Shown piece by piece: positions 1-64,000 of a stretch of DNA of 64,000 bases. This DNA comes from Patescibacteria group bacterium (GTDB lineage: Bacteria; Patescibacteriota; Microgenomatia; UBA1400; PJMF01): NCBI GenBank assembly GCA_049322655.1, contig JBMORP010000006.1:512410-576409 (forward strand). The letters run 5' to 3'. The notes beneath the pieces are model-generated. The model saw nothing but the letters and a program-made list of their open reading frames with translations. It was not told the origin of the DNA and ran no database searches. How positions within the stretch are numbered: position 1 is the first letter of the stretch; each line of letters starts with the position of its first letter. The position numbers and the translations under genes were made by a program.

Positions 1-2165
1 ACTCCCGCCTATTCTAGACAATTCCATATACAAAATCAGTGCCAAGTTGTAGTAAAGCTTCACGGGGTCTTTTTGTCCTGCTGCTAGTAGGCCGCATCTT
101 CACGGCCATTTCAATTTCGCCGAGTAATAGTTTAAGACAGTATGAGGCTTGTTATACCTTTCGTGCGGGTCGCCAATTAAGCGACAAGGAACTTCGCTAC
201 CTTAGAACAGTTATAGTTACTGCTGCCGTTCACCGGGGCTTCGATTGAAAGCCCTTGATCCGAAAACCAAGAACCCTCGCAATTAACCTTCCGGCACCGG
301 GCAGGCTTCAGCCCGTATACTTCCTCTTACGAGTTTGCACGGACCTGTGTTTTTGTTAAACAGTCAACCTCATGACATTCACTGCGCCTTGCCTTGCGGC
401 AAGGAGGGCATCTTTCGAGATTACGCCCAGCTGTTTTGCCGAATTCCTTAAACTACCTTCTCTCGCTCCCCTTGGTCTACTCGACCTATCCACCTGTGTC
501 GGTTATCGGTACGATTTTATATAAATCTCCCTGCGAAACTTTTCCAGGACAAAGAAATCAGATATATCAAGAGTCACAAGGACTCAAGACCCATCACACC
601 TCAGATAAACGCCTCGACGGATTTTCCTATCAAGACTGCTTCAGTGATTAGATTTGAAATTCACTTCCAAATATATCTTATCCTTCGTCGTCATTCCCCA
701 AGTCAAACGATCTATACAAAGGACTGGAATATTAACCAGTAATCCATCGGCTACCCTTGCCCTTAAGACAAGGCTGACCTTAGGGTCGCCTAACCCGCAC
801 ACGACGAACGTGGGTGCGGAAACCTTGGATATTCGGGGTTGTGGATTCTCACCACAATTTCGCTACTCATGCCGGCATTCTCACTTCTGATCACTCCAGC
901 ACCTCCTCACGGGGCACCTTCACAGTACACAGAACGCTCCCTTACCACTTCCTACATATTATTGTAAAAAATCCTAAGCTTCGGTTGTATATTTTAGCCT
1001 CGTTAAATTTTCGACGCATGTACCCTACGGCTAGTGAGCTGTTACGCTTTCTTTAAAGGATGGCTGCTTCTGAGCCGACCTCCTAGGTGTCTTAGGATAC
1101 AAACTTCCTTTCCCACTCAATATACATTAGAGACCTTAGCTGTAGGTCTGGATTGTTACCCTTTAGCTCTTGGAACTTAGCTCCCAAGTGCTGAGTGCCA
1201 CGAAACACACATTAGTATTCGGAGTTTGACTAGATGCTGGAAGTTTCCTCCCAAACACCCGATCAGTGCTCTACCCCTAATGCGCTTAACGTGACCCCAT
1301 ACCTAAATATGTTTCAGGGAGAACCAGCTATCTCCAGGTTCGATTGGCATATTACCCCCAACCACAACTCATCCGAGCATCTTGCAGCATACAACGGTGC
1401 GGGCTTCCTTTTTCCTTTCGGAAAAACTCACCCTGGTCATGGTTAGCTCACCTGGTTTCGGGTCATTCAACAACTACCATAAATCGCCCTCTTAAGGCTC
1501 GCTTTCACTGAGGCTTCGACGCGGAACGTCTTAACCAAAGCAGTTGTCAAATACTCGCCGGCTCATTCTTCAATAGGCACGACATCACACAACAAGTGTG
1601 CTTTGTCTGTTTGTTAGCAAATAGTTTCAGGGACTATTTCACGGGGTCTTCAACCCTTCTTTTCACCTTTCCCTCACGGTACTCGTTCACTATCGATCTT
1701 ATCTAGTATTTAGCCTTGGAGTGTGGTCACCCCAGCTTCAGAAGGGAGTTTGCCGTCTCCCAACCTACTCAGGAATCTTCTATGGTCTGTTTTTATTTCA
1801 AATACACGACTTTCACGTTCTTTGGTTACGTACTCCACCGTATTCTTTTATAAAACCAGAATCCAATGTTGAAGTCCTACAACCCCCATATAAATATGGG
1901 TTTGGGCTTTTCCCTTTTCGCTCGTCGCTTACTCAGGGAATCTCTTACGTTTTCTTTTCCTCAGGGTACTTAGATATTTCAGTTCCCCTGGTTACCCCCC
2001 TTCATCAAAGATGAAGAGCCATTATGATCTCTCATAACGAGGTTACCCTATTCGGACACCGCCGGATCACAGCTTTTTGCCAGCTCCCCGACGACTATCG
2101 CGGGCTTGGCGTCCTTCTTCGGCTAGATAAGTCTAGGCATCCACTACTTGCTTTAATTCACATAA
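1..2165 (-). rRNA. rrl: 23S ribosomal RNA, partial (5' about 2/3; 5' end near 2165, window truncates the 3' part)
   Basis: Reverse complement contains conserved 23S blocks. At about 2090-2050: GGGGAACTGAAATATCTAAGTACCC (the domain I 5' conserved block). At about 200-150: GGTAGCGAAGTTCCTTGTCGCTTAATTGGCGACCCGCACGAAAGG (the helix 69/71 region). At about 2155-2120: GTGGATGCCTAGAC...GAAGGACGCC, a 5'-terminal match. ORFs called inside are spurious. Confidence 0.93.
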
Positions 2166-2186
2166 TTAGCGAAATTTGCATTTTTT

Positions 2187-2210
2187 AATTTAAATTTAAA
2201 TTTAAATTTT
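2187..2210. repeat. short tandem repeat (TTAAAT)x4 in the tRNA-23S spacer
   Basis: tttaaatttaaatttaaattt read directly in the spacer. Confidence 0.7.
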
Positions 2211-2391
2211 TAATAAATTCTCGACGAATTTACTATTAGATGACATATCTCTTCACTTTTTAAAGAACAAACTAATCAAGAAGCTTGCGCTCCTTGTTGT
2301 TCGCCCCGAGTAATTAGAATATCTCCTAAAACCCGTGAACGAATAACAAACAGCTCAAATTTTTAAACTTATTGATTATGTTAAGTTGCGG

Positions 2392-2465
2392 TGGACCCTA
2401 AGGGTCTCGAACCCTTGACCTCTACATTGCAAATGTAGCGCTCTAGCCAACTGAGCTAAGGGCCC
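2392..2465 (-). tRNA. tRNA-Ala (anticodon TGC)
   Basis: The reverse complement GGGCCCTTAGCTCAGTTGGCTAGAGCGCTACATTTGCAATGTAGAGGTCAAGGGTTCGAGACCCTTAGGGTCCA folds as a cloverleaf. The 7-nt anticodon loop TTTGCAA gives anticodon TGC. The G3:U70 Ala identity pair is present. The T-loop is TTCGAGA. CCA is not encoded. Confidence 0.9.
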
Positions 2466-2651
2466 ATATTAAAGTCCAGGTTGGCCACAAAAAAAGCCGG
2501 GCCAACTTTTTGGGTTATTCACTTGTTATTAAAATCGGGTGAGGGATTCTGTTGAAAAAAACTCAACTAGAATATCTATTTTCTGCTTTCCCGAACAGAG
2601 AACGATATTATAAGCAAAGATATTTTTTTTTGCAAGTAGGATAAAAAGGGA

Positions 2652-3287
2652 TTATCTCTCAGGCAAAATCTCTACTTTTAAACCAACTTTTTCTAAAACT
2701 TTTAAGTTTTTTTGAGCTGTTTTTTCGTCTAATTCTCCATCAAGTTCATAAAAAAGAGGTAACTCTCTTTTGGCCAATTTATTATAAAACTCAATCTGAG
2801 GAACAAGCACTTCTTTAGCTACTTTGGGAGAAGCAGCCGCTAACCAGTCAGCAGAAATTCTATAACAACCTAAGTTATAAATCTGTTCACCACCACCCAA
2901 AGTAAAACAAATTTTATTAGCTACATGAATTCCCTTTGGTCTAACCATGTGACCCTTGACCTCATCTTTGAGTTTTTTTGGGTCAGAGAAAGGAATAAAA
3001 CCAGCATAAGACAAACCTTCTTGATCTGCCAAAGCTTCAATTTGTTGTTGCATCGAAGCATCTGCTTGCTCAAAGTCAACCAAATTCATTTTACTTTTAA
3101 TCCAGTCATTTTCTTGAGATGCAACAATGCTAATGGCAGGACCAAAAACTTTTTTCAAAGCAGCAACTGCTTTCGAAAAACCAGGTAATTCATAGCCAGC
3201 GCCAGCAAAAGCCAGCCTAGTACCCTCATTAATTTGGACACCTTCATCTCCACATGTAATCACATAAGTGGATTGTTGTTCTGTCAT
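2652..3287 (-). CDS. hypothetical protein (211 aa), no family recognised
   Basis: Long ORF with coding-like composition; no motif I can name. Confidence 0.5.
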   Translation of the reverse strand: MTEQQSTYVITCGDEGVQINEGTRLAFAGAGYELPGFSKAVAALKKVFGPAISIVASQENDWIKSKMNLVDFEQADASMQQQIEALADQEGLSYAGFIPFSDPKKLKDEVKGHMVRPKGIHVANKICFTLGGGEQIYNLGCYRISADWLAAASPKVAKEVLVPQIEFYNKLAKRELPLFYELDGELDEKTAQKNLKVLEKVGLKVEILPER

Positions 3288-3312
3288 ATATTCTTTCTAA
3301 AAGACACTGAAA

Positions 3313-3549
3313 TTAATCTTCAGCTTCTTCTGAGTGGGACATAGCTTGAATAGAGGCTAAATATTGATTCATATCAGCTTCTACTTTTTCCCAATCTCCA
3401 TTTGCTTCACGGATTGCGTTAAACAACAAATCCATGTCAATTAAAAGTTGGTCATCGGTTACGATCATTCTTTGTTTTGCCATAATGTTATTATACCATT
3501 TTCCAGAGAAAAAGTCGATTGAATCGGCTTTTTTCAAAAACTGGCCCAT
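3313..3549 (-). CDS. small hypothetical protein (78 aa; may start at the internal Met about 3483)
   Basis: The ORF start overlaps a strong hairpin at 3541-3566, so a downstream start is possible. Confidence 0.35.
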   Translation of the reverse strand: MGQFLKKADSIDFFSGKWYNNIMAKQRMIVTDDQLLIDMDLLFNAIREANGDWEKVEADMNQYLASIQAMSHSEEAED

Positions 3550-3570
3550 TAGATCGGGCCAGTTTTTATC
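3541..3570. terminator. GC-rich hairpin flanked by T-runs on both strands; likely rho-independent terminator of the S1 gene
   Basis: ctggccc-attagatc-gggccag followed by ttttt on the plus strand. The reverse complement is likewise followed by tttttg. It lies 23 nt downstream of the S1 stop. Confidence 0.55.
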
Positions 3571-3592
3571 AAATACTATTTTAAATTACGGT

Positions 3593-4855
3593 TTATTTAT
3601 AACCCATTGGCGCTTCGGTTAAGATCACACTTAAACTCATGCGACGTTGTTCAGGCACAATGTTTTCCACATTAACAGTTACCTCTTCACCAACTTTTAG
3701 CTCTTTAGCTGGGTCAAGTTTGCTAGAGTGGATTAAACCATCTACACCTGGCTCAACATTAACAAACACTCCAAAAGATTCAACTCTGGTTACTTTACCT
3801 GTAAAAGTGGTACCTACAGCATATTTTTCACCAATAGTTAACCATGGATCATCAATCAATTGTTTAATCGATAAATTGAGCTTGTTGGTTTTTTCATCAA
3901 TCCCCAAAACTTTAACTTTGAGTCGATCGCCAACAGAGTGGTAATCTTTAGGATGATTAACTTTTTCCCAACTAATTTCAGAGATATGGACTAAACCTTC
4001 GACATAACCGACATTGGCTGAATCTGATTTTTCATCAACAGGAATTTCAACGGTGACAAATAAACCAAAATGCATCACCCCAGAAACAACACCTTCATAG
4101 ATTTTGCCAGATTCAACCTTATCCAAAGCTTGATCTTTTTGGGCTAGCTCTTTGGCTTCACTGACGTGTCTCTCTGAAAAAATCAGTCTGTTCTTTTCTC
4201 GATCAACCTCAATCACTTTAACTTGGAAAGTTTCACCTTTTAAGTTGTTAACTTTACCAACAAAGTCTCGGCCAAACTGACTAGAAGGCACAAAACCACG
4301 GACACCATTAACTACCACAATCAAACCACCACGATTGGTTTCAACCCCTTTGGCTTCTAAAACTTCCTCATTCTCAAAAGCTTCTTCGAAATATTCCCAT
4401 TTGGCATCAGAAGCAGCTCCTCTTAAGGAAAGAGCTATTTGTCCACGATCGTTTTCTGAAGAAATCACCAAAGCTGACACTTCGTCGCCAACATTCAAAT
4501 CTTTAATGAACTCAGTGGCAAAATCGTATTCTTTGTCTGCAACAATTCCTTCTGTTTTTGCTCCCAAATCGATCACCAAAGATTTTTTATTCTTGGCAGT
4601 AATAATTCCTTTTAAAGAATCACCTTTTTGTGGCACTACTAGTTCATAGTCAGCACCAGCCAATAACTCCTCCATAGTCTGAGGTTTTTTGTCAGTTTTT
4701 TTAACTTTTGGTTCGGTAACCGGTTTTTCAACCTTCACCTCTTTTTGAGAAACTTCTTGAATTGGTTTTTCTGGTTGGTTTTCTGGAGTTTTCTCCTCAA
4801 CTTGAGAGGTTTGCTCCTCTATTTCTTTTTTATCTTGAGCTTTCTTTATAGCCAT
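3593..4855 (-). CDS. rpsA: 30S ribosomal protein S1 (short form, about 4 S1 domains) with a Lys/Glu-rich N-terminal extension
   Basis: Repeated S1 OB-fold signatures (GKVTRVESFGVFVNV, EGVVSGVMHFGLFVTV, GDEVSALVISSEN). The N-terminal 70 aa are low-complexity K/E/P-rich. Confidence 0.85.
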   Translation of the reverse strand: MAIKKAQDKKEIEEQTSQVEEKTPENQPEKPIQEVSQKEVKVEKPVTEPKVKKTDKKPQTMEELLAGADYELVVPQKGDSLKGIITAKNKKSLVIDLGAKTEGIVADKEYDFATEFIKDLNVGDEVSALVISSENDRGQIALSLRGAASDAKWEYFEEAFENEEVLEAKGVETNRGGLIVVVNGVRGFVPSSQFGRDFVGKVNNLKGETFQVKVIEVDREKNRLIFSERHVSEAKELAQKDQALDKVESGKIYEGVVSGVMHFGLFVTVEIPVDEKSDSANVGYVEGLVHISEISWEKVNHPKDYHSVGDRLKVKVLGIDEKTNKLNLSIKQLIDDPWLTIGEKYAVGTTFTGKVTRVESFGVFVNVEPGVDGLIHSSKLDPAKELKVGEEVTVNVENIVPEQRRMSLSVILTEAPMGYK

Positions 4856-4946
4856 ACACGATAAATCCCCTTTCTTTTGGAATCCATGAAGTATATCATA
4901 CTGATATTAATTTTTCACAAGAACTCCAGAGATAGTAATTATCACC

Positions 4947-5591
4947 ATGATTAAAATTCACCCTTACTATTTTTCCTCAACTAAAAGAGTGTTCGATTTG
5001 CTATTAGCCTTACTACTATCAATTGTTCTTTTGCCAATGCTAGTGATTATTGCCCTAATAATATTAATAACCACTGGTCAGCCAATCATTTTCAAACAAA
5101 AAAGAACTGGGCAAAATGGCAAAACTTTTACTATTTATAAGTTTAGAACCATGGAAAAAAATGCTGCCTTAACCAAGCATAAATATGAAAACCTCAATCA
5201 AGCACCAGCCCCAATGTTTAAAATTCATGATGATCCAAGATTTGTTGGTCTAGGTAGGTTTCTATCTAGAACTGGCTTTGATGAACTACCCCAACTGTTA
5301 AATATTATCGAGGGCAATATGAGTTTTGTTGGACCCAGACCTTTGCCCATAAAAGAAGCTGAAGCTTTACCAAAAAAATGGAAAGCTTTTAGAGAACAGG
5401 TCAAACCAGGGATTTTTTCTGAGTGGTCAATTTCTTGGGAAAGACACCAAAGTTTAGCCAAGTGGCAGAAACTAGAAGAACAAACCATGAAAAATGGGTC
5501 TATTTACAAAGACTTTTTTTATATTTATGAGGTTATTTCGTCACAATTACTTTTACTCTTAAAAAAGAAAAAACTAAAAACCAAAAATTAG
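4947..5591 (+). CDS. undecaprenyl-phosphate sugar phosphotransferase (bacterial sugar transferase family, WbaP/PglC-like small form)
   Basis: N-terminal TM, then KRVFDLLLAL...IIFKQKRTG.NGKTFTIYKFRTM...MFKIHDDPRFVGLGRFLSRTGFDELPQLLNIIEGNMSFVGPRP, the canonical sugar-transferase motif set. Confidence 0.9.
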   Translation: MIKIHPYYFSSTKRVFDLLLALLLSIVLLPMLVIIALIILITTGQPIIFKQKRTGQNGKTFTIYKFRTMEKNAALTKHKYENLNQAPAPMFKIHDDPRFVGLGRFLSRTGFDELPQLLNIIEGNMSFVGPRPLPIKEAEALPKKWKAFREQVKPGIFSEWSISWERHQSLAKWQKLEEQTMKNGSIYKDFFYIYEVISSQLLLLLKKKKLKTKN

Positions 5592-8048
5592 TTGTCTAAT
5601 TTCTTCATATCTGGCTTGATCAAACGATTTTTCCCTAATAGACTCCAAAGCAGTTTTGCATTCGTGGTTATTTTGATTCAACTCAAAACAAGTTTGAAAA
5701 GCATGTTCAGCCTTTTCCATAGAAAACAATCTCGCCAAAACATAGCCTCTTTGGGCAGGAATCCAATATAATCCATAACTATTAGCTTTTAAAAACTCAT
5801 CAAAAACTAACACTTTATTTTCATTGCTATTTTCCAGCAAAAAATCATAATAGCTTTGAAAAACTTTTTCTAAATTAACAGTCTTTTCTTGGAAAAAAAC
5901 CAAGTCTAAATATTGATTAGTTGAATATTCTGACTGAGTGATTTGAGAGATAAGTTGTAAAAGAGAAATATAGTGCCAACCCCACTGCTCTTGATCTGCT
6001 GTAAAAATTAAATTTAGGTTATCTCGGTTAAAATCATCCTTAAACCAAGCGACACTCCATTCTGCCAGGTCTAACATTCTTCTCACAAAATCGCTGCGCT
6101 TTTGTAAATTTTTATCTAAATCCAGATTATTAACTAACAAAGCATAGTAAACTTTAGCCAAAGTTTCACGATTATCGCCCCATTGTTCTGCTGGAATCTT
6201 TTCTAAACTAGTTAAAAAATCAACTTTTTCTGAAAAGGAATACCTTGTAATCAAGAGGTCTTCCAAAAAAGGAAGTTTCTTAGCCAAAGACCACTCATCA
6301 AACTTATAAGCATTTAGTAGGTTGGCTGTAGCTGAAGCTAAATTTTTATTTTTAAAATCATTTTCAGCTAAATAAATAAAAAATCTTGACCAGTCACTTT
6401 TAGTTTTATGATCCAAACTTTCTTTTTGAAAATTAATGTTGGTTTGTCGACTTACAAAAAAATCATCAATAAAAGTCATTGTCTTTCTTAATTTTTCTAC
6501 ATCTTGATGATTGTAGTGATAGGCAGGCAAATCACTTTCAATAACCAACCATGGGTTAGCTGACCACAACTGATACTCGTAAACTTCTTTTTCATCAGCT
6601 GGTAACTTAGTTAAAAGATAATCACTAAATAGAGGGAAGTAATTATCAGCTAACAGTTTTTTATCTTGAATAGAAAAATCATTATGCTCAATAAAAACTT
6701 TGGCATGATGGTAAAAATAAGGAAAAATACGAAAAGCAGTTTTTTCTTTTTCAATAAAGATCAAACCAGATACAAAAAAATTAAAAATCGAAAAAAGTAA
6801 CAACAAAGCAAAGGACAAATTTAAAAAGGGCTTAATTTTTCTAATAGAGACTGAAACTTTATTGTTGCCACCAATGAATAAACTACTTAGTAACAAAAAG
6901 GTCACAGCCAAACCAAACAAGTGAAAATTATAATCAAAAAAGATATCAAAAATAAATGAACCCAAAGCTAAAAAAACTAATTTAAAACTAAAGTCATTTT
7001 TATCTTGACCTTGAGTTTTAATATTCATAAAAACCAATAAAACAATCAAGATAAAAAATAACCCAGCAAAAACCCCACTTTCAGTGAAGATCTGAAGAAA
7101 ATCATTATGAACAAACTTAGTCCATAGTTCTGGTATCTGACGATATTGGTAAGAAACAACTTCAAAAGTACCAGGTCCGTTACCAAGCCATGGATTTCTA
7201 AAAAAAGAAATAATGGCTTGAGACCAATAAAAATGCCTAACATTAAAACTAAAATCTTCTTTGCATAACTGATCTTTATACTGAAAATCAGCAAAGTATT
7301 GACAATTATTTAGACCAGAAAAAACTAGTTGAGAGGCAAGTAATAAAATACTCAAATAAAAAATCACTTTTAAGTTTTTATCAATAAATCTTTCCTCTTT
7401 AAAAGAGTTAAATTTTAAATTAATCAGCACAAATAACTGCAAGATGGAAAGAAATAGCAAAACCCTACCAAAACTAATCATCAGCACTAAATAAAAAAAG
7501 ATAGTAATAAAAAAATAAATTTTTTTGTTTTGTTTTATAAAAGACCTAATTGATAAAGGAGCTAATAACAACAAAAAAGTACCTAAGTGATTATGCCCAT
7601 AAGAAGAATAAATTAAATTTATTGGTGGAATTTTTTCAGCTAGATTGGGCAAAAACATTAAACCGAGAGCGACAAAAGAGAGGGAAAAACCCAAAAAGAA
7701 AAAAATATCCAAAATAAATTCCCTTTCTTTGGCTGAAAAATCTAAACTAGAGAAAAAAATAAAAATCAAAAAAAGACTTACATACCTTATAAAAGTATGC
7801 AAACTAATTGCCCAAGAACTAGAAAATAATAAAGCCAAAAAAACAAATAATAAAAATCCAAAGATGGCCAACAATAAATGTGTGTTTAAGTTTTTCTTAA
7901 AAGGAAAAACCTTCTGACCAACAAAAAATACTAAACAAAATAAAAAAACTACTAAATAGCTATAAATAGTTTCTGCAAACAAAAAACTAGTTAATAAGGC
8001 TACAAAAAACAAAATAAAAAAAATAATCTTTTGCCAAGAGAAATTCAT
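5574..8048 (-). CDS. O-antigen ligase/Wzy-like polytopic membrane protein with a long C-terminal soluble repeat (TPR-like) domain, 824 aa
   Basis: Many TM helices. SSYGHNHLGTFLLLLAP resembles the Wzy_C region. The C-terminal 350 aa are hydrophilic and helical. Paralog of 19181-21181. Confidence 0.65.
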   Translation of the reverse strand: MNFSWQKIIFFILFFVALLTSFLFAETIYSYLVVFLFCLVFFVGQKVFPFKKNLNTHLLLAIFGFLLFVFLALLFSSSWAISLHTFIRYVSLFLIFIFFSSLDFSAKEREFILDIFFFLGFSLSFVALGLMFLPNLAEKIPPINLIYSSYGHNHLGTFLLLLAPLSIRSFIKQNKKIYFFITIFFYLVLMISFGRVLLFLSILQLFVLINLKFNSFKEERFIDKNLKVIFYLSILLLASQLVFSGLNNCQYFADFQYKDQLCKEDFSFNVRHFYWSQAIISFFRNPWLGNGPGTFEVVSYQYRQIPELWTKFVHNDFLQIFTESGVFAGLFFILIVLLVFMNIKTQGQDKNDFSFKLVFLALGSFIFDIFFDYNFHLFGLAVTFLLLSSLFIGGNNKVSVSIRKIKPFLNLSFALLLLFSIFNFFVSGLIFIEKEKTAFRIFPYFYHHAKVFIEHNDFSIQDKKLLADNYFPLFSDYLLTKLPADEKEVYEYQLWSANPWLVIESDLPAYHYNHQDVEKLRKTMTFIDDFFVSRQTNINFQKESLDHKTKSDWSRFFIYLAENDFKNKNLASATANLLNAYKFDEWSLAKKLPFLEDLLITRYSFSEKVDFLTSLEKIPAEQWGDNRETLAKVYYALLVNNLDLDKNLQKRSDFVRRMLDLAEWSVAWFKDDFNRDNLNLIFTADQEQWGWHYISLLQLISQITQSEYSTNQYLDLVFFQEKTVNLEKVFQSYYDFLLENSNENKVLVFDEFLKANSYGLYWIPAQRGYVLARLFSMEKAEHAFQTCFELNQNNHECKTALESIREKSFDQARYEEIRQLIFGF

Positions 8049-8104
8049 TAATTATTTATGATACCATCCTATCAAGACTATGCTAATCGATAATAAATTT
8101 TGAT

Positions 8105-9403
8105 ATGAGCAAAGACATTTTTTCCCTAATCTCCCAAAAATACCTGAAAAATAATCTAATGTTAGTGATGCTGATTGGTTTGGGTAAAGCTATTAGTCTA
8201 ATTTGGAAAAGCATCTTATTGAAACAAAATATTGAGTTAGTAGGAATAATTGAAGTATTGCTAACTACCCTTGGACTATTGACAGCTTTAACCACCTTAG
8301 CAATCCCGGCTGCTTTTGCTAGATTTTCCCTAAAAAATAGATTAAAAATTTTACAATATAAAAACTTTGCTTTGAAACAAATTGGCAAAATTTTTATAAT
8401 CATGGTGCTAGCCATAAGCTTAGTCGCTTTAACTGCAAAAGCTTTCTATCAGCAGGTCTTTATTATTTCTTCAGTAGCTTTTTCATTGTTGTTGTTGACC
8501 AATGTTATTCAGGAACTATTTTTAACTTATATTAATGTTGAAAAAAAATTTATTCTCTATGGATGTTTAAAATTTATCGCTCAACCTTTATTAAAAATTG
8601 GTTTATTAAGCTTAGTTATCGCCCAGTTTCTTCAACAGTCGGTTCTTTTCAATCACGTTATTTGGAGCATTATCATTACCACTGTTATAACAACTATTAT
8701 TTTAAAAATTAAAACCAGTTTTTTTAAACCAGTAATAAAAAAACTCAACATAATTGAACAGCAAGAATTTTTGACTTATACCAAGTTTTTAAGTGGATCT
8801 TTTCTCTCTTTTATTATTTATGGGGCCATAGATATTTATTTAATTCAATATTTTCTAGGAAATTTTTATGTTGGAATTTATTCTGCTATTTTTATGTTTG
8901 TAAATATTTTAGATTTAGTCTTTTCTCCTTTTTTACAAACATTTCAGGTTTATCTAGCAGACAAAAAAAATATTTTTTATAAAAAGAAATTCACCCAAAA
9001 AGCAGTGATTGGCTTACTCTTTTCTGGCTTACTTATTGGACTACCTATTTCTTTGCTGATACCAAGTTTTTTTGAGTTTTTCTTGAATGAAAAAATCTAC
9101 CTAACCACCACTCTGATCTTTGTAATCAGTAAAATCATTCATTCTGCTGTAGTACTAATAATCAGACATTACTTGGATTTTGAAGGCAAAGAACAGTTCA
9201 CTTTTAAAACCATGAACATTGCTCTTATTTCAAAAACAGTTCTAGGTATTTTGTTAATCAGTAAGTTGGGAATTTTTGGTTTAGCAATCAGCCAATTAAT
9301 TACAGAAATAGTTCACTTACTGATTTTAAAAACCCAAGCTGCCTTTATTTTTAAAAAAGATTATTTAAAATTTGATCAACCTTTTTCTCCCAAGAATTCT
9401 TAA
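8105..9403 (+). CDS. polysaccharide biosynthesis protein / Wzx-like oligosaccharide flippase (MOP superfamily)
   Basis: 432 aa with about 12-14 predicted TM helices, in a glycan locus next to Wzy-like and GT genes. Confidence 0.6.
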   Translation: MSKDIFSLISQKYLKNNLMLVMLIGLGKAISLIWKSILLKQNIELVGIIEVLLTTLGLLTALTTLAIPAAFARFSLKNRLKILQYKNFALKQIGKIFIIMVLAISLVALTAKAFYQQVFIISSVAFSLLLLTNVIQELFLTYINVEKKFILYGCLKFIAQPLLKIGLLSLVIAQFLQQSVLFNHVIWSIIITTVITTIILKIKTSFFKPVIKKLNIIEQQEFLTYTKFLSGSFLSFIIYGAIDIYLIQYFLGNFYVGIYSAIFMFVNILDLVFSPFLQTFQVYLADKKNIFYKKKFTQKAVIGLLFSGLLIGLPISLLIPSFFEFFLNEKIYLTTTLIFVISKIIHSAVVLIIRHYLDFEGKEQFTFKTMNIALISKTVLGILLISKLGIFGLAISQLITEIVHLLILKTQAAFIFKKDYLKFDQPFSPKNS

Positions 9404-10457
9404 GAGCAATCTTCCTCTTAGCTGATAACAGAACTAAACTTTTGTTCAAAAAACTATTAATCCCTTGCCAACCATTAACTTCTGGAAAATAAACATGATC
9501 TGGATAATAACTTAGTTCCTTAATAAAAGTAGAAATTACTGGTAAACCAACATAAAAATATTCCATAACTTTCATGGGAAAGGAATTTAAATTAAAAGCA
9601 GTTTTCTTGTAAGGAATCAGACCAATGTCATAATTACTCACTGTTGTTGTAATTTTATCTTTGGCTATTTTATCCAGCCAAAATATCTTTTTTTCAGCTA
9701 CTAATTTTAAAAATAATTTTTTTGATTTCAAGTCAGTTAGTTTCTGAGTAGAAAATGACAGTGGACCAATCAAAGTAAGTTCAAAATTACTATTACTCTC
9801 GATTAATTTCATAATAAAAGAAAAATCAATGCGCGACCCAATCCCACCAACAAAAACTAATCTCTTTTTTCTAGACTGATTTTTAGTCTTTAACTTTAGC
9901 GGTGGTGAATAAAAACCCAGTGGAACTTTTTTGATATCTTCTCTCAAATGCTGATAAGCTTTTTTGAGAGTAGTGGAATTAACAAAGACTTGATCAAATT
10001 TTTTTAAGGCTAGTTGGTGTTCAGCTTTTAAGTTTTCATAAAAAGAAAAGTGATCTACACAATCGAAAACAGAACGATCTCTATAGAGAAACTTCAAAAA
10101 AACTGAGCTATATTTAGGCTCAAAAAACCACATAATTCTTCTCCTCTTTTTATTACTTAAAAAAGCTAAATTAAGTAAAAAGATATTGATTACTAAATTT
10201 AGTTTCTTAACTAACTCAAATCGTTGCCCTGGAATAAACATGATCGGTCTAAAAATAAAGTAGTTTTTTGATTTTTTAATTAAAAAATTTTTTTTCAAAA
10301 ATCCCGAAAAATCATGAAATAAAGAAAATGGATTACCAAGAGCAACCCCTACAACAAAATTCTTTTTTTCTGCCAAAATTCTCATGGTTTGAGTGGAATA
10401 GTCACAAATATCATCAATCAAGGCATTAAAGGGAACAATAAAAATGGTTGACTTCAT
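9351..10457 (-). CDS. glycosyltransferase, GT-B fold (family 1/4-like); paralog of 36257-37381
   Basis: Shares the N-terminal IIPFxxLxDDIxDYxxQT and PGQRFELVKKLNLVINI blocks with the 36257 product. The C-terminal PMKVMEYFYVGLPVIS resembles the GT1 motif. Confidence 0.55.
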   Translation of the reverse strand: MKSTIFIVPFNALIDDICDYSTQTMRILAEKKNFVVGVALGNPFSLFHDFSGFLKKNFLIKKSKNYFIFRPIMFIPGQRFELVKKLNLVINIFLLNLAFLSNKKRRRIMWFFEPKYSSVFLKFLYRDRSVFDCVDHFSFYENLKAEHQLALKKFDQVFVNSTTLKKAYQHLREDIKKVPLGFYSPPLKLKTKNQSRKKRLVFVGGIGSRIDFSFIMKLIESNSNFELTLIGPLSFSTQKLTDLKSKKLFLKLVAEKKIFWLDKIAKDKITTTVSNYDIGLIPYKKTAFNLNSFPMKVMEYFYVGLPVISTFIKELSYYPDHVYFPEVNGWQGINSFLNKSLVLLSAKRKIALKNSWEKKVDQILNNLF

Positions 10458-11362
10458 AACTGTTCTTTCAAGAGTTTTCGGTAAGAAAAAACCATTGTTC
10501 TATGTCTAATCACTGACCAAATAATTTTGGGATAAAGAAAAAAATGACGATTTTTAAATAAAACTAACAAACTATAAAATTGTCCTAGTAATAAAAATGG
10601 CAAAAATAAAAAAATTTTAACTACAGACCAATGAGTTAATAAAATAAAAATTAAGTTTCTATAACCCCAAAATAACTGCTGAGCACTTCCTCTCTTGGCA
10701 GTAATTGAACCAAAATGAGTTAATAAATTTTTTTGATAAATAAAAACTTTTTTGTTTGCTTTTTTCAACCGCAAAGCTAATTCTAAATCCTCTGCATAAG
10801 CAAAAAAGAATTCTGCCAATAAAAAACCAAAAGAATTAAAACTCCAAGCAATAGTTTTTGCAGAAACAAAAAATGCCGTACCAACAAAATATGGATTATT
10901 AATATTAAGAGTTAAATTTGGTTTAGTTAGCCCAGTCATAAGATAATTCATCCCTAAACTTTGGGTACGACCATCACGGTCTTTTACCCCACAAGAAACT
11001 ATCGCTAGATTTTTTTTCAATTGGGGTAACATTTCAACAAAAAAATCTTGATCAACCAAAACATCATCATTACTGACTAAACACCAAGTTGCTTGCCTAA
11101 TTTTTGTGGCAAAAAATACTCCATCATTAACTGCTCCAGTAAAACCTTTATTCACTCTATTTTTAAGATGAAAAACATTGTTTTTACTTTTTTTTGGCAA
11201 AGAAAAATCAACGCCAGAAAATTGATTAAAAACAACAATAAACTCCAAATTGGTTTTGGCCAAGCTGGTTTTTTTCCAAGCCACCAAAAAACTTTTGATT
11301 GCTTCTTGATATAGAAGATTTGCTGGAGAATATAAAATTGGAATAATAACGGCTATTTTCAT
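10454..11362 (-). CDS. glycosyltransferase family 2
   Basis: MKIAVIIPIL...GFTGAVNDG...LVSNDDV (DxD) are typical GT2 motifs. Confidence 0.8.
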   Translation of the reverse strand: MKIAVIIPILYSPANLLYQEAIKSFLVAWKKTSLAKTNLEFIVVFNQFSGVDFSLPKKSKNNVFHLKNRVNKGFTGAVNDGVFFATKIRQATWCLVSNDDVLVDQDFFVEMLPQLKKNLAIVSCGVKDRDGRTQSLGMNYLMTGLTKPNLTLNINNPYFVGTAFFVSAKTIAWSFNSFGFLLAEFFFAYAEDLELALRLKKANKKVFIYQKNLLTHFGSITAKRGSAQQLFWGYRNLIFILLTHWSVVKIFLFLPFLLLGQFYSLLVLFKNRHFFLYPKIIWSVIRHRTMVFSYRKLLKEQL

Positions 11363-12462
11363 TGGTAATTATTAATTAATTTTATAAGTGAGTTTTTGAA
11401 TTTTTTTTCAGAGAAAAAAGCCGCTCGATTTACACAGGCTTTTTTTGAAAACTTTTTCCGCTCGAACCTCATAAGAGCTTGAATTAAAGCTGCTTCTGTT
11501 CTTTCATAAAAAAACATCCCGACATTTTGGTTAAGCACTTCTTTTACTCCACCAGAATAAAAAGCTAATACCGGCACACCCAGGCTCAAAGCCTCCACCG
11601 GCACCAACCCAAAATCTTCTTCGATCGAGGCATAAACTAAACCATAAGCTTTAGAAAAAATTTCCGCTAACTGCTTGTCTTCAACGTAACCAAGAAACTT
11701 AATATTGGTGTTAGCAATTGATTTTAAATATTTTTTTTCTGCTCCTCTACCTACCACCACTAGTTTTTTATCCAACTGGTTAAAAGCCTTAATAATCAAG
11801 TCAATGCCTTTTTGCTTGGCTAATCTAGAGAAACAAACATAGTATTCTTTTTTTGTTGCTGGCTGGTTTACTTGTGAAAAACTAGAAATTGCAGGATAAA
11901 CAACTTTTGCCTCACGACGATAATATTTTTTGATCCTTTGTTTCACTTCTAAAGAATTAGCCACTAAAATATCTGGTCTTTGAGCAGCAATGAAATCTTT
12001 TTGACGAAGCCAAGACATTAGTGGCAATAATAAAATCTTAAAAAACTTATTTTGCAAAACTCTAGTTTCATTAAATTCAGCGTAAAGATACCTGGGAGGA
12101 GTATGAATGTAAGAAAGATGTAAACTAGCTGGTGAAGTAATTACTCCCTTAGAAGAAAAGGAGTGAGAAGAAGAAATTACCAAGTCATAACCTGATAAGT
12201 CAAGATTCTCCCAATATAAATATAAAAATGGTTTTAATAAAATCGAAGCTGAGTGAATAAAAGGAATGTGATTGAAAAAAGAAGAAAAAACTTTACCTGT
12301 AGTTTTACTTTGCAATACTTCTCGGTTGTTGGCTGACAGTAACGGCACAAAAACATCGGCTTTAGGAAACATTGTCACCAAAGTGAGTAACACTCGTTCA
12401 GCTCCACCATTCTCTATAAATACATCATGAATAATGGCAATTTTTTTATACTTTTTCGTCAT
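11359..12462 (-). CDS. glycosyltransferase family 4 (GT-B)
   Basis: KIAIIHDVFIENGGAERV N-terminus; EDFGLVPVEALSLGVPVLA matches the E-x7-E motif. Confidence 0.85.
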   Translation of the reverse strand: MTKKYKKIAIIHDVFIENGGAERVLLTLVTMFPKADVFVPLLSANNREVLQSKTTGKVFSSFFNHIPFIHSASILLKPFLYLYWENLDLSGYDLVISSSHSFSSKGVITSPASLHLSYIHTPPRYLYAEFNETRVLQNKFFKILLLPLMSWLRQKDFIAAQRPDILVANSLEVKQRIKKYYRREAKVVYPAISSFSQVNQPATKKEYYVCFSRLAKQKGIDLIIKAFNQLDKKLVVVGRGAEKKYLKSIANTNIKFLGYVEDKQLAEIFSKAYGLVYASIEEDFGLVPVEALSLGVPVLAFYSGGVKEVLNQNVGMFFYERTEAALIQALMRFERKKFSKKACVNRAAFFSEKKFKNSLIKLINNYQ

Positions 12463-13807
12463 AATATAATTTATAAATATGAGGCAGTAAGCCTCTAATA
12501 AAAAAGAACGTCATAAAGCCTTGTGCACCATAACCATTATCAGTAATACCATAAAGAATCCAAGTCCAAGAACTCAGACTAAATAAAAAATATTTTTTAA
12601 AACTTTCTTTGTTATCGCCTTTATAAAATAATTGAGTTAAAGCCATAAAATCATGTTTGATAAATACTGCTAACAACAATAAAAAAGTAATTAAACCATA
12701 AAGACCAGTGTCAGCTAACCTCTCAATAAAAACATTATGAATTCCAATTCCATGATCCACTTTAAAAGTATACTGCATGGTTCCATCGGAATAATATCTT
12801 CTAATTGGGAAGTCGCTTACAGTGTTGTAAGTATTGCCACCAGTACCAAAAATAGGAAAATGTCTAAAATTATTCAAAGCCGTTTGCCAATAGGTATAAC
12901 GCATGTCAATTGTTTCTTTATCTCTTTCCAATTGAGGCCTCAAAATTCTTTCTTCTAAATTAAAACCAAAATAAGTTTGGGTTACTAATAAGCCAAAAGC
13001 AGCAATCAACATGGCTGGCAATAACAATGAAACAAAAATTTTTCTAGAAAACAAAAAAGCAAAACAAAGAAAATGAAGAGCAATCACCAAAACATCAATT
13101 CTGTTATTACTAATAACAGCCGTCAAAATAGTAATCAGAATCATGAAATAAGATAGAATTTTTTGGTTAATAGAAGCTTTTTTTTCAACTAAAAAAACTG
13201 TTGTTAAAGGAAAAAGAATAATATAAGGACCAATACTTACATACTTACCATATTGCCTAATTTCTTCCAAAGCAAAAATTAGTCGATGATCTAAAAATAA
13301 AAAATAATAAATATTATCGACTGAATATCTAAAAATAATTGAAAAAAATGAAAAAGTGAAAGTTAGAAAAATAAAAGCGATACTCAAAAACAAAAATAAA
13401 TAAAGATGTTTTTTTTCTATTTTCACTCTAGATAAAACAAAAAATATTAAAGTTGCCATCAATGGATACCACAAGTGAAGGAGTGAACTGGCCAAATCTA
13501 AAGAGAAAGCTGCTGATAAAAAAAATGAAGATAAAAATAAAAGAAATACTAGATTATTTGTAACCAAATATTGGTTCTTTTTTTTATCTAATAACATCAA
13601 GCCAAACAACACTAAAGACAATGCTTTGGCAAAACCATGGGTAGCCTTGGGACCAGGAAAAACCCACCTAAAAGACTCAAAGTAACTAATAGAAAAAATT
13701 AAAAAAACCAAAGCAATTAAAATCGAAGCAAAATTTTTTTCAATAAACAAATCAATTAGCAATTGTTTACCAGAAACCAGCAGTTGTTGGTATTTTTTTA
13801 ATCTCAC
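12446..13807 (-). CDS. O-antigen ligase/Wzy-like polytopic membrane protein (453 aa)
   Basis: Multi-TM; the large loop DHGIGIHNVFIERLADTGLYGLITFLLLL matches the Wzy_C signature. Confidence 0.65.
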   Translation of the reverse strand: MRLKKYQQLLVSGKQLLIDLFIEKNFASILIALVFLIFSISYFESFRWVFPGPKATHGFAKALSLVLFGLMLLDKKKNQYLVTNNLVFLLFLSSFFLSAAFSLDLASSLLHLWYPLMATLIFFVLSRVKIEKKHLYLFLFLSIAFIFLTFTFSFFSIIFRYSVDNIYYFLFLDHRLIFALEEIRQYGKYVSIGPYIILFPLTTVFLVEKKASINQKILSYFMILITILTAVISNNRIDVLVIALHFLCFAFLFSRKIFVSLLLPAMLIAAFGLLVTQTYFGFNLEERILRPQLERDKETIDMRYTYWQTALNNFRHFPIFGTGGNTYNTVSDFPIRRYYSDGTMQYTFKVDHGIGIHNVFIERLADTGLYGLITFLLLLAVFIKHDFMALTQLFYKGDNKESFKKYFLFSLSSWTWILYGITDNGYGAQGFMTFFFIRGLLPHIYKLYYDEKV

Positions 13808-13835
13808 AAGATATAGAATACCCTAAGCTAACCAG

Positions 13836-14579
13836 ATGTCAAAACAAAATCATAAAGTTTACGATGCAGTTTTTTTTTCTCCTCATTTGGATGATGCTAT
13901 CTTCTCCTGTGGTGGACTAATCAACCAGCTAAGTCAAAAAAAAGATAAGATAGCGATAGTAAATATCTTCACCAAAGCCCAAGATTATAAAATCCAGACT
14001 GAGGCTATTAAAAATGAGTTAAAAAAAGCTGCTTATCAATCAGCAAAACAAATGTTTTTAACTAGAAAAAAACATGAAAAGAATATAGCTAATAAACTCA
14101 AAATAGATGTTTTTTGTTTAGATTTTATTGATGGTTTGTTTAGAAAAAATCAAAAAGATCAATTTATTTATGATAGTTATCAACGTCTTTTTTCTGGAGT
14201 AATTAGTCAAGATGATCAACTATTAATTAAAAAAATACAAGAAAAAATCTTTAGTTTTATTATTAACCAAACTAATAAAAAAACTGACCTTTATTTACCC
14301 ATCGGTCACGGAGGCCATGTTGATCACCTAATTATTAATCATGTTTTTAAAAATTTTAATAAAAACCACACCAATAATTTATTTTTCTGGCATGATATTC
14401 CTTATGCAAATAATATTAATCACCTCATTAAACTAGAAAAACCAAAAAAAATTATTAGCTTAAACAACAACCAAGCTAAACAAAAAAAACTTCTCTGCCA
14501 AGAATATAAAAAACAATACCAAGACGCAGAAAAAACTGCTTTCTCCACTATCAATTTCTATCAAGAAATTTTATTTTAA
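13836..14579 (+). CDS. PIG-L/LmbE family N-acetylglucosaminyl deacetylase
   Basis: FFSPHLDDAIFSCGG N-terminal motif and HGGHVDH metal-binding histidines. Confidence 0.75.
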   Translation: MSKQNHKVYDAVFFSPHLDDAIFSCGGLINQLSQKKDKIAIVNIFTKAQDYKIQTEAIKNELKKAAYQSAKQMFLTRKKHEKNIANKLKIDVFCLDFIDGLFRKNQKDQFIYDSYQRLFSGVISQDDQLLIKKIQEKIFSFIINQTNKKTDLYLPIGHGGHVDHLIINHVFKNFNKNHTNNLFFWHDIPYANNINHLIKLEKPKKIISLNNNQAKQKKLLCQEYKKQYQDAEKTAFSTINFYQEILF

Positions 14580-14582
14580 ACT

Positions 14583-15746
14583 ATGAAAGTGCTCATTCTC
14601 CACCAAGACATAGCCGGAGGCACTAAAAATGCCACCGAGGCTATTATTAAAGAGCTAAAAACTGAATTACGTAGTCACCAATTTATTGTCTATAAACAAC
14701 CAGATCCAATAATCAAAGGTAGATTGAGGTATACCAGACATTTAATTTGGTCAATTTGGGATTTTTATAGATACTTGAATAAAAGAAAGCTAAAAAATAT
14801 TGACCGAATTTATTTCAATATCTATTCATGTGCGGTGGCTAAATTTTTTTCTCAACATAAAAACACGCCTGCTTTTTTTCATTTTCATGGCAACCAAGAG
14901 TTTGTTAAGTCATTAAAATCAGAAACTAACAGATTTTTTATTGGGAAAATATACAACAAATTACTTGGGAAGATTGTCAATGAACTCCAAAGATTTGCTT
15001 TTTCTTACTCAGATAAGGTCTGTTTTGTATCAGCCTTTGCAAAAAATCAATTTCTTAAACAACAAAAAATGCAAGAATATTCTCATAAAACTATTGTTAT
15101 CCCCAATGGGGTTAATTTTGAAAAATTTTTCCCAATTGATAAATTAAAAAAACAAAAAATCCTAACCAAATTTAATTTTATTCAACCAAAAAACAAAATC
15201 ATTACTTACTCAGGCAGGATTGATGAAAAAAAAGGTATTGATAAAATTATTTTTGCTCTTAAAAAATATGATCACAACAATACTCATTTGTTTATTGTTC
15301 ATCCACAACCACGAGAAAACCAATCGATTCTTTATAAAAAATGGCTAGAACAAACAATCCAAACAAACAACTTAGAAAAAAATGTTCATTTTTTCGAAAA
15401 TCCAGCTGATATTACTTCTTTCTACAAAATTTCTGACTTAGTGATTTTACCTTCTGACCGAGAATATTTTTCTCTAGTTTTACTGGAAGCCTTTGCTTGT
15501 GGCACTCCTTTTATTGGCTCAAAAGTAGGCTTCATTCCAGAGTTTCTAAGAAAAATAGATAAAAGATTAATTTTAGAAAAAAATACTGCCCAGGAAATCA
15601 ATCAAAAACTTAAATGGTTTTTTGCTTTAAGTCATCAAGAAAAAACAAAAATTATTAAAAAAGGGCTTGAAGTTAGCCAACAATTTGATTGGAAAACAAC
15701 TTCCCACAAAATCTTCAATGAACTAAAAAAATTAACCAAAAACTAA
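14583..15746 (+). CDS. glycosyltransferase family 4 (GT-B)
   Basis: Nucleotide-sugar binding motif SLVLLEAFACGTPFIGSKVG (E-x7-E). Confidence 0.8.
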   Translation: MKVLILHQDIAGGTKNATEAIIKELKTELRSHQFIVYKQPDPIIKGRLRYTRHLIWSIWDFYRYLNKRKLKNIDRIYFNIYSCAVAKFFSQHKNTPAFFHFHGNQEFVKSLKSETNRFFIGKIYNKLLGKIVNELQRFAFSYSDKVCFVSAFAKNQFLKQQKMQEYSHKTIVIPNGVNFEKFFPIDKLKKQKILTKFNFIQPKNKIITYSGRIDEKKGIDKIIFALKKYDHNNTHLFIVHPQPRENQSILYKKWLEQTIQTNNLEKNVHFFENPADITSFYKISDLVILPSDREYFSLVLLEAFACGTPFIGSKVGFIPEFLRKIDKRLILEKNTAQEINQKLKWFFALSHQEKTKIIKKGLEVSQQFDWKTTSHKIFNELKKLTKN

Positions 15747-16597
15747 TTAACCGGCTCTATTTCTGTAATTGCACCACTAACATTAACATTGTCGAATGGG
15801 AATAAAATAAAGAATCCCACCTTGAGTGGCTGGAACTCAGCAAAATAATCTATCCCCTCATAACGACTGGCTTTAACCTTGATTTTTAAAACCACATCAC
15901 TGCGCAGTTCATTGGTGGTAATTCTGCCAATACCACGGTCATCGTTGACCCAAACTTTGGCCACCTCAACATCGCTTTCAATAATCTCAGCCAAAACCTG
16001 ACCTTTATTATCAATCATTTTACTCCCCACCTTCATGGCTTCAGCATGCCAAGGCATGATTTCATAAAGACGTAAGGTAATAATTCTTTCTACATCTTCA
16101 CCCAAGTTACCTACTCCAGCAATGCTAATCACATTGGCATTAACATTGATATTACTAGGACTAACTTGAATAACTTTACCAATTTGCAAAGGCTCTCTTC
16201 TAAATCGATATTGATTAGATCTACCAGAGGGAGTAACCTTCAAGCGAACTTTCATCCATAGTCTTTTTCTCTCACCAAACTCAAAAGTACGAACATCCAA
16301 AACCTCAACTAAAACATTACCCTGAGGATCATACTCTACAGCCCCAGCTTGAATTGGATCGGCTAACCAGTATGGAGGATCTGGGTTATTCCACCACCAC
16401 TCACCACCAGAAGCAAATAGTTCTGCTTCAATATAAGTATCTTCCTGCAACAGCACCTTACCCACCAAAACAGCTAAAGTAACAAAAATAATGAAAAAAA
16501 GAGGTTTAAAAAGATCCCATTTACCAAATAACTTCCCATCTTGAGAAATAATCGGCGCCTTTTTATTTTTTTTAAAGATTTTAGAGAAAAACATCAT
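15743..16597 (-). CDS. N-terminal TM-anchored secreted protein with an EWWW motif (DUF4330-like, named from memory); paralog of 33968-34825
   Basis: One TM, then GGEWWWNNPDPPYWLAD. Similar to the 33968-34825 product (EEWWWQTEKQTSYWLIND) along its whole length. Confidence 0.55.
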   Translation of the reverse strand: MMFFSKIFKKNKKAPIISQDGKLFGKWDLFKPLFFIIFVTLAVLVGKVLLQEDTYIEAELFASGGEWWWNNPDPPYWLADPIQAGAVEYDPQGNVLVEVLDVRTFEFGERKRLWMKVRLKVTPSGRSNQYRFRREPLQIGKVIQVSPSNINVNANVISIAGVGNLGEDVERIITLRLYEIMPWHAEAMKVGSKMIDNKGQVLAEIIESDVEVAKVWVNDDRGIGRITTNELRSDVVLKIKVKASRYEGIDYFAEFQPLKVGFFILFPFDNVNVSGAITEIEPVN

Positions 16598-16598
16598 A

Positions 16599-17351
16599 TC
16601 AATTATTCTTAGTAACTTTGGAATAGATAATTCTTAAGAGCTCCCAGAACCAGAGTACTAAAAAAATGGGAATTTGCAAGAGATATCTTCTCCACAATCT
16701 TCTGGGTTCAGTAATCAACCTAAAAAACCACTCTAAACCCAATTGTCTCAACCACTGAGGGGCTTGTTGCTTATGACCTGAAATGAAATCAAAAGCTGCC
16801 CCCACTGGCATAATATAAGCTGGGTGATTTATAAAACCTCTTAGTCTGAGTGAAGCCTCTGCTTGTTTTTTCCCTCCTAAACTAAGCCAAATAAAGTCTG
16901 GTTTGTTTTGCTCTATTTGAGCAAAATATTCATTTTCTTCGTCAGTAGTTAACTCTCTAAAAGGAGGCGATATAACACCAACAAAATTAATTGCCGGATG
17001 TTTTTGCTTAATTTTTTTAACCAATTTTGCTAATACTTCATTAGTAGAGCCATAAAAAAAATGCTTATGATTAGTCTGGGCAGTTTTTTGTAAAACCATT
17101 TCCATAACGTCTGGACCATAGATTCTCTCAGCTATAGGATCTAGTAACTTCATTAACCAAACCATGGGCATTCCATCTGGTATTAAAAAATCAATTTTTT
17201 TTAAGGTTTGTTGGGGAATTTGTAAAAACTCATTCATTGACAAGGCCGTTACAATTTTCGCTTGATCACGTTTGGAAGCTAATAAAAAATCAGTAAATTG
17301 ATCAACACTGCTGGAAACAACTTTTAATGAAAAAATTTTAAGAAAATACAC
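16599..17351 (-). CDS. WecB/TagA/CpsF family glycosyltransferase (GT26, N-acetylmannosaminyl-type transferase)
   Basis: LIPDGMPMVWL, FFYGSTNEV, FIWLSLGGKKQAEAS and EWFFRLITEPRRLWRRY are all GT26 hallmarks. Confidence 0.85.
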   Translation of the reverse strand: MYFLKIFSLKVVSSSVDQFTDFLLASKRDQAKIVTALSMNEFLQIPQQTLKKIDFLIPDGMPMVWLMKLLDPIAERIYGPDVMEMVLQKTAQTNHKHFFYGSTNEVLAKLVKKIKQKHPAINFVGVISPPFRELTTDEENEYFAQIEQNKPDFIWLSLGGKKQAEASLRLRGFINHPAYIMPVGAAFDFISGHKQQAPQWLRQLGLEWFFRLITEPRRLWRRYLLQIPIFLVLWFWELLRIIYSKVTKNN

Positions 17352-17658
17352 GATATTTAATTTTCTTTAAAAGGTTAATAACCGGGTTTATTTTTTTTGA
17401 GTCAGCCTGAATAAAACCCATTTTAATTGCTTCTTCTAACCATTGTTTAACATCTTTTTGGGCAACTGCTTTTTCCACCTTGTACTCAGTCATTACCCTA
17501 GCAATCAATTTTTCCAAAGTTTTTGGTTGATCAAGAGACAAAAAAATAAATGAAGCCAATTCATTTAAATAAAAAACATGTTTTCTGTCTGGAGAAATAA
17601 TCTTCACACCCTCTTCATCAGTATGAAAAACAAAACCACTGACTTTGGAGTAAAACAT
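17338..17658 (-). CDS. PqqD-family protein (RiPP recognition element-like, 106 aa)
   Basis: EEGVKIISPDRKHVFYLNELASFIFLSLDQPKTLEKLIARVMTEYKVEKAVAQKDVKQWLEEAIKMGFIQ fits the PqqD consensus (yy-LN-t-a-IW-ll-g-t-eeI...dv-Fl-L-G-I). Confidence 0.75.
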   Translation of the reverse strand: MFYSKVSGFVFHTDEEGVKIISPDRKHVFYLNELASFIFLSLDQPKTLEKLIARVMTEYKVEKAVAQKDVKQWLEEAIKMGFIQADSKKINPVINLLKKIKYRVFS

Positions 17659-17679
17659 TTGTAAAATTTATCTCTTAGG

Positions 17680-17811
17680 TTAATACTTAAGAACAGCTCC
17701 AAAGGCCATTTTAACCTTAAGAGGCTTTTTATTGGTTTTCGGAGCAGAATAACCTCTTTTTTTTGATTTTTTCATATCTTTCATAGCGATAAATCCCTCA
17801 GGATCAATCAT
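17680..17811 (-). other. unannotated 43-codon ORF (MIDPEGFIAMKDMKKSKKRGYSAPKTNKKPLKVKMAFGAVLKY) between the QueC-like and PqqD-like genes; a candidate small peptide, unproven
   Basis: Found by manual translation of the minus strand. Same strand and operon spacing (21-nt gaps). No strong SD sequence seen. Confidence 0.25.
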
Positions 17812-17832
17812 ACGGGAAAAAAACTACTGATG

Positions 17833-18771
17833 TCAAGCCTTCATCATTAGGTCTTTAGCTTGTTTTACTAACCTATAAATCAAGGTTTTGGGCCAATACT
17901 TGGTCGGATCTACATAACCTGCCACAGCAAACTCTCTTTGCCTGGATTCACAAGTTAAACATTTATTGCCACACTGATACCAACCACTCAAATAACAACT
18001 CCAGGTTTTCTCTAACGGTAACTTATTTTTCATTCCATAAGCAATTAAATCTGCTTTGGTCATAAAACTATTCATTTCCTTTTCAAAAGCAACCGAAGCA
18101 AAATTCCAATCCCACTCAGCCAAAGCTGAACAAATGCCAAGCATAGTGGTTCTCAAGGCAGTAAAAGTCTGACTAGGCACAGCCCGACCATCACCTACAG
18201 CAACAGTACAAAAAACGTGTTTAATATCAAGTTTTTGGGTGTAATACAACTCTTTAGCATAATTAACTCCAAAAAAAGCAAATAAATAAGGAGTGGTGCC
18301 AAAAATATCAATATGAGAGATACCTTTCTTACCCAAATTTTCAAGTAAAAATGAAGGATGAAGTTTTGTCTCAATATTCTTAGCTAAACTTTCCATTTCT
18401 TTAGTTGGTAGGGCTGTTGTATATTCTTTGGGCTGATGAAATTTACCTTGAGGAAAAATCTTTTGATAAAACTTGGTAAAATAATCTACAGCCGCTTTTT
18501 CTTTTTTCCAACGCTTGGTTCCTCGGTGTAAATATAGTGGGTAAACATCAAGCTTTTTAACAAAGGTTAAATAATGCCAAGCCACCGTTGAATCTATCCC
18601 CCCAGAAAGTAATAGAACTACCGGTGTTCCTGGTTTTGGCTCTTTAAAAACATAACCTCTTTTTTTAAGAAAAAATTTTTCGACAGCTTGAATAGTTTGC
18701 CAATCTTCTAGTTTTCTTGATTTGATAAATTTTTTAAAATCTAGCAGATCTGTTTGTAATTTTTTTACCAT
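17833..18771 (-). CDS. QueC-like PP-loop ATP pyrophosphatase (7-cyano-7-deazaguanine synthase family, 312 aa, about 50 aa N-terminal extension)
   Basis: PP-loop VVLLLSGGIDST. C-terminal Zn-ribbon-like TWSCYLSGWYQCGNKCLTCESRQREF parallels QueC TCYNG..GCGQCAACHLR. Paralog of 30909-31895. Confidence 0.75.
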   Translation of the reverse strand: MVKKLQTDLLDFKKFIKSRKLEDWQTIQAVEKFFLKKRGYVFKEPKPGTPVVLLLSGGIDSTVAWHYLTFVKKLDVYPLYLHRGTKRWKKEKAAVDYFTKFYQKIFPQGKFHQPKEYTTALPTKEMESLAKNIETKLHPSFLLENLGKKGISHIDIFGTTPYLFAFFGVNYAKELYYTQKLDIKHVFCTVAVGDGRAVPSQTFTALRTTMLGICSALAEWDWNFASVAFEKEMNSFMTKADLIAYGMKNKLPLEKTWSCYLSGWYQCGNKCLTCESRQREFAVAGYVDPTKYWPKTLIYRLVKQAKDLMMKA

Positions 18772-19184
18772 AATAAATTTTTTATTTTTTTCATTATTTT
18801 ATATCTAAATACTCTGTATTTGAAAAACCTCAAAAAATAAATTCTTTGAAAAAACAGTTTATCTAAAAATATAAATAACTTCTCTTTTGCCTTACCCAAA
18901 ACTATGACTTTTTTACCAGAAAAAACAATCTGAGCAATGCCTTCTATTTGAGAAAAACTAATTTTTTGCAGTTCAAAAGCATTATCACCTTTTAAAAAAA
19001 TATCTTTACCAGTTTTCTTAATAATTCGGTGTAAAACTTTTTTATTCTTATCACTAAATAAAATTAAACTTCCTGACTGTGGATCACTCTTATCAAATGA
19101 TTTAGTAATTAAAACAATATCTTCTACTTCTATTTGTGGAGCCATACTGTCAGAAACTAATTTATAGTAAAAATTTTTCTTCAT
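18765..19184 (-). CDS. S24/S26 (LexA/signal-peptidase-like) serine peptidase domain protein without a TM or HTH
   Basis: SDSMAPQIEVEDIVLIT matches the GDSMxP-DlvlV catalytic Ser motif. KKVLHRII matches the K-R general-base region. 139 aa. Confidence 0.55.
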   Translation of the reverse strand: MKKNFYYKLVSDSMAPQIEVEDIVLITKSFDKSDPQSGSLILFSDKNKKVLHRIIKKTGKDIFLKGDNAFELQKISFSQIEGIAQIVFSGKKVIVLGKAKEKLFIFLDKLFFQRIYFLRFFKYRVFRYKIMKKIKNLLW

Positions 19185-21181
19185 TTAATTGACCATAAAT
19201 CTAATATTTTTAACACTTCTTCTTTTTTTGGCGAAACATGATTATCAACATTAGAGCTTTCTACCGAACTTTTTAAGAAACCATAATAATCATAGCCATA
19301 ACCACCCAAGTAACTAAATCTAATATCTTTAAAATTAATAATAAAATCAAAAAAATCAATACTGGGCATATCATCGATAAAAATAGGTTGATGATAATCC
19401 AAAGACCATGGATCCAATTCCCTAGTTAAAACATAAAGTTCACCAGCAGAACTAACATCACCCTCTCTATAAAAATCATCAGCTATTAAAAAAATCTTGT
19501 CAATTAAAAAAAGCAAGTTACTGTGATCCAACCTCTCTGTAAAATCGTTGTTTCTCGTTTTTAAAAAATCTACCATTTGAATAACCATGTTTTTTTTATC
19601 TTCCAAAGAAAACTGGTTATCACCCAAATAACTAAGAGATAAATAAAATCCAGACCATGGATTAACCTCATTTAATTTTATTAATAATTTCTGCTGAAAT
19701 AATTTATCCAAATCATTTTCTGCTAAAGCCTGTAAAACCAAACTATTGTTTTGGTTTATTGAGAATAACTTTTGTTTATCATCATAAGCGAGTTGCTTAC
19801 TTTTGGCATATAAAACGCTGTGCCATTTTGAATAAGGAAATAAATTAAAAGCTAATTTTTCCTTTCCCAAAGAAACTAATAAATCAATAAAAATATAAAA
19901 AACTAGAAAAATTAAACAAACAAACCAAGTCAAAAAAAATGGTAATTTAAAAAATTGTTTGTGGTGTTTATTTTTTTGTTGAGGAATCAGTTTTACTAAA
20001 AAAATTAAAGTTAAAATAAAAATACTTTCAAAATTTAAGTCATAATCAAAAAGAGAATTTAGATAAACTCCAAATAAAGCTAAACCAATAAAAAAATGTA
20101 TGTCTTTTTTCTGAAAACTTTGCTTGAAAAATTTAATAAATAATCCCCAAAAAATAAAAATAAATAAACTACCACCCAAAAAACCATTTTCAGCAAAAAC
20201 CTTAAGAAAAAAGTTATGAGGATGAGCAGAAACTACACTTCGATCTTGAATATATTTTTTGGAGAAAAAAGCATAATTACCCTGACCAACTCCTAAAAGT
20301 GAATTATTTTTAATAATTTCACCAGCTGTTTGCCAATAAGCAATTCTACTTTGACCACTTTTAATCCTACAAATCTTCAAGTTATCTGAACTAGCTTCTT
20401 GATTGTAACAACTCACTGCAGTAATAAACCAAAAAGAAACAAAAGATATTGTTAAGACTAAAAAAACTTTTAAATAAGTTAAAAAGTATTTTTTATTCAA
20501 CTCAGTGAGTTTGTTAATAAAAAAATTTCTAAAAAAAACAAAAAAGAAAAAGTGTTGAAGAACAATAATAATAGAAATGATTCTTCCCATCGACAAAAAT
20601 CCAAATAAACTAAAAATTCCAACCACTAAAAGCTGTTTTTTATCACCATTTTTTAAAAAGTAGAAAAAAGATATTGGCAACAAAAACAATGAAACTACTG
20701 CTGCATGATTATGACCAGTAGAAGAATACAATAAATTAGACTCAGGCAATTTTTCACCCAAACTAGGAAAAAATGAAAAAAATAGAGAAAAAAAGATTAA
20801 AGAAAAACCAATTAAGGTAAATAAAGGAAAAAAATTTTTAAAATCAAATTCTTCTACTTTTAACAGTAAAAAAAAATGAAAAAAATAAAAACTAAAAATG
20901 AAAAAAATAAAATAATCTAGACTATAAGGAATATTTTTAGTCCAAAAAAAAGATAAACCCAAAAAAACAATTAAAAGTAACCAAGCTAAAGAATATTTTT
21001 TAGTGATAAAGATTTTAGAAAAATCTAGACTTTTCCAAAAAAAAACTGAACCAATTAAAAAAAATAGTAGTAGATAAGGAGATAAAAAAGAATTACCCAT
21101 TAGTAATAATAAAAAAAACCAAACAGAAACAAAAAAAGATAATTTGTTTTTAGCCAAAGACTCAATTAATAACTTAGTCAT
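19181..21181 (-). CDS. O-antigen ligase/Wzy-like polytopic membrane protein with a C-terminal soluble domain (666 aa); paralog of 5574-8048
   Basis: LLYSSTGHNHAAVVSLFLLP is shared with the 5574 product (LIYSSYGHNHLGTFLLLLAP). Multi-TM. C-terminal hydrophilic domain of about 250 aa. Confidence 0.65.
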   Translation of the reverse strand: MTKLLIESLAKNKLSFFVSVWFFLLLLMGNSFLSPYLLLFFLIGSVFFWKSLDFSKIFITKKYSLAWLLLIVFLGLSFFWTKNIPYSLDYFIFFIFSFYFFHFFLLLKVEEFDFKNFFPLFTLIGFSLIFFSLFFSFFPSLGEKLPESNLLYSSTGHNHAAVVSLFLLPISFFYFLKNGDKKQLLVVGIFSLFGFLSMGRIISIIIVLQHFFFFVFFRNFFINKLTELNKKYFLTYLKVFLVLTISFVSFWFITAVSCYNQEASSDNLKICRIKSGQSRIAYWQTAGEIIKNNSLLGVGQGNYAFFSKKYIQDRSVVSAHPHNFFLKVFAENGFLGGSLFIFIFWGLFIKFFKQSFQKKDIHFFIGLALFGVYLNSLFDYDLNFESIFILTLIFLVKLIPQQKNKHHKQFFKLPFFLTWFVCLIFLVFYIFIDLLVSLGKEKLAFNLFPYSKWHSVLYAKSKQLAYDDKQKLFSINQNNSLVLQALAENDLDKLFQQKLLIKLNEVNPWSGFYLSLSYLGDNQFSLEDKKNMVIQMVDFLKTRNNDFTERLDHSNLLFLIDKIFLIADDFYREGDVSSAGELYVLTRELDPWSLDYHQPIFIDDMPSIDFFDFIINFKDIRFSYLGGYGYDYYGFLKSSVESSNVDNHVSPKKEEVLKILDLWSIK

Positions 21182-22151
21182 GATTATTTTTTAATCTTTT
21201 TTCAATATCCAAAATTGTTTTCTTTAAACCATCTGCAAAAGAAATTTGTGGTTGCCAACCAATTTGTCTAATTTTAGAACTATCCAACATTCTTCTTTTT
21301 GATCCCTCTGGCTTACTTAAATCAAAATTAAAAGTTACTTTTTTATTCAAAGTAGATCTAATAAGTTCTACCATTTCTTTTATAGATTTTTCCTCCTGAG
21401 GATCAATATTATATGCTTCACCATTTTTGCCTTTATTTGCCAAAGTGATTAAACCATTAACAGCATCTTTAACATACAAAAAAGATCTTTTTTGTTCACC
21501 ACTACCAAAAACTTCAACTTGTTTTTTGGCAGAAAGAATTTTTCTAGTCATCATTGGAATAAAGTGACCCAAATCATCAAAATGATCATTTTCGCCATAA
21601 ACATTAACGAATCTAGCAATAGAGGTTTCTAAATTGCTGTTTTGAGCATACCAAATCGCTAAGTTTTCACCCATTTTTTTAGCCAAAGCATAGCCCAGTT
21701 TAGATTCTTCTGGACTACTAGTATCAGCCGACTCAGGGGTGGGCACCTTTTTTTCCATTGCCTCTTTGGTATACACACTGGCACTGCTTACTTGAATGAA
21801 TTTTTTTATTGACTTAGTTTTTCCAGCCACCCTAAGAGGAATTAACTGTAATAACATATTTTCTTCAAACATCAACTCAGTTCTACCTTTATCAAAATCA
21901 ACTCCCGTATTCAGGGCAGCTAAATTAAAAACCAAGTCATAACCTTCAAAAATCTTTAATAAACCAGTCTCACATCTCAAATCAACTTCATAAAAATTTA
22001 TTTGATCTAGTACATCAAGTAAGTTTTCCTTTTTACCCCTAGAAAGATTGTCTATTACTCCTACTTCCTTGCCCATCGCTAGTAATCTTCTAATTAAATG
22101 GAAACCAACAAAACCAGCACCTCCAGTTATCAATACTTTGTTGTATTTCAT
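21174..22151 (-). CDS. NAD-dependent epimerase/dehydratase (SDR family nucleotide-sugar modifying enzyme)
   Basis: VLITGGAGFVGFHL Rossmann motif, YxxxK context, 325 aa. Confidence 0.85.
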   Translation of the reverse strand: MKYNKVLITGGAGFVGFHLIRRLLAMGKEVGVIDNLSRGKKENLLDVLDQINFYEVDLRCETGLLKIFEGYDLVFNLAALNTGVDFDKGRTELMFEENMLLQLIPLRVAGKTKSIKKFIQVSSASVYTKEAMEKKVPTPESADTSSPEESKLGYALAKKMGENLAIWYAQNSNLETSIARFVNVYGENDHFDDLGHFIPMMTRKILSAKKQVEVFGSGEQKRSFLYVKDAVNGLITLANKGKNGEAYNIDPQEEKSIKEMVELIRSTLNKKVTFNFDLSKPEGSKRRMLDSSKIRQIGWQPQISFADGLKKTILDIEKRLKNNHD

Positions 22152-23293
22152 AAATTTTCCTTCAAAAATCTGATCAAGCTATTCAAAGAATAGAAATTTT
22201 TAATATTAGCGCTAGCCCCTTTAGATAAATTAAGTCTTTTTTTATTGTCTCTCAAAAGCTCATTTATTTTACTAGCAAAATCTTTGTTGGATGCAATTAC
22301 GACACCTTTTTTAGAAAAAAGTCCAGATGTTGCCTCTGGAAAAGCAATTACAGGCAAACCATACTGCAAATAATTCAAAACCTTTACTTTTACTCCAAAA
22401 TTAACAAAAATTGGAGCAATCGCTAAAGCTGACTTATGATAAATAGTAGTTAAATCATTAACAAAACCATGCTCAATCACATTTTTACTTGATTTAATTA
22501 GGGTTTTTAGTTCTGGAGAAGCTCCTCTGCCAATAATATGAAAATTGACTCGATTTTTATTAACTAACTTTGGCCAAATTTTCTTTAAAAACCAACTTAA
22601 ACCTCTAATATTTTCTTCCCAATCTAGAGTACCAGTAAAAACAATATCCTTGGATTTAACAGAAAAAACATTTGTTTTGCGGTCAACTAAAAAAGGTAAT
22701 TTTAGTTTTTTTGTTTTTTCAGCAAAATAGGAGTTAATATTTTTTTCATTAAGCAACCAAATTTGTCTAAAGTTTTGGAAAAAATACTTTTGGTAAATAG
22801 TTGCTTTTACAAACTCACTCAATAAAAAAAATTTAGTTAATATGTTTTTTTCACCACAGAAACGAGCCCAAAAGATCTGAGACATGTCTTCATCTTCTAA
22901 ATAAATAACTTGATTGCCAATCAAATATTGGGCATACTGAACCATCACATAGCCGTGAATAATAATATTATCGTAATTATTTTTTTCAATTTCTGTTTGA
23001 ATTTGATTTAAAAATTTTTGCTCAAAAAACTTAGTTACTAAAAAAGGCTTAAAACTGAATAAGAGCTTTAATTTCCCTAATGAAGAAAGAGTTTTATATT
23101 TCCAATTAACCGTTTTTAACTTAAATTGATTAGCAACATCATTGTCATAATTTTTTTCTTTGAAGGCAATAACTGTAAGATTTTTACTTAACTTAGCCAA
23201 ACCTTTTAATACTCCAGACGATATAAATGAATCACCAGAATCACCTAGTGGAACAAAAGGAGTAATAAATAAAGTTTTTTTATTTTTCACCAA
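22148..23293 (-). CDS. glycosyltransferase family 4 (GT-B)
   Basis: C-terminal nucleotide-sugar binding region (NYLQYGLPVIAFPE); architecture typical of GT1/GT4. Confidence 0.65.
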   Translation of the reverse strand: MVKNKKTLFITPFVPLGDSGDSFISSGVLKGLAKLSKNLTVIAFKEKNYDNDVANQFKLKTVNWKYKTLSSLGKLKLLFSFKPFLVTKFFEQKFLNQIQTEIEKNNYDNIIIHGYVMVQYAQYLIGNQVIYLEDEDMSQIFWARFCGEKNILTKFFLLSEFVKATIYQKYFFQNFRQIWLLNEKNINSYFAEKTKKLKLPFLVDRKTNVFSVKSKDIVFTGTLDWEENIRGLSWFLKKIWPKLVNKNRVNFHIIGRGASPELKTLIKSSKNVIEHGFVNDLTTIYHKSALAIAPIFVNFGVKVKVLNYLQYGLPVIAFPEATSGLFSKKGVVIASNKDFASKINELLRDNKKRLNLSKGASANIKNFYSLNSLIRFLKENL

Positions 23294-24407
23294 TGAAATA
23301 CTCTCTTATAGCAGTTTTTATTCTGTTAATTTCTGCTTCTGTTAATTCGGGGAATAAAGGTAAAGAAATTGTTTGTCGAGCAAATTCTTCTGCCACAGGA
23401 AAATCTCCTTTTTTATAACCTAAAAACTTCATTGAGGGCTGGAGATGAACCGGCGTAGGGTAATAAATACCAGTCGAAATTTGTTGATCATTCATAAATT
23501 TTTCAAATTTTTTTCTGTTTTTCATTTGCACAGAAAAAACATAAAAATTTGGTTTACTGGTCGGATAGCAAAACATTCCTTGATGACCAAATTCTCTAAA
23601 AACATGATTATATTCTTCAACTATTCGCCTTCTTTTTTTGATCCATTCAGGAAAAAACTCTAGTTTTTTAAGCAAAAATGCAGCCTGAATATTGTCAATT
23701 AGTTCATTCATACCAACCAAAGAATGTAGATATTTTTTACTTTTATCTTTAATTCCATGGTGAGCATATTGTTCTGCTTTTTTTATTAATTTGGCAGAGT
23801 TACTTGTTAACACCCCAGCATTGCCCAAAGAACCCAAAGACTTGGAAGGATAAAGAGAGAAACAACCAAAGTGACCAAAAGAACCAACTTTTTTACCATT
23901 TAGTTCACTGCCATGAGCGTGTGACGCATCTTCAAGTAAAAACAACCGGTGTTGATTAGCTATCTTTTTTAATCTAAACATATCAGCCGGAACTCCATAA
24001 AGATGAACTACTAGAATTGCTTTAGTATTTTTAGTTATTTTTTCTTCCACTGACCGAGGGTCTAGATTACCTGTTTTTGGATCAACATCTGCAAAAACTG
24101 GCTTGGCACCAGCTAAAATAATAGCGTCAACCGTAGCACTAAAAGTGGCAGGGGTCGTAATAACCTCATCATGACTAGTTAGACCAAGAGATTTTAAAGC
24201 TACCCACAAACTAGCTGTTCCAGACCTAATGCCCAAAGCAAACTTACTATCATGCATTTTGGCAAATAAATTCTGAAAATCTTCAGTTTCACGCCCATAA
24301 GTAAAAGCCGACTGATCAAGTAACTTTGAAAAAATCTGCTCAAAATCTTTTTTAAGAGCTAAATGTTGTCGAGATAAATCAAACAGGGGTATTTTTTTAG
24401 ATGACAT
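23280..24407 (-). CDS. DegT/DnrJ/EryC1/StrS family PLP-dependent sugar aminotransferase
   Basis: DASHAHGSELNGKKVGSFGHFGCFSLYPSKSLGSLGNAGVLTSN is the characteristic block with the PLP-Lys in the SKSLG context. Confidence 0.85.
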   Translation of the reverse strand: MSSKKIPLFDLSRQHLALKKDFEQIFSKLLDQSAFTYGRETEDFQNLFAKMHDSKFALGIRSGTASLWVALKSLGLTSHDEVITTPATFSATVDAIILAGAKPVFADVDPKTGNLDPRSVEEKITKNTKAILVVHLYGVPADMFRLKKIANQHRLFLLEDASHAHGSELNGKKVGSFGHFGCFSLYPSKSLGSLGNAGVLTSNSAKLIKKAEQYAHHGIKDKSKKYLHSLVGMNELIDNIQAAFLLKKLEFFPEWIKKRRRIVEEYNHVFREFGHQGMFCYPTSKPNFYVFSVQMKNRKKFEKFMNDQQISTGIYYPTPVHLQPSMKFLGYKKGDFPVAEEFARQTISLPLFPELTEAEINRIKTAIREYFIGEK

Positions 24408-25152
24408 AATAATATTTACCTTGTTTTTTTAAAAATTCTATATATTCATCAATCACTTCTTCTCCACCATCACCTCTGATAATACCTTTTTCCAACCAAA
24501 TAATCCGATTGCAATTTCTTCTAATATACTCAAGCCAATGGCTAACTAAAATAATTGTTTTTCCATGTTTAGAAAACTCATTAATTTTTTTCATTGATTT
24601 TTTACGAAACTTCTCATCACCAACAGCAATTTCTTCATCCAGAATCAAAACATCAGGGTTCGAGTGGATAGCAATTGCAAAACCCAATCGCAGTGACATT
24701 CCAGAAGAGTAAGTATAAAGTGGCGCATAAATAAACTCTCCAAGGCCGCTAAACTCTACAATTGACTCAAATTTTCGTTGGATTTCATCTTTATCCATAC
24801 CAATCACCAAACCATTCAAAAAAATATTTTCCTTACCAGTTAGTTCTGGATGAAAACCAGCTCCAAGTTCAATTAGTGAAACAACTTTACCATAAGTCTT
24901 TATTTTTCCCCCGCTTTGAGTAGTTATACCTGAAGCAATTTTTAATAAAGTTGTTTTACCTGAACCATTAGAGCCAATAACCCCAATTTTTTCTCCTTTA
25001 TAAATTTCAAGAGAGACATCTTTTAAAGCAAAAAACTTTTGTCGTTTTTCTATCCCAAAAATAGTGCCAAAAAAAGTTGGTTTTTGGTGGTGCAAAACAT
25101 ATTCTTTAGATATCTTATTGATCGTAATTGCTTTACTATTCTTTTTTCTCAT
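24397..25152 (-). CDS. ABC transporter ATP-binding protein, polysaccharide/teichoic-acid export type (Wzt/TagH-like)
   Basis: Walker A GSNGSGKTT, signature YSSGMSLRLGFA, Walker B ILILDE. Confidence 0.85.
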   Translation of the reverse strand: MRKKNSKAITINKISKEYVLHHQKPTFFGTIFGIEKRQKFFALKDVSLEIYKGEKIGVIGSNGSGKTTLLKIASGITTQSGGKIKTYGKVVSLIELGAGFHPELTGKENIFLNGLVIGMDKDEIQRKFESIVEFSGLGEFIYAPLYTYSSGMSLRLGFAIAIHSNPDVLILDEEIAVGDEKFRKKSMKKINEFSKHGKTIILVSHWLEYIRRNCNRIIWLEKGIIRGDGGEEVIDEYIEFLKKQGKYYYVI

Positions 25153-25156
25153 TTAA

Positions 25157-25924
25157 CTACATCCAATCATCAAAGTTTTTGCTTTCTTTTCTAAAAACAG
25201 TTAAAGCTAAAACAAAGATTACAAAACTAATTAACAAGTTAATGACCAGCTTAATAGAAACATCTTCAATTGGATAACCAGATAAAGAAAACCTAATAAC
25301 TTCAACAGTCAGTGACAATGGGTTCAAATAAATAATTGATCTTAAAAACTTTGGAATCATCTCTAGTGAATAAACAATGGGGGTAGCGTAAAACCAAAGA
25401 GATAACATTGCTTGAACAATAAAGTTAATATCCCGGTATTTAACATTTAAACTAGAAAATAAAAGTGAGATACCAATCGTAAAAAAAAGTAATAGAAATA
25501 AGCCTGGAATTAACCAAAAAATCTTCAAAGAAAAACTCAAAGTTAGTAATGAAAATAAAGCAAAACCTATCAACAAATGAAATAAATTAGAAAGAATAAC
25601 TGAAATCACCAAAGATTCTCTAGGAAAAATGGCTTTTTTAATTAAATATCTTTCATTAACAAAAATAGGAACTGCTTTAGAAAAACTTAATGAGAAAAAA
25701 TTCCAAGTTAACAATCCAGAAAACAAAAACACAAAATAATTATCAATCTCAAATTTAATAAAAAATTGAAAAACAAAACCAATCACTAACATTTGAAACA
25801 ATGGATTTAAAATCATCCACAAAAAACCAAAAGCAGCGTGCTTATATCTTGATTTTATTTCTCTCTCTGTCAGAGTGACCGTAAAATCAAACCAATGTTT
25901 CAATTTTTTGTTGCTCTTTAGCAT
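25157..25924 (-). CDS. ABC-2 type transporter permease (Wzm/TagG-like)
   Basis: 255 aa, 6 TM, adjacent to the Wzt-like ATPase. Confidence 0.8.
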   Translation of the reverse strand: MLKSNKKLKHWFDFTVTLTEREIKSRYKHAAFGFLWMILNPLFQMLVIGFVFQFFIKFEIDNYFVFLFSGLLTWNFFSLSFSKAVPIFVNERYLIKKAIFPRESLVISVILSNLFHLLIGFALFSLLTLSFSLKIFWLIPGLFLLLFFTIGISLLFSSLNVKYRDINFIVQAMLSLWFYATPIVYSLEMIPKFLRSIIYLNPLSLTVEVIRFSLSGYPIEDVSIKLVINLLISFVIFVLALTVFRKESKNFDDWM

Positions 25925-25925
25925 T

Positions 25926-26801
25926 TTAATTCAATAAATAATTAATTAATTTTAATTGGTTAATAGTTTTCGCCAAAGGTAGCTTTGTTTTTTTAGCAAA
26001 AAAATCACTAATTAATAATTCTAAAGGACTAGGTTTAGAAAAATTAAGCTTTTCTTCGATAAGTTTTTGGTTTTGTTGATAAAAAGTGACTTCATCAAAA
26101 CCATTTTTTTTGATCCAAGTAATTTTTCCTTCAATAAAATCAAAAATCATTTCCCTTTCAACTTGTTTGGCATACCAATCATAGTCAAATATAAATTTAG
26201 TTTTTTCAATAGAAAAAGAAAAAACAGACCGATTAACTAAAAACTCTTGTTTCTCTATTGAGTTATTTATATCATTTTTATTCAAAGTGGAACAATCTAA
26301 TAAATTTAAAAACTCAAGAATATATAAATCATGAGGAAGCAGGTCATGGATAATACTGATATTTTTTGGTTGGCTCAAGGAACTCCATCTTTTAGAAAAA
26401 ACTGATTTTAGTTTTGAGAGTTTATGTTGAACAATTAATTGTCTAACTTTTAATAAACTTTTGTCATATAAAAAAACCTGATCAACAGCTAGATATAAGT
26501 TTTTTGACTCGGCTAAGGCTTTTAGTTCTTTGGCCTGCTCCACCGTCAAGGCCAGCGGCTTCTCAACAAAAACATGTTTGTTAGCCAATAAACACTCTTT
26601 GGCTAAGGCAAAATGTGTCTCTTCTGGAGTAACAATAAAACAATAATTAACCTTTGGGTCATTTAAAACTGTTTTCTTTAGGGTGGTTTTTTTAGTTGAT
26701 AAATGTTTTTTTTCTATAATTTCAACCTCAACCCCCAATGATTTTAAAGTGGAATAAACCTTTTGTCCCCAATAACCAAAACCAAAAAGTGCTGCCTTCA
26801 T
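25926..26801 (-). CDS. Gfo/Idh/MocA family NAD(P)-dependent oxidoreductase
   Basis: N-terminal MKAALFGFGYWGQK Rossmann motif; EKPLALTVEQAKEL motif. Confidence 0.75.
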   Translation of the reverse strand: MKAALFGFGYWGQKVYSTLKSLGVEVEIIEKKHLSTKKTTLKKTVLNDPKVNYCFIVTPEETHFALAKECLLANKHVFVEKPLALTVEQAKELKALAESKNLYLAVDQVFLYDKSLLKVRQLIVQHKLSKLKSVFSKRWSSLSQPKNISIIHDLLPHDLYILEFLNLLDCSTLNKNDINNSIEKQEFLVNRSVFSFSIEKTKFIFDYDWYAKQVEREMIFDFIEGKITWIKKNGFDEVTFYQQNQKLIEEKLNFSKPSPLELLISDFFAKKTKLPLAKTINQLKLINYLLN

Positions 26802-27682
26802 AACATAAACTTACTAAGTTTATTAAACACTATTGATAAAAAAACGTGGAAGTAAATCGCTAACCTATCTAAAAACTGCAAGTTTTCTCTTTCCATAAAA
26901 CTATTCAAAAAATCAATTATTTTTAATCTAGAACTAGCAGTTAACTTACTTCTAAAATCTGCCCACCGTTGTTCATAAAGAGCATGAGATTTGGCTGAAA
27001 AAACTAATTTTTTGTAATACCACACAAGGTTGGTTGGATCTTTATGCTCAATATACATCTCAGCCGCATAATAGGCTTTACCACCAGCTTGTTGTAACTT
27101 CATACCCAGATCACTATCTTCACAAGCACCATTGAAATATTTAACAATTTCCTCACTAAAAAAGGTGTTTTCTTTCAAAAGAAATTTTTTATTATAAGCA
27201 ATGTTCTTATTATCCAAAATTTCCAAATCAACCACGCTATCATCCTTATTAATAGCTGATTTTTTCCAAAATTCATCAAAAATCAACGTTGTTAATGAAA
27301 AAATATTCTTTTTATAAAAAGTGTGGCTACAACCTAAAATAGCAGCTGCCTGGGGCTGAGATTTAATCGCTCTTTTAACTGAACTAAACCAATAATCTGA
27401 GGCTACACAATCATCGTCAATGAAAGCTACCCAATCATAGCTAGCCTCACGAATACCTCGGTTATAAACAAGCGGATAACCCTGAGTTTTTTCTAAAATA
27501 TATTTGACTGGAAAATTGGTATTTTTTATGAAGTTCTTGACTAACTGCTTGGTTTCATCATCAGAGTTATTATCAACTACAATTAACTCATCCAATTTTT
27601 GATCCTGAGTAGCCAAACTTCCCAGAACATGCTTTAATTCCTGAGATCTATTTCTTGTTACAATAATCGTTGAAACCTTCAT
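26798..27682 (-). CDS. glycosyltransferase family 2
   Basis: VSTIIVTRNR...IVVDNNSDDETKQ...FIDDDCV are GT2 motifs. Confidence 0.8.
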   Translation of the reverse strand: MKVSTIIVTRNRSQELKHVLGSLATQDQKLDELIVVDNNSDDETKQLVKNFIKNTNFPVKYILEKTQGYPLVYNRGIREASYDWVAFIDDDCVASDYWFSSVKRAIKSQPQAAAILGCSHTFYKKNIFSLTTLIFDEFWKKSAINKDDSVVDLEILDNKNIAYNKKFLLKENTFFSEEIVKYFNGACEDSDLGMKLQQAGGKAYYAAEMYIEHKDPTNLVWYYKKLVFSAKSHALYEQRWADFRSKLTASSRLKIIDFLNSFMERENLQFLDRLAIYFHVFLSIVFNKLSKFML

Positions 27683-27688
27683 CGCCTG

Positions 27689-28891
27689 GTGATTATAACA
27701 ACAGTCTTTATGAAAAACATTCTGTATCTTACTGAAAACTTAGATTTTTATGCTGACAGCGGGGCCAAAATTAAAACCATTAACACTTTACGCTGTTTAG
27801 ATAAAAATTTTAACATCAAAGTTTTAAGTCTCAACTCTACAAAACAACTCAATAAAAAATATCAAAAAAACTTCAAAAACCTTGATTTCATTTATCTTAC
27901 TGATCAAAAAATAGAAGTTCCAGTCAAAAAGAGACTGTTAGAAACACTTGCTAATTACTTATTGGGTAGACCATATTATTTTTTTCAATATAAAAATTTA
28001 AAATTTCAAAACTTAGTTAATGACACAATCAGAAGTTTAAAACCAGATTGTATTCATATTGACCACCTAACTATGGCTCAATATTTACCAAAAATAAAAA
28101 ATGAACAGTGGATCTACGAAGAACATAATATTGAGTATAAATTAAGACTACAAATGGCCAAATTCTCTAAAAAAATTGGTTATCATTGGTTAATCTGGCT
28201 GATAGAAAGCTTGTTTTTGTATTTTCAAGAAATAAAAATAATAAAAAAATTTGACTACATTTTTGCCATTTCCAAATCAGACCAACAATTTCTTACCAAA
28301 ATAACTAAAAAAAACAATGTTTATCTGCAAAATATTTTTATGCCTTACAAAAAAAGTAAGAAAAAAAACGAGACAATTAGTCGAACACTTCTGTTTGTTG
28401 GAGACCTTGAGTGGTTGCCAAATAGAAATGGAATAAGCTGGTTTATTAAAAAAATTCTACCCAAACTAGATAATGTCAAATTACAGATTGTTGGCAAAGT
28501 AGATCATGGTTTTAAACAACAGTATTCAAATGCAAAAATCAATTTTTTAGGGTATCAAAAAGAAATAAGTAATTTTTTTAACCAAGCTGATATTTTTATT
28601 GTCCCCTTAAAAATAGGTGAGGGAGTCAGACTAAAAATCCTTGATGCCTTTGCTAGACAAATACCAGTCATTTCCAGCAAAAATGCTATTAAAGGCTTGG
28701 CTATTAAACATAAACAAGAATTACTAATAGCAAAAAATCAATTTGAGTTTGTCTCCTTGATTAAAAAAGTTCTTGATAAAAAAATAGAAACCAATACTAT
28801 ACTAGAAAACGCATTAAGTTATTTAAAAGAAAACCACTCTGATGAAGAAAATAAAAAATTTATTAAAAGATACCAAGAAATACTTGGTTAA
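27689..28891 (+). CDS. glycosyltransferase family 4 (GT-B)
   Basis: LLFVGDLEWLPNRNGISWF and GEGVRLKILDAFARQIPVISS. Confidence 0.75.
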   Translation: MIITTVFMKNILYLTENLDFYADSGAKIKTINTLRCLDKNFNIKVLSLNSTKQLNKKYQKNFKNLDFIYLTDQKIEVPVKKRLLETLANYLLGRPYYFFQYKNLKFQNLVNDTIRSLKPDCIHIDHLTMAQYLPKIKNEQWIYEEHNIEYKLRLQMAKFSKKIGYHWLIWLIESLFLYFQEIKIIKKFDYIFAISKSDQQFLTKITKKNNVYLQNIFMPYKKSKKKNETISRTLLFVGDLEWLPNRNGISWFIKKILPKLDNVKLQIVGKVDHGFKQQYSNAKINFLGYQKEISNFFNQADIFIVPLKIGEGVRLKILDAFARQIPVISSKNAIKGLAIKHKQELLIAKNQFEFVSLIKKVLDKKIETNTILENALSYLKENHSDEENKKFIKRYQEILG

Positions 28892-30338
28892 TTTTAAAAA
28901 AAATAAAACAATTCTTACCCAAGTAGTTATTTTTTTTATATCCCTCTCTATTTCTCTTCCTTTGCTTATCAAACCAATGATTGCGGAGGGAGATGCTTAT
29001 GTGAGATCTTATCTTGCTTTTGAAGATTTCCAAGACCAAAGACTTTTCAAGTCTTATGGTGGGACATGGCTTCCATTTCATAAAATAATAATAGGTTTGC
29101 CACTTTATATTTATAATAATTACTTTTTAACCCCAAGATTAATTACTTTAATCATTAGTAGTTTAACAGTTTGTTTGATTTATATTCTGAGCATAGAACT
29201 TTTCAAAAATTATAAACAAAAGAAAATAATTGCTTTAATAACAGTTGGAATTTTTTTACTATTTCCACAAAGAATATTTTTATCAACCCAAACTCTCACT
29301 GAACCAGTTTTTACTTTTTTCTTTATTTTGGGAATTTATTTATTAATAAAGAATAAACTACTAACCAGTACAATTTTTTTAAATATCTCACATGGCATCA
29401 GATACGAGTCATGGTTTTTAACTCCAATAATATTTTATTACCTTTATATAAACAAAAAAATATCAATCAAACAAAAAGTTCTTTATGGAAGTTCACTACT
29501 TTTGTTCCCCACTTATTGGTTTCTTTTAAACTTAGTAAATAATGGTAGCGGTCTTGCTTTTTTTTCAGAAAAATATCAAATTGCTCAAAATGCTGGTTTT
29601 ATTCAAGAATATTGGAATTTCCCGCTATCATTTAATGTCTGGCTAAATAATTCTTTTGATTTAATTGGTTTAATTGGCTTAATTTCTTTAGTACAGGGAA
29701 TTATTTTTTATGCAAAAAATAAAAAAACAAATACTAGTGGGATTTTTTTCTTATCTACAAGTATTTATTTATTTAGTCTTTTAGTTTTGCAAGTTTTCAT
29801 GGGAACCATGGAGTGGTTTCCTCATAGATACTTATATATTCCACTCACTCTTTTTTTCCCATTTATAGCTTATGGTCTACTAATCACACTTAAAAAAATA
29901 AACAAAAAAAACTTAATAATCTTCTTAGCTTTACTACCAATTACTTTAATTGATATTTTTTATGTTTATCAACATACACATATTATTAGTGCTCCAGATA
30001 TGAAATATCCAATAGATAAAGAAAAAAAATTAAACGAAATTTTATATTTTTATAAAAAAATTTCTATGAATGAAAATGATATAACTTTATATATTTATAA
30101 AGAAGATGAAAATAGTTGGCTATACCCTCACTTTGTTTATTTCAACCAAGTAACTGAAGAAAGCATCCCATCTATAGAAATAGAAGATCTTAAAAATAAA
30201 GTTTATTTAAATGAGACAAAAAATTATTATTTTGTTTTTGAAAAACCAGCTTTTACCATTATAAAAAAAGATCAATTTGGTCAAGAGATATTTTCTAATT
30301 CTTCTTTTTCAATCACTAATCTAAAAAATGATAAATAA
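28842..30338 (+). CDS. GT-C fold membrane glycosyltransferase (ArnT/PMT-like, GT39/GT83-type), 498 aa
   Basis: About 11 TM helices, with an acidic first extracytoplasmic loop (EGDAYVRSYLAFEDFQD). A C-terminal soluble domain follows the last TM. Confidence 0.55.
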   Translation: MKKIKNLLKDTKKYLVNFKKNKTILTQVVIFFISLSISLPLLIKPMIAEGDAYVRSYLAFEDFQDQRLFKSYGGTWLPFHKIIIGLPLYIYNNYFLTPRLITLIISSLTVCLIYILSIELFKNYKQKKIIALITVGIFLLFPQRIFLSTQTLTEPVFTFFFILGIYLLIKNKLLTSTIFLNISHGIRYESWFLTPIIFYYLYINKKISIKQKVLYGSSLLLFPTYWFLLNLVNNGSGLAFFSEKYQIAQNAGFIQEYWNFPLSFNVWLNNSFDLIGLIGLISLVQGIIFYAKNKKTNTSGIFFLSTSIYLFSLLVLQVFMGTMEWFPHRYLYIPLTLFFPFIAYGLLITLKKINKKNLIIFLALLPITLIDIFYVYQHTHIISAPDMKYPIDKEKKLNEILYFYKKISMNENDITLYIYKEDENSWLYPHFVYFNQVTEESIPSIEIEDLKNKVYLNETKNYYFVFEKPAFTIIKKDQFGQEIFSNSSFSITNLKNDK

Positions 30339-30912
30339 AAAACTGATCAAAAAATTAACTGAAGAGATTCTAAAATTTAGAGAAGCTAGAAACTGGAAAC
30401 AATACCATTCTCCAAAAAACATGGCTATTTCTTTCTATATAGAAACAGCTGAATTGGCAGAATACTTTCAATATGGTTTTGATGAAGTTTTTGAACAAAC
30501 AAAAAAATATCAACAGAAAGTTGCTGACGAAATCATTGATGTTTTATGGTGGACTCTATTAATTGCTTATGAATATAGTATTGAACTAAATAAAAATAAG
30601 GCAACTAAATCAAAAAATATTTTTAAACCAAGAAATTCTTTAATGAGAATCTTTAACAGTATTGGGAAAATTAGTAACGAACTAATTAAATCACAAGATA
30701 TCATCAAAAAAAAATATAAAACTAAAAATCCAAAAATCCTTGAAAAAGAATTGCAAAATATTTTTAATCAAGTTGTAAGTTTTGCCAAATTTATTAACAT
30801 GGACATTGAAAAGGAATTTTATAGAAAGCTAGATAAAAATAAAAAAAGGTATCCAATCAAAAAAGCTTCTTTTTTAAAAGTTTTTAGTGTTAAACTATAT
30901 AAAAATATATGA
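30328..30912 (+). CDS. MazG-like all-alpha nucleoside triphosphate pyrophosphohydrolase domain protein
   Basis: ILKFREARNW.QYHSPKNMAISFYIETAELAEYFQ......QKVADEIIDVLWWTLLIAYE fits the MazG/dCTPase EExxE...E/D pattern. Confidence 0.65.
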   Translation: MINKKLIKKLTEEILKFREARNWKQYHSPKNMAISFYIETAELAEYFQYGFDEVFEQTKKYQQKVADEIIDVLWWTLLIAYEYSIELNKNKATKSKNIFKPRNSLMRIFNSIGKISNELIKSQDIIKKKYKTKNPKILEKELQNIFNQVVSFAKFINMDIEKEFYRKLDKNKKRYPIKKASFLKVFSVKLYKNI

Positions 30913-31895
30913 AAAAAGATAGTATCCTCCCACAAAATACTCCAACAAAAACACTCAAAGAAATTGCTAAAAATCCATTAGAAGATATTGAATATATAAA
31001 AAATATTGAAAAACAATTGAAAAAAAGACGTGGCTATTCATTTAAAATGCCAAAACCAAAGACTCCAGTTATTTTAATGTTTTCTGGGGGGTTGGATAGC
31101 ACTACCATTTGCGATATTTTACTTAGAAAATACCAGTTACAAGTTTATCCACTCCATCTTAGAAGGGGTCAAATTAGGATGCCAATCGAAGAAAAAGCGG
31201 TAGCTGATCTTTCAAAGCATTTTACCAAAGAGTTTCCTAAACTTTACCACCAGCCACAAATAGTTAATGCCTTTATTCCACCATTAGAGTTTAGGTTTGA
31301 TGTAACCGCTCATGCTGAAGTAAGAGCTAATAAAAAAAACAAGCAATGGCTGGGTATACCTATGTATACATCGATGGCAGCTGAATATGCTGTTAACTAC
31401 GCTATTTTTCTAGAAAAAACTAAAGGTATAAAAATTAGAGACATATTTTTTGGAATTATGAGCAAAGATGGTTTGGTGATGAAATATGAAACTCTCACTT
31501 TTTTGAGATCAATGACAAATCATATTTGTCAATTAATGGGTGACTATTCTTGGCAAGTATCATCGCTTCCAGTAGAAAAAGAGCTTGGTTATTACTTTGA
31601 TAAGGAACCATTAATTAAATGGTGCGCCAAATACAATGTCCCAATTCATAAATCATTCAGTTGCTTAGATCCTCACTACTATCACTGTGGCAGTTGTTAC
31701 TACTGTCAAAGAAGAAAAAATATCACTAAAGAAATTGGTGAAAAAGATAATACTTTTTACATAGATGAACAGCCATTTCAAAGGCTAGTTAGATTATTAG
31801 ACAAAATACTTTATGTTAAAGAATATACTAAATTTTTCATCAAAATTAATAAAACATTTTTGAAATATTTCATTAAATACTTCAATGGAAGATAA
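30909..31895 (+). CDS. QueC-like PP-loop ATP pyrophosphatase (328 aa); paralog of 17833-18771
   Basis: KRRGYSFKMPKPKTPVILMFSGGLDST aligns with KKRGYVFKEPKPGTPVVLLLSGGIDST of the paralog. C-terminal Cys cluster SFSCLDPHYYHCGSCYYCQRR. Confidence 0.75.
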   Translation: MKKDSILPQNTPTKTLKEIAKNPLEDIEYIKNIEKQLKKRRGYSFKMPKPKTPVILMFSGGLDSTTICDILLRKYQLQVYPLHLRRGQIRMPIEEKAVADLSKHFTKEFPKLYHQPQIVNAFIPPLEFRFDVTAHAEVRANKKNKQWLGIPMYTSMAAEYAVNYAIFLEKTKGIKIRDIFFGIMSKDGLVMKYETLTFLRSMTNHICQLMGDYSWQVSSLPVEKELGYYFDKEPLIKWCAKYNVPIHKSFSCLDPHYYHCGSCYYCQRRKNITKEIGEKDNTFYIDEQPFQRLVRLLDKILYVKEYTKFFIKINKTFLKYFIKYFNGR

Positions 31896-32712
31896 CATGC
31901 AAATCAATAAACTACAAAATATTTATAATAAAATTCAGTTGAATCTGGGTGTTAAAACCTTTTTTGAAAATAATTTTCAAAAAACTAAGTTATTTTTTGA
32001 CCAAAATTTAATTTTTCCCCTGTCTAAAAAAATAAATGATTATTTATTTGATCAAGTTATTGCTCATTACGGAGCAGACTATAAATGGGATGACCAAAAA
32101 AGCCAAAACATCAATAAAAAAACCAAAAATTATGGTTACGGTTTATTTCATTACTCAATGATTAAAAACCAAAAACCAAAAAGAGTTTTGATCGTTGGTT
32201 CAATGTTTGGTTTTATTCCATACATGATGGCTAAAGCTTGTGAAGAAAATGGTTTTGGTAAGGTTGATTTTGTTGATGCTAGTTTTGACTTGAAAGATGA
32301 AGATGATAAAAATACCCATTATTTTGGCCACGGTTTTTGGAACAAGAAAACAGCCAAAAAACATTTTTCTTACCTACTCAATCCAAGATATATTGATACT
32401 CATGTGATGACCACTGATGAATTTGCTAAGAAATATCCTCAAAACAACTATGACTATATTTGTTTGGATGGTGACCACTCTTATAAAGGAGCAAAACTAG
32501 ATTTAAAATTATTTTGGTCCAAACTCAACAAAGAAGGCTTCATTTCTTTTCATGATATTCACCTAAAAAAAGAGTTTTTAAAAAAAGAAGCCAGAGAAAT
32601 GGATTTGGAATTGGGATATAGGAAAATTTGGCAAGAATTGATAAAAACTAAGAAATACAAATTTGAATTATCCAATCACTATTCAGGATTAGGATTTTTA
32701 CAGAAATTATAG
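31885..32712 (+). CDS. class I SAM-dependent methyltransferase-like protein (CmcI/TylF-like fold); paralog of 37378-38076
   Basis: VLIVGSMFGFIP...VDFVDA...YDYICLDGDHSYKGAKLDLKLFWSKLNKEGFISFHDI matches the D-G/S-DH-S/T and FHD motifs of the CmcI/TylF O-methyltransferase-like families. Confidence 0.55.
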   Translation: MEDNMQINKLQNIYNKIQLNLGVKTFFENNFQKTKLFFDQNLIFPLSKKINDYLFDQVIAHYGADYKWDDQKSQNINKKTKNYGYGLFHYSMIKNQKPKRVLIVGSMFGFIPYMMAKACEENGFGKVDFVDASFDLKDEDDKNTHYFGHGFWNKKTAKKHFSYLLNPRYIDTHVMTTDEFAKKYPQNNYDYICLDGDHSYKGAKLDLKLFWSKLNKEGFISFHDIHLKKEFLKKEAREMDLELGYRKIWQELIKTKKYKFELSNHYSGLGFLQKL

Positions 32713-32714
32713 AT

Positions 32715-33971
32715 ATGTTTGGAATAAAAAGTTACTTTTCAAAAAAAATTAACTTAAGATTCAAAAAAATTGTTAGTGAAACTCAACTTTCAAAAAAAAG
32801 TTTATCATTTATTGATAAAAAAATAACTGAAATTGCTATTTTTAGAAAACTAACAAATGAAAACTGGGATAAACAAATTCAATCACCAGTATCTTCCTAT
32901 ACTAACCCTGAATCTAGAAAAATAGTCAAAGTTATTAGTAAATTTAATCCAAATAACCTAGGAAACTGGTCAGAAGAAAAAAGTTTTCATCTGTCTGGAT
33001 TATTGGAAAAAAAAATAATTGATTATTTAGTTAAACTTCTAAAAGCAAAGAACAAAGAAATGGGTGGATATTTAACTAGTGGCGGAACTGAGGCAAATAT
33101 TTTTGCTATGTGGTTGGGTCGAAATTCACTTCAAAAATCAATTAAAACCAATCAAATCATAGTTTTAAAAACTAGTCTCACCCATTATTCAATTGAAAAA
33201 GCTACTGATTTAGTTGGATTGAATTATACAGATATCTCAATTGATTCCAAATTTTGGGGAATGAGCCTAAAAAATTTAGAAGAGACAATCAAAAAAGAAT
33301 ATAAAAAAGGCAAAAAAGGATTCTTAATTCCATTAACACTAGGTTACACCATTACTGGATCGGATGATCCAATCAAAGAAATCAATAATCTAATCAATAA
33401 ATTAAAAAATCAATATAAAGAAATAAAGTTTTTTTGTTGGATTGATGCGGCATTTTCTGGAATAGTAAAACCATTTTTAGAAGAAAACTTCACTCCATTT
33501 TCCTATAACAATATTCAGGCTTTCCTCACTGACTTTCATAAAGTTATGGCTGTTCCTTATCAATCAGGAATAATCATCTATAGAAAAAATCTAATAAAAA
33601 ATATAGAAAATGAAGTTACTTATATTGGTAGAAAAGATACAACTTTGCTTGGTTCAAGATCAGGAAGTTCAGCTATTATCACTTGGTTTACCCTTATCTC
33701 CTTAGGACAAGATAAAATCATAAAAATAATTGAACAAGCTATAAAAGAAAAAAATATTTTTATTAAACAAATTCAAAAAAAAATACCAAATATAAAAATA
33801 ATTAATCAAAAAAGTAATATCCAAATTGGTTTAGTTGCAAATAGCAAAAATCAAAAAAATATTTTAAATAAAATGAACTTAGAAGAAACAAAACAGAAAA
33901 TTTTGCTTAATGGGAAAAATAAAAAAATCTCTATTTATAAAATATATTTTTTGCCATTTTTTAAAAACTAA
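32715..33971 (+). CDS. group II pyridoxal-phosphate-dependent decarboxylase (MfnA/GadB/HDC-like fold)
   Basis: LTSGGTEANIFAM (TSGGTEAN motif) and DFHKVMAVPYQSG (D-x-HK PLP-lysine motif). Confidence 0.7.
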   Translation: MFGIKSYFSKKINLRFKKIVSETQLSKKSLSFIDKKITEIAIFRKLTNENWDKQIQSPVSSYTNPESRKIVKVISKFNPNNLGNWSEEKSFHLSGLLEKKIIDYLVKLLKAKNKEMGGYLTSGGTEANIFAMWLGRNSLQKSIKTNQIIVLKTSLTHYSIEKATDLVGLNYTDISIDSKFWGMSLKNLEETIKKEYKKGKKGFLIPLTLGYTITGSDDPIKEINNLINKLKNQYKEIKFFCWIDAAFSGIVKPFLEENFTPFSYNNIQAFLTDFHKVMAVPYQSGIIIYRKNLIKNIENEVTYIGRKDTTLLGSRSGSSAIITWFTLISLGQDKIIKIIEQAIKEKNIFIKQIQKKIPNIKIINQKSNIQIGLVANSKNQKNILNKMNLEETKQKILLNGKNKKISIYKIYFLPFFKN

Positions 33972-34825
33972 ATTTCTTTGAAATCAATTATTTTAGCTTG
34001 ATCTCCTCCTATAGAAAAAGAGTTTAAATATACTTTAATGTCACTACCAATTCCAAGTTTAGTACCATCCAATAAATAATAATTATCAGCATTTTTATAA
34101 GCTTTTAATCTTAAATTAATTGTTAAATCTCTATAATCTGGATCAATAACCTTAATATTTTCTCCCCTAATATCAGAAAACTCATAATTAGAATGAATTT
34201 CACTGGTAAAATCCATTACTTCAGCTAAAATCCTGCCTTGTTCATCACTCATGATCATCCCCTTTTCTAATTTTGCAGCCACATCTAAATCAACCCACTT
34301 TACTTTAACCAAAACAGCCAAATCAACTTGGTCTGAAATCAATTTATCACCAATAAAAGAAATTACTCCATCGACATTGTTTTTCCCAAAAGTCAAATTT
34401 AAACTTCTGCCTACTTCAATAGGCTCAGAATTAAAAAGATACAGGCCTCTTTTGTTATCAAAATATGAACGTACATCCAAAACCACAAAAATAGTACTTC
34501 TACCCTCTCCATCTTCAAATGTTTGCTTATCAACAACTTCAGCAATTGTTTCGCCAAAAGTGTTTTTAGCCACATCACCAATAGCTAAATCATTAATTAA
34601 CCAATAACTAGTTTGTTTTTCAGTTTGCCACCACCATTCTTCATTAGAGATAAAAAGGCCAACTCGCACCCATTCTTCTTTTTTGATTAATTTTGAAATA
34701 ATAAGACTTGAAAATATAGCAAAAACAATCAAAATAATTAAAAAATCTAACCTTTTTAATTTTTTTGAAAAAGAAACAACACTAGTGAAAAATTTTTTAC
34801 TAAACATATCAAAACAATCCTTCAT
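33968..34825 (-). CDS. N-terminal TM-anchored secreted protein with an EWWW motif (DUF4330-like); paralog of 15743-16597
   Basis: See the entry for 15743-16597. Confidence 0.55.
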   Translation of the reverse strand: MKDCFDMFSKKFFTSVVSFSKKLKRLDFLIILIVFAIFSSLIISKLIKKEEWVRVGLFISNEEWWWQTEKQTSYWLINDLAIGDVAKNTFGETIAEVVDKQTFEDGEGRSTIFVVLDVRSYFDNKRGLYLFNSEPIEVGRSLNLTFGKNNVDGVISFIGDKLISDQVDLAVLVKVKWVDLDVAAKLEKGMIMSDEQGRILAEVMDFTSEIHSNYEFSDIRGENIKVIDPDYRDLTINLRLKAYKNADNYYLLDGTKLGIGSDIKVYLNSFSIGGDQAKIIDFKEI

Positions 34826-36260
34826 CGCAGATTATATCGGAAAAGGGATAAGTTTCACCTACAATTTATTTCCTTACTTTTTTATAACTCTAACTTTTCT
34901 GTTAAGTTTACTATTTGTCAGCTCAAATTTAACTCTATTAATAACAAGTATTATTTTTTCTTTTGTTCTCTACCAAAAAACCAAGAATTTAGAACTAACC
35001 ATTTTTTTAGGACTAATAACTACACTACCATTTGCTAAAGGTAAAACTTTTGAACTCATTTTGTTAGAAAACAATCAGGTTTCAACAAATTCATTATTTG
35101 ATATAGACTATTCTTTCCCAATCTACCTAAGTGATATTTTTTTGTTCGCGCTAATTTGGGTTTTAATTCGTAATAAAAATATAGTAAATAAAATAAAAAA
35201 CTTTAATATTTCAACAAGCCAAACCTGGTTTGTAGTTTTTATATTGATAACCATAGTATCAGGGTTTTTTTCTAAATTTCCGATTGTTTCTTTACTATCA
35301 TCAGCACAAATACTCAGATTACTTTTATTAATGGTTATTCCTTTAATTATAAATTCAAAAATAAAAATAAAAACAATAATAGAAACTACTGTAGCCTCGG
35401 TTTTATTTCAGACTCTGTTAATCTTTCTACAAAAAATAAACAATGGAACTCTAGGAATATACATAGAATCATTTATGCTTAAAGAAGAATTTGGCATCAG
35501 ATCAAATGAAAACATTGATATTCTTAGATTAACTGGCTCATTTTTTGAACCAAGTATTTTGGGTACTTTTCTTTTGATAAACTTCTCTTTGCTATTAAAT
35601 AGCCTCAAAAAGTTAAAAAATAATAAAATTAAAAAATTAGTTTTATTAGCATTATTAGGTTGTTTCATAGGAATTATTCTTACTGCTAGTAGAGGAATTT
35701 ATTTACTTTTCTTTGCTTATATCATTTATGAAATAATATTGGTAGTCAAAAATAGGAATTTAAAATTAAAAACAATAAACAAGAACTTATTATTGGCAAT
35801 AATAATCATAGTTGCTGTTTTTTTACCATATTTTTCCAATAGAATCTTTGATTTTTCAAAAATATTTTCTAAACTAGGAAGTGGTACTTACAGATTACAG
35901 TTAGCTGAAGAGTCTTTTTTATTAGCTAAAAATAATCTCTTAGGAGTTGGAATTAATCTTTCTCCTTATAATTTTGCAATACAAAAATTTTCAAAAGAAA
36001 TAATTTTTGATCCAGCTCATCCTCATAATATATTTTTTCAAATTTTAGCTGAAACAGGCTTTATTGGTTTAACAATATTTAGCTTTTTTATATTTTATAC
36101 AATCAAAGAAATTCCACAATTAAACAAAAATTTGTTTTTTTACCCAATAATTTTGTTTTTAATAGCCGCACAGTTTTACCCAATTTTTATTAATCAATCA
36201 GAAATTACTAGTTATTTGTTTTTATTCATAGGACTAAGTAAAAAATATAGCAAATCATGA
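34683..36260 (+). CDS. O-antigen ligase/Wzy-like polytopic membrane protein (525 aa); start uncertain (the ORF overlaps the divergent upstream gene by 143 nt)
   Basis: Multi-TM; DPAHPHNIFFQILAETGFIGLTIFSFFIF matches the Wzy_C-type signature. Confidence 0.6.
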   Translation: MINFEIIRLENIAKTIKIIKKSNLFNFFEKETTLVKNFLLNISKQSFIADYIGKGISFTYNLFPYFFITLTFLLSLLFVSSNLTLLITSIIFSFVLYQKTKNLELTIFLGLITTLPFAKGKTFELILLENNQVSTNSLFDIDYSFPIYLSDIFLFALIWVLIRNKNIVNKIKNFNISTSQTWFVVFILITIVSGFFSKFPIVSLLSSAQILRLLLLMVIPLIINSKIKIKTIIETTVASVLFQTLLIFLQKINNGTLGIYIESFMLKEEFGIRSNENIDILRLTGSFFEPSILGTFLLINFSLLLNSLKKLKNNKIKKLVLLALLGCFIGIILTASRGIYLLFFAYIIYEIILVVKNRNLKLKTINKNLLLAIIIIVAVFLPYFSNRIFDFSKIFSKLGSGTYRLQLAEESFLLAKNNLLGVGINLSPYNFAIQKFSKEIIFDPAHPHNIFFQILAETGFIGLTIFSFFIFYTIKEIPQLNKNLFFYPIILFLIAAQFYPIFINQSEITSYLFLFIGLSKKYSKS

Positions 36261-37381
36261 AAAAACTTTTTATTATTCCTTTTGAACTTCCCTGGGATTG
36301 GACAGCTGACTATCAGCGACAGACTATTTTTGAGCTAAACAAAAATAATAACAAAGTTTTGGCTTACATGAATAAAGATAGTTATTTATTTTTAAAAGTA
36401 AAACAAAAAAAAAACTATCCCAATATAAAAAATACTGATTTTTATCAACCACGAAATTTGCTGCCTTTTCAACGTTTTGAGCTTGTTCAATCTCTGAATC
36501 AGCTAATTAACCTGATAATAATCAGGTTAAAAAACCTTAACAAAAAGATTTATCTTTGGTCTTTTGATCCAGATTTTTATTTGTTGAATTACTTAGCAAG
36601 GTTTTTGGGGATAATCACTATTTACGATTGTGTTGATTATCACAGCCATAACAATCAAACAATTAACCAACAAATAAGAACTAAAGAAGATAAAATCATT
36701 AAAAATTCTAAATATTTCTTTGTTAACTCAAGAGAACTAGCTAAAATTCATAGCAAAAAAAGAAAACCAACTGCAATTGTCCCACAAGGTTTTGATTTAA
36801 CTACTTTTGAAACAAAATTAAAAAAACTAGCTTTTTTTAATAAAATTAAAAAACCTATTATTGGTTATGTTGGAGGTATAAACTATCGACTCGATTATGA
36901 TTTGTTAATTAAGTTAGCCAAAAACAATCCTAATTGGCAATTTGTTTTTTGGGGACCAATACAAAAACAAGATGACGATCAACAAAATCAAGTAGAAGAG
37001 AAACAAAGAACTCTTTTTTCACTAGCAAATGTTTCTGTTAGTCAAAGTGAACGTAAAAATATCCCCGCCGTAATTAATCACTTTGATGTTTGTCTAATTC
37101 CCTACAAAACTAATTATCTATTTAACAAACATTGTTACCCAATGAAAATTTTTGAGTATTTTTACCTAAAAAAACCAATCATTTCGGCTCCAATTAATGA
37201 GTTAAAAAGATTTCCTGAAAAACTAATTTCAATTGCTAAAGACTACTCATCTTGGCAAAAAAAAATTGAAGAAAAAATAGAAAAAAAAGAATTAGACACA
37301 GTTAAAAAAACTAAGCAAAGGCTAGCTTTTGAAAATTCTTGGAAAAATAAAATTTCTAATATTTTAGAAAAAATTAATTAA
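36257..37381 (+). CDS. glycosyltransferase, GT-B fold (family 1/4-like); paralog of 9351-10457
   Basis: Whole-length similarity to the 9351-10457 product; C-terminal CYPMKIFEYFYLKKPIIS. Confidence 0.55.
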   Translation: MKKLFIIPFELPWDWTADYQRQTIFELNKNNNKVLAYMNKDSYLFLKVKQKKNYPNIKNTDFYQPRNLLPFQRFELVQSLNQLINLIIIRLKNLNKKIYLWSFDPDFYLLNYLARFLGIITIYDCVDYHSHNNQTINQQIRTKEDKIIKNSKYFFVNSRELAKIHSKKRKPTAIVPQGFDLTTFETKLKKLAFFNKIKKPIIGYVGGINYRLDYDLLIKLAKNNPNWQFVFWGPIQKQDDDQQNQVEEKQRTLFSLANVSVSQSERKNIPAVINHFDVCLIPYKTNYLFNKHCYPMKIFEYFYLKKPIISAPINELKRFPEKLISIAKDYSSWQKKIEEKIEKKELDTVKKTKQRLAFENSWKNKISNILEKIN

Positions 37382-38076
37382 CTGATATTTTTCTGTAAAA
37401 CACCTAAACCAGAACCTAAAAACTCTAAAGAAAAAGCATTTTTCTTCGATATTTTTTGCCAAAGTTTCCAAACTCCATACTCTCCTTCTGGTTTTTTACC
37501 TTTAATAGAGATATCGTGAAAAGCAATAAATCCGCCTGCCCTTAACATTGGCCAAAAAAGTTCATAATCTCTGGAAACTCCTTTAAAAGAGTGGTCACCA
37601 TCTATATAGATGTAATCATATTTAACTTTTTTATTGGCAATTTTTTTAAATTCTTCAGTAGTCATGACATGCAAAGTAATAAAGTTTTGTAAGTCAAATC
37701 TTAGAAAAGCAGTTTTGCCAGCTTCTGTTTTCCAATAAGCCTCTCCAGTCCAATGATTGGCGTCTTCATCCCCAAAACCAGCGTCAACAAAATCAACATG
37801 ACCAAATCCGTTATCCTTACACGCTTGAGCCAAAATACCAGGAATATAGCCATGTCTAGAGCCAATACATAACACATTCCTTGGCTTAATTGCTCTTAAT
37901 AAACCATAGTGAACCCAGCCATAGCCTAAATCTGCTGTAGTAAAATTAGCTCTATGACCATATTCATCAACTCTAAATTGATGCATTAATTTTTTGATTT
38001 TTATTTCAGAAACAAGAGATTTCCCTTCTTTAATTAAAGAGATTATTTTTTTTATTTTAGTTTTTATTCCTAACAT
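37378..38076 (-). CDS. class I SAM-dependent methyltransferase-like protein (CmcI/TylF-like); paralog of 31885-32712
   Basis: VLCIGSRHGYIP...VDFVDAGFGDED...YDYIYIDGDHSFKGVSRDYELFWPMLRAGGFIAFHDI. Confidence 0.55.
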   Translation of the reverse strand: MLGIKTKIKKIISLIKEGKSLVSEIKIKKLMHQFRVDEYGHRANFTTADLGYGWVHYGLLRAIKPRNVLCIGSRHGYIPGILAQACKDNGFGHVDFVDAGFGDEDANHWTGEAYWKTEAGKTAFLRFDLQNFITLHVMTTEEFKKIANKKVKYDYIYIDGDHSFKGVSRDYELFWPMLRAGGFIAFHDISIKGKKPEGEYGVWKLWQKISKKNAFSLEFLGSGLGVLQKNIS

Positions 38077-38195
38077 AAAATCTTTTTAAACTGTTAAACT
38101 AGCACTTATTCTATCAAAATAAATATAAGTTTTATTAGAAAAAAGAACTGATTTCTCCTAAATAAAAAATATGCTACACTTTCTAGCTAAAGGCC

Positions 38196-38966
38196 ATGAT
38201 AAATACTATTTCTAACCCTAACACCAGTAGTAACACTTCTTTTCCGATGGGAAATATCCCTTCTGATCCAGTAGCTAATATTCCTAGTGCTGAAGAAAAA
38301 GTTGAAAAAAAATTTTCTAAAGACCAAAAAAAGAAAATGCCTTCCAAATATATTCTGGCAGGAATTTTGCTATTAATCTTAACCATTGGTGGTGGAATTA
38401 GCATGTACTTAATAAATAGAAGCCAAGATTTAAGGCAACAAGCCGATGTTGGCGATTATACGAGGCCTCCTGCTGGTGGCGACTGTTCTGGTTCATCAGC
38501 AGCTCAATGTCAAGGTAAGAACCCTGGAGATAGTTGTGGAGGAGATGGTACTTGTCGAGACTTACCTAATCAAATAGGTAATGATGGAAAAGTAAAGTGT
38601 ACTTGTGACACTGGCTCTACCAATCCTACAACAGTACCAACCACAGCACCAACAATTGAGCCGACCACTGCCCCAACTGGCGAACCAACAACCAGCCCAA
38701 CAGAGGAGCCAACGGGGGAACCAACAGCAGAACCGACAAATTCTGATGATAGTGGCAACGATGATGATAGCGATAGTAGTTCAGAAAGTTACTCAGAGAG
38801 TAATAGTTCCGCCACAGTTAACATCAGTACCAATACTACTACAACTACTAGCCAACCAAACCTGCCTTCACAACTACCTCAATCTGGTCCTGAAGACTGG
38901 TTGAAATACTTACAAATTGGACTAGGAGCACTCGGAGCTGGAGCTCTTCTGCTACTTTTCCTCTAG
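38196..38966 (+). CDS. Cys-rich, Pro/Thr- and Ser-rich cell-surface protein, paralog 1 (N-terminal signal-anchor plus C-terminal LPQSGPEDW-hydrophobic tail)
   Basis: N-terminal TM followed by SQDLRQQADVGDY. A module with 9 Cys. A (TAPT/EPT)n linker. A D/S-rich region. C-terminus LPSQLPQSGPEDWLKYLQIGLGALGAGALLLLFL. Confidence 0.7.
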   Translation: MINTISNPNTSSNTSFPMGNIPSDPVANIPSAEEKVEKKFSKDQKKKMPSKYILAGILLLILTIGGGISMYLINRSQDLRQQADVGDYTRPPAGGDCSGSSAAQCQGKNPGDSCGGDGTCRDLPNQIGNDGKVKCTCDTGSTNPTTVPTTAPTIEPTTAPTGEPTTSPTEEPTGEPTAEPTNSDDSGNDDDSDSSSESYSESNSSATVNISTNTTTTTSQPNLPSQLPQSGPEDWLKYLQIGLGALGAGALLLLFL

Positions 38967-38983
38967 AAAATTAAAAATAAATT

Positions 38984-39017
38984 AAAGGCCTGTTCTTGAA
39001 AACAGGCCTTTTTTTAT
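38984..39017 (+). terminator. rho-independent terminator
   Basis: aaaggcctgtt-cttgaa-aacaggcc followed by ttttttt, 18 nt after the stop codon. Confidence 0.8.
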
Positions 39018-39085
39018 TGAACATATATCCTAATTGACTGACCCCTCAAAAAAGTTATATCCTTATTAAGGAATGATTTAAGTTT

Positions 39086-40069
39086 ATGGAATCAGGAAAT
39101 CCAAATAACACCGAATTAACTCAACAAACACATACTTCTGCTGATAACAAAGAAGTTAAGTTTGCTCAAAGTCCAAAGTCAAACAAAAAAATTGTTTTGG
39201 GCTTGATTTCTTTGTTGTTTTTGGTGATTGGTGGTGGGATTGGGCTTTACTTAACAGAAGTCAGTCAGGATTTACGACAACAAGCCGATACTGGTGACTA
39301 CAGCAATTATGAATGTAACTTGAATGATCCAAATGCTTGTGGAGGAAATCCAGAACAATGTCACTGTACTGGCGGTGACGCCTGTACTGGTACAGAATGT
39401 GATGATTCTATTCAAACCTCCTGTGAACTACAAGGTAGAGCTTACTGTACAAATTGGCAGGGTCAAGGAACAACTTGTTGTGTCCCGGGATATGTTTGCT
39501 GTCCTAACTCAGATGGTTGTTGCGCTGGTGGAGGACCAACTAACCCTCCCCCTCCGACTGAACCTCCAACAACTATTACCCCAACTAGAACTCCCACTCC
39601 AAGTCCTACCGTAACAATTACTCCCACACCGACCCTTACTGCAACTCCAACACCTACCACAACTATCACTCCAACTCCGACTACTCCAGTTGGACCTCAG
39701 TGTTTGGATATTAAAATGTACAGCATGACCAATGGACAAAGTGATATTGTTAACCTGACAAATAATGATGATGCAAATTTAGTACCTGGAGAAAGTATTG
39801 TTAGATTAGTTTGTAGTAGTACAGATGGTCCTACTTTACCAGCAGGCTACTTCTATGCCTTTAGAATTTATGAGCCATGTGGCAGTGGCAACCACTACGA
39901 ACCTCTAGAATTTGTTAATAATGAAGGAGAAAATGGTATCAACTATACCATTGGTTTCTCTGGAGACTATATGGCTCAATGTGCAATTTGTGAGGTTGAT
40001 GCTGCAGGAGACACGGTTTGTGGTTGGGAAAGTTTAACACCAACAGCCTGTGACAGTGATTTAGACTAA
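39086..40069 (+). CDS. Cys-rich Pro/Thr-rich secreted protein, paralog 2 (same N-terminal anchor motif, lacks the C-terminal sorting-like tail)
   Basis: TM then SQDLRQQADTGDY. About 30 Cys in repeated CxxC/CC arrangements. A (TPTP)n linker. C-terminal domain of about 130 aa ending CDSDLD. Confidence 0.7.
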   Translation: MESGNPNNTELTQQTHTSADNKEVKFAQSPKSNKKIVLGLISLLFLVIGGGIGLYLTEVSQDLRQQADTGDYSNYECNLNDPNACGGNPEQCHCTGGDACTGTECDDSIQTSCELQGRAYCTNWQGQGTTCCVPGYVCCPNSDGCCAGGGPTNPPPPTEPPTTITPTRTPTPSPTVTITPTPTLTATPTPTTTITPTPTTPVGPQCLDIKMYSMTNGQSDIVNLTNNDDANLVPGESIVRLVCSSTDGPTLPAGYFYAFRIYEPCGSGNHYEPLEFVNNEGENGINYTIGFSGDYMAQCAICEVDAAGDTVCGWESLTPTACDSDLD

Positions 40070-40070
40070 A

Positions 40071-40829
40071 ATGATAGACACTAACAATAACACACCAGTT
40101 CAAAATGAGTTGCCACAGAACAAAGTGGTTGCTGGTATTCCTAGTTTTACAAAAAAAGAAGAAAACCAACCAAAAAGAAGTATTAAAAATACTGTTTTAC
40201 TTGTTCTTGGTTTATTAGCTTTTTTTGTTACTGGTGTGGCTGGAGTAATGATTGCTCAAAAACAATTCTTAGATGATTCTATTACCGCTCCCAATGCTCC
40301 ATCATCTCAACCAGCTGCCTACATTAGCCAAGAAAGTTGTCATATTTCATTTACTGTACCAGGCCAAGAGGTTACCCCTACTCCAACCCCAGAACCAGCT
40401 GAATGTGGTTCTACTCCCTGTGAAACTGATAATGATTGTTCAACAGACCTCATCTGTGTAACAGCCGAAGATGGAGAAAACTACTGCTCAATGCCAGAAT
40501 ATGAAGAAGCCTGTATTAATAACCCCGGAATTAATACTTGTTGTAACGAACCAACCAATACCCCCACTCCGACTCCAACGCCAACCCAAGGAAGCTCCTC
40601 CAGTAGCTCCAGCTCAAGTTCTAGTAGTTCTTCTGTCACCGTAAAGGTTGAAAACAACACCAAAATCTCTGGCAATACTAACACCAGCAAAACTACCACT
40701 ACTACCAAAGGCCAACAACCAGAATATCCTGAAACTTTGCCTCAATCAGGACCTGAAGACTGGTTGAAATACCTCCAAATTGGTTTGGGAGCACTTGGAG
40801 TAGGAGCTTTATTAATCCTCTTCCTCTAA
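40071..40829 (+). CDS. Cys-rich, Pro/Thr- and poly-Ser surface protein, paralog 3 (different N-terminal anchor, conserved C-terminal tail)
   Basis: ECGSTPCETDNDCSTDLICVTAEDGENYCSMPEYEEACINNPGINTCC module, shared with paralog 4. An S16 tract. C-terminus LPQSGPEDWLKYLQIGLGALGVGALLILFL. Confidence 0.7.
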   Translation: MIDTNNNTPVQNELPQNKVVAGIPSFTKKEENQPKRSIKNTVLLVLGLLAFFVTGVAGVMIAQKQFLDDSITAPNAPSSQPAAYISQESCHISFTVPGQEVTPTPTPEPAECGSTPCETDNDCSTDLICVTAEDGENYCSMPEYEEACINNPGINTCCNEPTNTPTPTPTPTQGSSSSSSSSSSSSSSVTVKVENNTKISGNTNTSKTTTTTKGQQPEYPETLPQSGPEDWLKYLQIGLGALGVGALLILFL

Positions 40830-41012
40830 TGATTGACTAACCTGGCTAAAAAGAGCTATCCTTAATAGGATATAAACATCGATGTCTGATTTTGTAGTTG
40901 AAAAAAACCAAGCAAATACCCAAGCAAACCCTTCAGAAAAAAAGAGGGTTTTTCTAGTTTCAAAAATAAAAAATCAAACAATCTAAATAATAAAAAGAAA
41001 ACAAAATTAATT

Positions 41013-41984
41013 TTGGGTTTTCTGTCATTGTTGCTATTGATTCTTGGTGGGACTATTGGTCTTTACATGACGAAGATAAGCCAAGATTTAAGGCAGCAAG
41101 CAGATGTTGGTGACTATACTGGCACTGGTGACGTTTGTACCGCCAGTGGTGGTCAATGGGTAGGAAACTTATGTTGGATGGGAGGAACAGCTACTTGTGC
41201 TGGGCCAGGACAAGGCGGTGGAGATCCATGTGCTGCTAATGGTGGAATTTGTTCTGGAACTAATGTAATTAGATGCCAATGTGGTAACGCTTGGGTCGCT
41301 GGTAAAGCTGGTTCAAGTTGTAGTGATTTATGTGGTGAGGCAAACCTTAACTGTGATGATGATTGTACCCCTACCAATCCACCAAATAATCCTACTAACC
41401 CACCACCAAATCCAACCAATACTCCAACCCCAAGACCAACTAGAACACCCACCCCTACGCCCAGTGCTCCACCTAGTCCAACGCCAACTTTACCTCCCAA
41501 TGTAACCCCAACCATTACTCCAACCATAGTGCCAACTATTATTCCTGGTTGTGGCTTTGGTCCATGTACGGATAATAGTGGTTGTGATGATGACCTAATC
41601 TGTGTAACGGCTGATAATGGCAATAGTTACTGTTCACTCCCAGAATATGAAAATGCTTGTATTTCTGAACCAGGCGTTGAAGCTTGTTGTACAGCTCCGA
41701 CTGTCACTCCAACCACCCCACCTAACGAACCAACCTCAACTCCCACTGCCACTCCAACCCAAACAAGTAGCAGTAGTAGTTCTTCATCTAGCTCTAGCAG
41801 TAGCACTGCATTGGTCAACATTACTAATAACACCACTACTTCAACAGCTACCAATAGATATGTCCAAACAACACCTACTTTGCCTCCAGAATTACCAAAA
41901 AGTGGCCCAGAAGATTGGTTGCAATACTTACAAATTGGTTTAGGCGCTCTTGGAGTTGGTGTACTATTGTTACTATTCTTATAA
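41013..41984 (+). CDS. Cys-rich, Pro/Thr- and poly-Ser surface protein, paralog 4. The ORF as called starts at a TTG; the probable true start is ATG 40882 in another frame (a -1 frameshift is needed at A_AAA_AAG, 40936-40946).
   Basis: TM then SQDLRQQADVGDY. Shares the Cys module with paralog 3. C-terminus LPPELPKSGPEDWLQYLQIGLGALGVGVLLLLFL. The upstream frame encodes MSDFVVEKNQANTQANPSEKK, which resembles the paralog N-termini. Confidence 0.65.
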   Translation: MGFLSLLLLILGGTIGLYMTKISQDLRQQADVGDYTGTGDVCTASGGQWVGNLCWMGGTATCAGPGQGGGDPCAANGGICSGTNVIRCQCGNAWVAGKAGSSCSDLCGEANLNCDDDCTPTNPPNNPTNPPPNPTNTPTPRPTRTPTPTPSAPPSPTPTLPPNVTPTITPTIVPTIIPGCGFGPCTDNSGCDDDLICVTADNGNSYCSLPEYENACISEPGVEACCTAPTVTPTTPPNEPTSTPTATPTQTSSSSSSSSSSSSSTALVNITNNTTTSTATNRYVQTTPTLPPELPKSGPEDWLQYLQIGLGALGVGVLLLLFL

Positions 41985-42123
41985 GAATAATAAAACAAAA
42001 TTTCATAACAAACCCCTTTTCCCCAAGGGAAAGTGTCTCAGGTTAACCTGACTACAAAAGAACTAATCAAACTACCTACCTGGTTCTTAGTTTTTTGTTT
42101 TATAATTACCTCCTAGAGAAAAA

Positions 42124-42196
42124 GCGTGCGTAGCTCAATTGGCAGAGCGCCAAGCTTATACCTTGGTGGTTCTAGGTTCAAGTCCTAGCGCACGCA
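42124..42196 (+). tRNA. tRNA-Ile (anticodon TAT)
   Basis: GCGTGCGTAGCTCAATTGGCAGAGCGCCAAGCTTATACCTTGGTGGTTCTAGGTTCAAGTCCTAGCGCACGCA folds as a cloverleaf. The anticodon stem is CCAAG/CTTGG with loop CTTATAC, giving anticodon TAT. T-loop TTCAAGT. Discriminator A. No CCA encoded. Confidence 0.75.
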
Positions 42197-42216
42197 CTAA
42201 AATAGTAAGAAAAGCT

Positions 42217-43266
42217 ATGAAAAAAAATCTTAAAAATATTATTCAAAAATTTAAAACAATTTGGCAAACCAAAAAATGGCTAGTGATCACTTCTCTGATT
42301 GTTTTGCTGGTAGCAGGCAATAAACTTTACCAAAATAAAAAAAACCAACCAAACTTAACTTTTGCTTATCCAACCAAAGAGACTATTACTAAAACCCTAG
42401 ATGTATCTGGAGTTATTGATGCTAAAGAAAAAGTTAGCTTACGCTTTGCTGCTGGGGGCAAAGTCGTTTATCTGGGAGCACAAGAGGGAGATGCTATTAA
42501 AAAATGGCAAACTATTGCCACGATTGATCAAAACACTGCTTTAAAAACTAAAGAAAAATACCTCAATAGTTACTCCAAAGAACGATTAGATTGGGATCAA
42601 AGACAAACTGATATTGGTGATGGCACTACTGTTGATGAAACTTTGCAAAGAACAATTGATAAAGAACAATATGACTTGAATAACTCTGTCTTGGATGTTG
42701 AATTAGCAGCAATTTCTATTACTAACAACACCATAACCGCTCCTTTTAGTGGGATTTTGGTTAAAAGTCCAACTCCTGTAACTGGAGTACAATTACTGGC
42801 CACAGATACTTTTGACTTAGTTAACCCAGAAACTTTAATTTTTAGAGCTTTGGTTGATGAAGCTGATATTGCCTTAGTTTCTAAAAACCAAACAGCTGAA
42901 ATTCAGCTCGATGCTTATCCAGATGATGAAAAACTCACCAGTTCAGTAAGTTACATTTCTTACCAAAGTGTGCCCTCTTCTAATGGAACTTCGTTTGTTG
43001 TTGAATTTCCTATTTCCTCAATTGATCTTAGTAAATATCGATTGGGCATGAACGGTGACGTAGAAATAAAACTAGAAACAAAGGAAAATGTCTTAACCAT
43101 TCCATTAATTGCTATTAAAGAAAGAGATGGCAAGATTTTTGTGGAAGTTAAAACGGGTACCGCCACTACAGAAGAAAAAGAAATTGAGATTGGATTAGAA
43201 ACAGATGAAAAAGTTGAAGTGCTTAGTGGTTTAACTGAAACAGATGAAATTGTTATTCCAGAATAA
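42217..43266 (+). CDS. efflux transporter periplasmic adaptor subunit (HlyD/MacA-like membrane fusion protein)
   Basis: N-terminal TM, then coiled-coil and beta-barrel regions. Immediately upstream of a MacB-type ATPase and permease. The ORF-track start at 42139 runs into the tRNA and is rejected. Confidence 0.7.
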   Translation: MKKNLKNIIQKFKTIWQTKKWLVITSLIVLLVAGNKLYQNKKNQPNLTFAYPTKETITKTLDVSGVIDAKEKVSLRFAAGGKVVYLGAQEGDAIKKWQTIATIDQNTALKTKEKYLNSYSKERLDWDQRQTDIGDGTTVDETLQRTIDKEQYDLNNSVLDVELAAISITNNTITAPFSGILVKSPTPVTGVQLLATDTFDLVNPETLIFRALVDEADIALVSKNQTAEIQLDAYPDDEKLTSSVSYISYQSVPSSNGTSFVVEFPISSIDLSKYRLGMNGDVEIKLETKENVLTIPLIAIKERDGKIFVEVKTGTATTEEKEIEIGLETDEKVEVLSGLTETDEIVIPE

Positions 43267-43271
43267 ATTAA

Positions 43272-43964
43272 ATGTCTAAGAAAATAGTTGCTAAACCAGT
43301 TGTTCTAGAACTCAAAGATGTTGTTAAGGAATATACTTTGGGTACACAAAAAATTAAAGCCCTTGATGGTGTTTCCTTGAAAGTAAAGGCAGGAGATTTT
43401 TTATCGGTCATGGGACCATCTGGATCGGGAAAATCTACTTTTTTACAAGTTGCTAGTATTCTAGCCTCTCCAACAACTGGAAAAATCTTTATTAATGGCA
43501 AAGATACAACTACATACAATGAAAATGAGCGAGCTCATCTTAGAAATAAAGAGATTGGTTTTGTTTTTCAAAACTTCAACTTACTAGCCAAAACATCTGC
43601 TTTAGAAAATGTGGCTTTACCTCTTGTTTATGCTGGAATCGAAGAAAAAACTCGGTTAGAAATAGCCAAAAATATGTTAGAGAAACTTGGCTTAGGTGAC
43701 AGATTAAATAATACTCCGGCTCAACTTTCTGGAGGCCAACAACAAAGGGTAGCTATTGCCAGAGCCCTAATTAATAACCCTTCAATTATCTTTGCTGACG
43801 AGCCAACCGGCAACTTAGATTCAAAATCGGGCAAAGAGGTGGAAAAAATTCTCAAAGAACTAAATCAAGAAGGCAAAACCATCATCATGGTCACCCACGA
43901 ACATGATGTTGCCAAGATTGCCAGATCAAGTATCGAGATTCATGATGGGAAAATCAAGAAATGA
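43272..43964 (+). CDS. ABC transporter ATP-binding protein (MacB/LolD-type)
   Basis: Walker [10 protein letters not shown], signature [15 protein letters not shown], Walker [13 protein letters not shown]. Confidence 0.9.
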
Positions 43965-45169
43965 AGTTAAAAAATACCTTCTTAGTGGCTCTCAAAGCTA
44001 TCATGGTCAATAAGGGTAGATCTTTTTTAACCATGCTCGGAGTAATTATTGGTGTTTCGTCAGTAGTTTTATTAACTTCAATTGGAACTGGCTTACAAGC
44101 TTTTGTAACTGAACAGTTTGAAGAACTAGGTTCCAATAACATTATTGTCCTACCAGGAGATATTCTAGGAGAAGGTGGTGGTTTTAACCGAGAAGCTCAA
44201 CAAAATGCTCTCATTAATAACAAACTAAAACTAAGTGATGTTAAAGATATTGAAAGCCTAAGAGAATATGTTGAGTTTGCTCTACCAATGAGTACTCAAT
44301 CAGATACTGCTGCTTTTAGAGATGAAACAAAAAATGCCTCAGTAATCGGCACTTATTATCAATTCGAAGAATTCATTTCTGGAGTTGAAAAAGGCCGATT
44401 TTTCAACAAAACTGAAGACCAAGGAGCCGAAAGAGTTGCTGTCCTTGGCTGGGAAATAGCTGATCAATTATTTGGTCAAATTGATCCAATTGGTAAAAAA
44501 TTTAAACTAGGCACTCAAACTTTTAAAGTTGTTGGTGTGGCAGAAAAGCAGGGAGGTGGTTTTGGTGGACCTTCTTTTGATACTTATATCTATATTCCTC
44601 TAGAAACAGCCTCTAGAATTTATGACTCGGATAAAATTGTTGAAATCATGGTAAAAGCCAAAGATAAAGATAAGATGCAGGAAAGTATTACTGCTATAGA
44701 AGAAACTCTAAGCAAAAGGCTAAAAGATGATGAATTCAGTGTCATTGACCAAACAGAGATCTTGAACACTATCAACACTATTCTCGGGGTTTTAACTGCC
44801 GGACTTGGTGGAATCGCGGCAATCTCGCTAGTAGTTGGAGGCATTGGCATTATGAACATCATGCTGGTCTCAGTTACTGAAAGAACTAGAGAAATTGGTC
44901 TGAGAAAAGCTCTAGGAGCCACTCCCAACCAAATTTTATTTCAATTTTTGATTGAGTCAGCCCTCCTCTCTATCATGGGTGGATTAATTGGCTTAGCAAT
45001 TGCTTACTTAGGTTCATTGGGCCTACAAGCATTTTTCCCGGCTAAAGTAACCATGGAGGCAATTATGTTGGCTTTTGGGGTCTCTGCTGCTGTAGGCATC
45101 ATTTTTGGTGTTGCTCCAGCCAAAAGAGCTGCTAACCTCTCTCCAATTGAAGCCCTGAGATATGAGTAA
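43961..45169 (+). CDS. ABC transporter permease (FtsX/MacB-like, 4 TM with a large extracytoplasmic domain)
   Basis: N-terminal TM, a periplasmic domain of about 220 aa, then a C-terminal FtsX-like 3-TM bundle (LVVGGIGIMNIMLVSVTERTREIGLRKALGA). Confidence 0.85.
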   Translation: MKLKNTFLVALKAIMVNKGRSFLTMLGVIIGVSSVVLLTSIGTGLQAFVTEQFEELGSNNIIVLPGDILGEGGGFNREAQQNALINNKLKLSDVKDIESLREYVEFALPMSTQSDTAAFRDETKNASVIGTYYQFEEFISGVEKGRFFNKTEDQGAERVAVLGWEIADQLFGQIDPIGKKFKLGTQTFKVVGVAEKQGGGFGGPSFDTYIYIPLETASRIYDSDKIVEIMVKAKDKDKMQESITAIEETLSKRLKDDEFSVIDQTEILNTINTILGVLTAGLGGIAAISLVVGGIGIMNIMLVSVTERTREIGLRKALGATPNQILFQFLIESALLSIMGGLIGLAIAYLGSLGLQAFFPAKVTMEAIMLAFGVSAAVGIIFGVAPAKRAANLSPIEALRYE

Positions 45170-45210
45170 CTTTACTTTTTGTCCAGACTTTGCCAAACTA
45201 GATTGAACTC

Positions 45211-45567
45211 ATGAAAAAAAAACTTATTATTGGTCTAGCCATTTTTTTAATCTTAGCTGGCTATGTCTATGCTAGTTATAACAACCTATTACCAGAAAAC
45301 ATCCCCACTATTCCCAAAGAAAAAATTGAAGAAGTTAAAACAAACACCCCAACTTTTAACTCTGTCCAAGGAGAAACTCAAACTCAATTAGAAATTTTTT
45401 CTGCAAGAGCTAAAGAGCTTGGCTCTTATGCTCAAGAAGCCTTAAAAACAGGTATTCAAGAAGATAATTCTCAGCCAGTTCATGAAAAAGCTATTGAATA
45501 TGGCCAATATATTTATTGCAAACAAATCGTTGAGAGCTACGAGGTTAATCAACCAAACCAAAACTAA
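45211..45567 (+). CDS. small secreted hypothetical protein (signal peptide/TM)
   Basis: N-terminal hydrophobic segment; no recognised family. Confidence 0.4.
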   Translation: MKKKLIIGLAIFLILAGYVYASYNNLLPENIPTIPKEKIEEVKTNTPTFNSVQGETQTQLEIFSARAKELGSYAQEALKTGIQEDNSQPVHEKAIEYGQYIYCKQIVESYEVNQPNQN

Positions 45568-46379
45568 CTAATTTCTGTCCCCAACCAACTTTTCCCAGTA
45601 AAAAAATTGTAGAGATTATCGCTTTTACCAGACATAATATAAGTTTTAAGACCAAATTTGCTGTTTAAAGCCATTGATTCTTCAATCTTCAAATCCATGC
45701 CACCAGTGACATCAACTCCCTGAGTCTCTCTAAGATGTTTTTTTAGTTCAGGCCAAGTTTGTTGATTAATATGACCAACAACTTGTCCTTTATCATCTAA
45801 AAAACCAGAAACCTCAGTAAGATGAATTAATCTCTCTAACCGATAGCCATGTTCCGTTAATTTTTCAGTAAAAAAACTTAAGATTTTCTCGGTCGACCAA
45901 ATCGTACATCCCATCGATTCGTCAAGAATAACATCACCACAAGTAATTGGAAATAAACCTTTTTCCAAATATTTTTCTAGTAACATAAAAAAATCTGCAA
46001 CTGCTTGTTTATTGTTGGTAATCAAAGAGTTGCTCATTAAAAATGAAACTGCAGCGACATCTTGTTCAATAAAAGCTTTCACTATTTCTCTATTCAGTCT
46101 AGCAGCCATATCCTGAACGACAGCCATACCATAGGCACTATCTTCATTAATAAAACCAGCCATGGTTTTATATTTGTGAGCAGGCAAGTGTGCATAACTA
46201 CCTTGTCCATGACCAATAATTAGTTGTTCATCGGGAAATTCAGCTCTTACCAACTTAATTTGTTTAATTAGCTCACTAATTGTCTCTTTTTTTAAAGACA
46301 TAAACTCTGCTTTATTAGTAATTACTGAACCACCAAGTTTAATCAAAGTAATAGGTTTATTTTTGGTAAATTTTTTCAT
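45564..46379 (-). CDS. amino-acid-kinase family protein, probable isopentenyl phosphate kinase
   Basis: ITLIKLGGSVIT N-terminus and IIGHGQGSYAH (IPK HGxGSFGH-like motif). Confidence 0.5.
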   Translation of the reverse strand: MKKFTKNKPITLIKLGGSVITNKAEFMSLKKETISELIKQIKLVRAEFPDEQLIIGHGQGSYAHLPAHKYKTMAGFINEDSAYGMAVVQDMAARLNREIVKAFIEQDVAAVSFLMSNSLITNNKQAVADFFMLLEKYLEKGLFPITCGDVILDESMGCTIWSTEKILSFFTEKLTEHGYRLERLIHLTEVSGFLDDKGQVVGHINQQTWPELKKHLRETQGVDVTGGMDLKIEESMALNSKFGLKTYIMSGKSDNLYNFFTGKSWLGTEIS

Positions 46380-46918
46380 AAGTTATATGCTGTAATCAGA
46401 GCCTGTTGGGCTGCTGGTCTAATTTTAGCTTTTTCTTGTGCCAAAAAATCAGCTATTTCAGACTCTTTAACTAATACTACTTCTGTTTTTTCTTTTAATC
46501 TCAAAATTTGGTTTTTTTCAATTATCACTCTACTAACTACCCACAACAAAAATGTTACTTCTTCATCATATCTTTGCTGTTCAATCACTCCATCTCTTCT
46601 GATTTCAGCAGCTTTCAAATCAATAGGCAACTCAAATTCTTCCTGAGCTTCTCTCTCCAATGCCTTTAACAAAATTGCATTACGATCAGAAACTTCCATT
46701 GCTTCTAAATCAGAATTAGTCTTTACTCCACCACTAACAAAACCTAACATCCCAGCACTTAACAAAGTCCAAAATTCATCACCCTTAACTCTTTCTTTTT
46801 TTTCTTTACCTCCAGCTTCTTTGGGCAATGAATCTTCTTTAGGTAAACTAAGAAAAACCACCTGCTCATCGTGGGTCAAAACACCGATCACACCGTTTCT
46901 TATTCTTGCTTTTTCCAT
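46376..46918 (-). CDS. hypothetical protein (180 aa)
   Basis: Translationally coupled to the kinase gene (4-nt overlap). Confidence 0.4.
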   Translation of the reverse strand: MEKARIRNGVIGVLTHDEQVVFLSLPKEDSLPKEAGGKEKKERVKGDEFWTLLSAGMLGFVSGGVKTNSDLEAMEVSDRNAILLKALEREAQEEFELPIDLKAAEIRRDGVIEQQRYDEEVTFLLWVVSRVIIEKNQILRLKEKTEVVLVKESEIADFLAQEKAKIRPAAQQALITAYNL

Positions 46919-46962
46919 GGTTTAGAAAGACTATGTGATATTAGTCGGATAAAAAATTAAAA

Positions 46963-48156
46963 TCATTCAATTTCTTTAAGCAATGATTTAGCCAGTGGTA
47001 AAACGCTAAAGATCGTGATCACACCTAAAACGCTAAACATTAATCTAGTTGTTCCAAAAGCAATAATTGGACCAGAAATAATCGCAAAAATAGTATAAAA
47101 AACACCAATAATCATACTTAGCGTAGAAATAGCTGTAGATCGATATTTAGAAGAAAAATGATTGTTAGTCATTCTACCCAAAACAATCCATCTGGCAGTT
47201 GATGCCGCCATTGAACCAGCTACAAAAGGTAGGGCCCACCAACTCTGTAAAACCAAGCCTGGTAAAAGTGAAAAAATCATTAACAAGGGAAAAAATAAGA
47301 TCGAGTTTCTTTCACTAAACAACTTTTTGTTTTGCAAAAGTTTGGTCAAAAAAATAATGTTAAATAGCCTCATTCCCCCAATTAAAAAGCCCCTTATTTC
47401 ATCACTAAAACCCAAATCAACCATCAAAGAATTATTAAAGTACAAAGCTGCTGACCAAGTAATACTACCCACAAAAATATAAAACCAAGAAAGTTTTTTG
47501 AGAAATTTATTTTTAAATGCTTCCTTGGCTCCCCACTTAATCTGTCTTAAATAGTTTTTTAAAGTAAAAACTTCAGAATCAACAGTAGGTTCTCGCAAAA
47601 AAGTGGCAAAAATCCCACCTAGTAAAAAGAAGCTTCCTTCTATGAAAAATGGAGCAAAAATATTCCACTTATAAACAACTCCACCCAAAACAGTTCCAAT
47701 AATTAAGCCAAGCTGATAAACAACTCCTTGCTTGGCCACAATATCTCCAAATTCTTGTTCCCGACCATCTTGTTTCAAAGAGTCATACAGTAAAGCATCA
47801 ACTGAACCAGATAAAAAAGAATCAGCCAAACCAATAAAAGCAGCTAAAATCAAATAGTGACTAAAACCACTCGCAAAAGGAAGTAGTAAAGAACTGGCTG
47901 AAAAAAATATAAAACCAATAATAATTGAAACCTTTTTACCCAAAATATCAGCAAAGGCACCTGTTGGTAGCTCAGAAATAATTTGAATAAAGTACTGAAA
48001 ACCAACTAAAAAAGAAATTTCTTCAATGGTGATAACTCTTCTATAAAACACAATCCAAATTGGAATGGAGAAAATTAAAGAGTGACAAAACTGCATTAAA
48101 TAATAAACAGCAATGTTTTTCTCAGAAATAGTATCTTTTCTAAAAGGATTAAACAT
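46963..48156 (-). CDS. MFS transporter
   Basis: 12 TM; MFS-like loop FLIGGMRLFN between TM halves. Confidence 0.65.
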   Translation of the reverse strand: MFNPFRKDTISEKNIAVYYLMQFCHSLIFSIPIWIVFYRRVITIEEISFLVGFQYFIQIISELPTGAFADILGKKVSIIIGFIFFSASSLLLPFASGFSHYLILAAFIGLADSFLSGSVDALLYDSLKQDGREQEFGDIVAKQGVVYQLGLIIGTVLGGVVYKWNIFAPFFIEGSFFLLGGIFATFLREPTVDSEVFTLKNYLRQIKWGAKEAFKNKFLKKLSWFYIFVGSITWSAALYFNNSLMVDLGFSDEIRGFLIGGMRLFNIIFLTKLLQNKKLFSERNSILFFPLLMIFSLLPGLVLQSWWALPFVAGSMAASTARWIVLGRMTNNHFSSKYRSTAISTLSMIIGVFYTIFAIISGPIIAFGTTRLMFSVLGVITIFSVLPLAKSLLKEIE

Positions 48157-48261
48157 AAAAAATATTTCAAGTTAATGAAAAGAGGTATTATAGCTGAAAA
48201 AAACAAAACCACTCCCCTCAACCCCCAAGAGTAAGCATCTCATACCAACCTGAACAGAAAA

Positions 48262-50598
48262 TTACAATCTAGCCCTAACCTGAATCTCAGCTTCAACCAC
48301 TTCTCTATCCTTACCATATTTAAGTCTAGACAGCTGCTTAATCATCTCAGCCAGCTTAGGATTCATCCTGGCCTTAACTTCATCCATATCCTTCTCTAAA
48401 GACATACTAAAGGCTGGCACTGGCTCATTGCCGACGATGGTTTTAATATAAACATGAAATTTTTCAACATTAGCTAAATCATTTTCAGTAAAAGTGGGTG
48501 TAAATTCATGTTGCAAGAAATTGGCATCAGTGACACCAACTCTAAAAGAAACAATCGTGCCAACGTTACCAAAGACAGCGTTTTTTACTTCTTCATCAAT
48601 TTGACCAATAAATTGATTAGCCACAGTTAAGTTGAGCTTATATTTACGAGCTTCAGAAAGAATGGTGGCAAAATCTTCTGTCGCATAGTTTTGAAATTCA
48701 TCAACATATAAAAAGAAGTCTTGACGTTGATCCATCGGAATATCTTGACGACTCATTGCGGCAGTCAAAACCTTTGGCACCAGAATCAAACCTAAAAATT
48801 TAGCATCTTCTTCACCAAGAATACCTTTGGATAAATTACATAAAATAATCTTCTTTTCATCCATTGCTTTTCTGAAATTAAATGCACTATATGGCTGACC
48901 AATAATGTTTCTCATGGTCTTATTGGTTACAAAACGACCAAATTTAGACACAATGTAATCCAAAACTTCTGACTTATGAAAATCACTGGTTTGGGCCATT
49001 TGATCTGTCCAGTAACGTTTAACTACAGGGTCTTTAACTAAAGGCAATAACTCTTCAACAAATTTTTGATCGGTCAAAGCCCGGACTAACTCAATAAAGG
49101 TGGAACCTTCCTTAGACATAATCGTTAGCATGGCATTACGAATAGCATGCTCAAAACGAGGCCCAATAATACCAGTACGATGTGGGTCATAAAGTTTGTA
49201 CATTAAACCAATCACCGAACTTACCACAAAATGTTTTTGTTCCTCTGTGTCAGCCTCCATCATATTTAAACCCATCGGTCTAGCCAGGTCAGATGGGTTA
49301 AAGTAAATGACATCTTCAGCTCTTTCAGGCGGAACAAGTTGCAAAATGTCTTCAACAAACTCTCCGTGAGGATCAATGGCACAAACCCCCTGACCACTCT
49401 CGATATCTTGCATAATCATTTCTTTTAAAAACTCAGACTTACCAGTACCAGTTTTACCAATGATGTACATGTGTCGTTGTCTATCCTTGAGACTCATATA
49501 AACATTTCTGACTTCTCCACGGTAAACAGATTTGCCCAAAAACAAACCCTGGTTAGGAATTAAATGAGGTGCTGGAGCATTCTTGGCTGTCAACCATTTA
49601 ATGTGATGGGTCTCAACTGTTTTATTAGGAAAATGAAAGACCGTTGCTAATTCTTCAGTATTCAAAACAAAACTCCCCCAACCAAAAAGAGGCATATAAC
49701 GATAGATAAAATCAATCATGAATAAATGCTTAATAAAAAACCAAGGTTTTTCAAACTCATTGTATGCAGAGGTAAATTGAGCAAAAGCTCCATGAATATT
49801 GCTTAGGTGAGACTCTGCTGCTACTTCTGTTGGTGAAGAGACCACCATTCTAATGGAAACTCTAAAACCTGGTTTTTCCACCTTAGTTGTTACTGCTTCC
49901 ATTTCTTTGGGGTCATGACCATAGGTAGCTTTTTGTGGATCGGCCTCTCGTTTCTTTTCATTCTTGATGTAATTTCTACCTTTTTTCTGCCATTTATTCC
50001 CCTCAGGGTGAATTAAAATTTGCAAAATCGCCCCTTCTCCTTCTCCCATTTTGGAAAAAGCAGAAGTAATTAAAGACAAACCGTCTGTTGGTAAATCTTT
50101 ATAAGTTTTTAAAGGCAAATATTGGGCATCTTTTAATTTCAAAGAGGTGAAAGCTACCCGACCTTTTTCATTAAAAATATTTACCTCATCTTGTTCTTTA
50201 ATATCAGCGAAAGGATAAGCTCCATGAATTTGTTTCTCGACTAAATCTCTAATTTTTTTGGAACAACTAACATAAAAACCGATTTCTTCTTTTAACCCAA
50301 CCAACTCAAAACTAATCAACTCCTCTGGTTCCAGAAATGAAAAAAAACCACTTTTCTTTAAAGAGTGCAAACCAGCAAACATTTGCTCAGCGGCATCAAT
50401 CTTGATTTCATTATCCTTTGGTAAACGAACTAAGAGCGTCACAAAGTCTAAAGAATAATCTTCTCTTCTTCTGTGCTTAAACCATTGAAAAAACAAATAA
50501 CTCAGAAAGAATAAGGCTACCCCCAATACCAACACCAATAATAGATTCATAAAAAACAAAGATACTTGATTGACAAAGTCAGCAGAACCAAACATCAT
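48262..50598 (-). CDS. membrane-anchored P-loop ATPase, DUF87/TraG-VirD4 (type IV coupling protein)-like, 778 aa
   Basis: Two N-terminal TM helices. Walker A IIGKTGTGKSE. Walker B FFLYVDEFQNY. The motif NLTVANQFIGQ is typical of the TraD/TrwB/HerA-like family. Confidence 0.55.
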   Translation of the reverse strand: MMFGSADFVNQVSLFFMNLLLVLVLGVALFFLSYLFFQWFKHRRREDYSLDFVTLLVRLPKDNEIKIDAAEQMFAGLHSLKKSGFFSFLEPEELISFELVGLKEEIGFYVSCSKKIRDLVEKQIHGAYPFADIKEQDEVNIFNEKGRVAFTSLKLKDAQYLPLKTYKDLPTDGLSLITSAFSKMGEGEGAILQILIHPEGNKWQKKGRNYIKNEKKREADPQKATYGHDPKEMEAVTTKVEKPGFRVSIRMVVSSPTEVAAESHLSNIHGAFAQFTSAYNEFEKPWFFIKHLFMIDFIYRYMPLFGWGSFVLNTEELATVFHFPNKTVETHHIKWLTAKNAPAPHLIPNQGLFLGKSVYRGEVRNVYMSLKDRQRHMYIIGKTGTGKSEFLKEMIMQDIESGQGVCAIDPHGEFVEDILQLVPPERAEDVIYFNPSDLARPMGLNMMEADTEEQKHFVVSSVIGLMYKLYDPHRTGIIGPRFEHAIRNAMLTIMSKEGSTFIELVRALTDQKFVEELLPLVKDPVVKRYWTDQMAQTSDFHKSEVLDYIVSKFGRFVTNKTMRNIIGQPYSAFNFRKAMDEKKIILCNLSKGILGEEDAKFLGLILVPKVLTAAMSRQDIPMDQRQDFFLYVDEFQNYATEDFATILSEARKYKLNLTVANQFIGQIDEEVKNAVFGNVGTIVSFRVGVTDANFLQHEFTPTFTENDLANVEKFHVYIKTIVGNEPVPAFSMSLEKDMDEVKARMNPKLAEMIKQLSRLKYGKDREVVEAEIQVRARL

Positions 50599-51371
50599 TT
50601 TTGATCCTCCTCAACAAAGCGATAAATTACTTTACCAGAAAAAACCTTCATGATTTTTCTGCTCCATTCCACTAACCAACGAATACTAAATTTAGGGCTC
50701 TTTGTAGCTCCTTGTTTTTCTTCTTCTGAAGTTATTGGTAAAACCACGACTGGCTGAGCAGGATAATGGTGGTCAGTGGGTTGGGTATTAGAACCATCAG
50801 CAATTACTATTTCTTTTGGAGCAGTGGCTGTATGATCTTCAACTTTTTGTAAATAACTTTCCACTTCTGGAGGAATCTCTGGCGTTGGCTCTAACTCGAC
50901 TTGTTGAGCACCTCTTGCCGCATCAACAGCTAATTGATCTAAAGAAACACTTTCAACTGATTCCTTGCTTCCAGCTGGGCCAACTGGATACTGAGGATTT
51001 AGAGTATTTGTTTTATCAGCAATTACTTGAGGAACCACTTGAGATAACAACCCTGTTTGAACATCTGAACCGCTAGCAGATCCGACCTCATCAGTTTCTA
51101 CTTCAGTTATTGCCTCAGCCAACAAATCCAGAGCACGATTGCTAGGAGTTTTTAAATCAGAAGAGGTTGTTAAATTATTAAGATCATTTAGATCTGCTGT
51201 TAAATCTGAAATTGGTTTATCTGGGACTGATTTAGACGAAGAAGTTTGAACTGACTGGTTTTGAGTTGCTCCAATAATGCTTTTTTTCAACAAATTACCA
51301 ATCGCTGAATTGGGATTGCCAACAAAACGACTGACCATCTTTTGAGCTGGTTGGGCAGAACTATCTGACAC
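50595..51371 (-). CDS. hypothetical low-complexity protein (258 aa) translationally coupled to the ATPase
   Basis: 4-nt overlap with 48262-50598; S/T/D/E-rich; no recognised family. Confidence 0.4.
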   Translation of the reverse strand: MSDSSAQPAQKMVSRFVGNPNSAIGNLLKKSIIGATQNQSVQTSSSKSVPDKPISDLTADLNDLNNLTTSSDLKTPSNRALDLLAEAITEVETDEVGSASGSDVQTGLLSQVVPQVIADKTNTLNPQYPVGPAGSKESVESVSLDQLAVDAARGAQQVELEPTPEIPPEVESYLQKVEDHTATAPKEIVIADGSNTQPTDHHYPAQPVVVLPITSEEEKQGATKSPKFSIRWLVEWSRKIMKVFSGKVIYRFVEEDQK

Positions 51372-51424
51372 CCTTTTATAATACTTGTTTTATGAGGCAG
51401 AAGAAAGGGTTAGTCATTCAGAAA

Positions 51425-51889
51425 TTACTGATTTATATCAAAAAGTTGTAGGTTCTTGCTAACGGGAATTTCGAGCACCATATCAACTAAGCCGGGAGAA
51501 TAATATTTAGGTAAATCTTCTTGATCATTTAGATCAAGGGGTGGCTGAAGATTGCGTTCAACTCCGATGATTTTGCCTTCTCTAATCCAATATAAATCGA
51601 TAGCAAACCTCATATCTTTCATCCAAAAAACTGGATTAACTGGCTCAGCAAACACAAATAACATCCCATCGGCTTTTTCCAAAGAAGGTCTTCTACCTAA
51701 ACCTTGAGCAATGCTTTCTGGAGTTTTAACTACTTCAACTCTTAGTTTCTGTTTATTTATTTGCCAACTAATGACTTGACGATCTTGAACCAAACCAAAG
51801 TTTTGTTTTCGACTAGCAAAAATAAAAATGACAACTCCAACAAAAAGACCAATAATTAACAAGATAATTAGCTTTTTGTTTTTTTGCAT
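51425..51889 (-). CDS. DUF192 (COG1430) domain protein (probable start at the internal Met; the ORF could extend to 51943)
   Basis: MLFVFAEPVNPVFWMKDMRFAIDLYWIREGKIIGVE is the DUF192 core. Confidence 0.6.
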   Translation of the reverse strand: MQKNKKLIILLIIGLFVGVVIFIFASRKQNFGLVQDRQVISWQINKQKLRVEVVKTPESIAQGLGRRPSLEKADGMLFVFAEPVNPVFWMKDMRFAIDLYWIREGKIIGVERNLQPPLDLNDQEDLPKYYSPGLVDMVLEIPVSKNLQLFDINQ

Positions 51890-52620
51890 TGATTCATTAT
51901 CCAACAAACTACCACTAAAAAGCCAACCAAAAAAATAAACCACTGATTAGTTCCCAAACCCAACCAAACAAAACTTTTGTCTATTCTTAAAAAATCTAAA
52001 AGAAAACGAATCAAACCATAGTAAACTAAATAAAAAACAAAAAAATCACCTTTGCCAAACTCAAAAAATCGTCGTTTTTTTAGAAAAAATAAAACCAACC
52101 AACCAACTAGAACTAACAACCCTTCATATAAAAACAAAGGATGAAAATAGTCATTATCTAAAAAAGCAACCGGCCTATTTTCCGGTTCAATGTAAATTCC
52201 CCAAGAAAATTCTGTTGGCAAACCATAAAGCTCTTGGTTTAAAAAATTTGCCCACCGACCAATAAATTGGGCAATAGGTAAACCAAATGCCACTCCATCC
52301 AAAAAGATTTTTTTATTAATTGTTAATTTTTTTGCTGCAAAATAGAAACCAACCATTCCACCAATAATTGCTCCCAAAATACTAAGACCACCCTGCCAAA
52401 CAAAAAAAACTTGCAAAATATTATCTTGATAGAGGTGAAAATCTGTCACCACATGCCAAAACCTAGCTCCTACCATCCCACTCAACAAAACTAAAAAACT
52501 TAATTGATAAAAAACTTTCTCTGAAAACCATTTTTTAGTGAATCTTTCCGTCACCAACACTCCACACACAATAGCGATACCAACAACTAGCCCATACCAA
52601 TGAAACTGCAATAAACTCAT
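51868..52620 (-). CDS. lgt: prolipoprotein diacylglyceryl transferase
   Basis: GGLSILGAIIGGMVGFY and the GRWANFLNQELYG signature. Confidence 0.85.
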   Translation of the reverse strand: MSLLQFHWYGLVVGIAIVCGVLVTERFTKKWFSEKVFYQLSFLVLLSGMVGARFWHVVTDFHLYQDNILQVFFVWQGGLSILGAIIGGMVGFYFAAKKLTINKKIFLDGVAFGLPIAQFIGRWANFLNQELYGLPTEFSWGIYIEPENRPVAFLDNDYFHPLFLYEGLLVLVGWLVLFFLKKRRFFEFGKGDFFVFYLVYYGLIRFLLDFLRIDKSFVWLGLGTNQWFIFLVGFLVVVCWIMNQCKKTKS

Positions 52621-52622
52621 AG

Positions 52623-53123
52623 TTAAAGTAATACTAATAAATGTAAAATTAAAAAAAATAAAACACTACCAGCTATGATTTTTTGTAAGCTTTGCTTAGT
52701 GGGTTCCACCTTCACTCCAGCTAAAAATTTGGCAAAGAAAAAGCTGGGATTAGCTAGCTTTCTAAACATCTCAACAATAAAAAAAAGAATCAAACCACCC
52801 ATAAAACCCATGGCAAAAAAGCTTCCAGAAGAAGTAAAAACAAAAATAGCAGTAGGAATCAAAGCCAAAATATAAAGTGGTGATCGGGTCACAAAGAATT
52901 TTTTAACAGAAAAATTTTTATCAAGATCTTTATCTTGATAAAAAGAAAACAAGTATTCTTCGTCAAACATGGTAAAACTTACTCCCAAGATAGCTCCAAT
53001 TAAAAAGAAAAGGAAATCCCAAAAACTACTAGTAAAAAAGAAAATAATTAATGAATAAATCAGGGCCGACACAACATAAATTCCAACTTTGTTAACGATT
53101 TTTTTTAAATCATTTGCAGTCAT
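52623..53123 (-). CDS. hypothetical membrane protein (4 TM)
   Basis: Hydrophobicity pattern only. Confidence 0.4.
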   Translation of the reverse strand: MTANDLKKIVNKVGIYVVSALIYSLIIFFFTSSFWDFLFFLIGAILGVSFTMFDEEYLFSFYQDKDLDKNFSVKKFFVTRSPLYILALIPTAIFVFTSSGSFFAMGFMGGLILFFIVEMFRKLANPSFFFAKFLAGVKVEPTKQSLQKIIAGSVLFFLILHLLVLL

Positions 53124-53139
53124 GATAAATTCCTCAATA

Positions 53140-54309
53140 TTAGTCGATTATTTTAAGGTCTAAAATCTTTAATAAACTTTGATCAACCGTAGTTTTAAAC
53201 TCTTCATCTTGTTCATAGTTAGCTGCTAAAAATTCAACCATACTTGCTAGATCATCATAGTTTACTTTTTCCCCAAAAACTAAAACATCATTGCCAGCAA
53301 TAATTGCCATTTTGGCCGTCATCTCAAGAGAAACTTCTTCACCATTTTCATCAGTAATTCTAGCTGACTCCATTTCTAAAGCATCAACAAAAACCATTAC
53401 ATCAGGAAAATGAACTGGAAAAGGGTCAAGACAAACTTTGCTCAAACTACAGGGCAAACCAGCTGTTCTATCAGGGACAACTACATGAGCAGACATCACA
53501 CCAATATTAGGAAAAGCCGAAAAAAGTCTTTCAAAGGGGGTAGTATCCTGAGAACCAGGATAAACCTCTTGTTGATAAAAATGTAAATCTTTAGTCAAAC
53601 TACCAATTCCCGGATAATGTTTAACTACTGCCAAAATTCCTTGCTCACCAAAAGATTTGATGTAATCTTCAGCCGTACTCAATAAGGCAAGTTGGTCTTT
53701 ACAAGCTCTAGTTTTCAAAAAAGACCCTTCTCTTGGCACATCAACTACTGGAGCAAAAACAATGTTGACACCAGCAGATCTAAGTTCTCTTGCTGATTGT
53801 TCAAAAATAGATAATTTTTCTCCAGTTGATTCTTGGCAAATAGCCGCCCAACTAGGCAAACTCAAAAAACCATCACCAGCCAAACGTTGGACCGTCCCAC
53901 CCTCGTGATCAACTGCAACCAAAGGCACAAACCCAGCTTCAGCAACGGGTAAATGTTGAGTAAAATCTTTAACTGTTTCCATATTAAGCTTTGAACCAAA
54001 AATCGTCACAAAACCAGGCTGATGTTCATAAATAAACTCCATTTCAGCAGTTTGAGAAGCTTCTTGATTGTTTTCAAGGGAAACAGGCAAACTAACTAAT
54101 TGCCAAATTTTTTGTTCTGTAGAAAAACTATCTAGAATTTGCTGTTCTTGAGAAAGAGTCGGCTGAGGGGTAACACTCGCCAATTGTTGATTGGCCGTTT
54201 GTTGAGCTTGAAAAAACTTTAGAAATGGACGTTGAAAATAATTGTAACCACTCAACACAGTTAACAAAAAAAGGGCAACAATTAAAATCTTGGTTGAAGA
54301 GTTATTCAT
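53140..54309 (-). CDS. nagZ: glycoside hydrolase family 3 beta-N-acetylhexosaminidase (NagZ-like), with N-terminal signal/TM
   Basis: VKHYPGIGS (the KHFPGHG motif), a GH3 N-terminal domain, 389 aa. Confidence 0.75.
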   Translation of the reverse strand: MNNSSTKILIVALFLLTVLSGYNYFQRPFLKFFQAQQTANQQLASVTPQPTLSQEQQILDSFSTEQKIWQLVSLPVSLENNQEASQTAEMEFIYEHQPGFVTIFGSKLNMETVKDFTQHLPVAEAGFVPLVAVDHEGGTVQRLAGDGFLSLPSWAAICQESTGEKLSIFEQSARELRSAGVNIVFAPVVDVPREGSFLKTRACKDQLALLSTAEDYIKSFGEQGILAVVKHYPGIGSLTKDLHFYQQEVYPGSQDTTPFERLFSAFPNIGVMSAHVVVPDRTAGLPCSLSKVCLDPFPVHFPDVMVFVDALEMESARITDENGEEVSLEMTAKMAIIAGNDVLVFGEKVNYDDLASMVEFLAANYEQDEEFKTTVDQSLLKILDLKIID

Positions 54310-54649
54310 CTTTTTTAGCTTTCTTCTCGTCCTTTAATTGTTTTACTTTCCACATAAAAAGTCTAGCTTTACTTCTTGCATTAGCATCACTAACAAAAGA
54401 CAAAGCCCTTTCCAAGAGCCCTCGCTCTTCTTTTTTAGCCATTCTCATATATAAGCTAACTCTCTCTAAGTCACCTAATTCAACAGCTAACCGGTAACCA
54501 AAATCTTGGAACTCTTTTGATATATAGCCAGGTTTTTCTTTAATTTGGTATTTATCAAATAATTTTTGAACAGACTCAAAACCTAATTTTGATTGTTTTT
54601 TTGATTTATCTTTTGGAGAAGAAACCTGGGGGAAAAGACCATCCTGCAT
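54302..54649 (-). CDS. hypothetical basic protein (115 aa)
   Basis: ORF only. Confidence 0.35.
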   Translation of the reverse strand: MQDGLFPQVSSPKDKSKKQSKLGFESVQKLFDKYQIKEKPGYISKEFQDFGYRLAVELGDLERVSLYMRMAKKEERGLLERALSFVSDANARSKARLFMWKVKQLKDEKKAKKDE

Positions 54650-54669
54650 CTTGGTTATATTCTAACAGG

Positions 54670-55908
54670 TTAGTCCTCATGTTTTTTACTGATTAACAAA
54701 CTCAATAAAGTTCCAATCGCTGCTACCAAAAACAAACCATTCCATTCCATGGAAGAAAACAAGAAAATAACAACAAACAATAACCAAAAAATGACTGTAG
54801 CAAAACTCACAATCATTTCTCTATAAGTAAAATAAGAAAAAGCTTCTCTACCCTTACCCCTATTCATTAATACTCGATCAAAAAACAACCAATGAAAATT
54901 ACCAGTAATTTTGTCGATCGCATCTGTCAGCGCAATTGACCAAAACCCAAGAATTTGTGACCTGATATACCACAAGAAAGATAAAATTCCACCAGAGACA
55001 AAAAATGGTTGCTTTTTAATCTCTGAATCTAAGCGCAACCCCACAAATAAACTCAAAATCATTGAAACCAAAAAAGATAAACTATAAACAATCCCTACTT
55101 TCTCTGTGTTCCCCAAAAGCAAAAATACATATAATGGCCAGATATAAACTGAATTATCATAAAAAGCTTTTCCAACAAGAGAAATACCCAACTTCCAAAA
55201 CCGCCAATCATTTAACCAAAATTTAAACTCCTTAAGAGAAATATTGTCTTTCTCCTGAGCAAAATCGATAAAATAAGAAAGAAAAGATCCCACAGCTACC
55301 ATTGCCACTCCAATACTAAACAAAGTTTCATAACCAAAAATAAAAATTACAAAACCACTTAAGGCTGGGGCGACCAACCAAGTCAAATTAAGTAAAACCT
55401 GCATAAAACCCAAGTCTGTGCCCATCCTAGACCTTCTGGCTCCTTTTGAAAGAAGAGTATTAAATCCACCCCACATTAAGGCTGTTGACATAGCATCAGC
55501 TGGAATTGCTAGCCACAACCAATTGGGGTTTTGGGTAGCAAATCTCAATGCAATCAACTCAATAGCATAGGTCAAAAATGACAACATGAAACTGGCTGAA
55601 AAACCATATTTTTTCATGAATTTTCCAGAAGGAATAAGTAAGAAAAAAATTAATAATCTAGCCAAGATAAAAAACCCAGCTAATAAGACCACTCCCCCCT
55701 GAAAAGGGGTTAAACCAAACTCTGTAGATAAAAATCTTATTTCTTGACCAAGCTGAAATAAAAAAACTGGTAAGAAAAACAGCGCGAATTTATTGGCTAA
55801 TTCTCTAACTACCCTAATTGCAAACAACAACTTCATGTTTTTTGACCCATCAACCGAAATTCTTGGGAACTGAAAATGGTGAGAGTGATTGAAGTTTATA
55901 CTGGGCAT
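54670..55908 (-). CDS. polytopic membrane transporter (MFS-like); likely start at Met near 55834
   Basis: About 12 TM. Confidence 0.5.
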   Translation of the reverse strand: MPSINFNHSHHFQFPRISVDGSKNMKLLFAIRVVRELANKFALFFLPVFLFQLGQEIRFLSTEFGLTPFQGGVVLLAGFFILARLLIFFLLIPSGKFMKKYGFSASFMLSFLTYAIELIALRFATQNPNWLWLAIPADAMSTALMWGGFNTLLSKGARRSRMGTDLGFMQVLLNLTWLVAPALSGFVIFIFGYETLFSIGVAMVAVGSFLSYFIDFAQEKDNISLKEFKFWLNDWRFWKLGISLVGKAFYDNSVYIWPLYVFLLLGNTEKVGIVYSLSFLVSMILSLFVGLRLDSEIKKQPFFVSGGILSFLWYIRSQILGFWSIALTDAIDKITGNFHWLFFDRVLMNRGKGREAFSYFTYREMIVSFATVIFWLLFVVIFLFSSMEWNGLFLVAAIGTLLSLLISKKHED

Positions 55909-55917
55909 GGAATCAGA

Positions 55918-56439
55918 CTATCGTAGCAACTCTTGTGCCACTTGCTCAATAAGAGCTTTAATTCCAGGCTCTTCTTCTCTGTTAAAATTGGCCAAAACAT
56001 AACTCGATCCGGGCATGCTTCGATCTCCAGCCCGACCATCAATCCCAATTCTAAAGTGCATAAAATCAGCTGTACCCAAATGTTGATAAATAGAGCTCAA
56101 GCCATTATGGATTTTGGGGCCAACCCCCTGTTGCCGTTTAATTTTACCCAACTCAATATCCAAATCATCGTGGACCACAATCAACTCAGTAGTTGGATTT
56201 ATTTGGTAATAATCACAAACCGCTCTCACTGCCTTACCAGAGTCATTCATAAAAGTCTGTGGTTTAACCAAGATATACTCTTGGTTTTTAGCTACTAACG
56301 AAAAAGTTTTAGACGAATTAGTAAAGTTGAGTGCTAGCTTTTGAGCTAGCAAGTCAGCCACCATAAAACCAACATTATGTCTGGTTTGTTGATATTTATC
56401 GCCAATATTACCTAAGCCAACAATTAATTTCATAATCAT
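55918..56439 (-). CDS. pth: peptidyl-tRNA hydrolase
   Basis: MKLIVGLGNIGDKYQQTRHNVGFMV is the canonical Pth N-terminus. Confidence 0.9.
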   Translation of the reverse strand: MIMKLIVGLGNIGDKYQQTRHNVGFMVADLLAQKLALNFTNSSKTFSLVAKNQEYILVKPQTFMNDSGKAVRAVCDYYQINPTTELIVVHDDLDIELGKIKRQQGVGPKIHNGLSSIYQHLGTADFMHFRIGIDGRAGDRSMPGSSYVLANFNREEEPGIKALIEQVAQELLR

Positions 56440-56441
56440 AA

Positions 56442-57350
56442 TTGTATCAATCTGTTTTACAATGTACGAACCTAATAATTAAACCTATGTTAAAAAAACC
56501 TTTTTTTTCCATTGTTACTCCTACTTTAAATGAGGAAAAATATTTACCTCTTTTGTTAGAAGATCTCGCCAAACAAACTTGTACTGATTTTGAGGTGATC
56601 CATGTAGACGGCAACTCTGAAGACCAAACGGTTAAAAAAGCTGGTGAATGGAAAAGAAAAATTTTTTTAAAAACAGAAAAAACAAAAATTAGGAATGTTG
56701 CCTTTCAAAGAAACTTGGGAGCCGACAAAGCTAGAGGTAAATGGGTGATTTTTATGGATGCAGACAACCGTCTGCCAAACTATTTTCTCCAAGGACTAAA
56801 GTACCAAATTGATAAAAATCCTGATGTGGGAGTATTCACTACTTGGATTCAGGTAGAAAAAGACTTACCACTCGGTAAAACCATGGAAAGTGCCATTAAT
56901 TTGGGTTATGAAGTTTATTCACTAATCGGTAAAGATGGTGCGTTGGGAGCTCTAATTGGCGCCAAGGCAGAAGTGGTAAAAAAAATAAAATTTAGAGAAA
57001 AAGCACAGATTTTTGAGGATTCATTTTTTGTTCAAGATGCTGAAAAACTTGGTTATAAATTTCAAATATTTAAAGAGCCAAGATATTTTTTCTCTCTTCG
57101 TAGAGTGAAAAAAGAGGGTAGTTTGAAAATGTTCAATATTGTAGCCAAAGCCCAAATTAATTACATTCTTTTGGGCAAAAACTTTGAAAAAGACAACCAT
57201 GGTTATGTGATGAAAGGAGGTGGTTATTATGATGAACAGTCCCCTTCTCCATTAAAAAATCTACAAAGTTTTATTGAAAAAGCCTCAAGAGACCAGCTAA
57301 CCAGAGCCAAAAAATTATTAAAAAATATTCAAAATCAGTTAGAAATTTAA
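56442..57350 (+). CDS. glycosyltransferase family 2
   Basis: FSIVTPTLNEEKYL...VIHVDGNSED...VIFMDADN (DxD). Confidence 0.8.
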   Translation: MYQSVLQCTNLIIKPMLKKPFFSIVTPTLNEEKYLPLLLEDLAKQTCTDFEVIHVDGNSEDQTVKKAGEWKRKIFLKTEKTKIRNVAFQRNLGADKARGKWVIFMDADNRLPNYFLQGLKYQIDKNPDVGVFTTWIQVEKDLPLGKTMESAINLGYEVYSLIGKDGALGALIGAKAEVVKKIKFREKAQIFEDSFFVQDAEKLGYKFQIFKEPRYFFSLRRVKKEGSLKMFNIVAKAQINYILLGKNFEKDNHGYVMKGGGYYDEQSPSPLKNLQSFIEKASRDQLTRAKKLLKNIQNQLEI

Positions 57351-57410
57351 ATAAAGAAGCCAAATAACTATCACTTAATTGTGAACAAAAAGATATAAAA
57401 GCCCTAGAAA

Positions 57411-59225
57411 CTAAGCTAGATGAGAAATAGAAGCCAACTCCTTAACAGTAGTTGCTTGTTCAACACTTTTATCATCCCTAAAACGTACTAAGCGTGGAAA
57501 TCTTAACGCTTTACCTGGTTTATCCTCTGTTTTGCCAGCAGCGTGAATTTGTGAGTGAGTAATTTCATCAGCGGCTATTTCAACTACTAGTTCTGGTTTC
57601 ACCCAAACGTCTGGATATAAATTTTTATGAACTCGATATTGAGTGGGTTTTTCTTTGGTAATAAAGTCATTGGTTCTTTCTTTAAATTCTTTAAATTGTT
57701 CATCCGATAACCCAGTACCAACTTTTGCTACCGTTTCAATCATGCCATTGTCTGCCACGACTCCTACTAAAAAAGCCCCTAGACCAAAGCCTGCCCTTTT
57801 CCCTCTGCCTGCATAGTAACCCATAACCACACAATCCAAAGTATCACTGAGCTTTCCTCTGTTGCCTTCTACTTCCTTGATTTTTACCCACCGCCAACCC
57901 TTTCTACCGCTTTTATATAAAGAATCATCTTTTTTCATCACTGCTCCCTCTAATCCTTGAGTTAGTTGGTTCTCATGAAAAGCTTTTAATTCTCGAGCAT
58001 CTTGAGTAATCAAAAATGGAGTAGGTACAAACACCTTAGCTGTAGTAAGCATCTTCTCCAAAAGTTTCTTTCTTGCTAAAAGTTGAGTATCAAGTAAAGA
58101 TTGACCATCTTTATACAACAAATCAAAAACATAAAAACGAACTGGAATTTCAGCCGCTTTTTCATCAATGCCATGTTTTCTTCTTCTAGTTGCTGTTTCC
58201 TGAAAAGGTAAAATCTCCCCTGTTTGCTTATCTACCCCAACTACTTCTCCATCAACAATACAATTTTCACAACCGATTTCACTGAAAGCTTTTTTTAGTT
58301 CTGGAAACATCTGTGATGTTTCTTCTAGGTTTCTAGTAAAAGACCTAACTACTTGAGCTTTTTTATCCAAATGAATCTGAATTCTCAATCCATCATATTT
58401 GGGCTCAACAATAACTCTACCCATTTTTTCAATAATTTCTTGAGCTGTATTTAACCGCTGACAAAGAGCCGGCACAATCGGGATTCCTAGCTCTGCTTGG
58501 TAGTTTTCTAGTAAAGTTTGGTCATTAGTATTAGTTAGGTATTCTTGAGCTAAAACTCCAAGATCTGCTTTTCTCTGAAATAGCTCTTCAAGTAAGACAG
58601 AATCTTCTTTGGTCTGCTTTTTTGCCCAAGATAAGGCATCTAGAATGGTCATGGTTGAGAAACCAAGCCTAAGTTTACCAACAACAATTCTACTAACAAA
58701 CTTGGCTGAAACTGGATCTAAACTTTGGAGTAATTTCAAGAGTAAAGAGGTCTTCCTTTCCTGAGAACCTTCTCCAGATTCTTGGGCAATGGTTTTTAAA
58801 TCTTGATAAACCGCCAAAATTGTTTTGGAGTTACCTAATTTTTTACTAACAACCATTAGTACTTCTTCTGTTGTTTTACCAATATCTCCATTGGTTTTAT
58901 AAATCTTATTTACCTTACTTTCATAAAGACTATAATCAGCTTCAGCAAATAGATTAGCCACTGGCAAATCAACTCCATAAAGATCTGGATTTTGAACCAT
59001 TTGCTGAGTTAAAACTCGCAATACCATCGTGGTGGAAAGCTGAAACTCTAAAGTCTGGTAAGCAGGGACTAATTTGCCCAAAGATAAATAGATAGCTGGA
59101 GGTATTTCCTCTTTTTCTAACTTAGAAAAAAGTTCAGCCAGCTGGTAAGTCATCTCTAAACGAGATGAAGTACTTTCTAATTTTTGTAAATGTTGAGCAA
59201 AGTTAGAAAAAAGCATAGAACTCAT
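57411..59225 (-). CDS. ATP-dependent DNA ligase (archaeal/eukaryotic-type, with an N-terminal DNA-binding domain)
   Basis: Motif I EPKYDGLRIQIH, motif IV IVDGEVVGV, motif V WVKIKE; 604 aa. Confidence 0.85.
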   Translation of the reverse strand: MSSMLFSNFAQHLQKLESTSSRLEMTYQLAELFSKLEKEEIPPAIYLSLGKLVPAYQTLEFQLSTTMVLRVLTQQMVQNPDLYGVDLPVANLFAEADYSLYESKVNKIYKTNGDIGKTTEEVLMVVSKKLGNSKTILAVYQDLKTIAQESGEGSQERKTSLLLKLLQSLDPVSAKFVSRIVVGKLRLGFSTMTILDALSWAKKQTKEDSVLLEELFQRKADLGVLAQEYLTNTNDQTLLENYQAELGIPIVPALCQRLNTAQEIIEKMGRVIVEPKYDGLRIQIHLDKKAQVVRSFTRNLEETSQMFPELKKAFSEIGCENCIVDGEVVGVDKQTGEILPFQETATRRRKHGIDEKAAEIPVRFYVFDLLYKDGQSLLDTQLLARKKLLEKMLTTAKVFVPTPFLITQDARELKAFHENQLTQGLEGAVMKKDDSLYKSGRKGWRWVKIKEVEGNRGKLSDTLDCVVMGYYAGRGKRAGFGLGAFLVGVVADNGMIETVAKVGTGLSDEQFKEFKERTNDFITKEKPTQYRVHKNLYPDVWVKPELVVEIAADEITHSQIHAAGKTEDKPGKALRFPRLVRFRDDKSVEQATTVKELASISHLA

Positions 59226-59249
59226 AGTTTCTTTACTTTAACAGAAAAT

Positions 59250-60335
59250 CTAAACTAAGGAGTAACTTACTCCTTTAGTAACTCCCTCTTTCTTGACCAC
59301 TCCTTTTTTGATTAAATCTCTAATATCACGCAAAATAGTATCAACTGAAATATTAGGTAAAACTGCTTGAGCCTCATCTGAAGTGATTTTCCCTTGGTTT
59401 TGCAAAAGTTCCAATAAAATAATTTGTCTTTCTGACAAAGCTACCTGAGAACCAAGCTCCTTTTTGAGCTTAAGATCTTTAGATAACTTTTGGACTTGAT
59501 GTTTTACTTTGTCTATTTCAACAGCCAAACCATAGCAAAAATATTCCATCCAAAAAGTCATATCAACGTTAGGATCCTGTTGAACAGATAGTAAGGCTTT
59601 ATAGTACTGCTGGACATCATTATCAAAGTACTGCTCTAAGGAAAAAAATCTCTTAAAATCGTAACCTAATAAATACAAAACTAAAGTAGCGAAAGCCCTA
59701 GCAGTTCGACCATTACCTTCTACATAGGGGTGAATATAAACCAGTTGATAATGAGTAATTGCTGCTTTAAAAATAGGATGAATCTGATTATTTGGGTCAT
59801 TTAACCAAGCAAATAACTCATTAACCAAAAAAGCTACCTCTACTGAGATTGGTGGCCGAAAAACTACCTTTCCATCACCAACTCCTCTAACAATCACTTG
59901 TTTTTTTCTAAAACTACCCACCTCATCCTCTTCAATCAAGCCATTCATTGTTAAAGAATGAAGCGTATGGAGTGTCGCTAAGTTAAATTCTGGTTTTCTC
60001 TCCAAAGCTTTTTGTTGGTCGATCCAAAGCAAAACATTGCGGTAATTAATTACTTCTTGAATATCTCTTTCTCTAGCAATAACTCCAGTTTTTTCAGAAA
60101 AATCTTTATTATCAAACTCTCCTTTAAAATGAATAACTTGCTTGGCTTGTTCTTCGCTAAGATCATTGCCTTCAATCTTTGTCCCAAAATGAACTGTTCT
60201 AGTCAAGGCTTCATCTCTAAACTTTGCCTCCCAAGCTGGAACTAAAGGAGCGCTATCAATAATTGCCTTGCTAGCCTCAATACTAGCGATGTAAGTCAAT
60301 AAGTTGTGAGTAATTTGAAAAACTGGCTGATACAT
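59250..60335 (-). CDS. Fic family protein (AMPylation/phosphocholination fold) with a C-terminal wHTH-like domain
   Basis: Fic motif HPYVEGNGRTARAF. An inhibitory-helix-like GTKIEGN lies in the N-terminal region. Confidence 0.85.
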   Translation of the reverse strand: MYQPVFQITHNLLTYIASIEASKAIIDSAPLVPAWEAKFRDEALTRTVHFGTKIEGNDLSEEQAKQVIHFKGEFDNKDFSEKTGVIARERDIQEVINYRNVLLWIDQQKALERKPEFNLATLHTLHSLTMNGLIEEDEVGSFRKKQVIVRGVGDGKVVFRPPISVEVAFLVNELFAWLNDPNNQIHPIFKAAITHYQLVYIHPYVEGNGRTARAFATLVLYLLGYDFKRFFSLEQYFDNDVQQYYKALLSVQQDPNVDMTFWMEYFCYGLAVEIDKVKHQVQKLSKDLKLKKELGSQVALSERQIILLELLQNQGKITSDEAQAVLPNISVDTILRDIRDLIKKGVVKKEGVTKGVSYSLV

Positions 60336-60445
60336 TTTGATATTATTCTAGAATAATTTTTGCAAAATATGCAAGGAATTTTAAAAACAACCAACCCAAC
60401 TTTTTATATACCTTCAGATTAATTCCAGTATAATAGCCATTAACT

Positions 60446-60751
60446 ATGTCAAATATTGATCCTCCTAAATCTATTCAAGATATGCCTCTAGTGATCATTA
60501 AAAACATGATTGCTCTAGCCACCAGTGGTTTCGGAGTTGTAGTTGCTCTAGCCTGGAATGAAGCGATTAAAACTACTGTTCAAACCTATATTTCTCCTAT
60601 TTTGGGAGAAAATAGTGGAGTTATTTCTTTATTTATTTATGCGGTAGTAGTCACTCTTTTGGCGGTGATGGTCACCATGCAACTAACTCAAATCCAAAAA
60701 ACTTTGGAAGAAGTTAATGAAACGTTTTTAAAAAACAAAAAAAAGAAATAG
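60446..60751 (+). CDS. small membrane protein (2 TM), function unknown
   Basis: Hydrophobicity; lysine-rich C-terminus. Confidence 0.45.
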   Translation: MSNIDPPKSIQDMPLVIIKNMIALATSGFGVVVALAWNEAIKTTVQTYISPILGENSGVISLFIYAVVVTLLAVMVTMQLTQIQKTLEEVNETFLKNKKKK

Positions 60752-60754
60752 ATA

Positions 60755-61546
60755 ATGACTAAGCCTCAAGAATTTTTCCAAAAGCTCAAGCTTCCTCATC
60801 CTGATTCACATAAGGGCCAAAATGGAAAACTGCTCATTATTGGTGGCTCCGAGCTATTTCATGCCGCCAGTAAGTGGAGTTTAGACATTGCTTCAAAAAT
60901 TGTTGATATGGTTTTTTATTCTTCAGTTCCAGAGAATAACGAATTGATTAAAATAGCCAAGCAAAATTTTTGGAATGGCATTGTAGTTCCCAGAAAAGAC
61001 CTTACAAAATACATTGAAGAAGCTGATTGTATTTTGATTGGACCTGGTATGGATCGATCAATAGAAACAGAAACAATCACTAACAACTTATTAAAAAAGT
61101 ATCAAAGTAAAAAATGGGTGATCGATGCAGGAGCTTTACAAATGCTAAATCCCAAACTTCTAACCAAAACTCATATTATTAGTCCTCACCATCAAGAATT
61201 AGTAAGACTAGAAAAAAACAATTTTTCATTGAAAGATTTTTCTGGAACAGTTCTTTTAAAAGGAAAAACTGACCAAATTTTAACCCCAACCGAACAAATT
61301 AAAGTTACAGGAGGCAACGCTGGTATGACCAAAGGCGGGACGGGAGATGTTTTGGCTGGTTTAGTAGCTGCCCTTTACTGTAAAAATTCAGCAATTACCT
61401 CCGCCACCGTCGGGAGTTTTATCTGTAAAAAAGCAGGAGATCAGCTTTTTGAAAAAGTGGGCCCATATTTTAATGCCTCTGATCTAGTTGAAGAAATTCC
61501 GAGAGTTTTGTGGCAACAACAAACTGCTAAAAAAGTAAATAATTAA
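60755..61546 (+). CDS. nnrD: ADP-dependent NAD(P)H-hydrate dehydratase (YjeF C-terminal domain)
   Basis: LIGPGMDRS and GGTGDVLAGLVAAL signature motifs. Confidence 0.8.
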   Translation: MTKPQEFFQKLKLPHPDSHKGQNGKLLIIGGSELFHAASKWSLDIASKIVDMVFYSSVPENNELIKIAKQNFWNGIVVPRKDLTKYIEEADCILIGPGMDRSIETETITNNLLKKYQSKKWVIDAGALQMLNPKLLTKTHIISPHHQELVRLEKNNFSLKDFSGTVLLKGKTDQILTPTEQIKVTGGNAGMTKGGTGDVLAGLVAALYCKNSAITSATVGSFICKKAGDQLFEKVGPYFNASDLVEEIPRVLWQQQTAKKVNN

Positions 61547-61586
61547 AACTAAAAAATAGTGAACTTATATAAGAAGACCTAGTTTT

Positions 61587-62636
61587 TTAAAGCTTAACTA
61601 CCTTTAAATCTTTAATTTTATTCTTTAAAAACTCCTCAGTTTCTTCATGAGCCGTTGAAATCACGGTTTGGTATTTATTTACTAATTCTAGAACCATTTC
61701 TTGAGCATCCTCATCTAGTTCAGAAAAAATGTCATCTAGTAAAAAAACCGGTAATTGAGCCCTTATTTTCTCAACAAACTGCAACTCTCCCAACTTAAGC
61801 CACAACACCGCCAACCGTTGTTGCCCTCTAGAACCAAAAGCCGCTACATCCCTATTGTGGAGTTTTTCACTAACGAACAACACTTGGAAGTCATCTTTAT
61901 GAGGACCAGTTAATAAGTGGCCTGCAGCGATGGCTTTTTCTCGACGAGAAGAAATATCATTTTCGCTAATTTCAGAAATTAAATATTTGATATTAAAATC
62001 AAAAGGAAAAATCACGGTTCTTAAAAAACTAAAAAACTCTTGTCTTTTGACTTGCAAGTATTGACCATGTTTGACCAACATCATTTCCCAATATTGCAAT
62101 ACTGACCGCGGCTGTTCTCCTTCTCGAACCAACTCAAATAAACGATTAATTCTCTTCAAAGCCTGTTCATAATTATGCAAAGAATGAGCATAATTAAGAT
62201 CAATCGTACTCAAAACACCATCAATAAACGCCCTTCTTCTGCCAGGAGAACCCTCAATCAATCTCATGTCTTCTGGTCTAAAAATTACTGCAAAAAATTG
62301 CCCAACAAAATCTTTTTTTCTTTTTTTAGCTCCATTTAAGGCATAGTGTCTTTTAAGAGTTCTTTTTCCTTGGATTTTTCCTCTAGTCAAAGTTATCTCT
62401 AAAGTATCCTCGTCTATCTTTCCACCCACTCTGGACAAATCTTTTTCAAAAGTAATCATTTCATCTATAACAGAGGCTCGAAAACTATCCCCATGAGAAA
62501 GTAAATAAATTCCTTCCATAATGGTGGTTTTTCCGACTCCATTCTTTCCTGAAAGGAGCGTTCTTTCAGCAAAATCGACTTGTTGCTGAAGAAAAGTTCT
62601 AAAGTCTTGAAAAAGTATAGTCTTGATTACTTGCAT
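61587..62636 (-). CDS. recF: DNA replication and repair protein RecF
   Basis: Walker A SGKNGVGKTTIMEGI. RecF signature GPHKDDF. Walker B VFLLDDIFSELD. Confidence 0.85.
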   Translation of the reverse strand: MQVIKTILFQDFRTFLQQQVDFAERTLLSGKNGVGKTTIMEGIYLLSHGDSFRASVIDEMITFEKDLSRVGGKIDEDTLEITLTRGKIQGKRTLKRHYALNGAKKRKKDFVGQFFAVIFRPEDMRLIEGSPGRRRAFIDGVLSTIDLNYAHSLHNYEQALKRINRLFELVREGEQPRSVLQYWEMMLVKHGQYLQVKRQEFFSFLRTVIFPFDFNIKYLISEISENDISSRREKAIAAGHLLTGPHKDDFQVLFVSEKLHNRDVAAFGSRGQQRLAVLWLKLGELQFVEKIRAQLPVFLLDDIFSELDEDAQEMVLELVNKYQTVISTAHEETEEFLKNKIKDLKVVKL

Positions 62637-62641
62637 ATGAT

Positions 62642-62974
62642 CTATTTTTTAGTTTTCCAAGCATACCAAAATCTAAAAAATAAATAACATAAAACTAATT
62701 GCCAAATAAGACAAAAATACTTGATCCAAAACCATAAAAAAGTTTTTAATGTTTTTAATTCAGGAAAAAACTCAAAAGCTCCCAAAAAAACAAACACTAA
62801 CTTAAAAAACAAGAGTATTAAGATTGGAGAAAAAATTAAAATTTTAAATAAATCCTTTCTAACTAAAAACTGCACTGTTTGGTATGGGTGAAAAAACAAT
62901 CCCTGAATTACTTGAAAAACAGAAAATCCCAAAGATGATGACCAATAAGATATTTTTATCACACCATTTTTCAT
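62642..62974 (-). CDS. hypothetical membrane protein (110 aa, 3 TM)
   Basis: Hydrophobicity only. Confidence 0.4.
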   Translation of the reverse strand: MKNGVIKISYWSSSLGFSVFQVIQGLFFHPYQTVQFLVRKDLFKILIFSPILILLFFKLVFVFLGAFEFFPELKTLKTFLWFWIKYFCLIWQLVLCYLFFRFWYAWKTKK

Positions 62975-63153
62975 AAATAATTAACTCTTAATAACGACAA
63001 AGCTGCAGCCACTCCCAAAACGATTTTCCACATGTGAATAATAAAGTAACTAGCAAGACCACTTAATGAACTAGGTAGTAAGTGAGTCTGCTCTAACTTG
63101 GCTTGACGTTTTGCTTCTGTTTCTAGAACTTTTAAGAATTGCTGTTCTTTCAT
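62971..63153 (-). CDS. 60-aa single-TM protein, candidate minimal anti-sigma factor
   Basis: Start overlaps the sigma-factor stop. N-terminal charged helix plus one TM. Confidence 0.35.
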   Translation of the reverse strand: MKEQQFLKVLETEAKRQAKLEQTHLLPSSLSGLASYFIIHMWKIVLGVAAALSLLRVNYL

Positions 63154-63728
63154 TAGTCAAGGTACCCTTTGGCCAAATAAATTTCTTTAAATTCTCTTCT
63201 GGCCCTAAACAAATCGGCTTCAACAGCTTTAACTGTTTTTTTTAGTTTTTGAGCAATTTCAGTCACTTTTTTCTTATCAAAGTATTTCAATAACAATAAG
63301 TTTTTATAATCAGTTCTCATTTCATTCAGCACCTCTTCAACTTTGTCATTCAATTCGCTAGAACCCAACAGTGGTTTCTGTAAAATTTCTTCAAACAAAG
63401 GAATTACTTTTAAAGCTTTTTTTGCGTATTTCTTTCGGTAAAAATCAGCTATTTCATGCAATAAAATACTAGTCATCCAGGTTTTTAACTTAGACTTTTC
63501 TTGGAAAAGATGGATTTGCTTAAGAGCATTAATAAATGTCTCTTGAACTATCTCTTCTGCATCCTTTTTGTTAGCTACTTTTTTTAAAGTTAGCCTTAAA
63601 AAACTTGGAAAGTAGTTTTTATACCAAGTCCTAACAGCTCGCTTATCACCAGCTTTTAGTTTTTTAACTAAAAGTGTTGGCTCTTTTATTTGCGGTAGAA
63701 CTGATAATAGATTCTTATTATTCACCAT
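63153..63728 (-). CDS. RNA polymerase sigma-70 family ECF sigma factor
   Basis: Region 2 DAEEIVQETFINALKQIHLFQEKSKLKTWMTSILLHEIADFYRK and region 4 HTH (KKVTEIAQKLKKTVKAVEADLFRARREF). Confidence 0.8.
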   Translation of the reverse strand: MVNNKNLLSVLPQIKEPTLLVKKLKAGDKRAVRTWYKNYFPSFLRLTLKKVANKKDAEEIVQETFINALKQIHLFQEKSKLKTWMTSILLHEIADFYRKKYAKKALKVIPLFEEILQKPLLGSSELNDKVEEVLNEMRTDYKNLLLLKYFDKKKVTEIAQKLKKTVKAVEADLFRARREFKEIYLAKGYLD

Positions 63729-63755
63729 AATTTTACTGTTATAATAACACTAACA

Positions 63756-64000
63756 TGTTAAGTTCTTTGATTGCGCAAAATGTAGGAGGTGGTGGAATTG
63801 ATCTTGGGTCAACTCTTACTCTGGGAGATGGCCGAGCTGTTAAGGATGTTTATAAGACTCCAGCAGATTTAGTCAATCTATTAGTTCCAAACTTGTTTAT
63901 TATCGGTGGAGTTATTATTTTTGGACTAATGTTAATTGCTGGTTATAAATTTATTTCCGATTCTGCTAATGCCAAAAAAGAAGCTTTGGTTATTTTCAAA
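63756..64000 (+). CDS. partial ORF (5' end), small Gly-rich membrane protein, possibly pilin-like
   Basis: MLSSLIAQNVGGGGIDLGS...LFIIGGVIIFGLMLIAGYKF; truncated by the window end. Confidence 0.3.

What the first reader, a model, noticed from the sequence alone, without database searches (positions are those of the whole stretch)
38196..41984. Tandem array of four paralogous Cys-rich, Pro/Thr-linker, poly-Ser proteins with a conserved C-terminal LPxSGPEDW-plus-hydrophobic-tail motif (a sorting-signal-like element I do not recognise)
Seen directly:
- Four adjacent same-strand genes.
- Each has a long variable cytoplasmic N-terminus and a single TM.
- Three have the conserved block SQDLRQQAD(V/T)GDY just outside the membrane.
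- Next come small disulfide-rich modules. One 48-aa module (C..PC.D...C..DLICVTA.[DE][GN].[NS]YCS.PEYE.ACI..PG...CC) is shared by paralogs 3 and 4.
- These are followed by (T/E/A-P-T)n linkers and Ser/Thr tracts of 13-16 residues that use mixed codons.
- Three paralogs end with LP(Q/K)SGPEDWL(K/Q)YLQIGLGALG(A/V)G(A/V)LL(L/I)LFL at the extreme C-terminus, with no basic tail.

Interpretation:
- A conserved short motif followed by a C-terminal hydrophobic helix is the general grammar of sortase, exosortase, archaeosortase and rhombosortase substrates.
- This motif is not LPXTG, PEP-CTERM, PGF-CTERM or GlyGly-CTERM.
- No sortase-like gene (TLxTC active site) is present in the window.
- Paralog 2 has the same N-terminal anchor but no C-terminal tail. 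This suggests the two ends act independently.
- The array could be an uncharacterised surface-protein family and sorting system of this lineage.
Basis: seen in the sequence. Interest (0 to 1): 0.82.

Follow-up and report, generated by a model that had tools for sequence, protein, structure and literature searches.

The report
LPXTG-like anchor tails in Patescibacteria
Four neighbouring genes of an uncultured ultra-small bacterium encode cysteine-rich surface proteins, and the puzzling tail on three of them is a lineage-specific version of the well-known LPXTG cell-wall anchoring signal, not a new sorting system, although it has some unusual features.

Summary
Four same-strand genes (38196-41984) encode paralogous surface proteins, and three end in LP(Q/K)SGPEDW plus a hydrophobic tail. 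The claim that this is not LPXTG does not hold.

- A tail profile finds 196 protein clusters, always at the extreme C-terminus. It also finds 41 loci in Pacebacteria, Woesebacteria and other Patescibacteria genomes.
- Across the family the motif is LPx[T 56% / S 38% / A 6%]G.
- Thr variants pass NCBI's LPXTG_anchor cut-off and are already annotated as LPXTG anchors. The window's Ser variants score 10.8 bits against a cut-off of 15.9, and PGAP calls P1 and P2 "hypothetical".
- LPKSG is a known natural sortase-motif variant in Firmicutes.
- Sortase is reported as near ubiquitous in Microgenomates.

Unusual features remain:
- No member has a basic end.
- 140 of 160 tails have exactly 25 residues after the Gly.
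- The flanks and tail glycines are strongly conserved.
- Most N-termini are long signal-anchors rather than classical signal peptides.
- In 28 of 36 loci the genes sit directly upstream of a MacAB-like ABC exporter, near a VirD4-like ATPase.

No sortase gene was found in the window or any fetched locus, so the partner enzyme is inferred. Verdict: a new variant of a known kind, of moderate interest.

The parts
38196..38966 (+). P1: type-A N-terminal signal-anchor (TM 38349-38414, SQDLRQQADVGDY 38421-38459), small Cys-rich region, Pro/Thr linker, Ser/Asp-rich stretch, tail
   Evidence: NCBI MFZ5438264.1, locus tag ACOZAK_04405, named 'hypothetical protein'.
39086..40069 (+). P2: type-A anchor (TM 39191-39256), Cys-rich module, Pro/Thr linker, C-terminal 127-aa disulfide-containing Ig-like beta-sandwich. 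It has no tail.
   Evidence: None of the 13 orthologues has the tail. AF2 pLDDT 86, no PDB match better than E 0.015.
40071..40829 (+). P3: type-B anchor (TM 40191-40256, APNAPSSQPAAY 40287-40322), one 8-Cys module (40404-40544), PT linker, Ser14 (40593-40634), tail
40882..41984 (+). P4: full gene including the frameshifted N-terminus. The mechanical ORF is 41013-41984. It has a type-A anchor, a large Cys-rich region, an 8-Cys module (41550-41690), poly-Ser (41763-41807) and the tail.
40937..40943 (+). A7 homopolymer where intact alleles have A8. This is the frameshift site in P4.
   Evidence: L046 and L047, two other sequencing runs; the orthologue in sister MAG L004 is intact
38853..38963 (+). 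P1 C-terminal sorting-type tail QPNLPSQLPQSGPEDWLKYLQIGLGALGAGALLLLFL (LPQSG at 38874-38888)
40716..40826 (+). P3 tail (LPQSG at 40737-40751). It matches TIGR01167 positions 1-28 of 34 at 10.8 bits.
41871..41981 (+). P4 tail (LPKSG at 41892-41906)
42217..45169 (+). MacA-like periplasmic adaptor (42217-43266), ABC ATPase (43272-43964) and MacB/FtsX-type permease (43961-45169). This is the conserved downstream neighbour of tail genes.
   Evidence: Present on the same strand downstream in 28 of 36 GTDB loci.
45211..45567 (+). Small membrane-anchored protein (orf118) with a conserved C-terminal ...EYGxYxYCxQVVxxYE. It co-occurs with the ABC operon.
   Evidence: No Pfam or NCBIfam hit.
48262..50598 (-). 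778-aa VirD4/TraD-like coupling ATPase (DUF8128/DUF87/TrwB_AAD_bind), convergent with the ABC operon and conserved in the same loci
34683..38076 (.). Wzy_C/O-antigen-ligase-like protein (34683-36260 +), GT1 glycosyltransferase (36257-37381 +) and Methyltransf_24 (37378-38076 -), immediately upstream. This is the end of a glycan-synthesis cluster of about 33 kb.

Best explanation
The array encodes fast-diverging cell-surface proteins of a Pacebacteria-like member of the Patescibacteria (Microgenomates group).

Proposed mechanism:
1. Each protein is inserted N-in/C-out by a long, Lys-flanked N-terminal signal-anchor. The topology is inferred from sequence.
2. Outside the membrane it displays small disulfide-rich modules on Pro/Thr and Ser-rich stalks. 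These stalks are plausibly O-glycosylated, given the adjacent Wzy_C and glycosyltransferase cluster (inferred).
3. In P1, P3 and P4 the C-terminal block is this lineage's version of the LPXTG cell-wall sorting signal. A hydrophobic helix holds the protein in the membrane while the lineage's sortase cuts between Ser/Thr and Gly and links the protein to peptidoglycan (inferred by analogy, not shown).
4. P2 belongs to a stable tail-less subfamily. It keeps only the N-terminal anchor and carries an Ig-like head.

Shown here: the anatomy, the family-wide LPx[T/S/A]G logo, the match to the LPXTG_anchor model, the taxonomic range and the synteny.
For: - The tail aligns to TIGR01167 LPXTG_anchor positions 1-28/29. 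T variants (P0006, P0013, P0017) score 16.1-16.2 against a cut-off of 15.9; S variants score 10.8-11.3.
- NCBI names P0006 'LPXTG cell wall anchor domain-containing protein'. JGI names P0023 and P0027 'LPXTG-motif cell wall-anchored protein'.
- In the family logo (140 tails) L is 96%, P 94%, G 100%, and position 4 is T 56% / S 38% / A 6%.
- T and S variants coexist in one genome.
- Acidic residues follow the Gly. From my own knowledge, not tested here, this is common in classical LPXTG signals.
- The tail occurs only at the extreme C-terminus in 196 clusters whose passenger regions are unrelated.
- Synonymous divergence between paralogue tails shows purifying selection.
- The hosts are Pacebacteria, Woesebacteria and other Patescibacteria MAGs. 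Pacebacteria are listed under Microgenomates, and sortase (PF04203) is reported as near ubiquitous there (PMC6744442). A closed Microgenomates genome also encodes a sortase (PMC7143001).
- LPKSG/LPXSG are natural sortase-type motifs in S. haemolyticus and in E. faecium PrpA.
- No other C-terminal sorting-signal model appears for these proteins even at E <= 10.
Against: - No K/R occurs in the last six residues of any of 120 tails. The classical signal has a basic end, and the model match stops 5-6 positions short.
- The window proteins are below the curated cut-off.
- The tail is far more stereotyped than a classical LPXTG signal. It has exactly 25 residues after Gly in 140 of 160 cases, near-invariant G15/G20/G22, and conserved QPxLP upstream and PEDWxx[W/Y]LK downstream. 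Part of this follows from selecting hits with the tail profile itself.
- A few members have LY/LV instead of LP.
- Most members have a 35-150-residue cytoplasmic N-terminus and a 22-residue TM rather than a cleavable signal peptide. A sortase product could therefore remain membrane-tethered.
- No sortase was found in the window, in the next 10 kb, or in 52 related loci covering about 0.9 Mb. The expectation from random placement is only about one.
- Co-occurrence with sortase in the same genomes was not tested directly.
Confidence: 0.6

Rival explanations
1. The block is an uncleaved C-terminal membrane anchor. The protein stays in the membrane by both ends as a surface loop. The conserved LPx[ST]GPEDW...GLxxLGxG helix is kept for sequence-specific packing with a membrane partner, for example the MacB-type permease/adaptor or orf118 encoded just downstream.
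For: - No basic end, and a fixed 25-residue length.
- A glycine pattern (G15, G20, G22) at 96-100% inside the helix.
- The N-terminal anchor looks permanent, because the tail-less P2 family relies on it alone.
- Tight synteny with the MacAB-like operon: 28 of 36 loci, gaps as small as 25-300 bp.
Against: - The most conserved short element is exactly the sortase pentapeptide LPx[T/S]G, with an invariant Gly. A plain anchor would not need it.
- T variants meet the curated LPXTG model.
- The conservation of the helix is partly circular, because hits were selected by the profile.
- Synteny alone does not show physical interaction.
Confidence: 0.17
2. The tail is the signal of a dedicated, still unrecognised non-sortase sorting enzyme, analogous to exosortase, archaeosortase or rhombosortase.
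For: - A stereotyped signal of fixed length, restricted to a few proteins per genome (1-3 per locus, one or two loci per genome). This resembles dedicated CTERM systems.
- The window proteins fall below the LPXTG cut-off.
- No sortase lies nearby.
Against: - No PEP-CTERM, GlyGly-CTERM, PGF-CTERM or other CTERM model hits these proteins even at E <= 10.
- No polytopic protease-like gene is conserved in the locus. The conserved neighbours are MacA/MacB/ABC, a 118-aa protein and a VirD4-like ATPase.
- The motif grades continuously into canonical LPxTG within the same family.
Confidence: 0.1
3. The proteins are cargo or accessory components of the adjacent MacAB-like exporter and type IV secretion apparatus, for example released Cys-rich effectors, and are not wall-anchored structural proteins.
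For: - Conserved gene order: tail genes, then MacA/ABC/MacB, then orf118, with a convergent VirD4-like ATPase.
- A VirB2-like pilin array lies about 13 kb further on.
Against: - The proteins have their own Sec-type N-terminal anchors and a C-terminal anchor signal.
- The upstream neighbours vary.
- Some tail genes lie at second loci without the ABC operon (L012, L019, L040, L042).
Confidence: 0.08

Closest known systems
LPXTG cell-wall sorting signal of sortase substrates (NCBIfam TIGR01167 LPXTG_anchor; Pfam PF00746 Gram_pos_anchor)
   Same: - A C-terminal pentapeptide LPx[T/S]G with an invariant Gly, followed by acidic residues and a single hydrophobic helix at the very end of a secreted, modular, Pro/Thr- and Ser-rich surface protein.
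- Thr variants of the same family pass the curated model and are annotated as such.
   Different: - The window copies have Ser at position 4.
- There is no basic C-terminal end in any member.
- There are exactly 25 residues after Gly.
- The flanks are conserved (QPxLPxx before the motif, PEDWxx[W/Y]L[K/Q]xGLxxLGxG after it).
- N-termini are mostly long signal-anchors, not cleavable signal peptides.
- The family is confined to Patescibacteria of the Microgenomates type.
LPXSG/LPKSG natural variants in Firmicutes (S. haemolyticus SdrD-like protein; E. faecium PrpA)
   Same: The same Ser-for-Thr substitution in a predicted sortase motif on Pro-rich or Ser-rich surface proteins (PMC7137321, PMC4682149).
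   Different: Those are single proteins with the rest of the classical signal and ordinary or YSIRK signal peptides. Here Ser is a common state (38%) of a whole family.
Dedicated C-terminal sorting signals (PEP-CTERM/exosortase, PGF-CTERM/archaeosortase, GlyGly-CTERM/rhombosortase)
   Same: The grammar of a short motif plus a C-terminal helix; a stereotyped length; few substrates per genome; a neighbouring glycan-synthesis cluster.
   Different: - None of the corresponding NCBIfam models hits these proteins.
- Those signals end in a basic cluster.
- No exosortase- or rhombosortase-like polytopic gene is present in the window.
Serine-rich-repeat LPXTG glycoproteins of Gram-positive cocci (GspB/Fap1/SraP type)
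   Same: An unusually long N-terminal export region, Ser-rich tracts, an LPXTG-type end and nearby glycosyltransferases. This resemblance comes from my own knowledge and was only partly tested.
   Different: - The Ser tracts here are only 13-15 residues.
- There is no KxYKxGKxW signal-peptide match.
- No SecA2/SecY2 or GtfA/B genes were seen in the window.
LPXTG-anchored mating adhesins of Gram-positive conjugative T4SS (PrgB type)
   Same: A wall-anchor-type surface protein encoded within a few kb of a VirD4-like coupling ATPase.
   Different: There is no sequence or domain similarity to PrgB. A survey reports that no PrgB-like adhesins were detected in Patescibacteria T4SS loci (PMC12102498). 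The link here is positional only.

Membership tests
LPXTG cell-wall sorting signal (sortase substrate; TIGR01167) | LPXTG pentapeptide about 30-35 residues from the C-terminus | tested here: inconclusive
   The window copies have LPQSG, LPQSG and LPKSG, 30 residues from the end. Family-wide, position 4 is T 56% / S 38% / A 6%, and L, P and G are 94-100% conserved.
LPXTG cell-wall sorting signal (sortase substrate; TIGR01167) | Hydrophobic membrane-spanning segment after the motif | tested here: met
   W-L-x-Y-L-Q-I-G-L-G-A-L-G-x-G-x-L-L-x-L-F-L runs to the last residue.
LPXTG cell-wall sorting signal (sortase substrate; TIGR01167) | Positively charged C-terminal end | tested here: not met
   None of 120 tails has K/R in the last six residues. 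HMM matches stop at model position 28-29 of 34.
LPXTG cell-wall sorting signal (sortase substrate; TIGR01167) | Score at or above the curated model cut-off (15.9 bits) | tested here: not met
   Window P3 scores 10.8 bits; P1 and P4 are not reported. Family members with Thr score 16.1-16.2 and pass.
LPXTG cell-wall sorting signal (sortase substrate; TIGR01167) | Cleavable N-terminal Sec signal peptide | tested here: inconclusive
   The window proteins have 35-52 cytoplasmic residues and then a 22-residue TM, with no obvious AxA site. A few family members do have classical signal peptides. No signal-peptide predictor was available.
LPXTG cell-wall sorting signal (sortase substrate; TIGR01167) | A sortase (PF04203, TLxTC Cys) encoded in the same genome | not testable with these tools
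   None was found in the window, the next 10 kb, or 52 related loci. Whole genomes could not be read. The literature reports sortase as near ubiquitous in Microgenomates (PMC6744442).
LPXTG cell-wall sorting signal (sortase substrate; TIGR01167) | Cleavage between T/S and G, and amide linkage to peptidoglycan | not testable with these tools
   Requires biochemistry or mass spectrometry.
PEP-CTERM / GlyGly-CTERM / PGF-CTERM type signals | Match to the family's C-terminal signal model, with a partner exosortase, rhombosortase or archaeosortase nearby or in the genome | tested here: not met
   No such NCBIfam model was reported for the window proteins at E <= 10, or for ten homologues at E <= 1. 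No polytopic sortase-like gene was found in the window.
Serine-rich-repeat glycoproteins exported by the accessory Sec system | KxYKxGKxW-type long signal peptide, hundreds of Ser-rich repeats, and linked secA2/secY2/gtfAB genes | tested here: not met
   No NCBIfam match to that signal. The Ser runs are 14 residues. No SecA2/SecY2 genes appear in the annotated window.

The most novel reading that the evidence does not exclude
The tail proteins, the MacAB-like exporter, the small orf118 protein and the neighbouring VirD4-like ATPase may form one conserved envelope module of Microgenomates-type Patescibacteria. In this reading the tail is a dedicated signal with no basic end. It is read by a co-evolved sortase, or by the MacB-type machine itself. 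It places hypervariable, disulfide-rich, glycosylated adhesins next to the type IV secretion and host-contact apparatus. These proteins would then be the wall-anchored adhesins that surveys of Patescibacteria T4SS loci reported as missing.
Probability: 0.18. Interest if true: 0.72.

Novelty: new variant of a known kind. Interest (0 to 1): 0.45.

Why it matters
- Sortase is one of the protein families reported as enriched in candidate-phyla-radiation bacteria. I found no description of its substrates in the held literature.
- This family gives a concrete, searchable substrate signature: QPxLPxxLPx[T/S]GPEDWxx[W/Y]L[K/Q]xGLxxLGxGxxLLLLL.
- Current annotation misses the signature whenever Ser replaces Thr. 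PGAP calls P1 and P2 'hypothetical protein'.
- The family marks hypervariable surface proteins, which are likely candidates for host attachment in organisms that live on other cells.
- The missing basic end and the fixed-length, glycine-patterned helix suggest that the rules for retaining and recognising sortase substrates differ in these monoderm ultra-small bacteria.
- The tight linkage to a MacB-type exporter and a T4SS coupling ATPase is a testable lead.

Tried and rejected
- **Sortase in the window or neighbourhood.** The weak hits (E 0.07-1.4) were the orf118 family, which is not a sortase.
- **Fetching a Patescibacteria sortase seed.** Scanning viral and metagenome contigs with a sortase alignment returned mainly human-gut Firmicutes sortases. 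The metagenome scan was effectively wasted.
- **Tail-only search in the word-indexed protein database**. It returned only six short fragments. The exhaustive representative search was needed.
- **Look-ups around further homologues**. No sortase was found, only the same ABC/T4CP synteny.
- **Known CTERM sorting families.** No NCBIfam model other than LPXTG_anchor matched the tail.
- **Fold of the 8-Cys module.** The model is confident (pLDDT 92), but there are only insignificant knottin/Dickkopf-like resemblances (E >= 1).
- **Fold of the P2 head.** It is a generic Ig-like sandwich with TM-score about 0.4 and no specific relative.
- **Gene conversion as the cause of tail identity.** Rejected because of the many synonymous differences.
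- **Serine-rich-repeat/accessory-Sec analogy.** Considered and not supported.

Full report
**1. What is in the sequence**

Four + strand ORFs lie at 38196-38966 (P1, 256 aa), 39086-40069 (P2, 327 aa), 40071-40829 (P3, 252 aa) and 41013-41984 (P4, 323 aa). They are richer in G+C (0.41-0.45) than their surroundings (0.27-0.36).

- Each protein has a Lys-flanked 22-residue hydrophobic helix after 35-52 N-terminal residues.
- SQDLRQQAD(V/T)GDY follows that helix in P1, P2 and P4.
- An 8-Cys module of about 48 aa is shared by P3 and P4.
- There are Pro/Thr linkers.
- The 14-residue Ser runs are written with mixed AGY and TCN codons.
- P1, P3 and P4 share a 37-residue C-terminal block ending in ...LLLLFL with no basic residue.

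Two corrections are needed. P3 carries a different juxtamembrane block, APNAPSSQPAAY. P4 is truncated by a frameshift. Its real ATG is at 40882, and an A7 run at 40937-40943 replaces the A8 found in two independent assemblies of a near-identical strain (L046, L047). Those assemblies encode an intact 367-aa protein, P0010. The orthologue in a sister MAG is also intact.

The three tails are only 65-74% identical at the DNA level, and 10-19 of 37 codons differ synonymously. Their protein identity is therefore maintained by selection and does not come from a recent copy.

**2. Source organism**

P1 and P2 are identical to NCBI proteins of a "Patescibacteria group bacterium" MAG. Their locus tags are ACOZAK_04405 and ACOZAK_04410, on a 652,381-bp contig, and PGAP calls both "hypothetical protein". 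An overlapping Logan contig is 100% identical over the 6 kb compared (37001-43000). The closest GTDB genome, L004, is about 92% identical.

**3. The tail is a family-wide signal of the LPXTG type**

Homologues of P3 come from Patescibacteria metagenomes and MAGs. Many of them read LPxTG where the window reads LPxSG: LPETGPENW, LPQTGPADW, LPQTGPEDW.

A profile of 19 tails was run against 1.84 billion representative proteins. It finds 196 clusters at E <= 1e-3 and 85 at E <= 1e-10. The match is always at the extreme C-terminus, in proteins of 200-1500 aa with otherwise unrelated sequence.

A scan of GTDB species genomes finds 41 loci. They come from Pacebacteria, Woesebacteria and unclassified Patescibacteria MAGs, several of them mislabelled as "uncultured Pseudomonadales" bins.

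The logo from 140 tails is QPxLPxELPx[T 0.56 / S 0.38 / A 0.06]G[P 0.83][E/A]DWxx[W/Y]L[K 0.76 / Q 0.20]xGLxxLGxGAxLLLLL. L, P and G of the pentapeptide are 94-100% conserved. Thr and Ser variants occur side by side in one genome (L002/L003).

The tails align to positions 1-28/29 of the 34-position NCBIfam model TIGR01167 (LPXTG_anchor). Thr variants score 16.1-16.2 bits and pass the 15.9 cut-off. Ser variants score 10.8-11.3. NCBI and JGI already name some members LPXTG anchors. No other C-terminal sorting-signal model appears even at permissive thresholds.

LPKSG and LPXSG are documented natural variants of the sortase motif in S. haemolyticus and in E. faecium PrpA.

Sortase (PF04203) is reported as present in more than half of CPR genomes and as near ubiquitous in Microgenomates, the group that contains Pacebacteria. 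A closed Microgenomates genome also encodes one.

**4. What remains unusual**

- None of 120 tails has K or R in the last six residues. The classical signal ends in a basic cluster.
- The distance from the Gly to the C-terminus is exactly 25 residues in 140 of 160 tails. Three glycines inside the helix are 96-100% conserved. Some of this uniformity follows from selecting hits with the tail profile.
- A few members read LY/LV instead of LP.
- Almost all members begin with one of two long signal-anchor types, not a classical signal peptide. Type A often starts M-I-N-V/A, has a Pro-rich cytoplasmic stretch of up to about 150 residues, and has a TM helix followed by Q[DE]xRxQA. Type B has a TM helix ending ISQ[KR]Q followed by APNAPxSxPxA. 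A few members do have classical signal peptides.
- The P2 family (13 orthologues) has the type-A anchor, never has the tail, and ends in a disulfide-containing Ig-like beta-sandwich. This suggests the N-terminal helix is a permanent anchor. If so, tail-bearing members would be tethered at both ends unless another protease releases the N-terminus.

**5. Genomic context**

The 33 kb upstream of the array is a glycan-synthesis cluster. It holds a priming sugar transferase, four Wzy_C/O-antigen-ligase-like proteins, many GT1/GT2/GT4 enzymes, WecG/TagA, a flippase, a Wzm/Wzt-type ABC pair, an epimerase, an aminotransferase and a SipW-like signal peptidase fragment. This makes O-glycosylation of the Ser/Thr/Pro stalks plausible, but it is not shown.

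Downstream lie a tRNA-Ile(UAU), then a MacA-like adaptor (RND_mfp, 109 bits against a cut-off of 94.9), an ABC ATPase and a MacB/FtsX-type permease. A 118-aa membrane protein follows. Convergent with these is a 778-aa VirD4/TraD-like ATPase.

This order is conserved. Of the 36 GTDB loci found through the tail alone that have at least 4 kb of downstream sequence, 28 carry the adaptor/ABC/permease operon on the same strand, 25-8200 bp downstream. Most also carry orf118 and the ATPase. Further look-ups show the same arrangement.

A VirB2-like pilin array lies about 13 kb beyond the ATPase. A survey of Patescibacteria T4SS loci reported that no PrgB-like adhesins were detected.

**6. The partner enzyme was not found**

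No sortase-like ORF exists in the window, in the 10 kb beyond it, or in 52 related loci covering about 0.9 Mb. This was tested by motif, by phmmer and by an HMM built from 50 real sortases (best E 0.47). With one sortase per genome of about 1 Mb placed at random, about one hit would be expected. The absence therefore shows only that the enzyme is not linked to its substrates. Whole genomes could not be read with these tools, so co-occurrence rests on the literature.

In the same 0.9 Mb no classical LPXTG signal with a basic end was seen. Apart from spurious hits in short ORFs and one divergent PPASG-type tail (P0021, in L050/L051), every LPxTG-type C-terminus there belongs to this family.

**7. 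Domains**

The 8-Cys module is predicted with pLDDT 92 as a beta-hairpin followed by two short helices. It has no significant relative in the PDB by sequence or fold. At least 53 distinct copies occur, one to four per protein. The P2 head is an Ig-like sandwich (pLDDT 86) with no specific match.

**8. Verdict**

It is wrong in excluding LPXTG and in inferring a new sorting system.

The best-supported reading (about 0.6) is a Microgenomates-specific variant of the sortase signal. Alternatives are:
- an uncleaved anchor that pairs with a membrane partner (about 0.17);
- a non-sortase sorting enzyme (about 0.1);
- cargo or accessory components of the adjacent MacAB-like/T4SS apparatus (about 0.08).

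It should not be filed as a plain member of TIGR01167, because the basic end and the score cut-off were tested and not met. It most likely works like one. It is a new variant of a known kind, of moderate interest. The missing basic end, the long N-terminal anchors and the MacAB/T4SS synteny are the parts worth following.

Noticed in passing
window 40882-41015 (A-run 40937-40943): P4 is split by a 1-nt deletion in a poly-A tract: A7 here and in the identical Logan contig, A8 in two other runs of a near-identical strain. This is either an assembly error or a phase-variable off switch of a surface protein gene.
   Followed up: partly
window 42217-45567 and 48262-50598; loci L002-L052: Tail-protein genes are almost always directly upstream of a MacA-like adaptor/ABC/MacB-permease operon plus a small conserved membrane protein, next to a convergent VirD4/TraD-like ATPase (28 of 36 GTDB loci). 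The functional meaning is unknown.
   Followed up: partly
window 45211-45567; 26 homologues in the loci: The orf118 family is a single-TM protein with a conserved C-terminal (H/Q)E(K/R)AxEYGxYxYCxQVVxxYE and one invariant Cys. It has no Pfam or NCBIfam match.
   Followed up: partly
window 42124-42197: A tRNA-Ile with anticodon UAU sits between P4 and the MacA-like gene. A mechanical TTG ORF (42139-43266) overlaps it. The real start of the adaptor gene is probably the ATG at 42217.
   Followed up: no
window 4947-37381: A very large glycan-biosynthesis cluster (about 33 kb) with four separate Wzy_C/O-antigen-ligase-like proteins (5574-8048, 12446-13807, 19181-21181, 34683-36260). The last one best matches, below cut-off, an 'O-glycosylation ligase, exosortase A system-associated' model. 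It may glycosylate the Ser/Thr/Pro stalks.
   Followed up: partly
window 18765-19184 (-): A 139-aa Peptidase_S24-like protein whose best NCBIfam hits are archaeal/SipW-type signal peptidase I (35.8 bits, cut-off 51.85), embedded in the glycan cluster. It could be relevant to processing of the unusual N-terminal anchors.
   Followed up: no
family members P0013, P0016, P0017, P0020 and others; window P1 38196-38210: The extreme N-terminus M-[ILV]-N-[AV] (MINV, MINA, MVNA, MLNA; MINT in P1) recurs in many family members of both anchor types. This hints at a conserved cytoplasmic recognition or start-context element.
   Followed up: no
window 1-2167 (-) and 2390-2465 (-): The 5' two-thirds of a 23S rRNA gene is preceded by tRNA-Ala(UGC). 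No 16S gene is adjacent, because an ORF follows at 2652, so the rRNA genes appear unlinked.
   Followed up: no
L049 7048-9974 / L045 1-2154 (just beyond window end): An array of seven small genes, six of them with T4SS_pilin (VirB2-like) hits, lies next to a sigma-70 gene (63153-63728). This matches the pilin arrays described for Patescibacteria T4SS.
   Followed up: no
P0012, P0018, P0021, P0022 (Roizmanbacteria and others): Proteins carrying the same 8-Cys module in other Microgenomates lineages end in different short tails (IPSAG..., PPASG..., LPVSG...) that also lack a basic end. This suggests lineage-specific versions of the same signal.
   Followed up: no

Follow-up and report, generated by a model that had tools for sequence, protein, structure and literature searches.

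The fourth member of a tandem cluster of four surface-protein paralogs (38196-41984, forward strand) is split between two reading frames at a run of seven adenines. This raises the question of whether the 64-kb stretch of DNA that was analysed (the window) carries a recoding site, a shortened gene, a sequence error or a gene broken by mutation. The 5' fragment of paralog 4 (40882..40986, forward strand) begins with ATG at 40882-40884, comprises codons of the cytoplasmic tail and then runs out of frame to TAA at 40984-40986. Its translation reads MSDFVVEKNQANTQANPSEKK, then RVFLVSKIKNQTI and then a stop, giving the 34-aa product MSDFVVEKNQANTQANPSEKKRVFLVSKIKNQTI, of which residues 1-21 are those of the intact ortholog P0001. 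The break lies at the A7 homopolymer (40937..40943, forward strand) within GAA AAA AAG, the site of a 1-nt deletion relative to the in-frame alleles L001, L002 and L008, which have A8. The slippery heptamer A_AAA_AAG (X_XXY_YYZ) occupies 40938-40944 of the forward strand in the register of the ATG 40882 frame. In the original prediction, the ATG frame and the A7 tract were described as they stand in the sequence, while the heptamer was placed at 40936-40946 and the 0-frame stop at 40978; both positions are corrected here.

The remainder of paralog 4 (40944..41984, forward strand) follows in the -1 frame and aligns collinearly with both P0001 (367 aa) and the L004 ortholog. Encoded here are the remaining tail residues, then the membrane segment, Cys-rich and Pro/Thr-rich extracellular parts and a C-terminal anchor signal. 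TGA at 40898-40900 precedes the membrane-segment frame, which stays open between 40901 and the stop at 41982-41984. The first canonical start codon that it offers is TTG 41013, the choice of the ORF finder; the upstream extension of this frame contains neither ATG nor GTG, which extends the earlier observation that it has no ATG. MSDFVVEKNQANTQANPSEKK is joined to EGFSSFKNKKSNNLNNKKKTKLILGFLSLL (...PSEKK-EGFSSFKNKKSNNLNNKKKTKLILGFLSLL...) if an eighth A is present or the ribosome shifts by -1 after AAG. The first 57 residues of this joined product are identical to P0001, a protein present in two public assemblies, and therefore the join is not a chance resemblance. Over the full length, identity was 97%. 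The claim that a -1 slip connects the two frames exactly thus holds, the joined 367-aa protein matching the intact P0001. A second A7 run (GAA AAA AAC; 40901..40907, forward strand) lies in the zone where the two frames overlap. All close relatives have it unchanged, and it is not the break site; a -1 shift there would also reach the open frame, but the relatives place the indel at 40937-40943. An alternative genetic code was rejected because code 11 yields long contiguous ORFs across the window.

The join also restores the layout of the family, as had been predicted, with a Lys-rich tail and a membrane segment as in the three upstream paralogs. According to their translations, paralogs 1-3 (38196-38966, 39086-40069 and 40071-40829, forward strand) are all intact. 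In the common layout, about 35-60 residues of N-terminal tail lead into a single membrane segment, and beyond it lie Cys-rich modules and Pro/Thr/Ser-rich linkers. In paralog 4, the N-terminal membrane segment LILGFLSLLLLILGGTIGLYM is encoded at 41007..41069 (forward strand) with TTG 41013 inside it, and the arrangement of tail and membrane segment is shared by paralogs 1-3. Directly after it follows the motif SQDLRQQADVGDY (SQDLRQQAD-GDY; 41079..41117, forward strand), which is conserved in paralogs 1, 2 and 4, absent from paralog 3 and present in P0002-P0008 except P0005. Translation and homologs further indicate a C-terminal LPXTG-like sorting signal, LPKSG PEDWLQYLQIGLGALGVGVLLLLFL, without a basic tail (41892..41981, forward strand). 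The signal LPxSGPEDWL.YLQIGLGALG..LLLLFL was found in three of the four paralogs. Its pentapeptide is LPKSG in paralog 4 and LPQSG in paralogs 1 and 3, and the canonical LPKTG occurs in P0002 and P0007. The hydrophobic segment after LPKSG in paralog 4 is IGLGALGVGVLLLLFL. A hydrophobic segment after the motif is shared with LPXTG sortase-anchored proteins, whereas their basic C-terminal tail is missing: the sequences terminate in ...LLLLFL, and neither Lys nor Arg follows the hydrophobic segment. Searches of Pfam and NCBIfam gave no family assignment and no LPXTG-anchor family at E <= 0.1. The signal is therefore called LPXTG-like and not a demonstrated sortase substrate. The distant homolog P0011 is named 'LPXTG cell wall anchor domain-containing protein' by NCBI, a name that comes from the source annotation only. 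Together, the tail, membrane segment, Cys-rich modules, Pro/Thr linker and LPxSG with hydrophobic C-terminus point to a location of paralog 4 at the cell surface. Homologs of paralog 4 were found in Patescibacteria/CPR assemblies. Paralog 2 (39086-40069) keeps the tail, membrane segment and SQDLRQQAD motif and does not have the C-terminal LPxSG anchor; its C-terminus is instead formed by another Cys-containing domain (…GWESLTPTACDSDLD), which P0004 has as well.

Related loci were used to determine the state of the homopolymer in other populations, a comparison proposed in the original prediction. L001 and L002 (Logan SRR13799153 and SRR13799152) represent a second population covered by two sequencing runs. 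Both encode P0001 with 367 aa and 97% protein identity, and both carry A8 in frame. A strain 99.9% identical to the window was represented by L008 and L006 (Logan SRR33423585). L006 does not span the site, and the state of this strain was read from L008, which has A8 and an open ATG frame to the contig end. Over 6.6 kb, SRR33423585 and the window differed by four substitutions, one 24-nt repeat indel and the A7/A8 difference. The syntenic MAG contig CAYSQA010000005.1 (L004), with 94.5% nucleotide identity, carries an intact ortholog that reads TCA ACA AAA AAG GAG in frame, so that the interrupted run ACAAAAAAGG stands in place of an uninterrupted A8. In the more distant L003 (ENA; protein P0003, 57% protein identity), the gene is intact and the corresponding codons are ATA GAT AGG GGA, with no A run. 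Only L005 and L007 (Logan SRR32167788), 100% identical to window positions 31401-53964, share the A7. The SRR32167788 contig begins at window position 31401 and is therefore a separate assembly. Thus, the orthologs of L001, L002, L003 and L004, and that of L008 to its contig end, have the ATG and the membrane segment in one frame, and the slippery site is not conserved. The original prediction had given this pattern as one that would refute a programmed frameshift. A8 is evidently the ancestral, in-frame state, and the remark that A8 would be in frame is borne out by L001, L002 and L008.

L004 was the sole relative of the locus found among GTDB genomes, and no relative was found in JGI metagenomes. 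The exact 24-nt flank CCAAGCAAACCCTTCAGAAAAAAA had no match in metagenome contigs or genome contigs. Exact-protein look-ups of the 323-, 305-, 252- and 397-aa products and of the joined 367-aa protein returned no match in an index that is incomplete, given that identical DNA is present in a Logan contig. The public title of CAYSQA010000005.1 is 'uncultured Pseudomonadales bacterium', although this contig is syntenic with and 94% identical to the low-GC window. The label is probably wrong; the protein relatives of the window are annotated as Patescibacteria.

The heptamer suggested that the full-length protein could be made from the A7 allele by a selected mechanism, either a dnaX-like -1 frameshift or programmed transcriptional slippage. 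A_AAA_AAG is the most shift-prone -1 heptamer in Escherichia coli (PMC5009743). Here it stands in the correct 0-frame register, and a -1 shift on it yields exactly the ancestral protein. The heptamer and its register are identical to those of E. coli dnaX, and in both cases the shift would give a meaningful product. The frameshift in dnaX needs an internal Shine-Dalgarno sequence on the 5' side and a stem-loop on the 3' side, and a shift of about 50% gives a shorter second product (PMC5009743). Both stimulators are present in dnaX and neither at paralog 4. The downstream hairpin or pseudoknot that the original prediction proposed to look for was not found: the 86 nt at 40945-41030 had a minimum free energy of -8.2 kcal/mol (z = -0.64), 48 of 200 shuffled sequences folded as well, and the fold contained only weak A-U and G-U pairing in place of a stem-loop or pseudoknot. 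The 20 nt upstream of the heptamer, CCAAGCAAACCCTTCAG, hold no Shine-Dalgarno-like element (GGAG, GAGG and AGGA absent). The motif is also common, with 79 in-frame A-rich heptamers (12 A_AAA_AAG and 67 A_AAA_AAA) in the 64 long ORFs of the window, and at 32.6% GC its occurrence is not above chance. Furthermore, the shift at paralog 4 would be needed for the only useful product, and the arrangement is absent from the orthologs, in which the site is A8 (L001, L002, L008), an interrupted run (L004) or no run (L003), all in frame. A programmed frameshift is unsupported because the relatives carry the gene intact in one frame.

Transcriptional slippage on the tract was considered in the same way. 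In Buchnera and Blochmannia, frameshifts in poly(A) tracts are rescued by transcriptional slippage on tracts of about 9-10 A or longer, and efficient slippage has been described for about nine A or T (PMC5009743). The locus resembles these endosymbiont cases in its AT-rich and poly(A)-rich genome, in a 1-nt indel in poly(A) inside a gene that still looks selected, and in a reduced genome, which is probable here from the assignment to Patescibacteria. The rescued tracts are longer, however, than the seven nucleotides of paralog 4. A7 is shorter than the 9-nt RNA:DNA hybrid, and efficient polymerase slippage is therefore not expected. Programmed recoding in either form is considered very improbable, and the dnaX-like frameshift of the original prediction is not upheld, given in-frame relatives, no hairpin, no internal Shine-Dalgarno sequence and a common motif.

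A second explanation is that the shortened protein is itself functional, with a start or re-initiation at TTG 41013 after a 34-codon upstream ORF and a product of 323 aa without cytoplasmic tail. In the membrane-segment frame, no canonical start codon precedes TTG 41013, and its distance of 27 nt from the upstream stop would permit re-initiation. Few starts in this genome have a Shine-Dalgarno motif (6 of 57), which leaves such a start conceivable and, for the same reason, makes a comparison of ribosome-binding sites between ATG 40882 and TTG 41013 uninformative. However, the product would begin within the membrane segment (MGFLSLLLL...) and would be missing the Lys-rich tail that every paralog and ortholog has at its N-terminus. 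According to the positive-inside rule, such a tail should set the membrane topology. None of the eight homologs compared in full (P0001-P0008) starts at the position of TTG 41013. A functional short form is thus regarded as improbable.

The third explanation is a sequencing or assembly artefact: the gene would be intact in the organism, with A8, and the consensus would have dropped one A. Indel errors classically fall in homopolymers, every close relative that has the run has A8, and the repaired gene appears fully functional, with dN/dS between 0.05 and 0.12. The window and the SRR32167788 contig may share reads, and their A7 states are possibly non-independent. On the other hand, A7 was reproduced in the SRR32167788 assembly with different contig boundaries, and the 67.9-kb Logan contig is identical to the window over 22.6 kb, which implies accurate reads. 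No other evidently broken gene was present among the 64 tightly packed ORFs of the window, and the 61 further A/T runs of 8 or more that lie inside genes are in frame. A window with 62 such runs and no further evident break speaks against homopolymer error being pervasive. Other homopolymer frameshifts were screened for by a check of ORF packing, as a first automated screen had mostly flagged ordinary gene boundaries. An artefact is considered unlikely, though less so than the short protein.

The age of the break was estimated from the sequence around it. After adding back one A, paralog 4 had a Nei-Gojobori dN/dS of 0.048 against L001 and 0.12 against L004. The gene is under strong purifying selection essentially up to the present, and the break is therefore recent. 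Apart from the run, the window, L008 and L002 do not differ across 232 nt (40822-41053), and L001 agrees with them from its contig start at 40858. With no other difference in this interval, the indel is therefore younger than any substitution there. From these alignments, the indel would be either very recent or else not real.

Other differences were detected within the cluster. In the comparison with L001 over 40858-42845, divergence is 0-2% in the flanks and, within paralog 4, in the 5' 200 nt and the 3' anchor region. It rises to about 13% in the extracellular part (41058-41858), nearly all of it synonymous (dN/dS 0.048). This pattern looks like recombinational replacement of the exposed part by a diverged allele. 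In the Pro/Thr linker of paralog 1, L008 has an extra 24-nt tandem unit ACCACTGCCCCAACTGGCGAACCA at 38663/38664, giving 264 instead of 256 aa, a second slippage-type difference within the same surface-protein cluster. In the tail of paralog 3, a neighbouring homopolymer (A7, 40151-40157) has a substitution of the stabilising type in L008, A-to-G at 40156 (AAA to AGA, Lys to Arg).

The explanation that we favour, and consider likely, is that paralog 4 is a normal single-frame gene of 367 aa in which a genuine replication-slippage deletion from A8 to A7 has produced an OFF allele. The ancestral A8 at codons 19-21 would have lost one A, turning GAA AAA AAA GAG into GAA AAA AAG AG, most likely through slipped-strand mispairing in replication; the A7 is thereby taken as biologically real and not as an artefact. 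Translation from ATG 40882 would end after 34 codons, presumably with loss of the protein, leaving an allele that is null or strongly hypomorphic. Some expression could conceivably leak through, whether from unprogrammed -1 slippage on A_AAA_AAG, from slippage of RNA polymerase or from a ribosome re-initiating at TTG 41013. Such low-level unprogrammed rescue of the A7 allele is possible but not indicated. This surface-protein paralog is probably dispensable and its loss harmless. Among the three readings offered by the original prediction, the slipped-strand frameshift allele with A8 as the in-frame state is retained, the programmed -1 frameshift is dropped and an assembly error keeps a smaller chance. 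A difference of A7 against A8 between strains of 99.9% identity agrees with either a slipped-strand mutation or a phase-variation-like allele, and an assembly error would be compatible with it as well. The break in paralog 4 adds a new case to a kind of event that is well known.

Whether the OFF allele could be reversible was assessed against the homopolymer background. A change of one base toggles the frame, A7 leading to a stop after 34 codons and A8 to the 367-aa protein, and tract length is polymorphic among near-identical strains, with A7 in the window and SRR32167788 and A8 in SRR33423585. A/T runs reach 7 or more at 251 places in the window. Inside 57 genes there are 62 that reach at least 8, about one per gene; 31 of the 57 genes have at least one, and 39% of the 62 runs lie in the first fifth of the gene, a 5' skew. 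AAA accounts for 82% of Lys codons and GAA for 73% of Glu codons in the window, and EKK is expected to be written as GAA AAA AAA because these codons dominate. Against this background, the run of paralog 4 is ordinary and bears no mark of a dedicated switch. No more than 12 A/T runs of at least 7 were comparable between the two near-identical strains, too few to show an unusual mutability of the paralog 4 run. A7/A8 is at the short end of the tracts known to phase-vary. As judged from the alleles, paralog 4 may undergo reversible phase variation or may simply carry a young loss-of-function mutation in a dispensable paralog. That the run is a working contingency switch, by which a CPR bacterium reversibly toggles individual tandem LPXTG-like surface proteins, is a tentative idea and on balance doubtful. 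If true, it would combine with recombinational replacement and repeat changes in the Pro/Thr linkers to give surface variation against hosts or phages; the Patescibacteria (CPR) bacterium may be an episymbiont. Within the literature searched, no paper tied phase variation to Patescibacteria surface proteins, and the single one with both terms concerned archaeal DNA methylation.

The closest parallel is inlA of Listeria monocytogenes, which encodes a surface protein with a sortase signal, LPXTG-like in the case of paralog 4, and has a poly(A) tract near the 5' end of its coding sequence. In inlA, A7 is in frame, A6 is frameshifted with a product ending after 8 residues, and A2GA4 is a stabilised version (Orsi, Bowen and Wiedmann 2010, PMC2831843). 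The in-frame allele is thus A7 there and A8 here, and the allele shorter by one base truncates the protein at 8 aa there and at 34 aa here. An interrupted in-frame version exists elsewhere in both, A2GA4 there and ACAAAAAAGG in L004 here, and in both systems the alleles segregate among closely related strains. The inlA study also described long A/T runs skewed to the 5' ends of genes, as in this window. Switching from A6 to A7 in inlA occurs at about 5.5e-7, roughly 1000-fold above the point-mutation rate (PMC2831843). This frequency was measured, whereas paralog 4 was compared among assemblies. The tract also differs in position, at nucleotide 6 in inlA and at codons 19-21 in paralog 4, and the host here is an uncultured bacterium of the Patescibacteria type. 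Further comparison was made with the contingency loci of Neisseria, Haemophilus, Campylobacter, Helicobacter and Bordetella and with the 7C run in glpK of Mycobacterium tuberculosis (PMC10334774). Paralog 4 shares with contingency loci a 5' coding homopolymer, membership in a surface-protein paralog family and a one-base difference that toggles the frame between near-clonal populations. Classical tracts, however, are usually longer or made of G/C and stand above the genome background, whereas A8 is ordinary in this window.

For annotation, the locus is best recorded as one gene with a homopolymer frameshift, either a pseudogene or a variant allele, and neither as a TTG-started 323-aa ORF nor as a recoding site. 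In AT-rich genomes, finding A_AAA_AAG where a frame breaks is no evidence of programmed frameshifting. The cell-surface biology and host interaction of the Candidate Phyla Radiation are poorly understood. Mixed A7/A8 populations, if true, would represent homopolymer-driven on/off variation of a surface protein in this group, adding an example and no new principle.

Several neighbouring features were noted in the window. A TTG-started ORF of 525 aa (34683-36260, forward strand) overlaps a minus-strand gene at 33968-34825. The Logan gene call on identical DNA comprises 309 aa only (Wzy_C, equivalent to window 35331-36260), so that no gene is called across some 500 nt (34826-35330). A 23S rRNA gene (1-2167, minus strand) is cut by the window start and preceded by tRNA-Ala(UGC) at 2390-2465 (minus strand). 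No 16S rRNA gene was found within the 64 kb, and the rRNA genes therefore appear to be unlinked. Directly after paralog 4 lies a tRNA-Ile with anticodon UAU (42124-42197, forward strand). In most bacteria, AUA is read by a lysidine-modified CAU anticodon and not by UAU. A TTG-started ORF of 375 aa at 42139 runs through this tRNA, and the corresponding gene in L004 starts at an ATG equivalent to window position 42217 (MKKN...).
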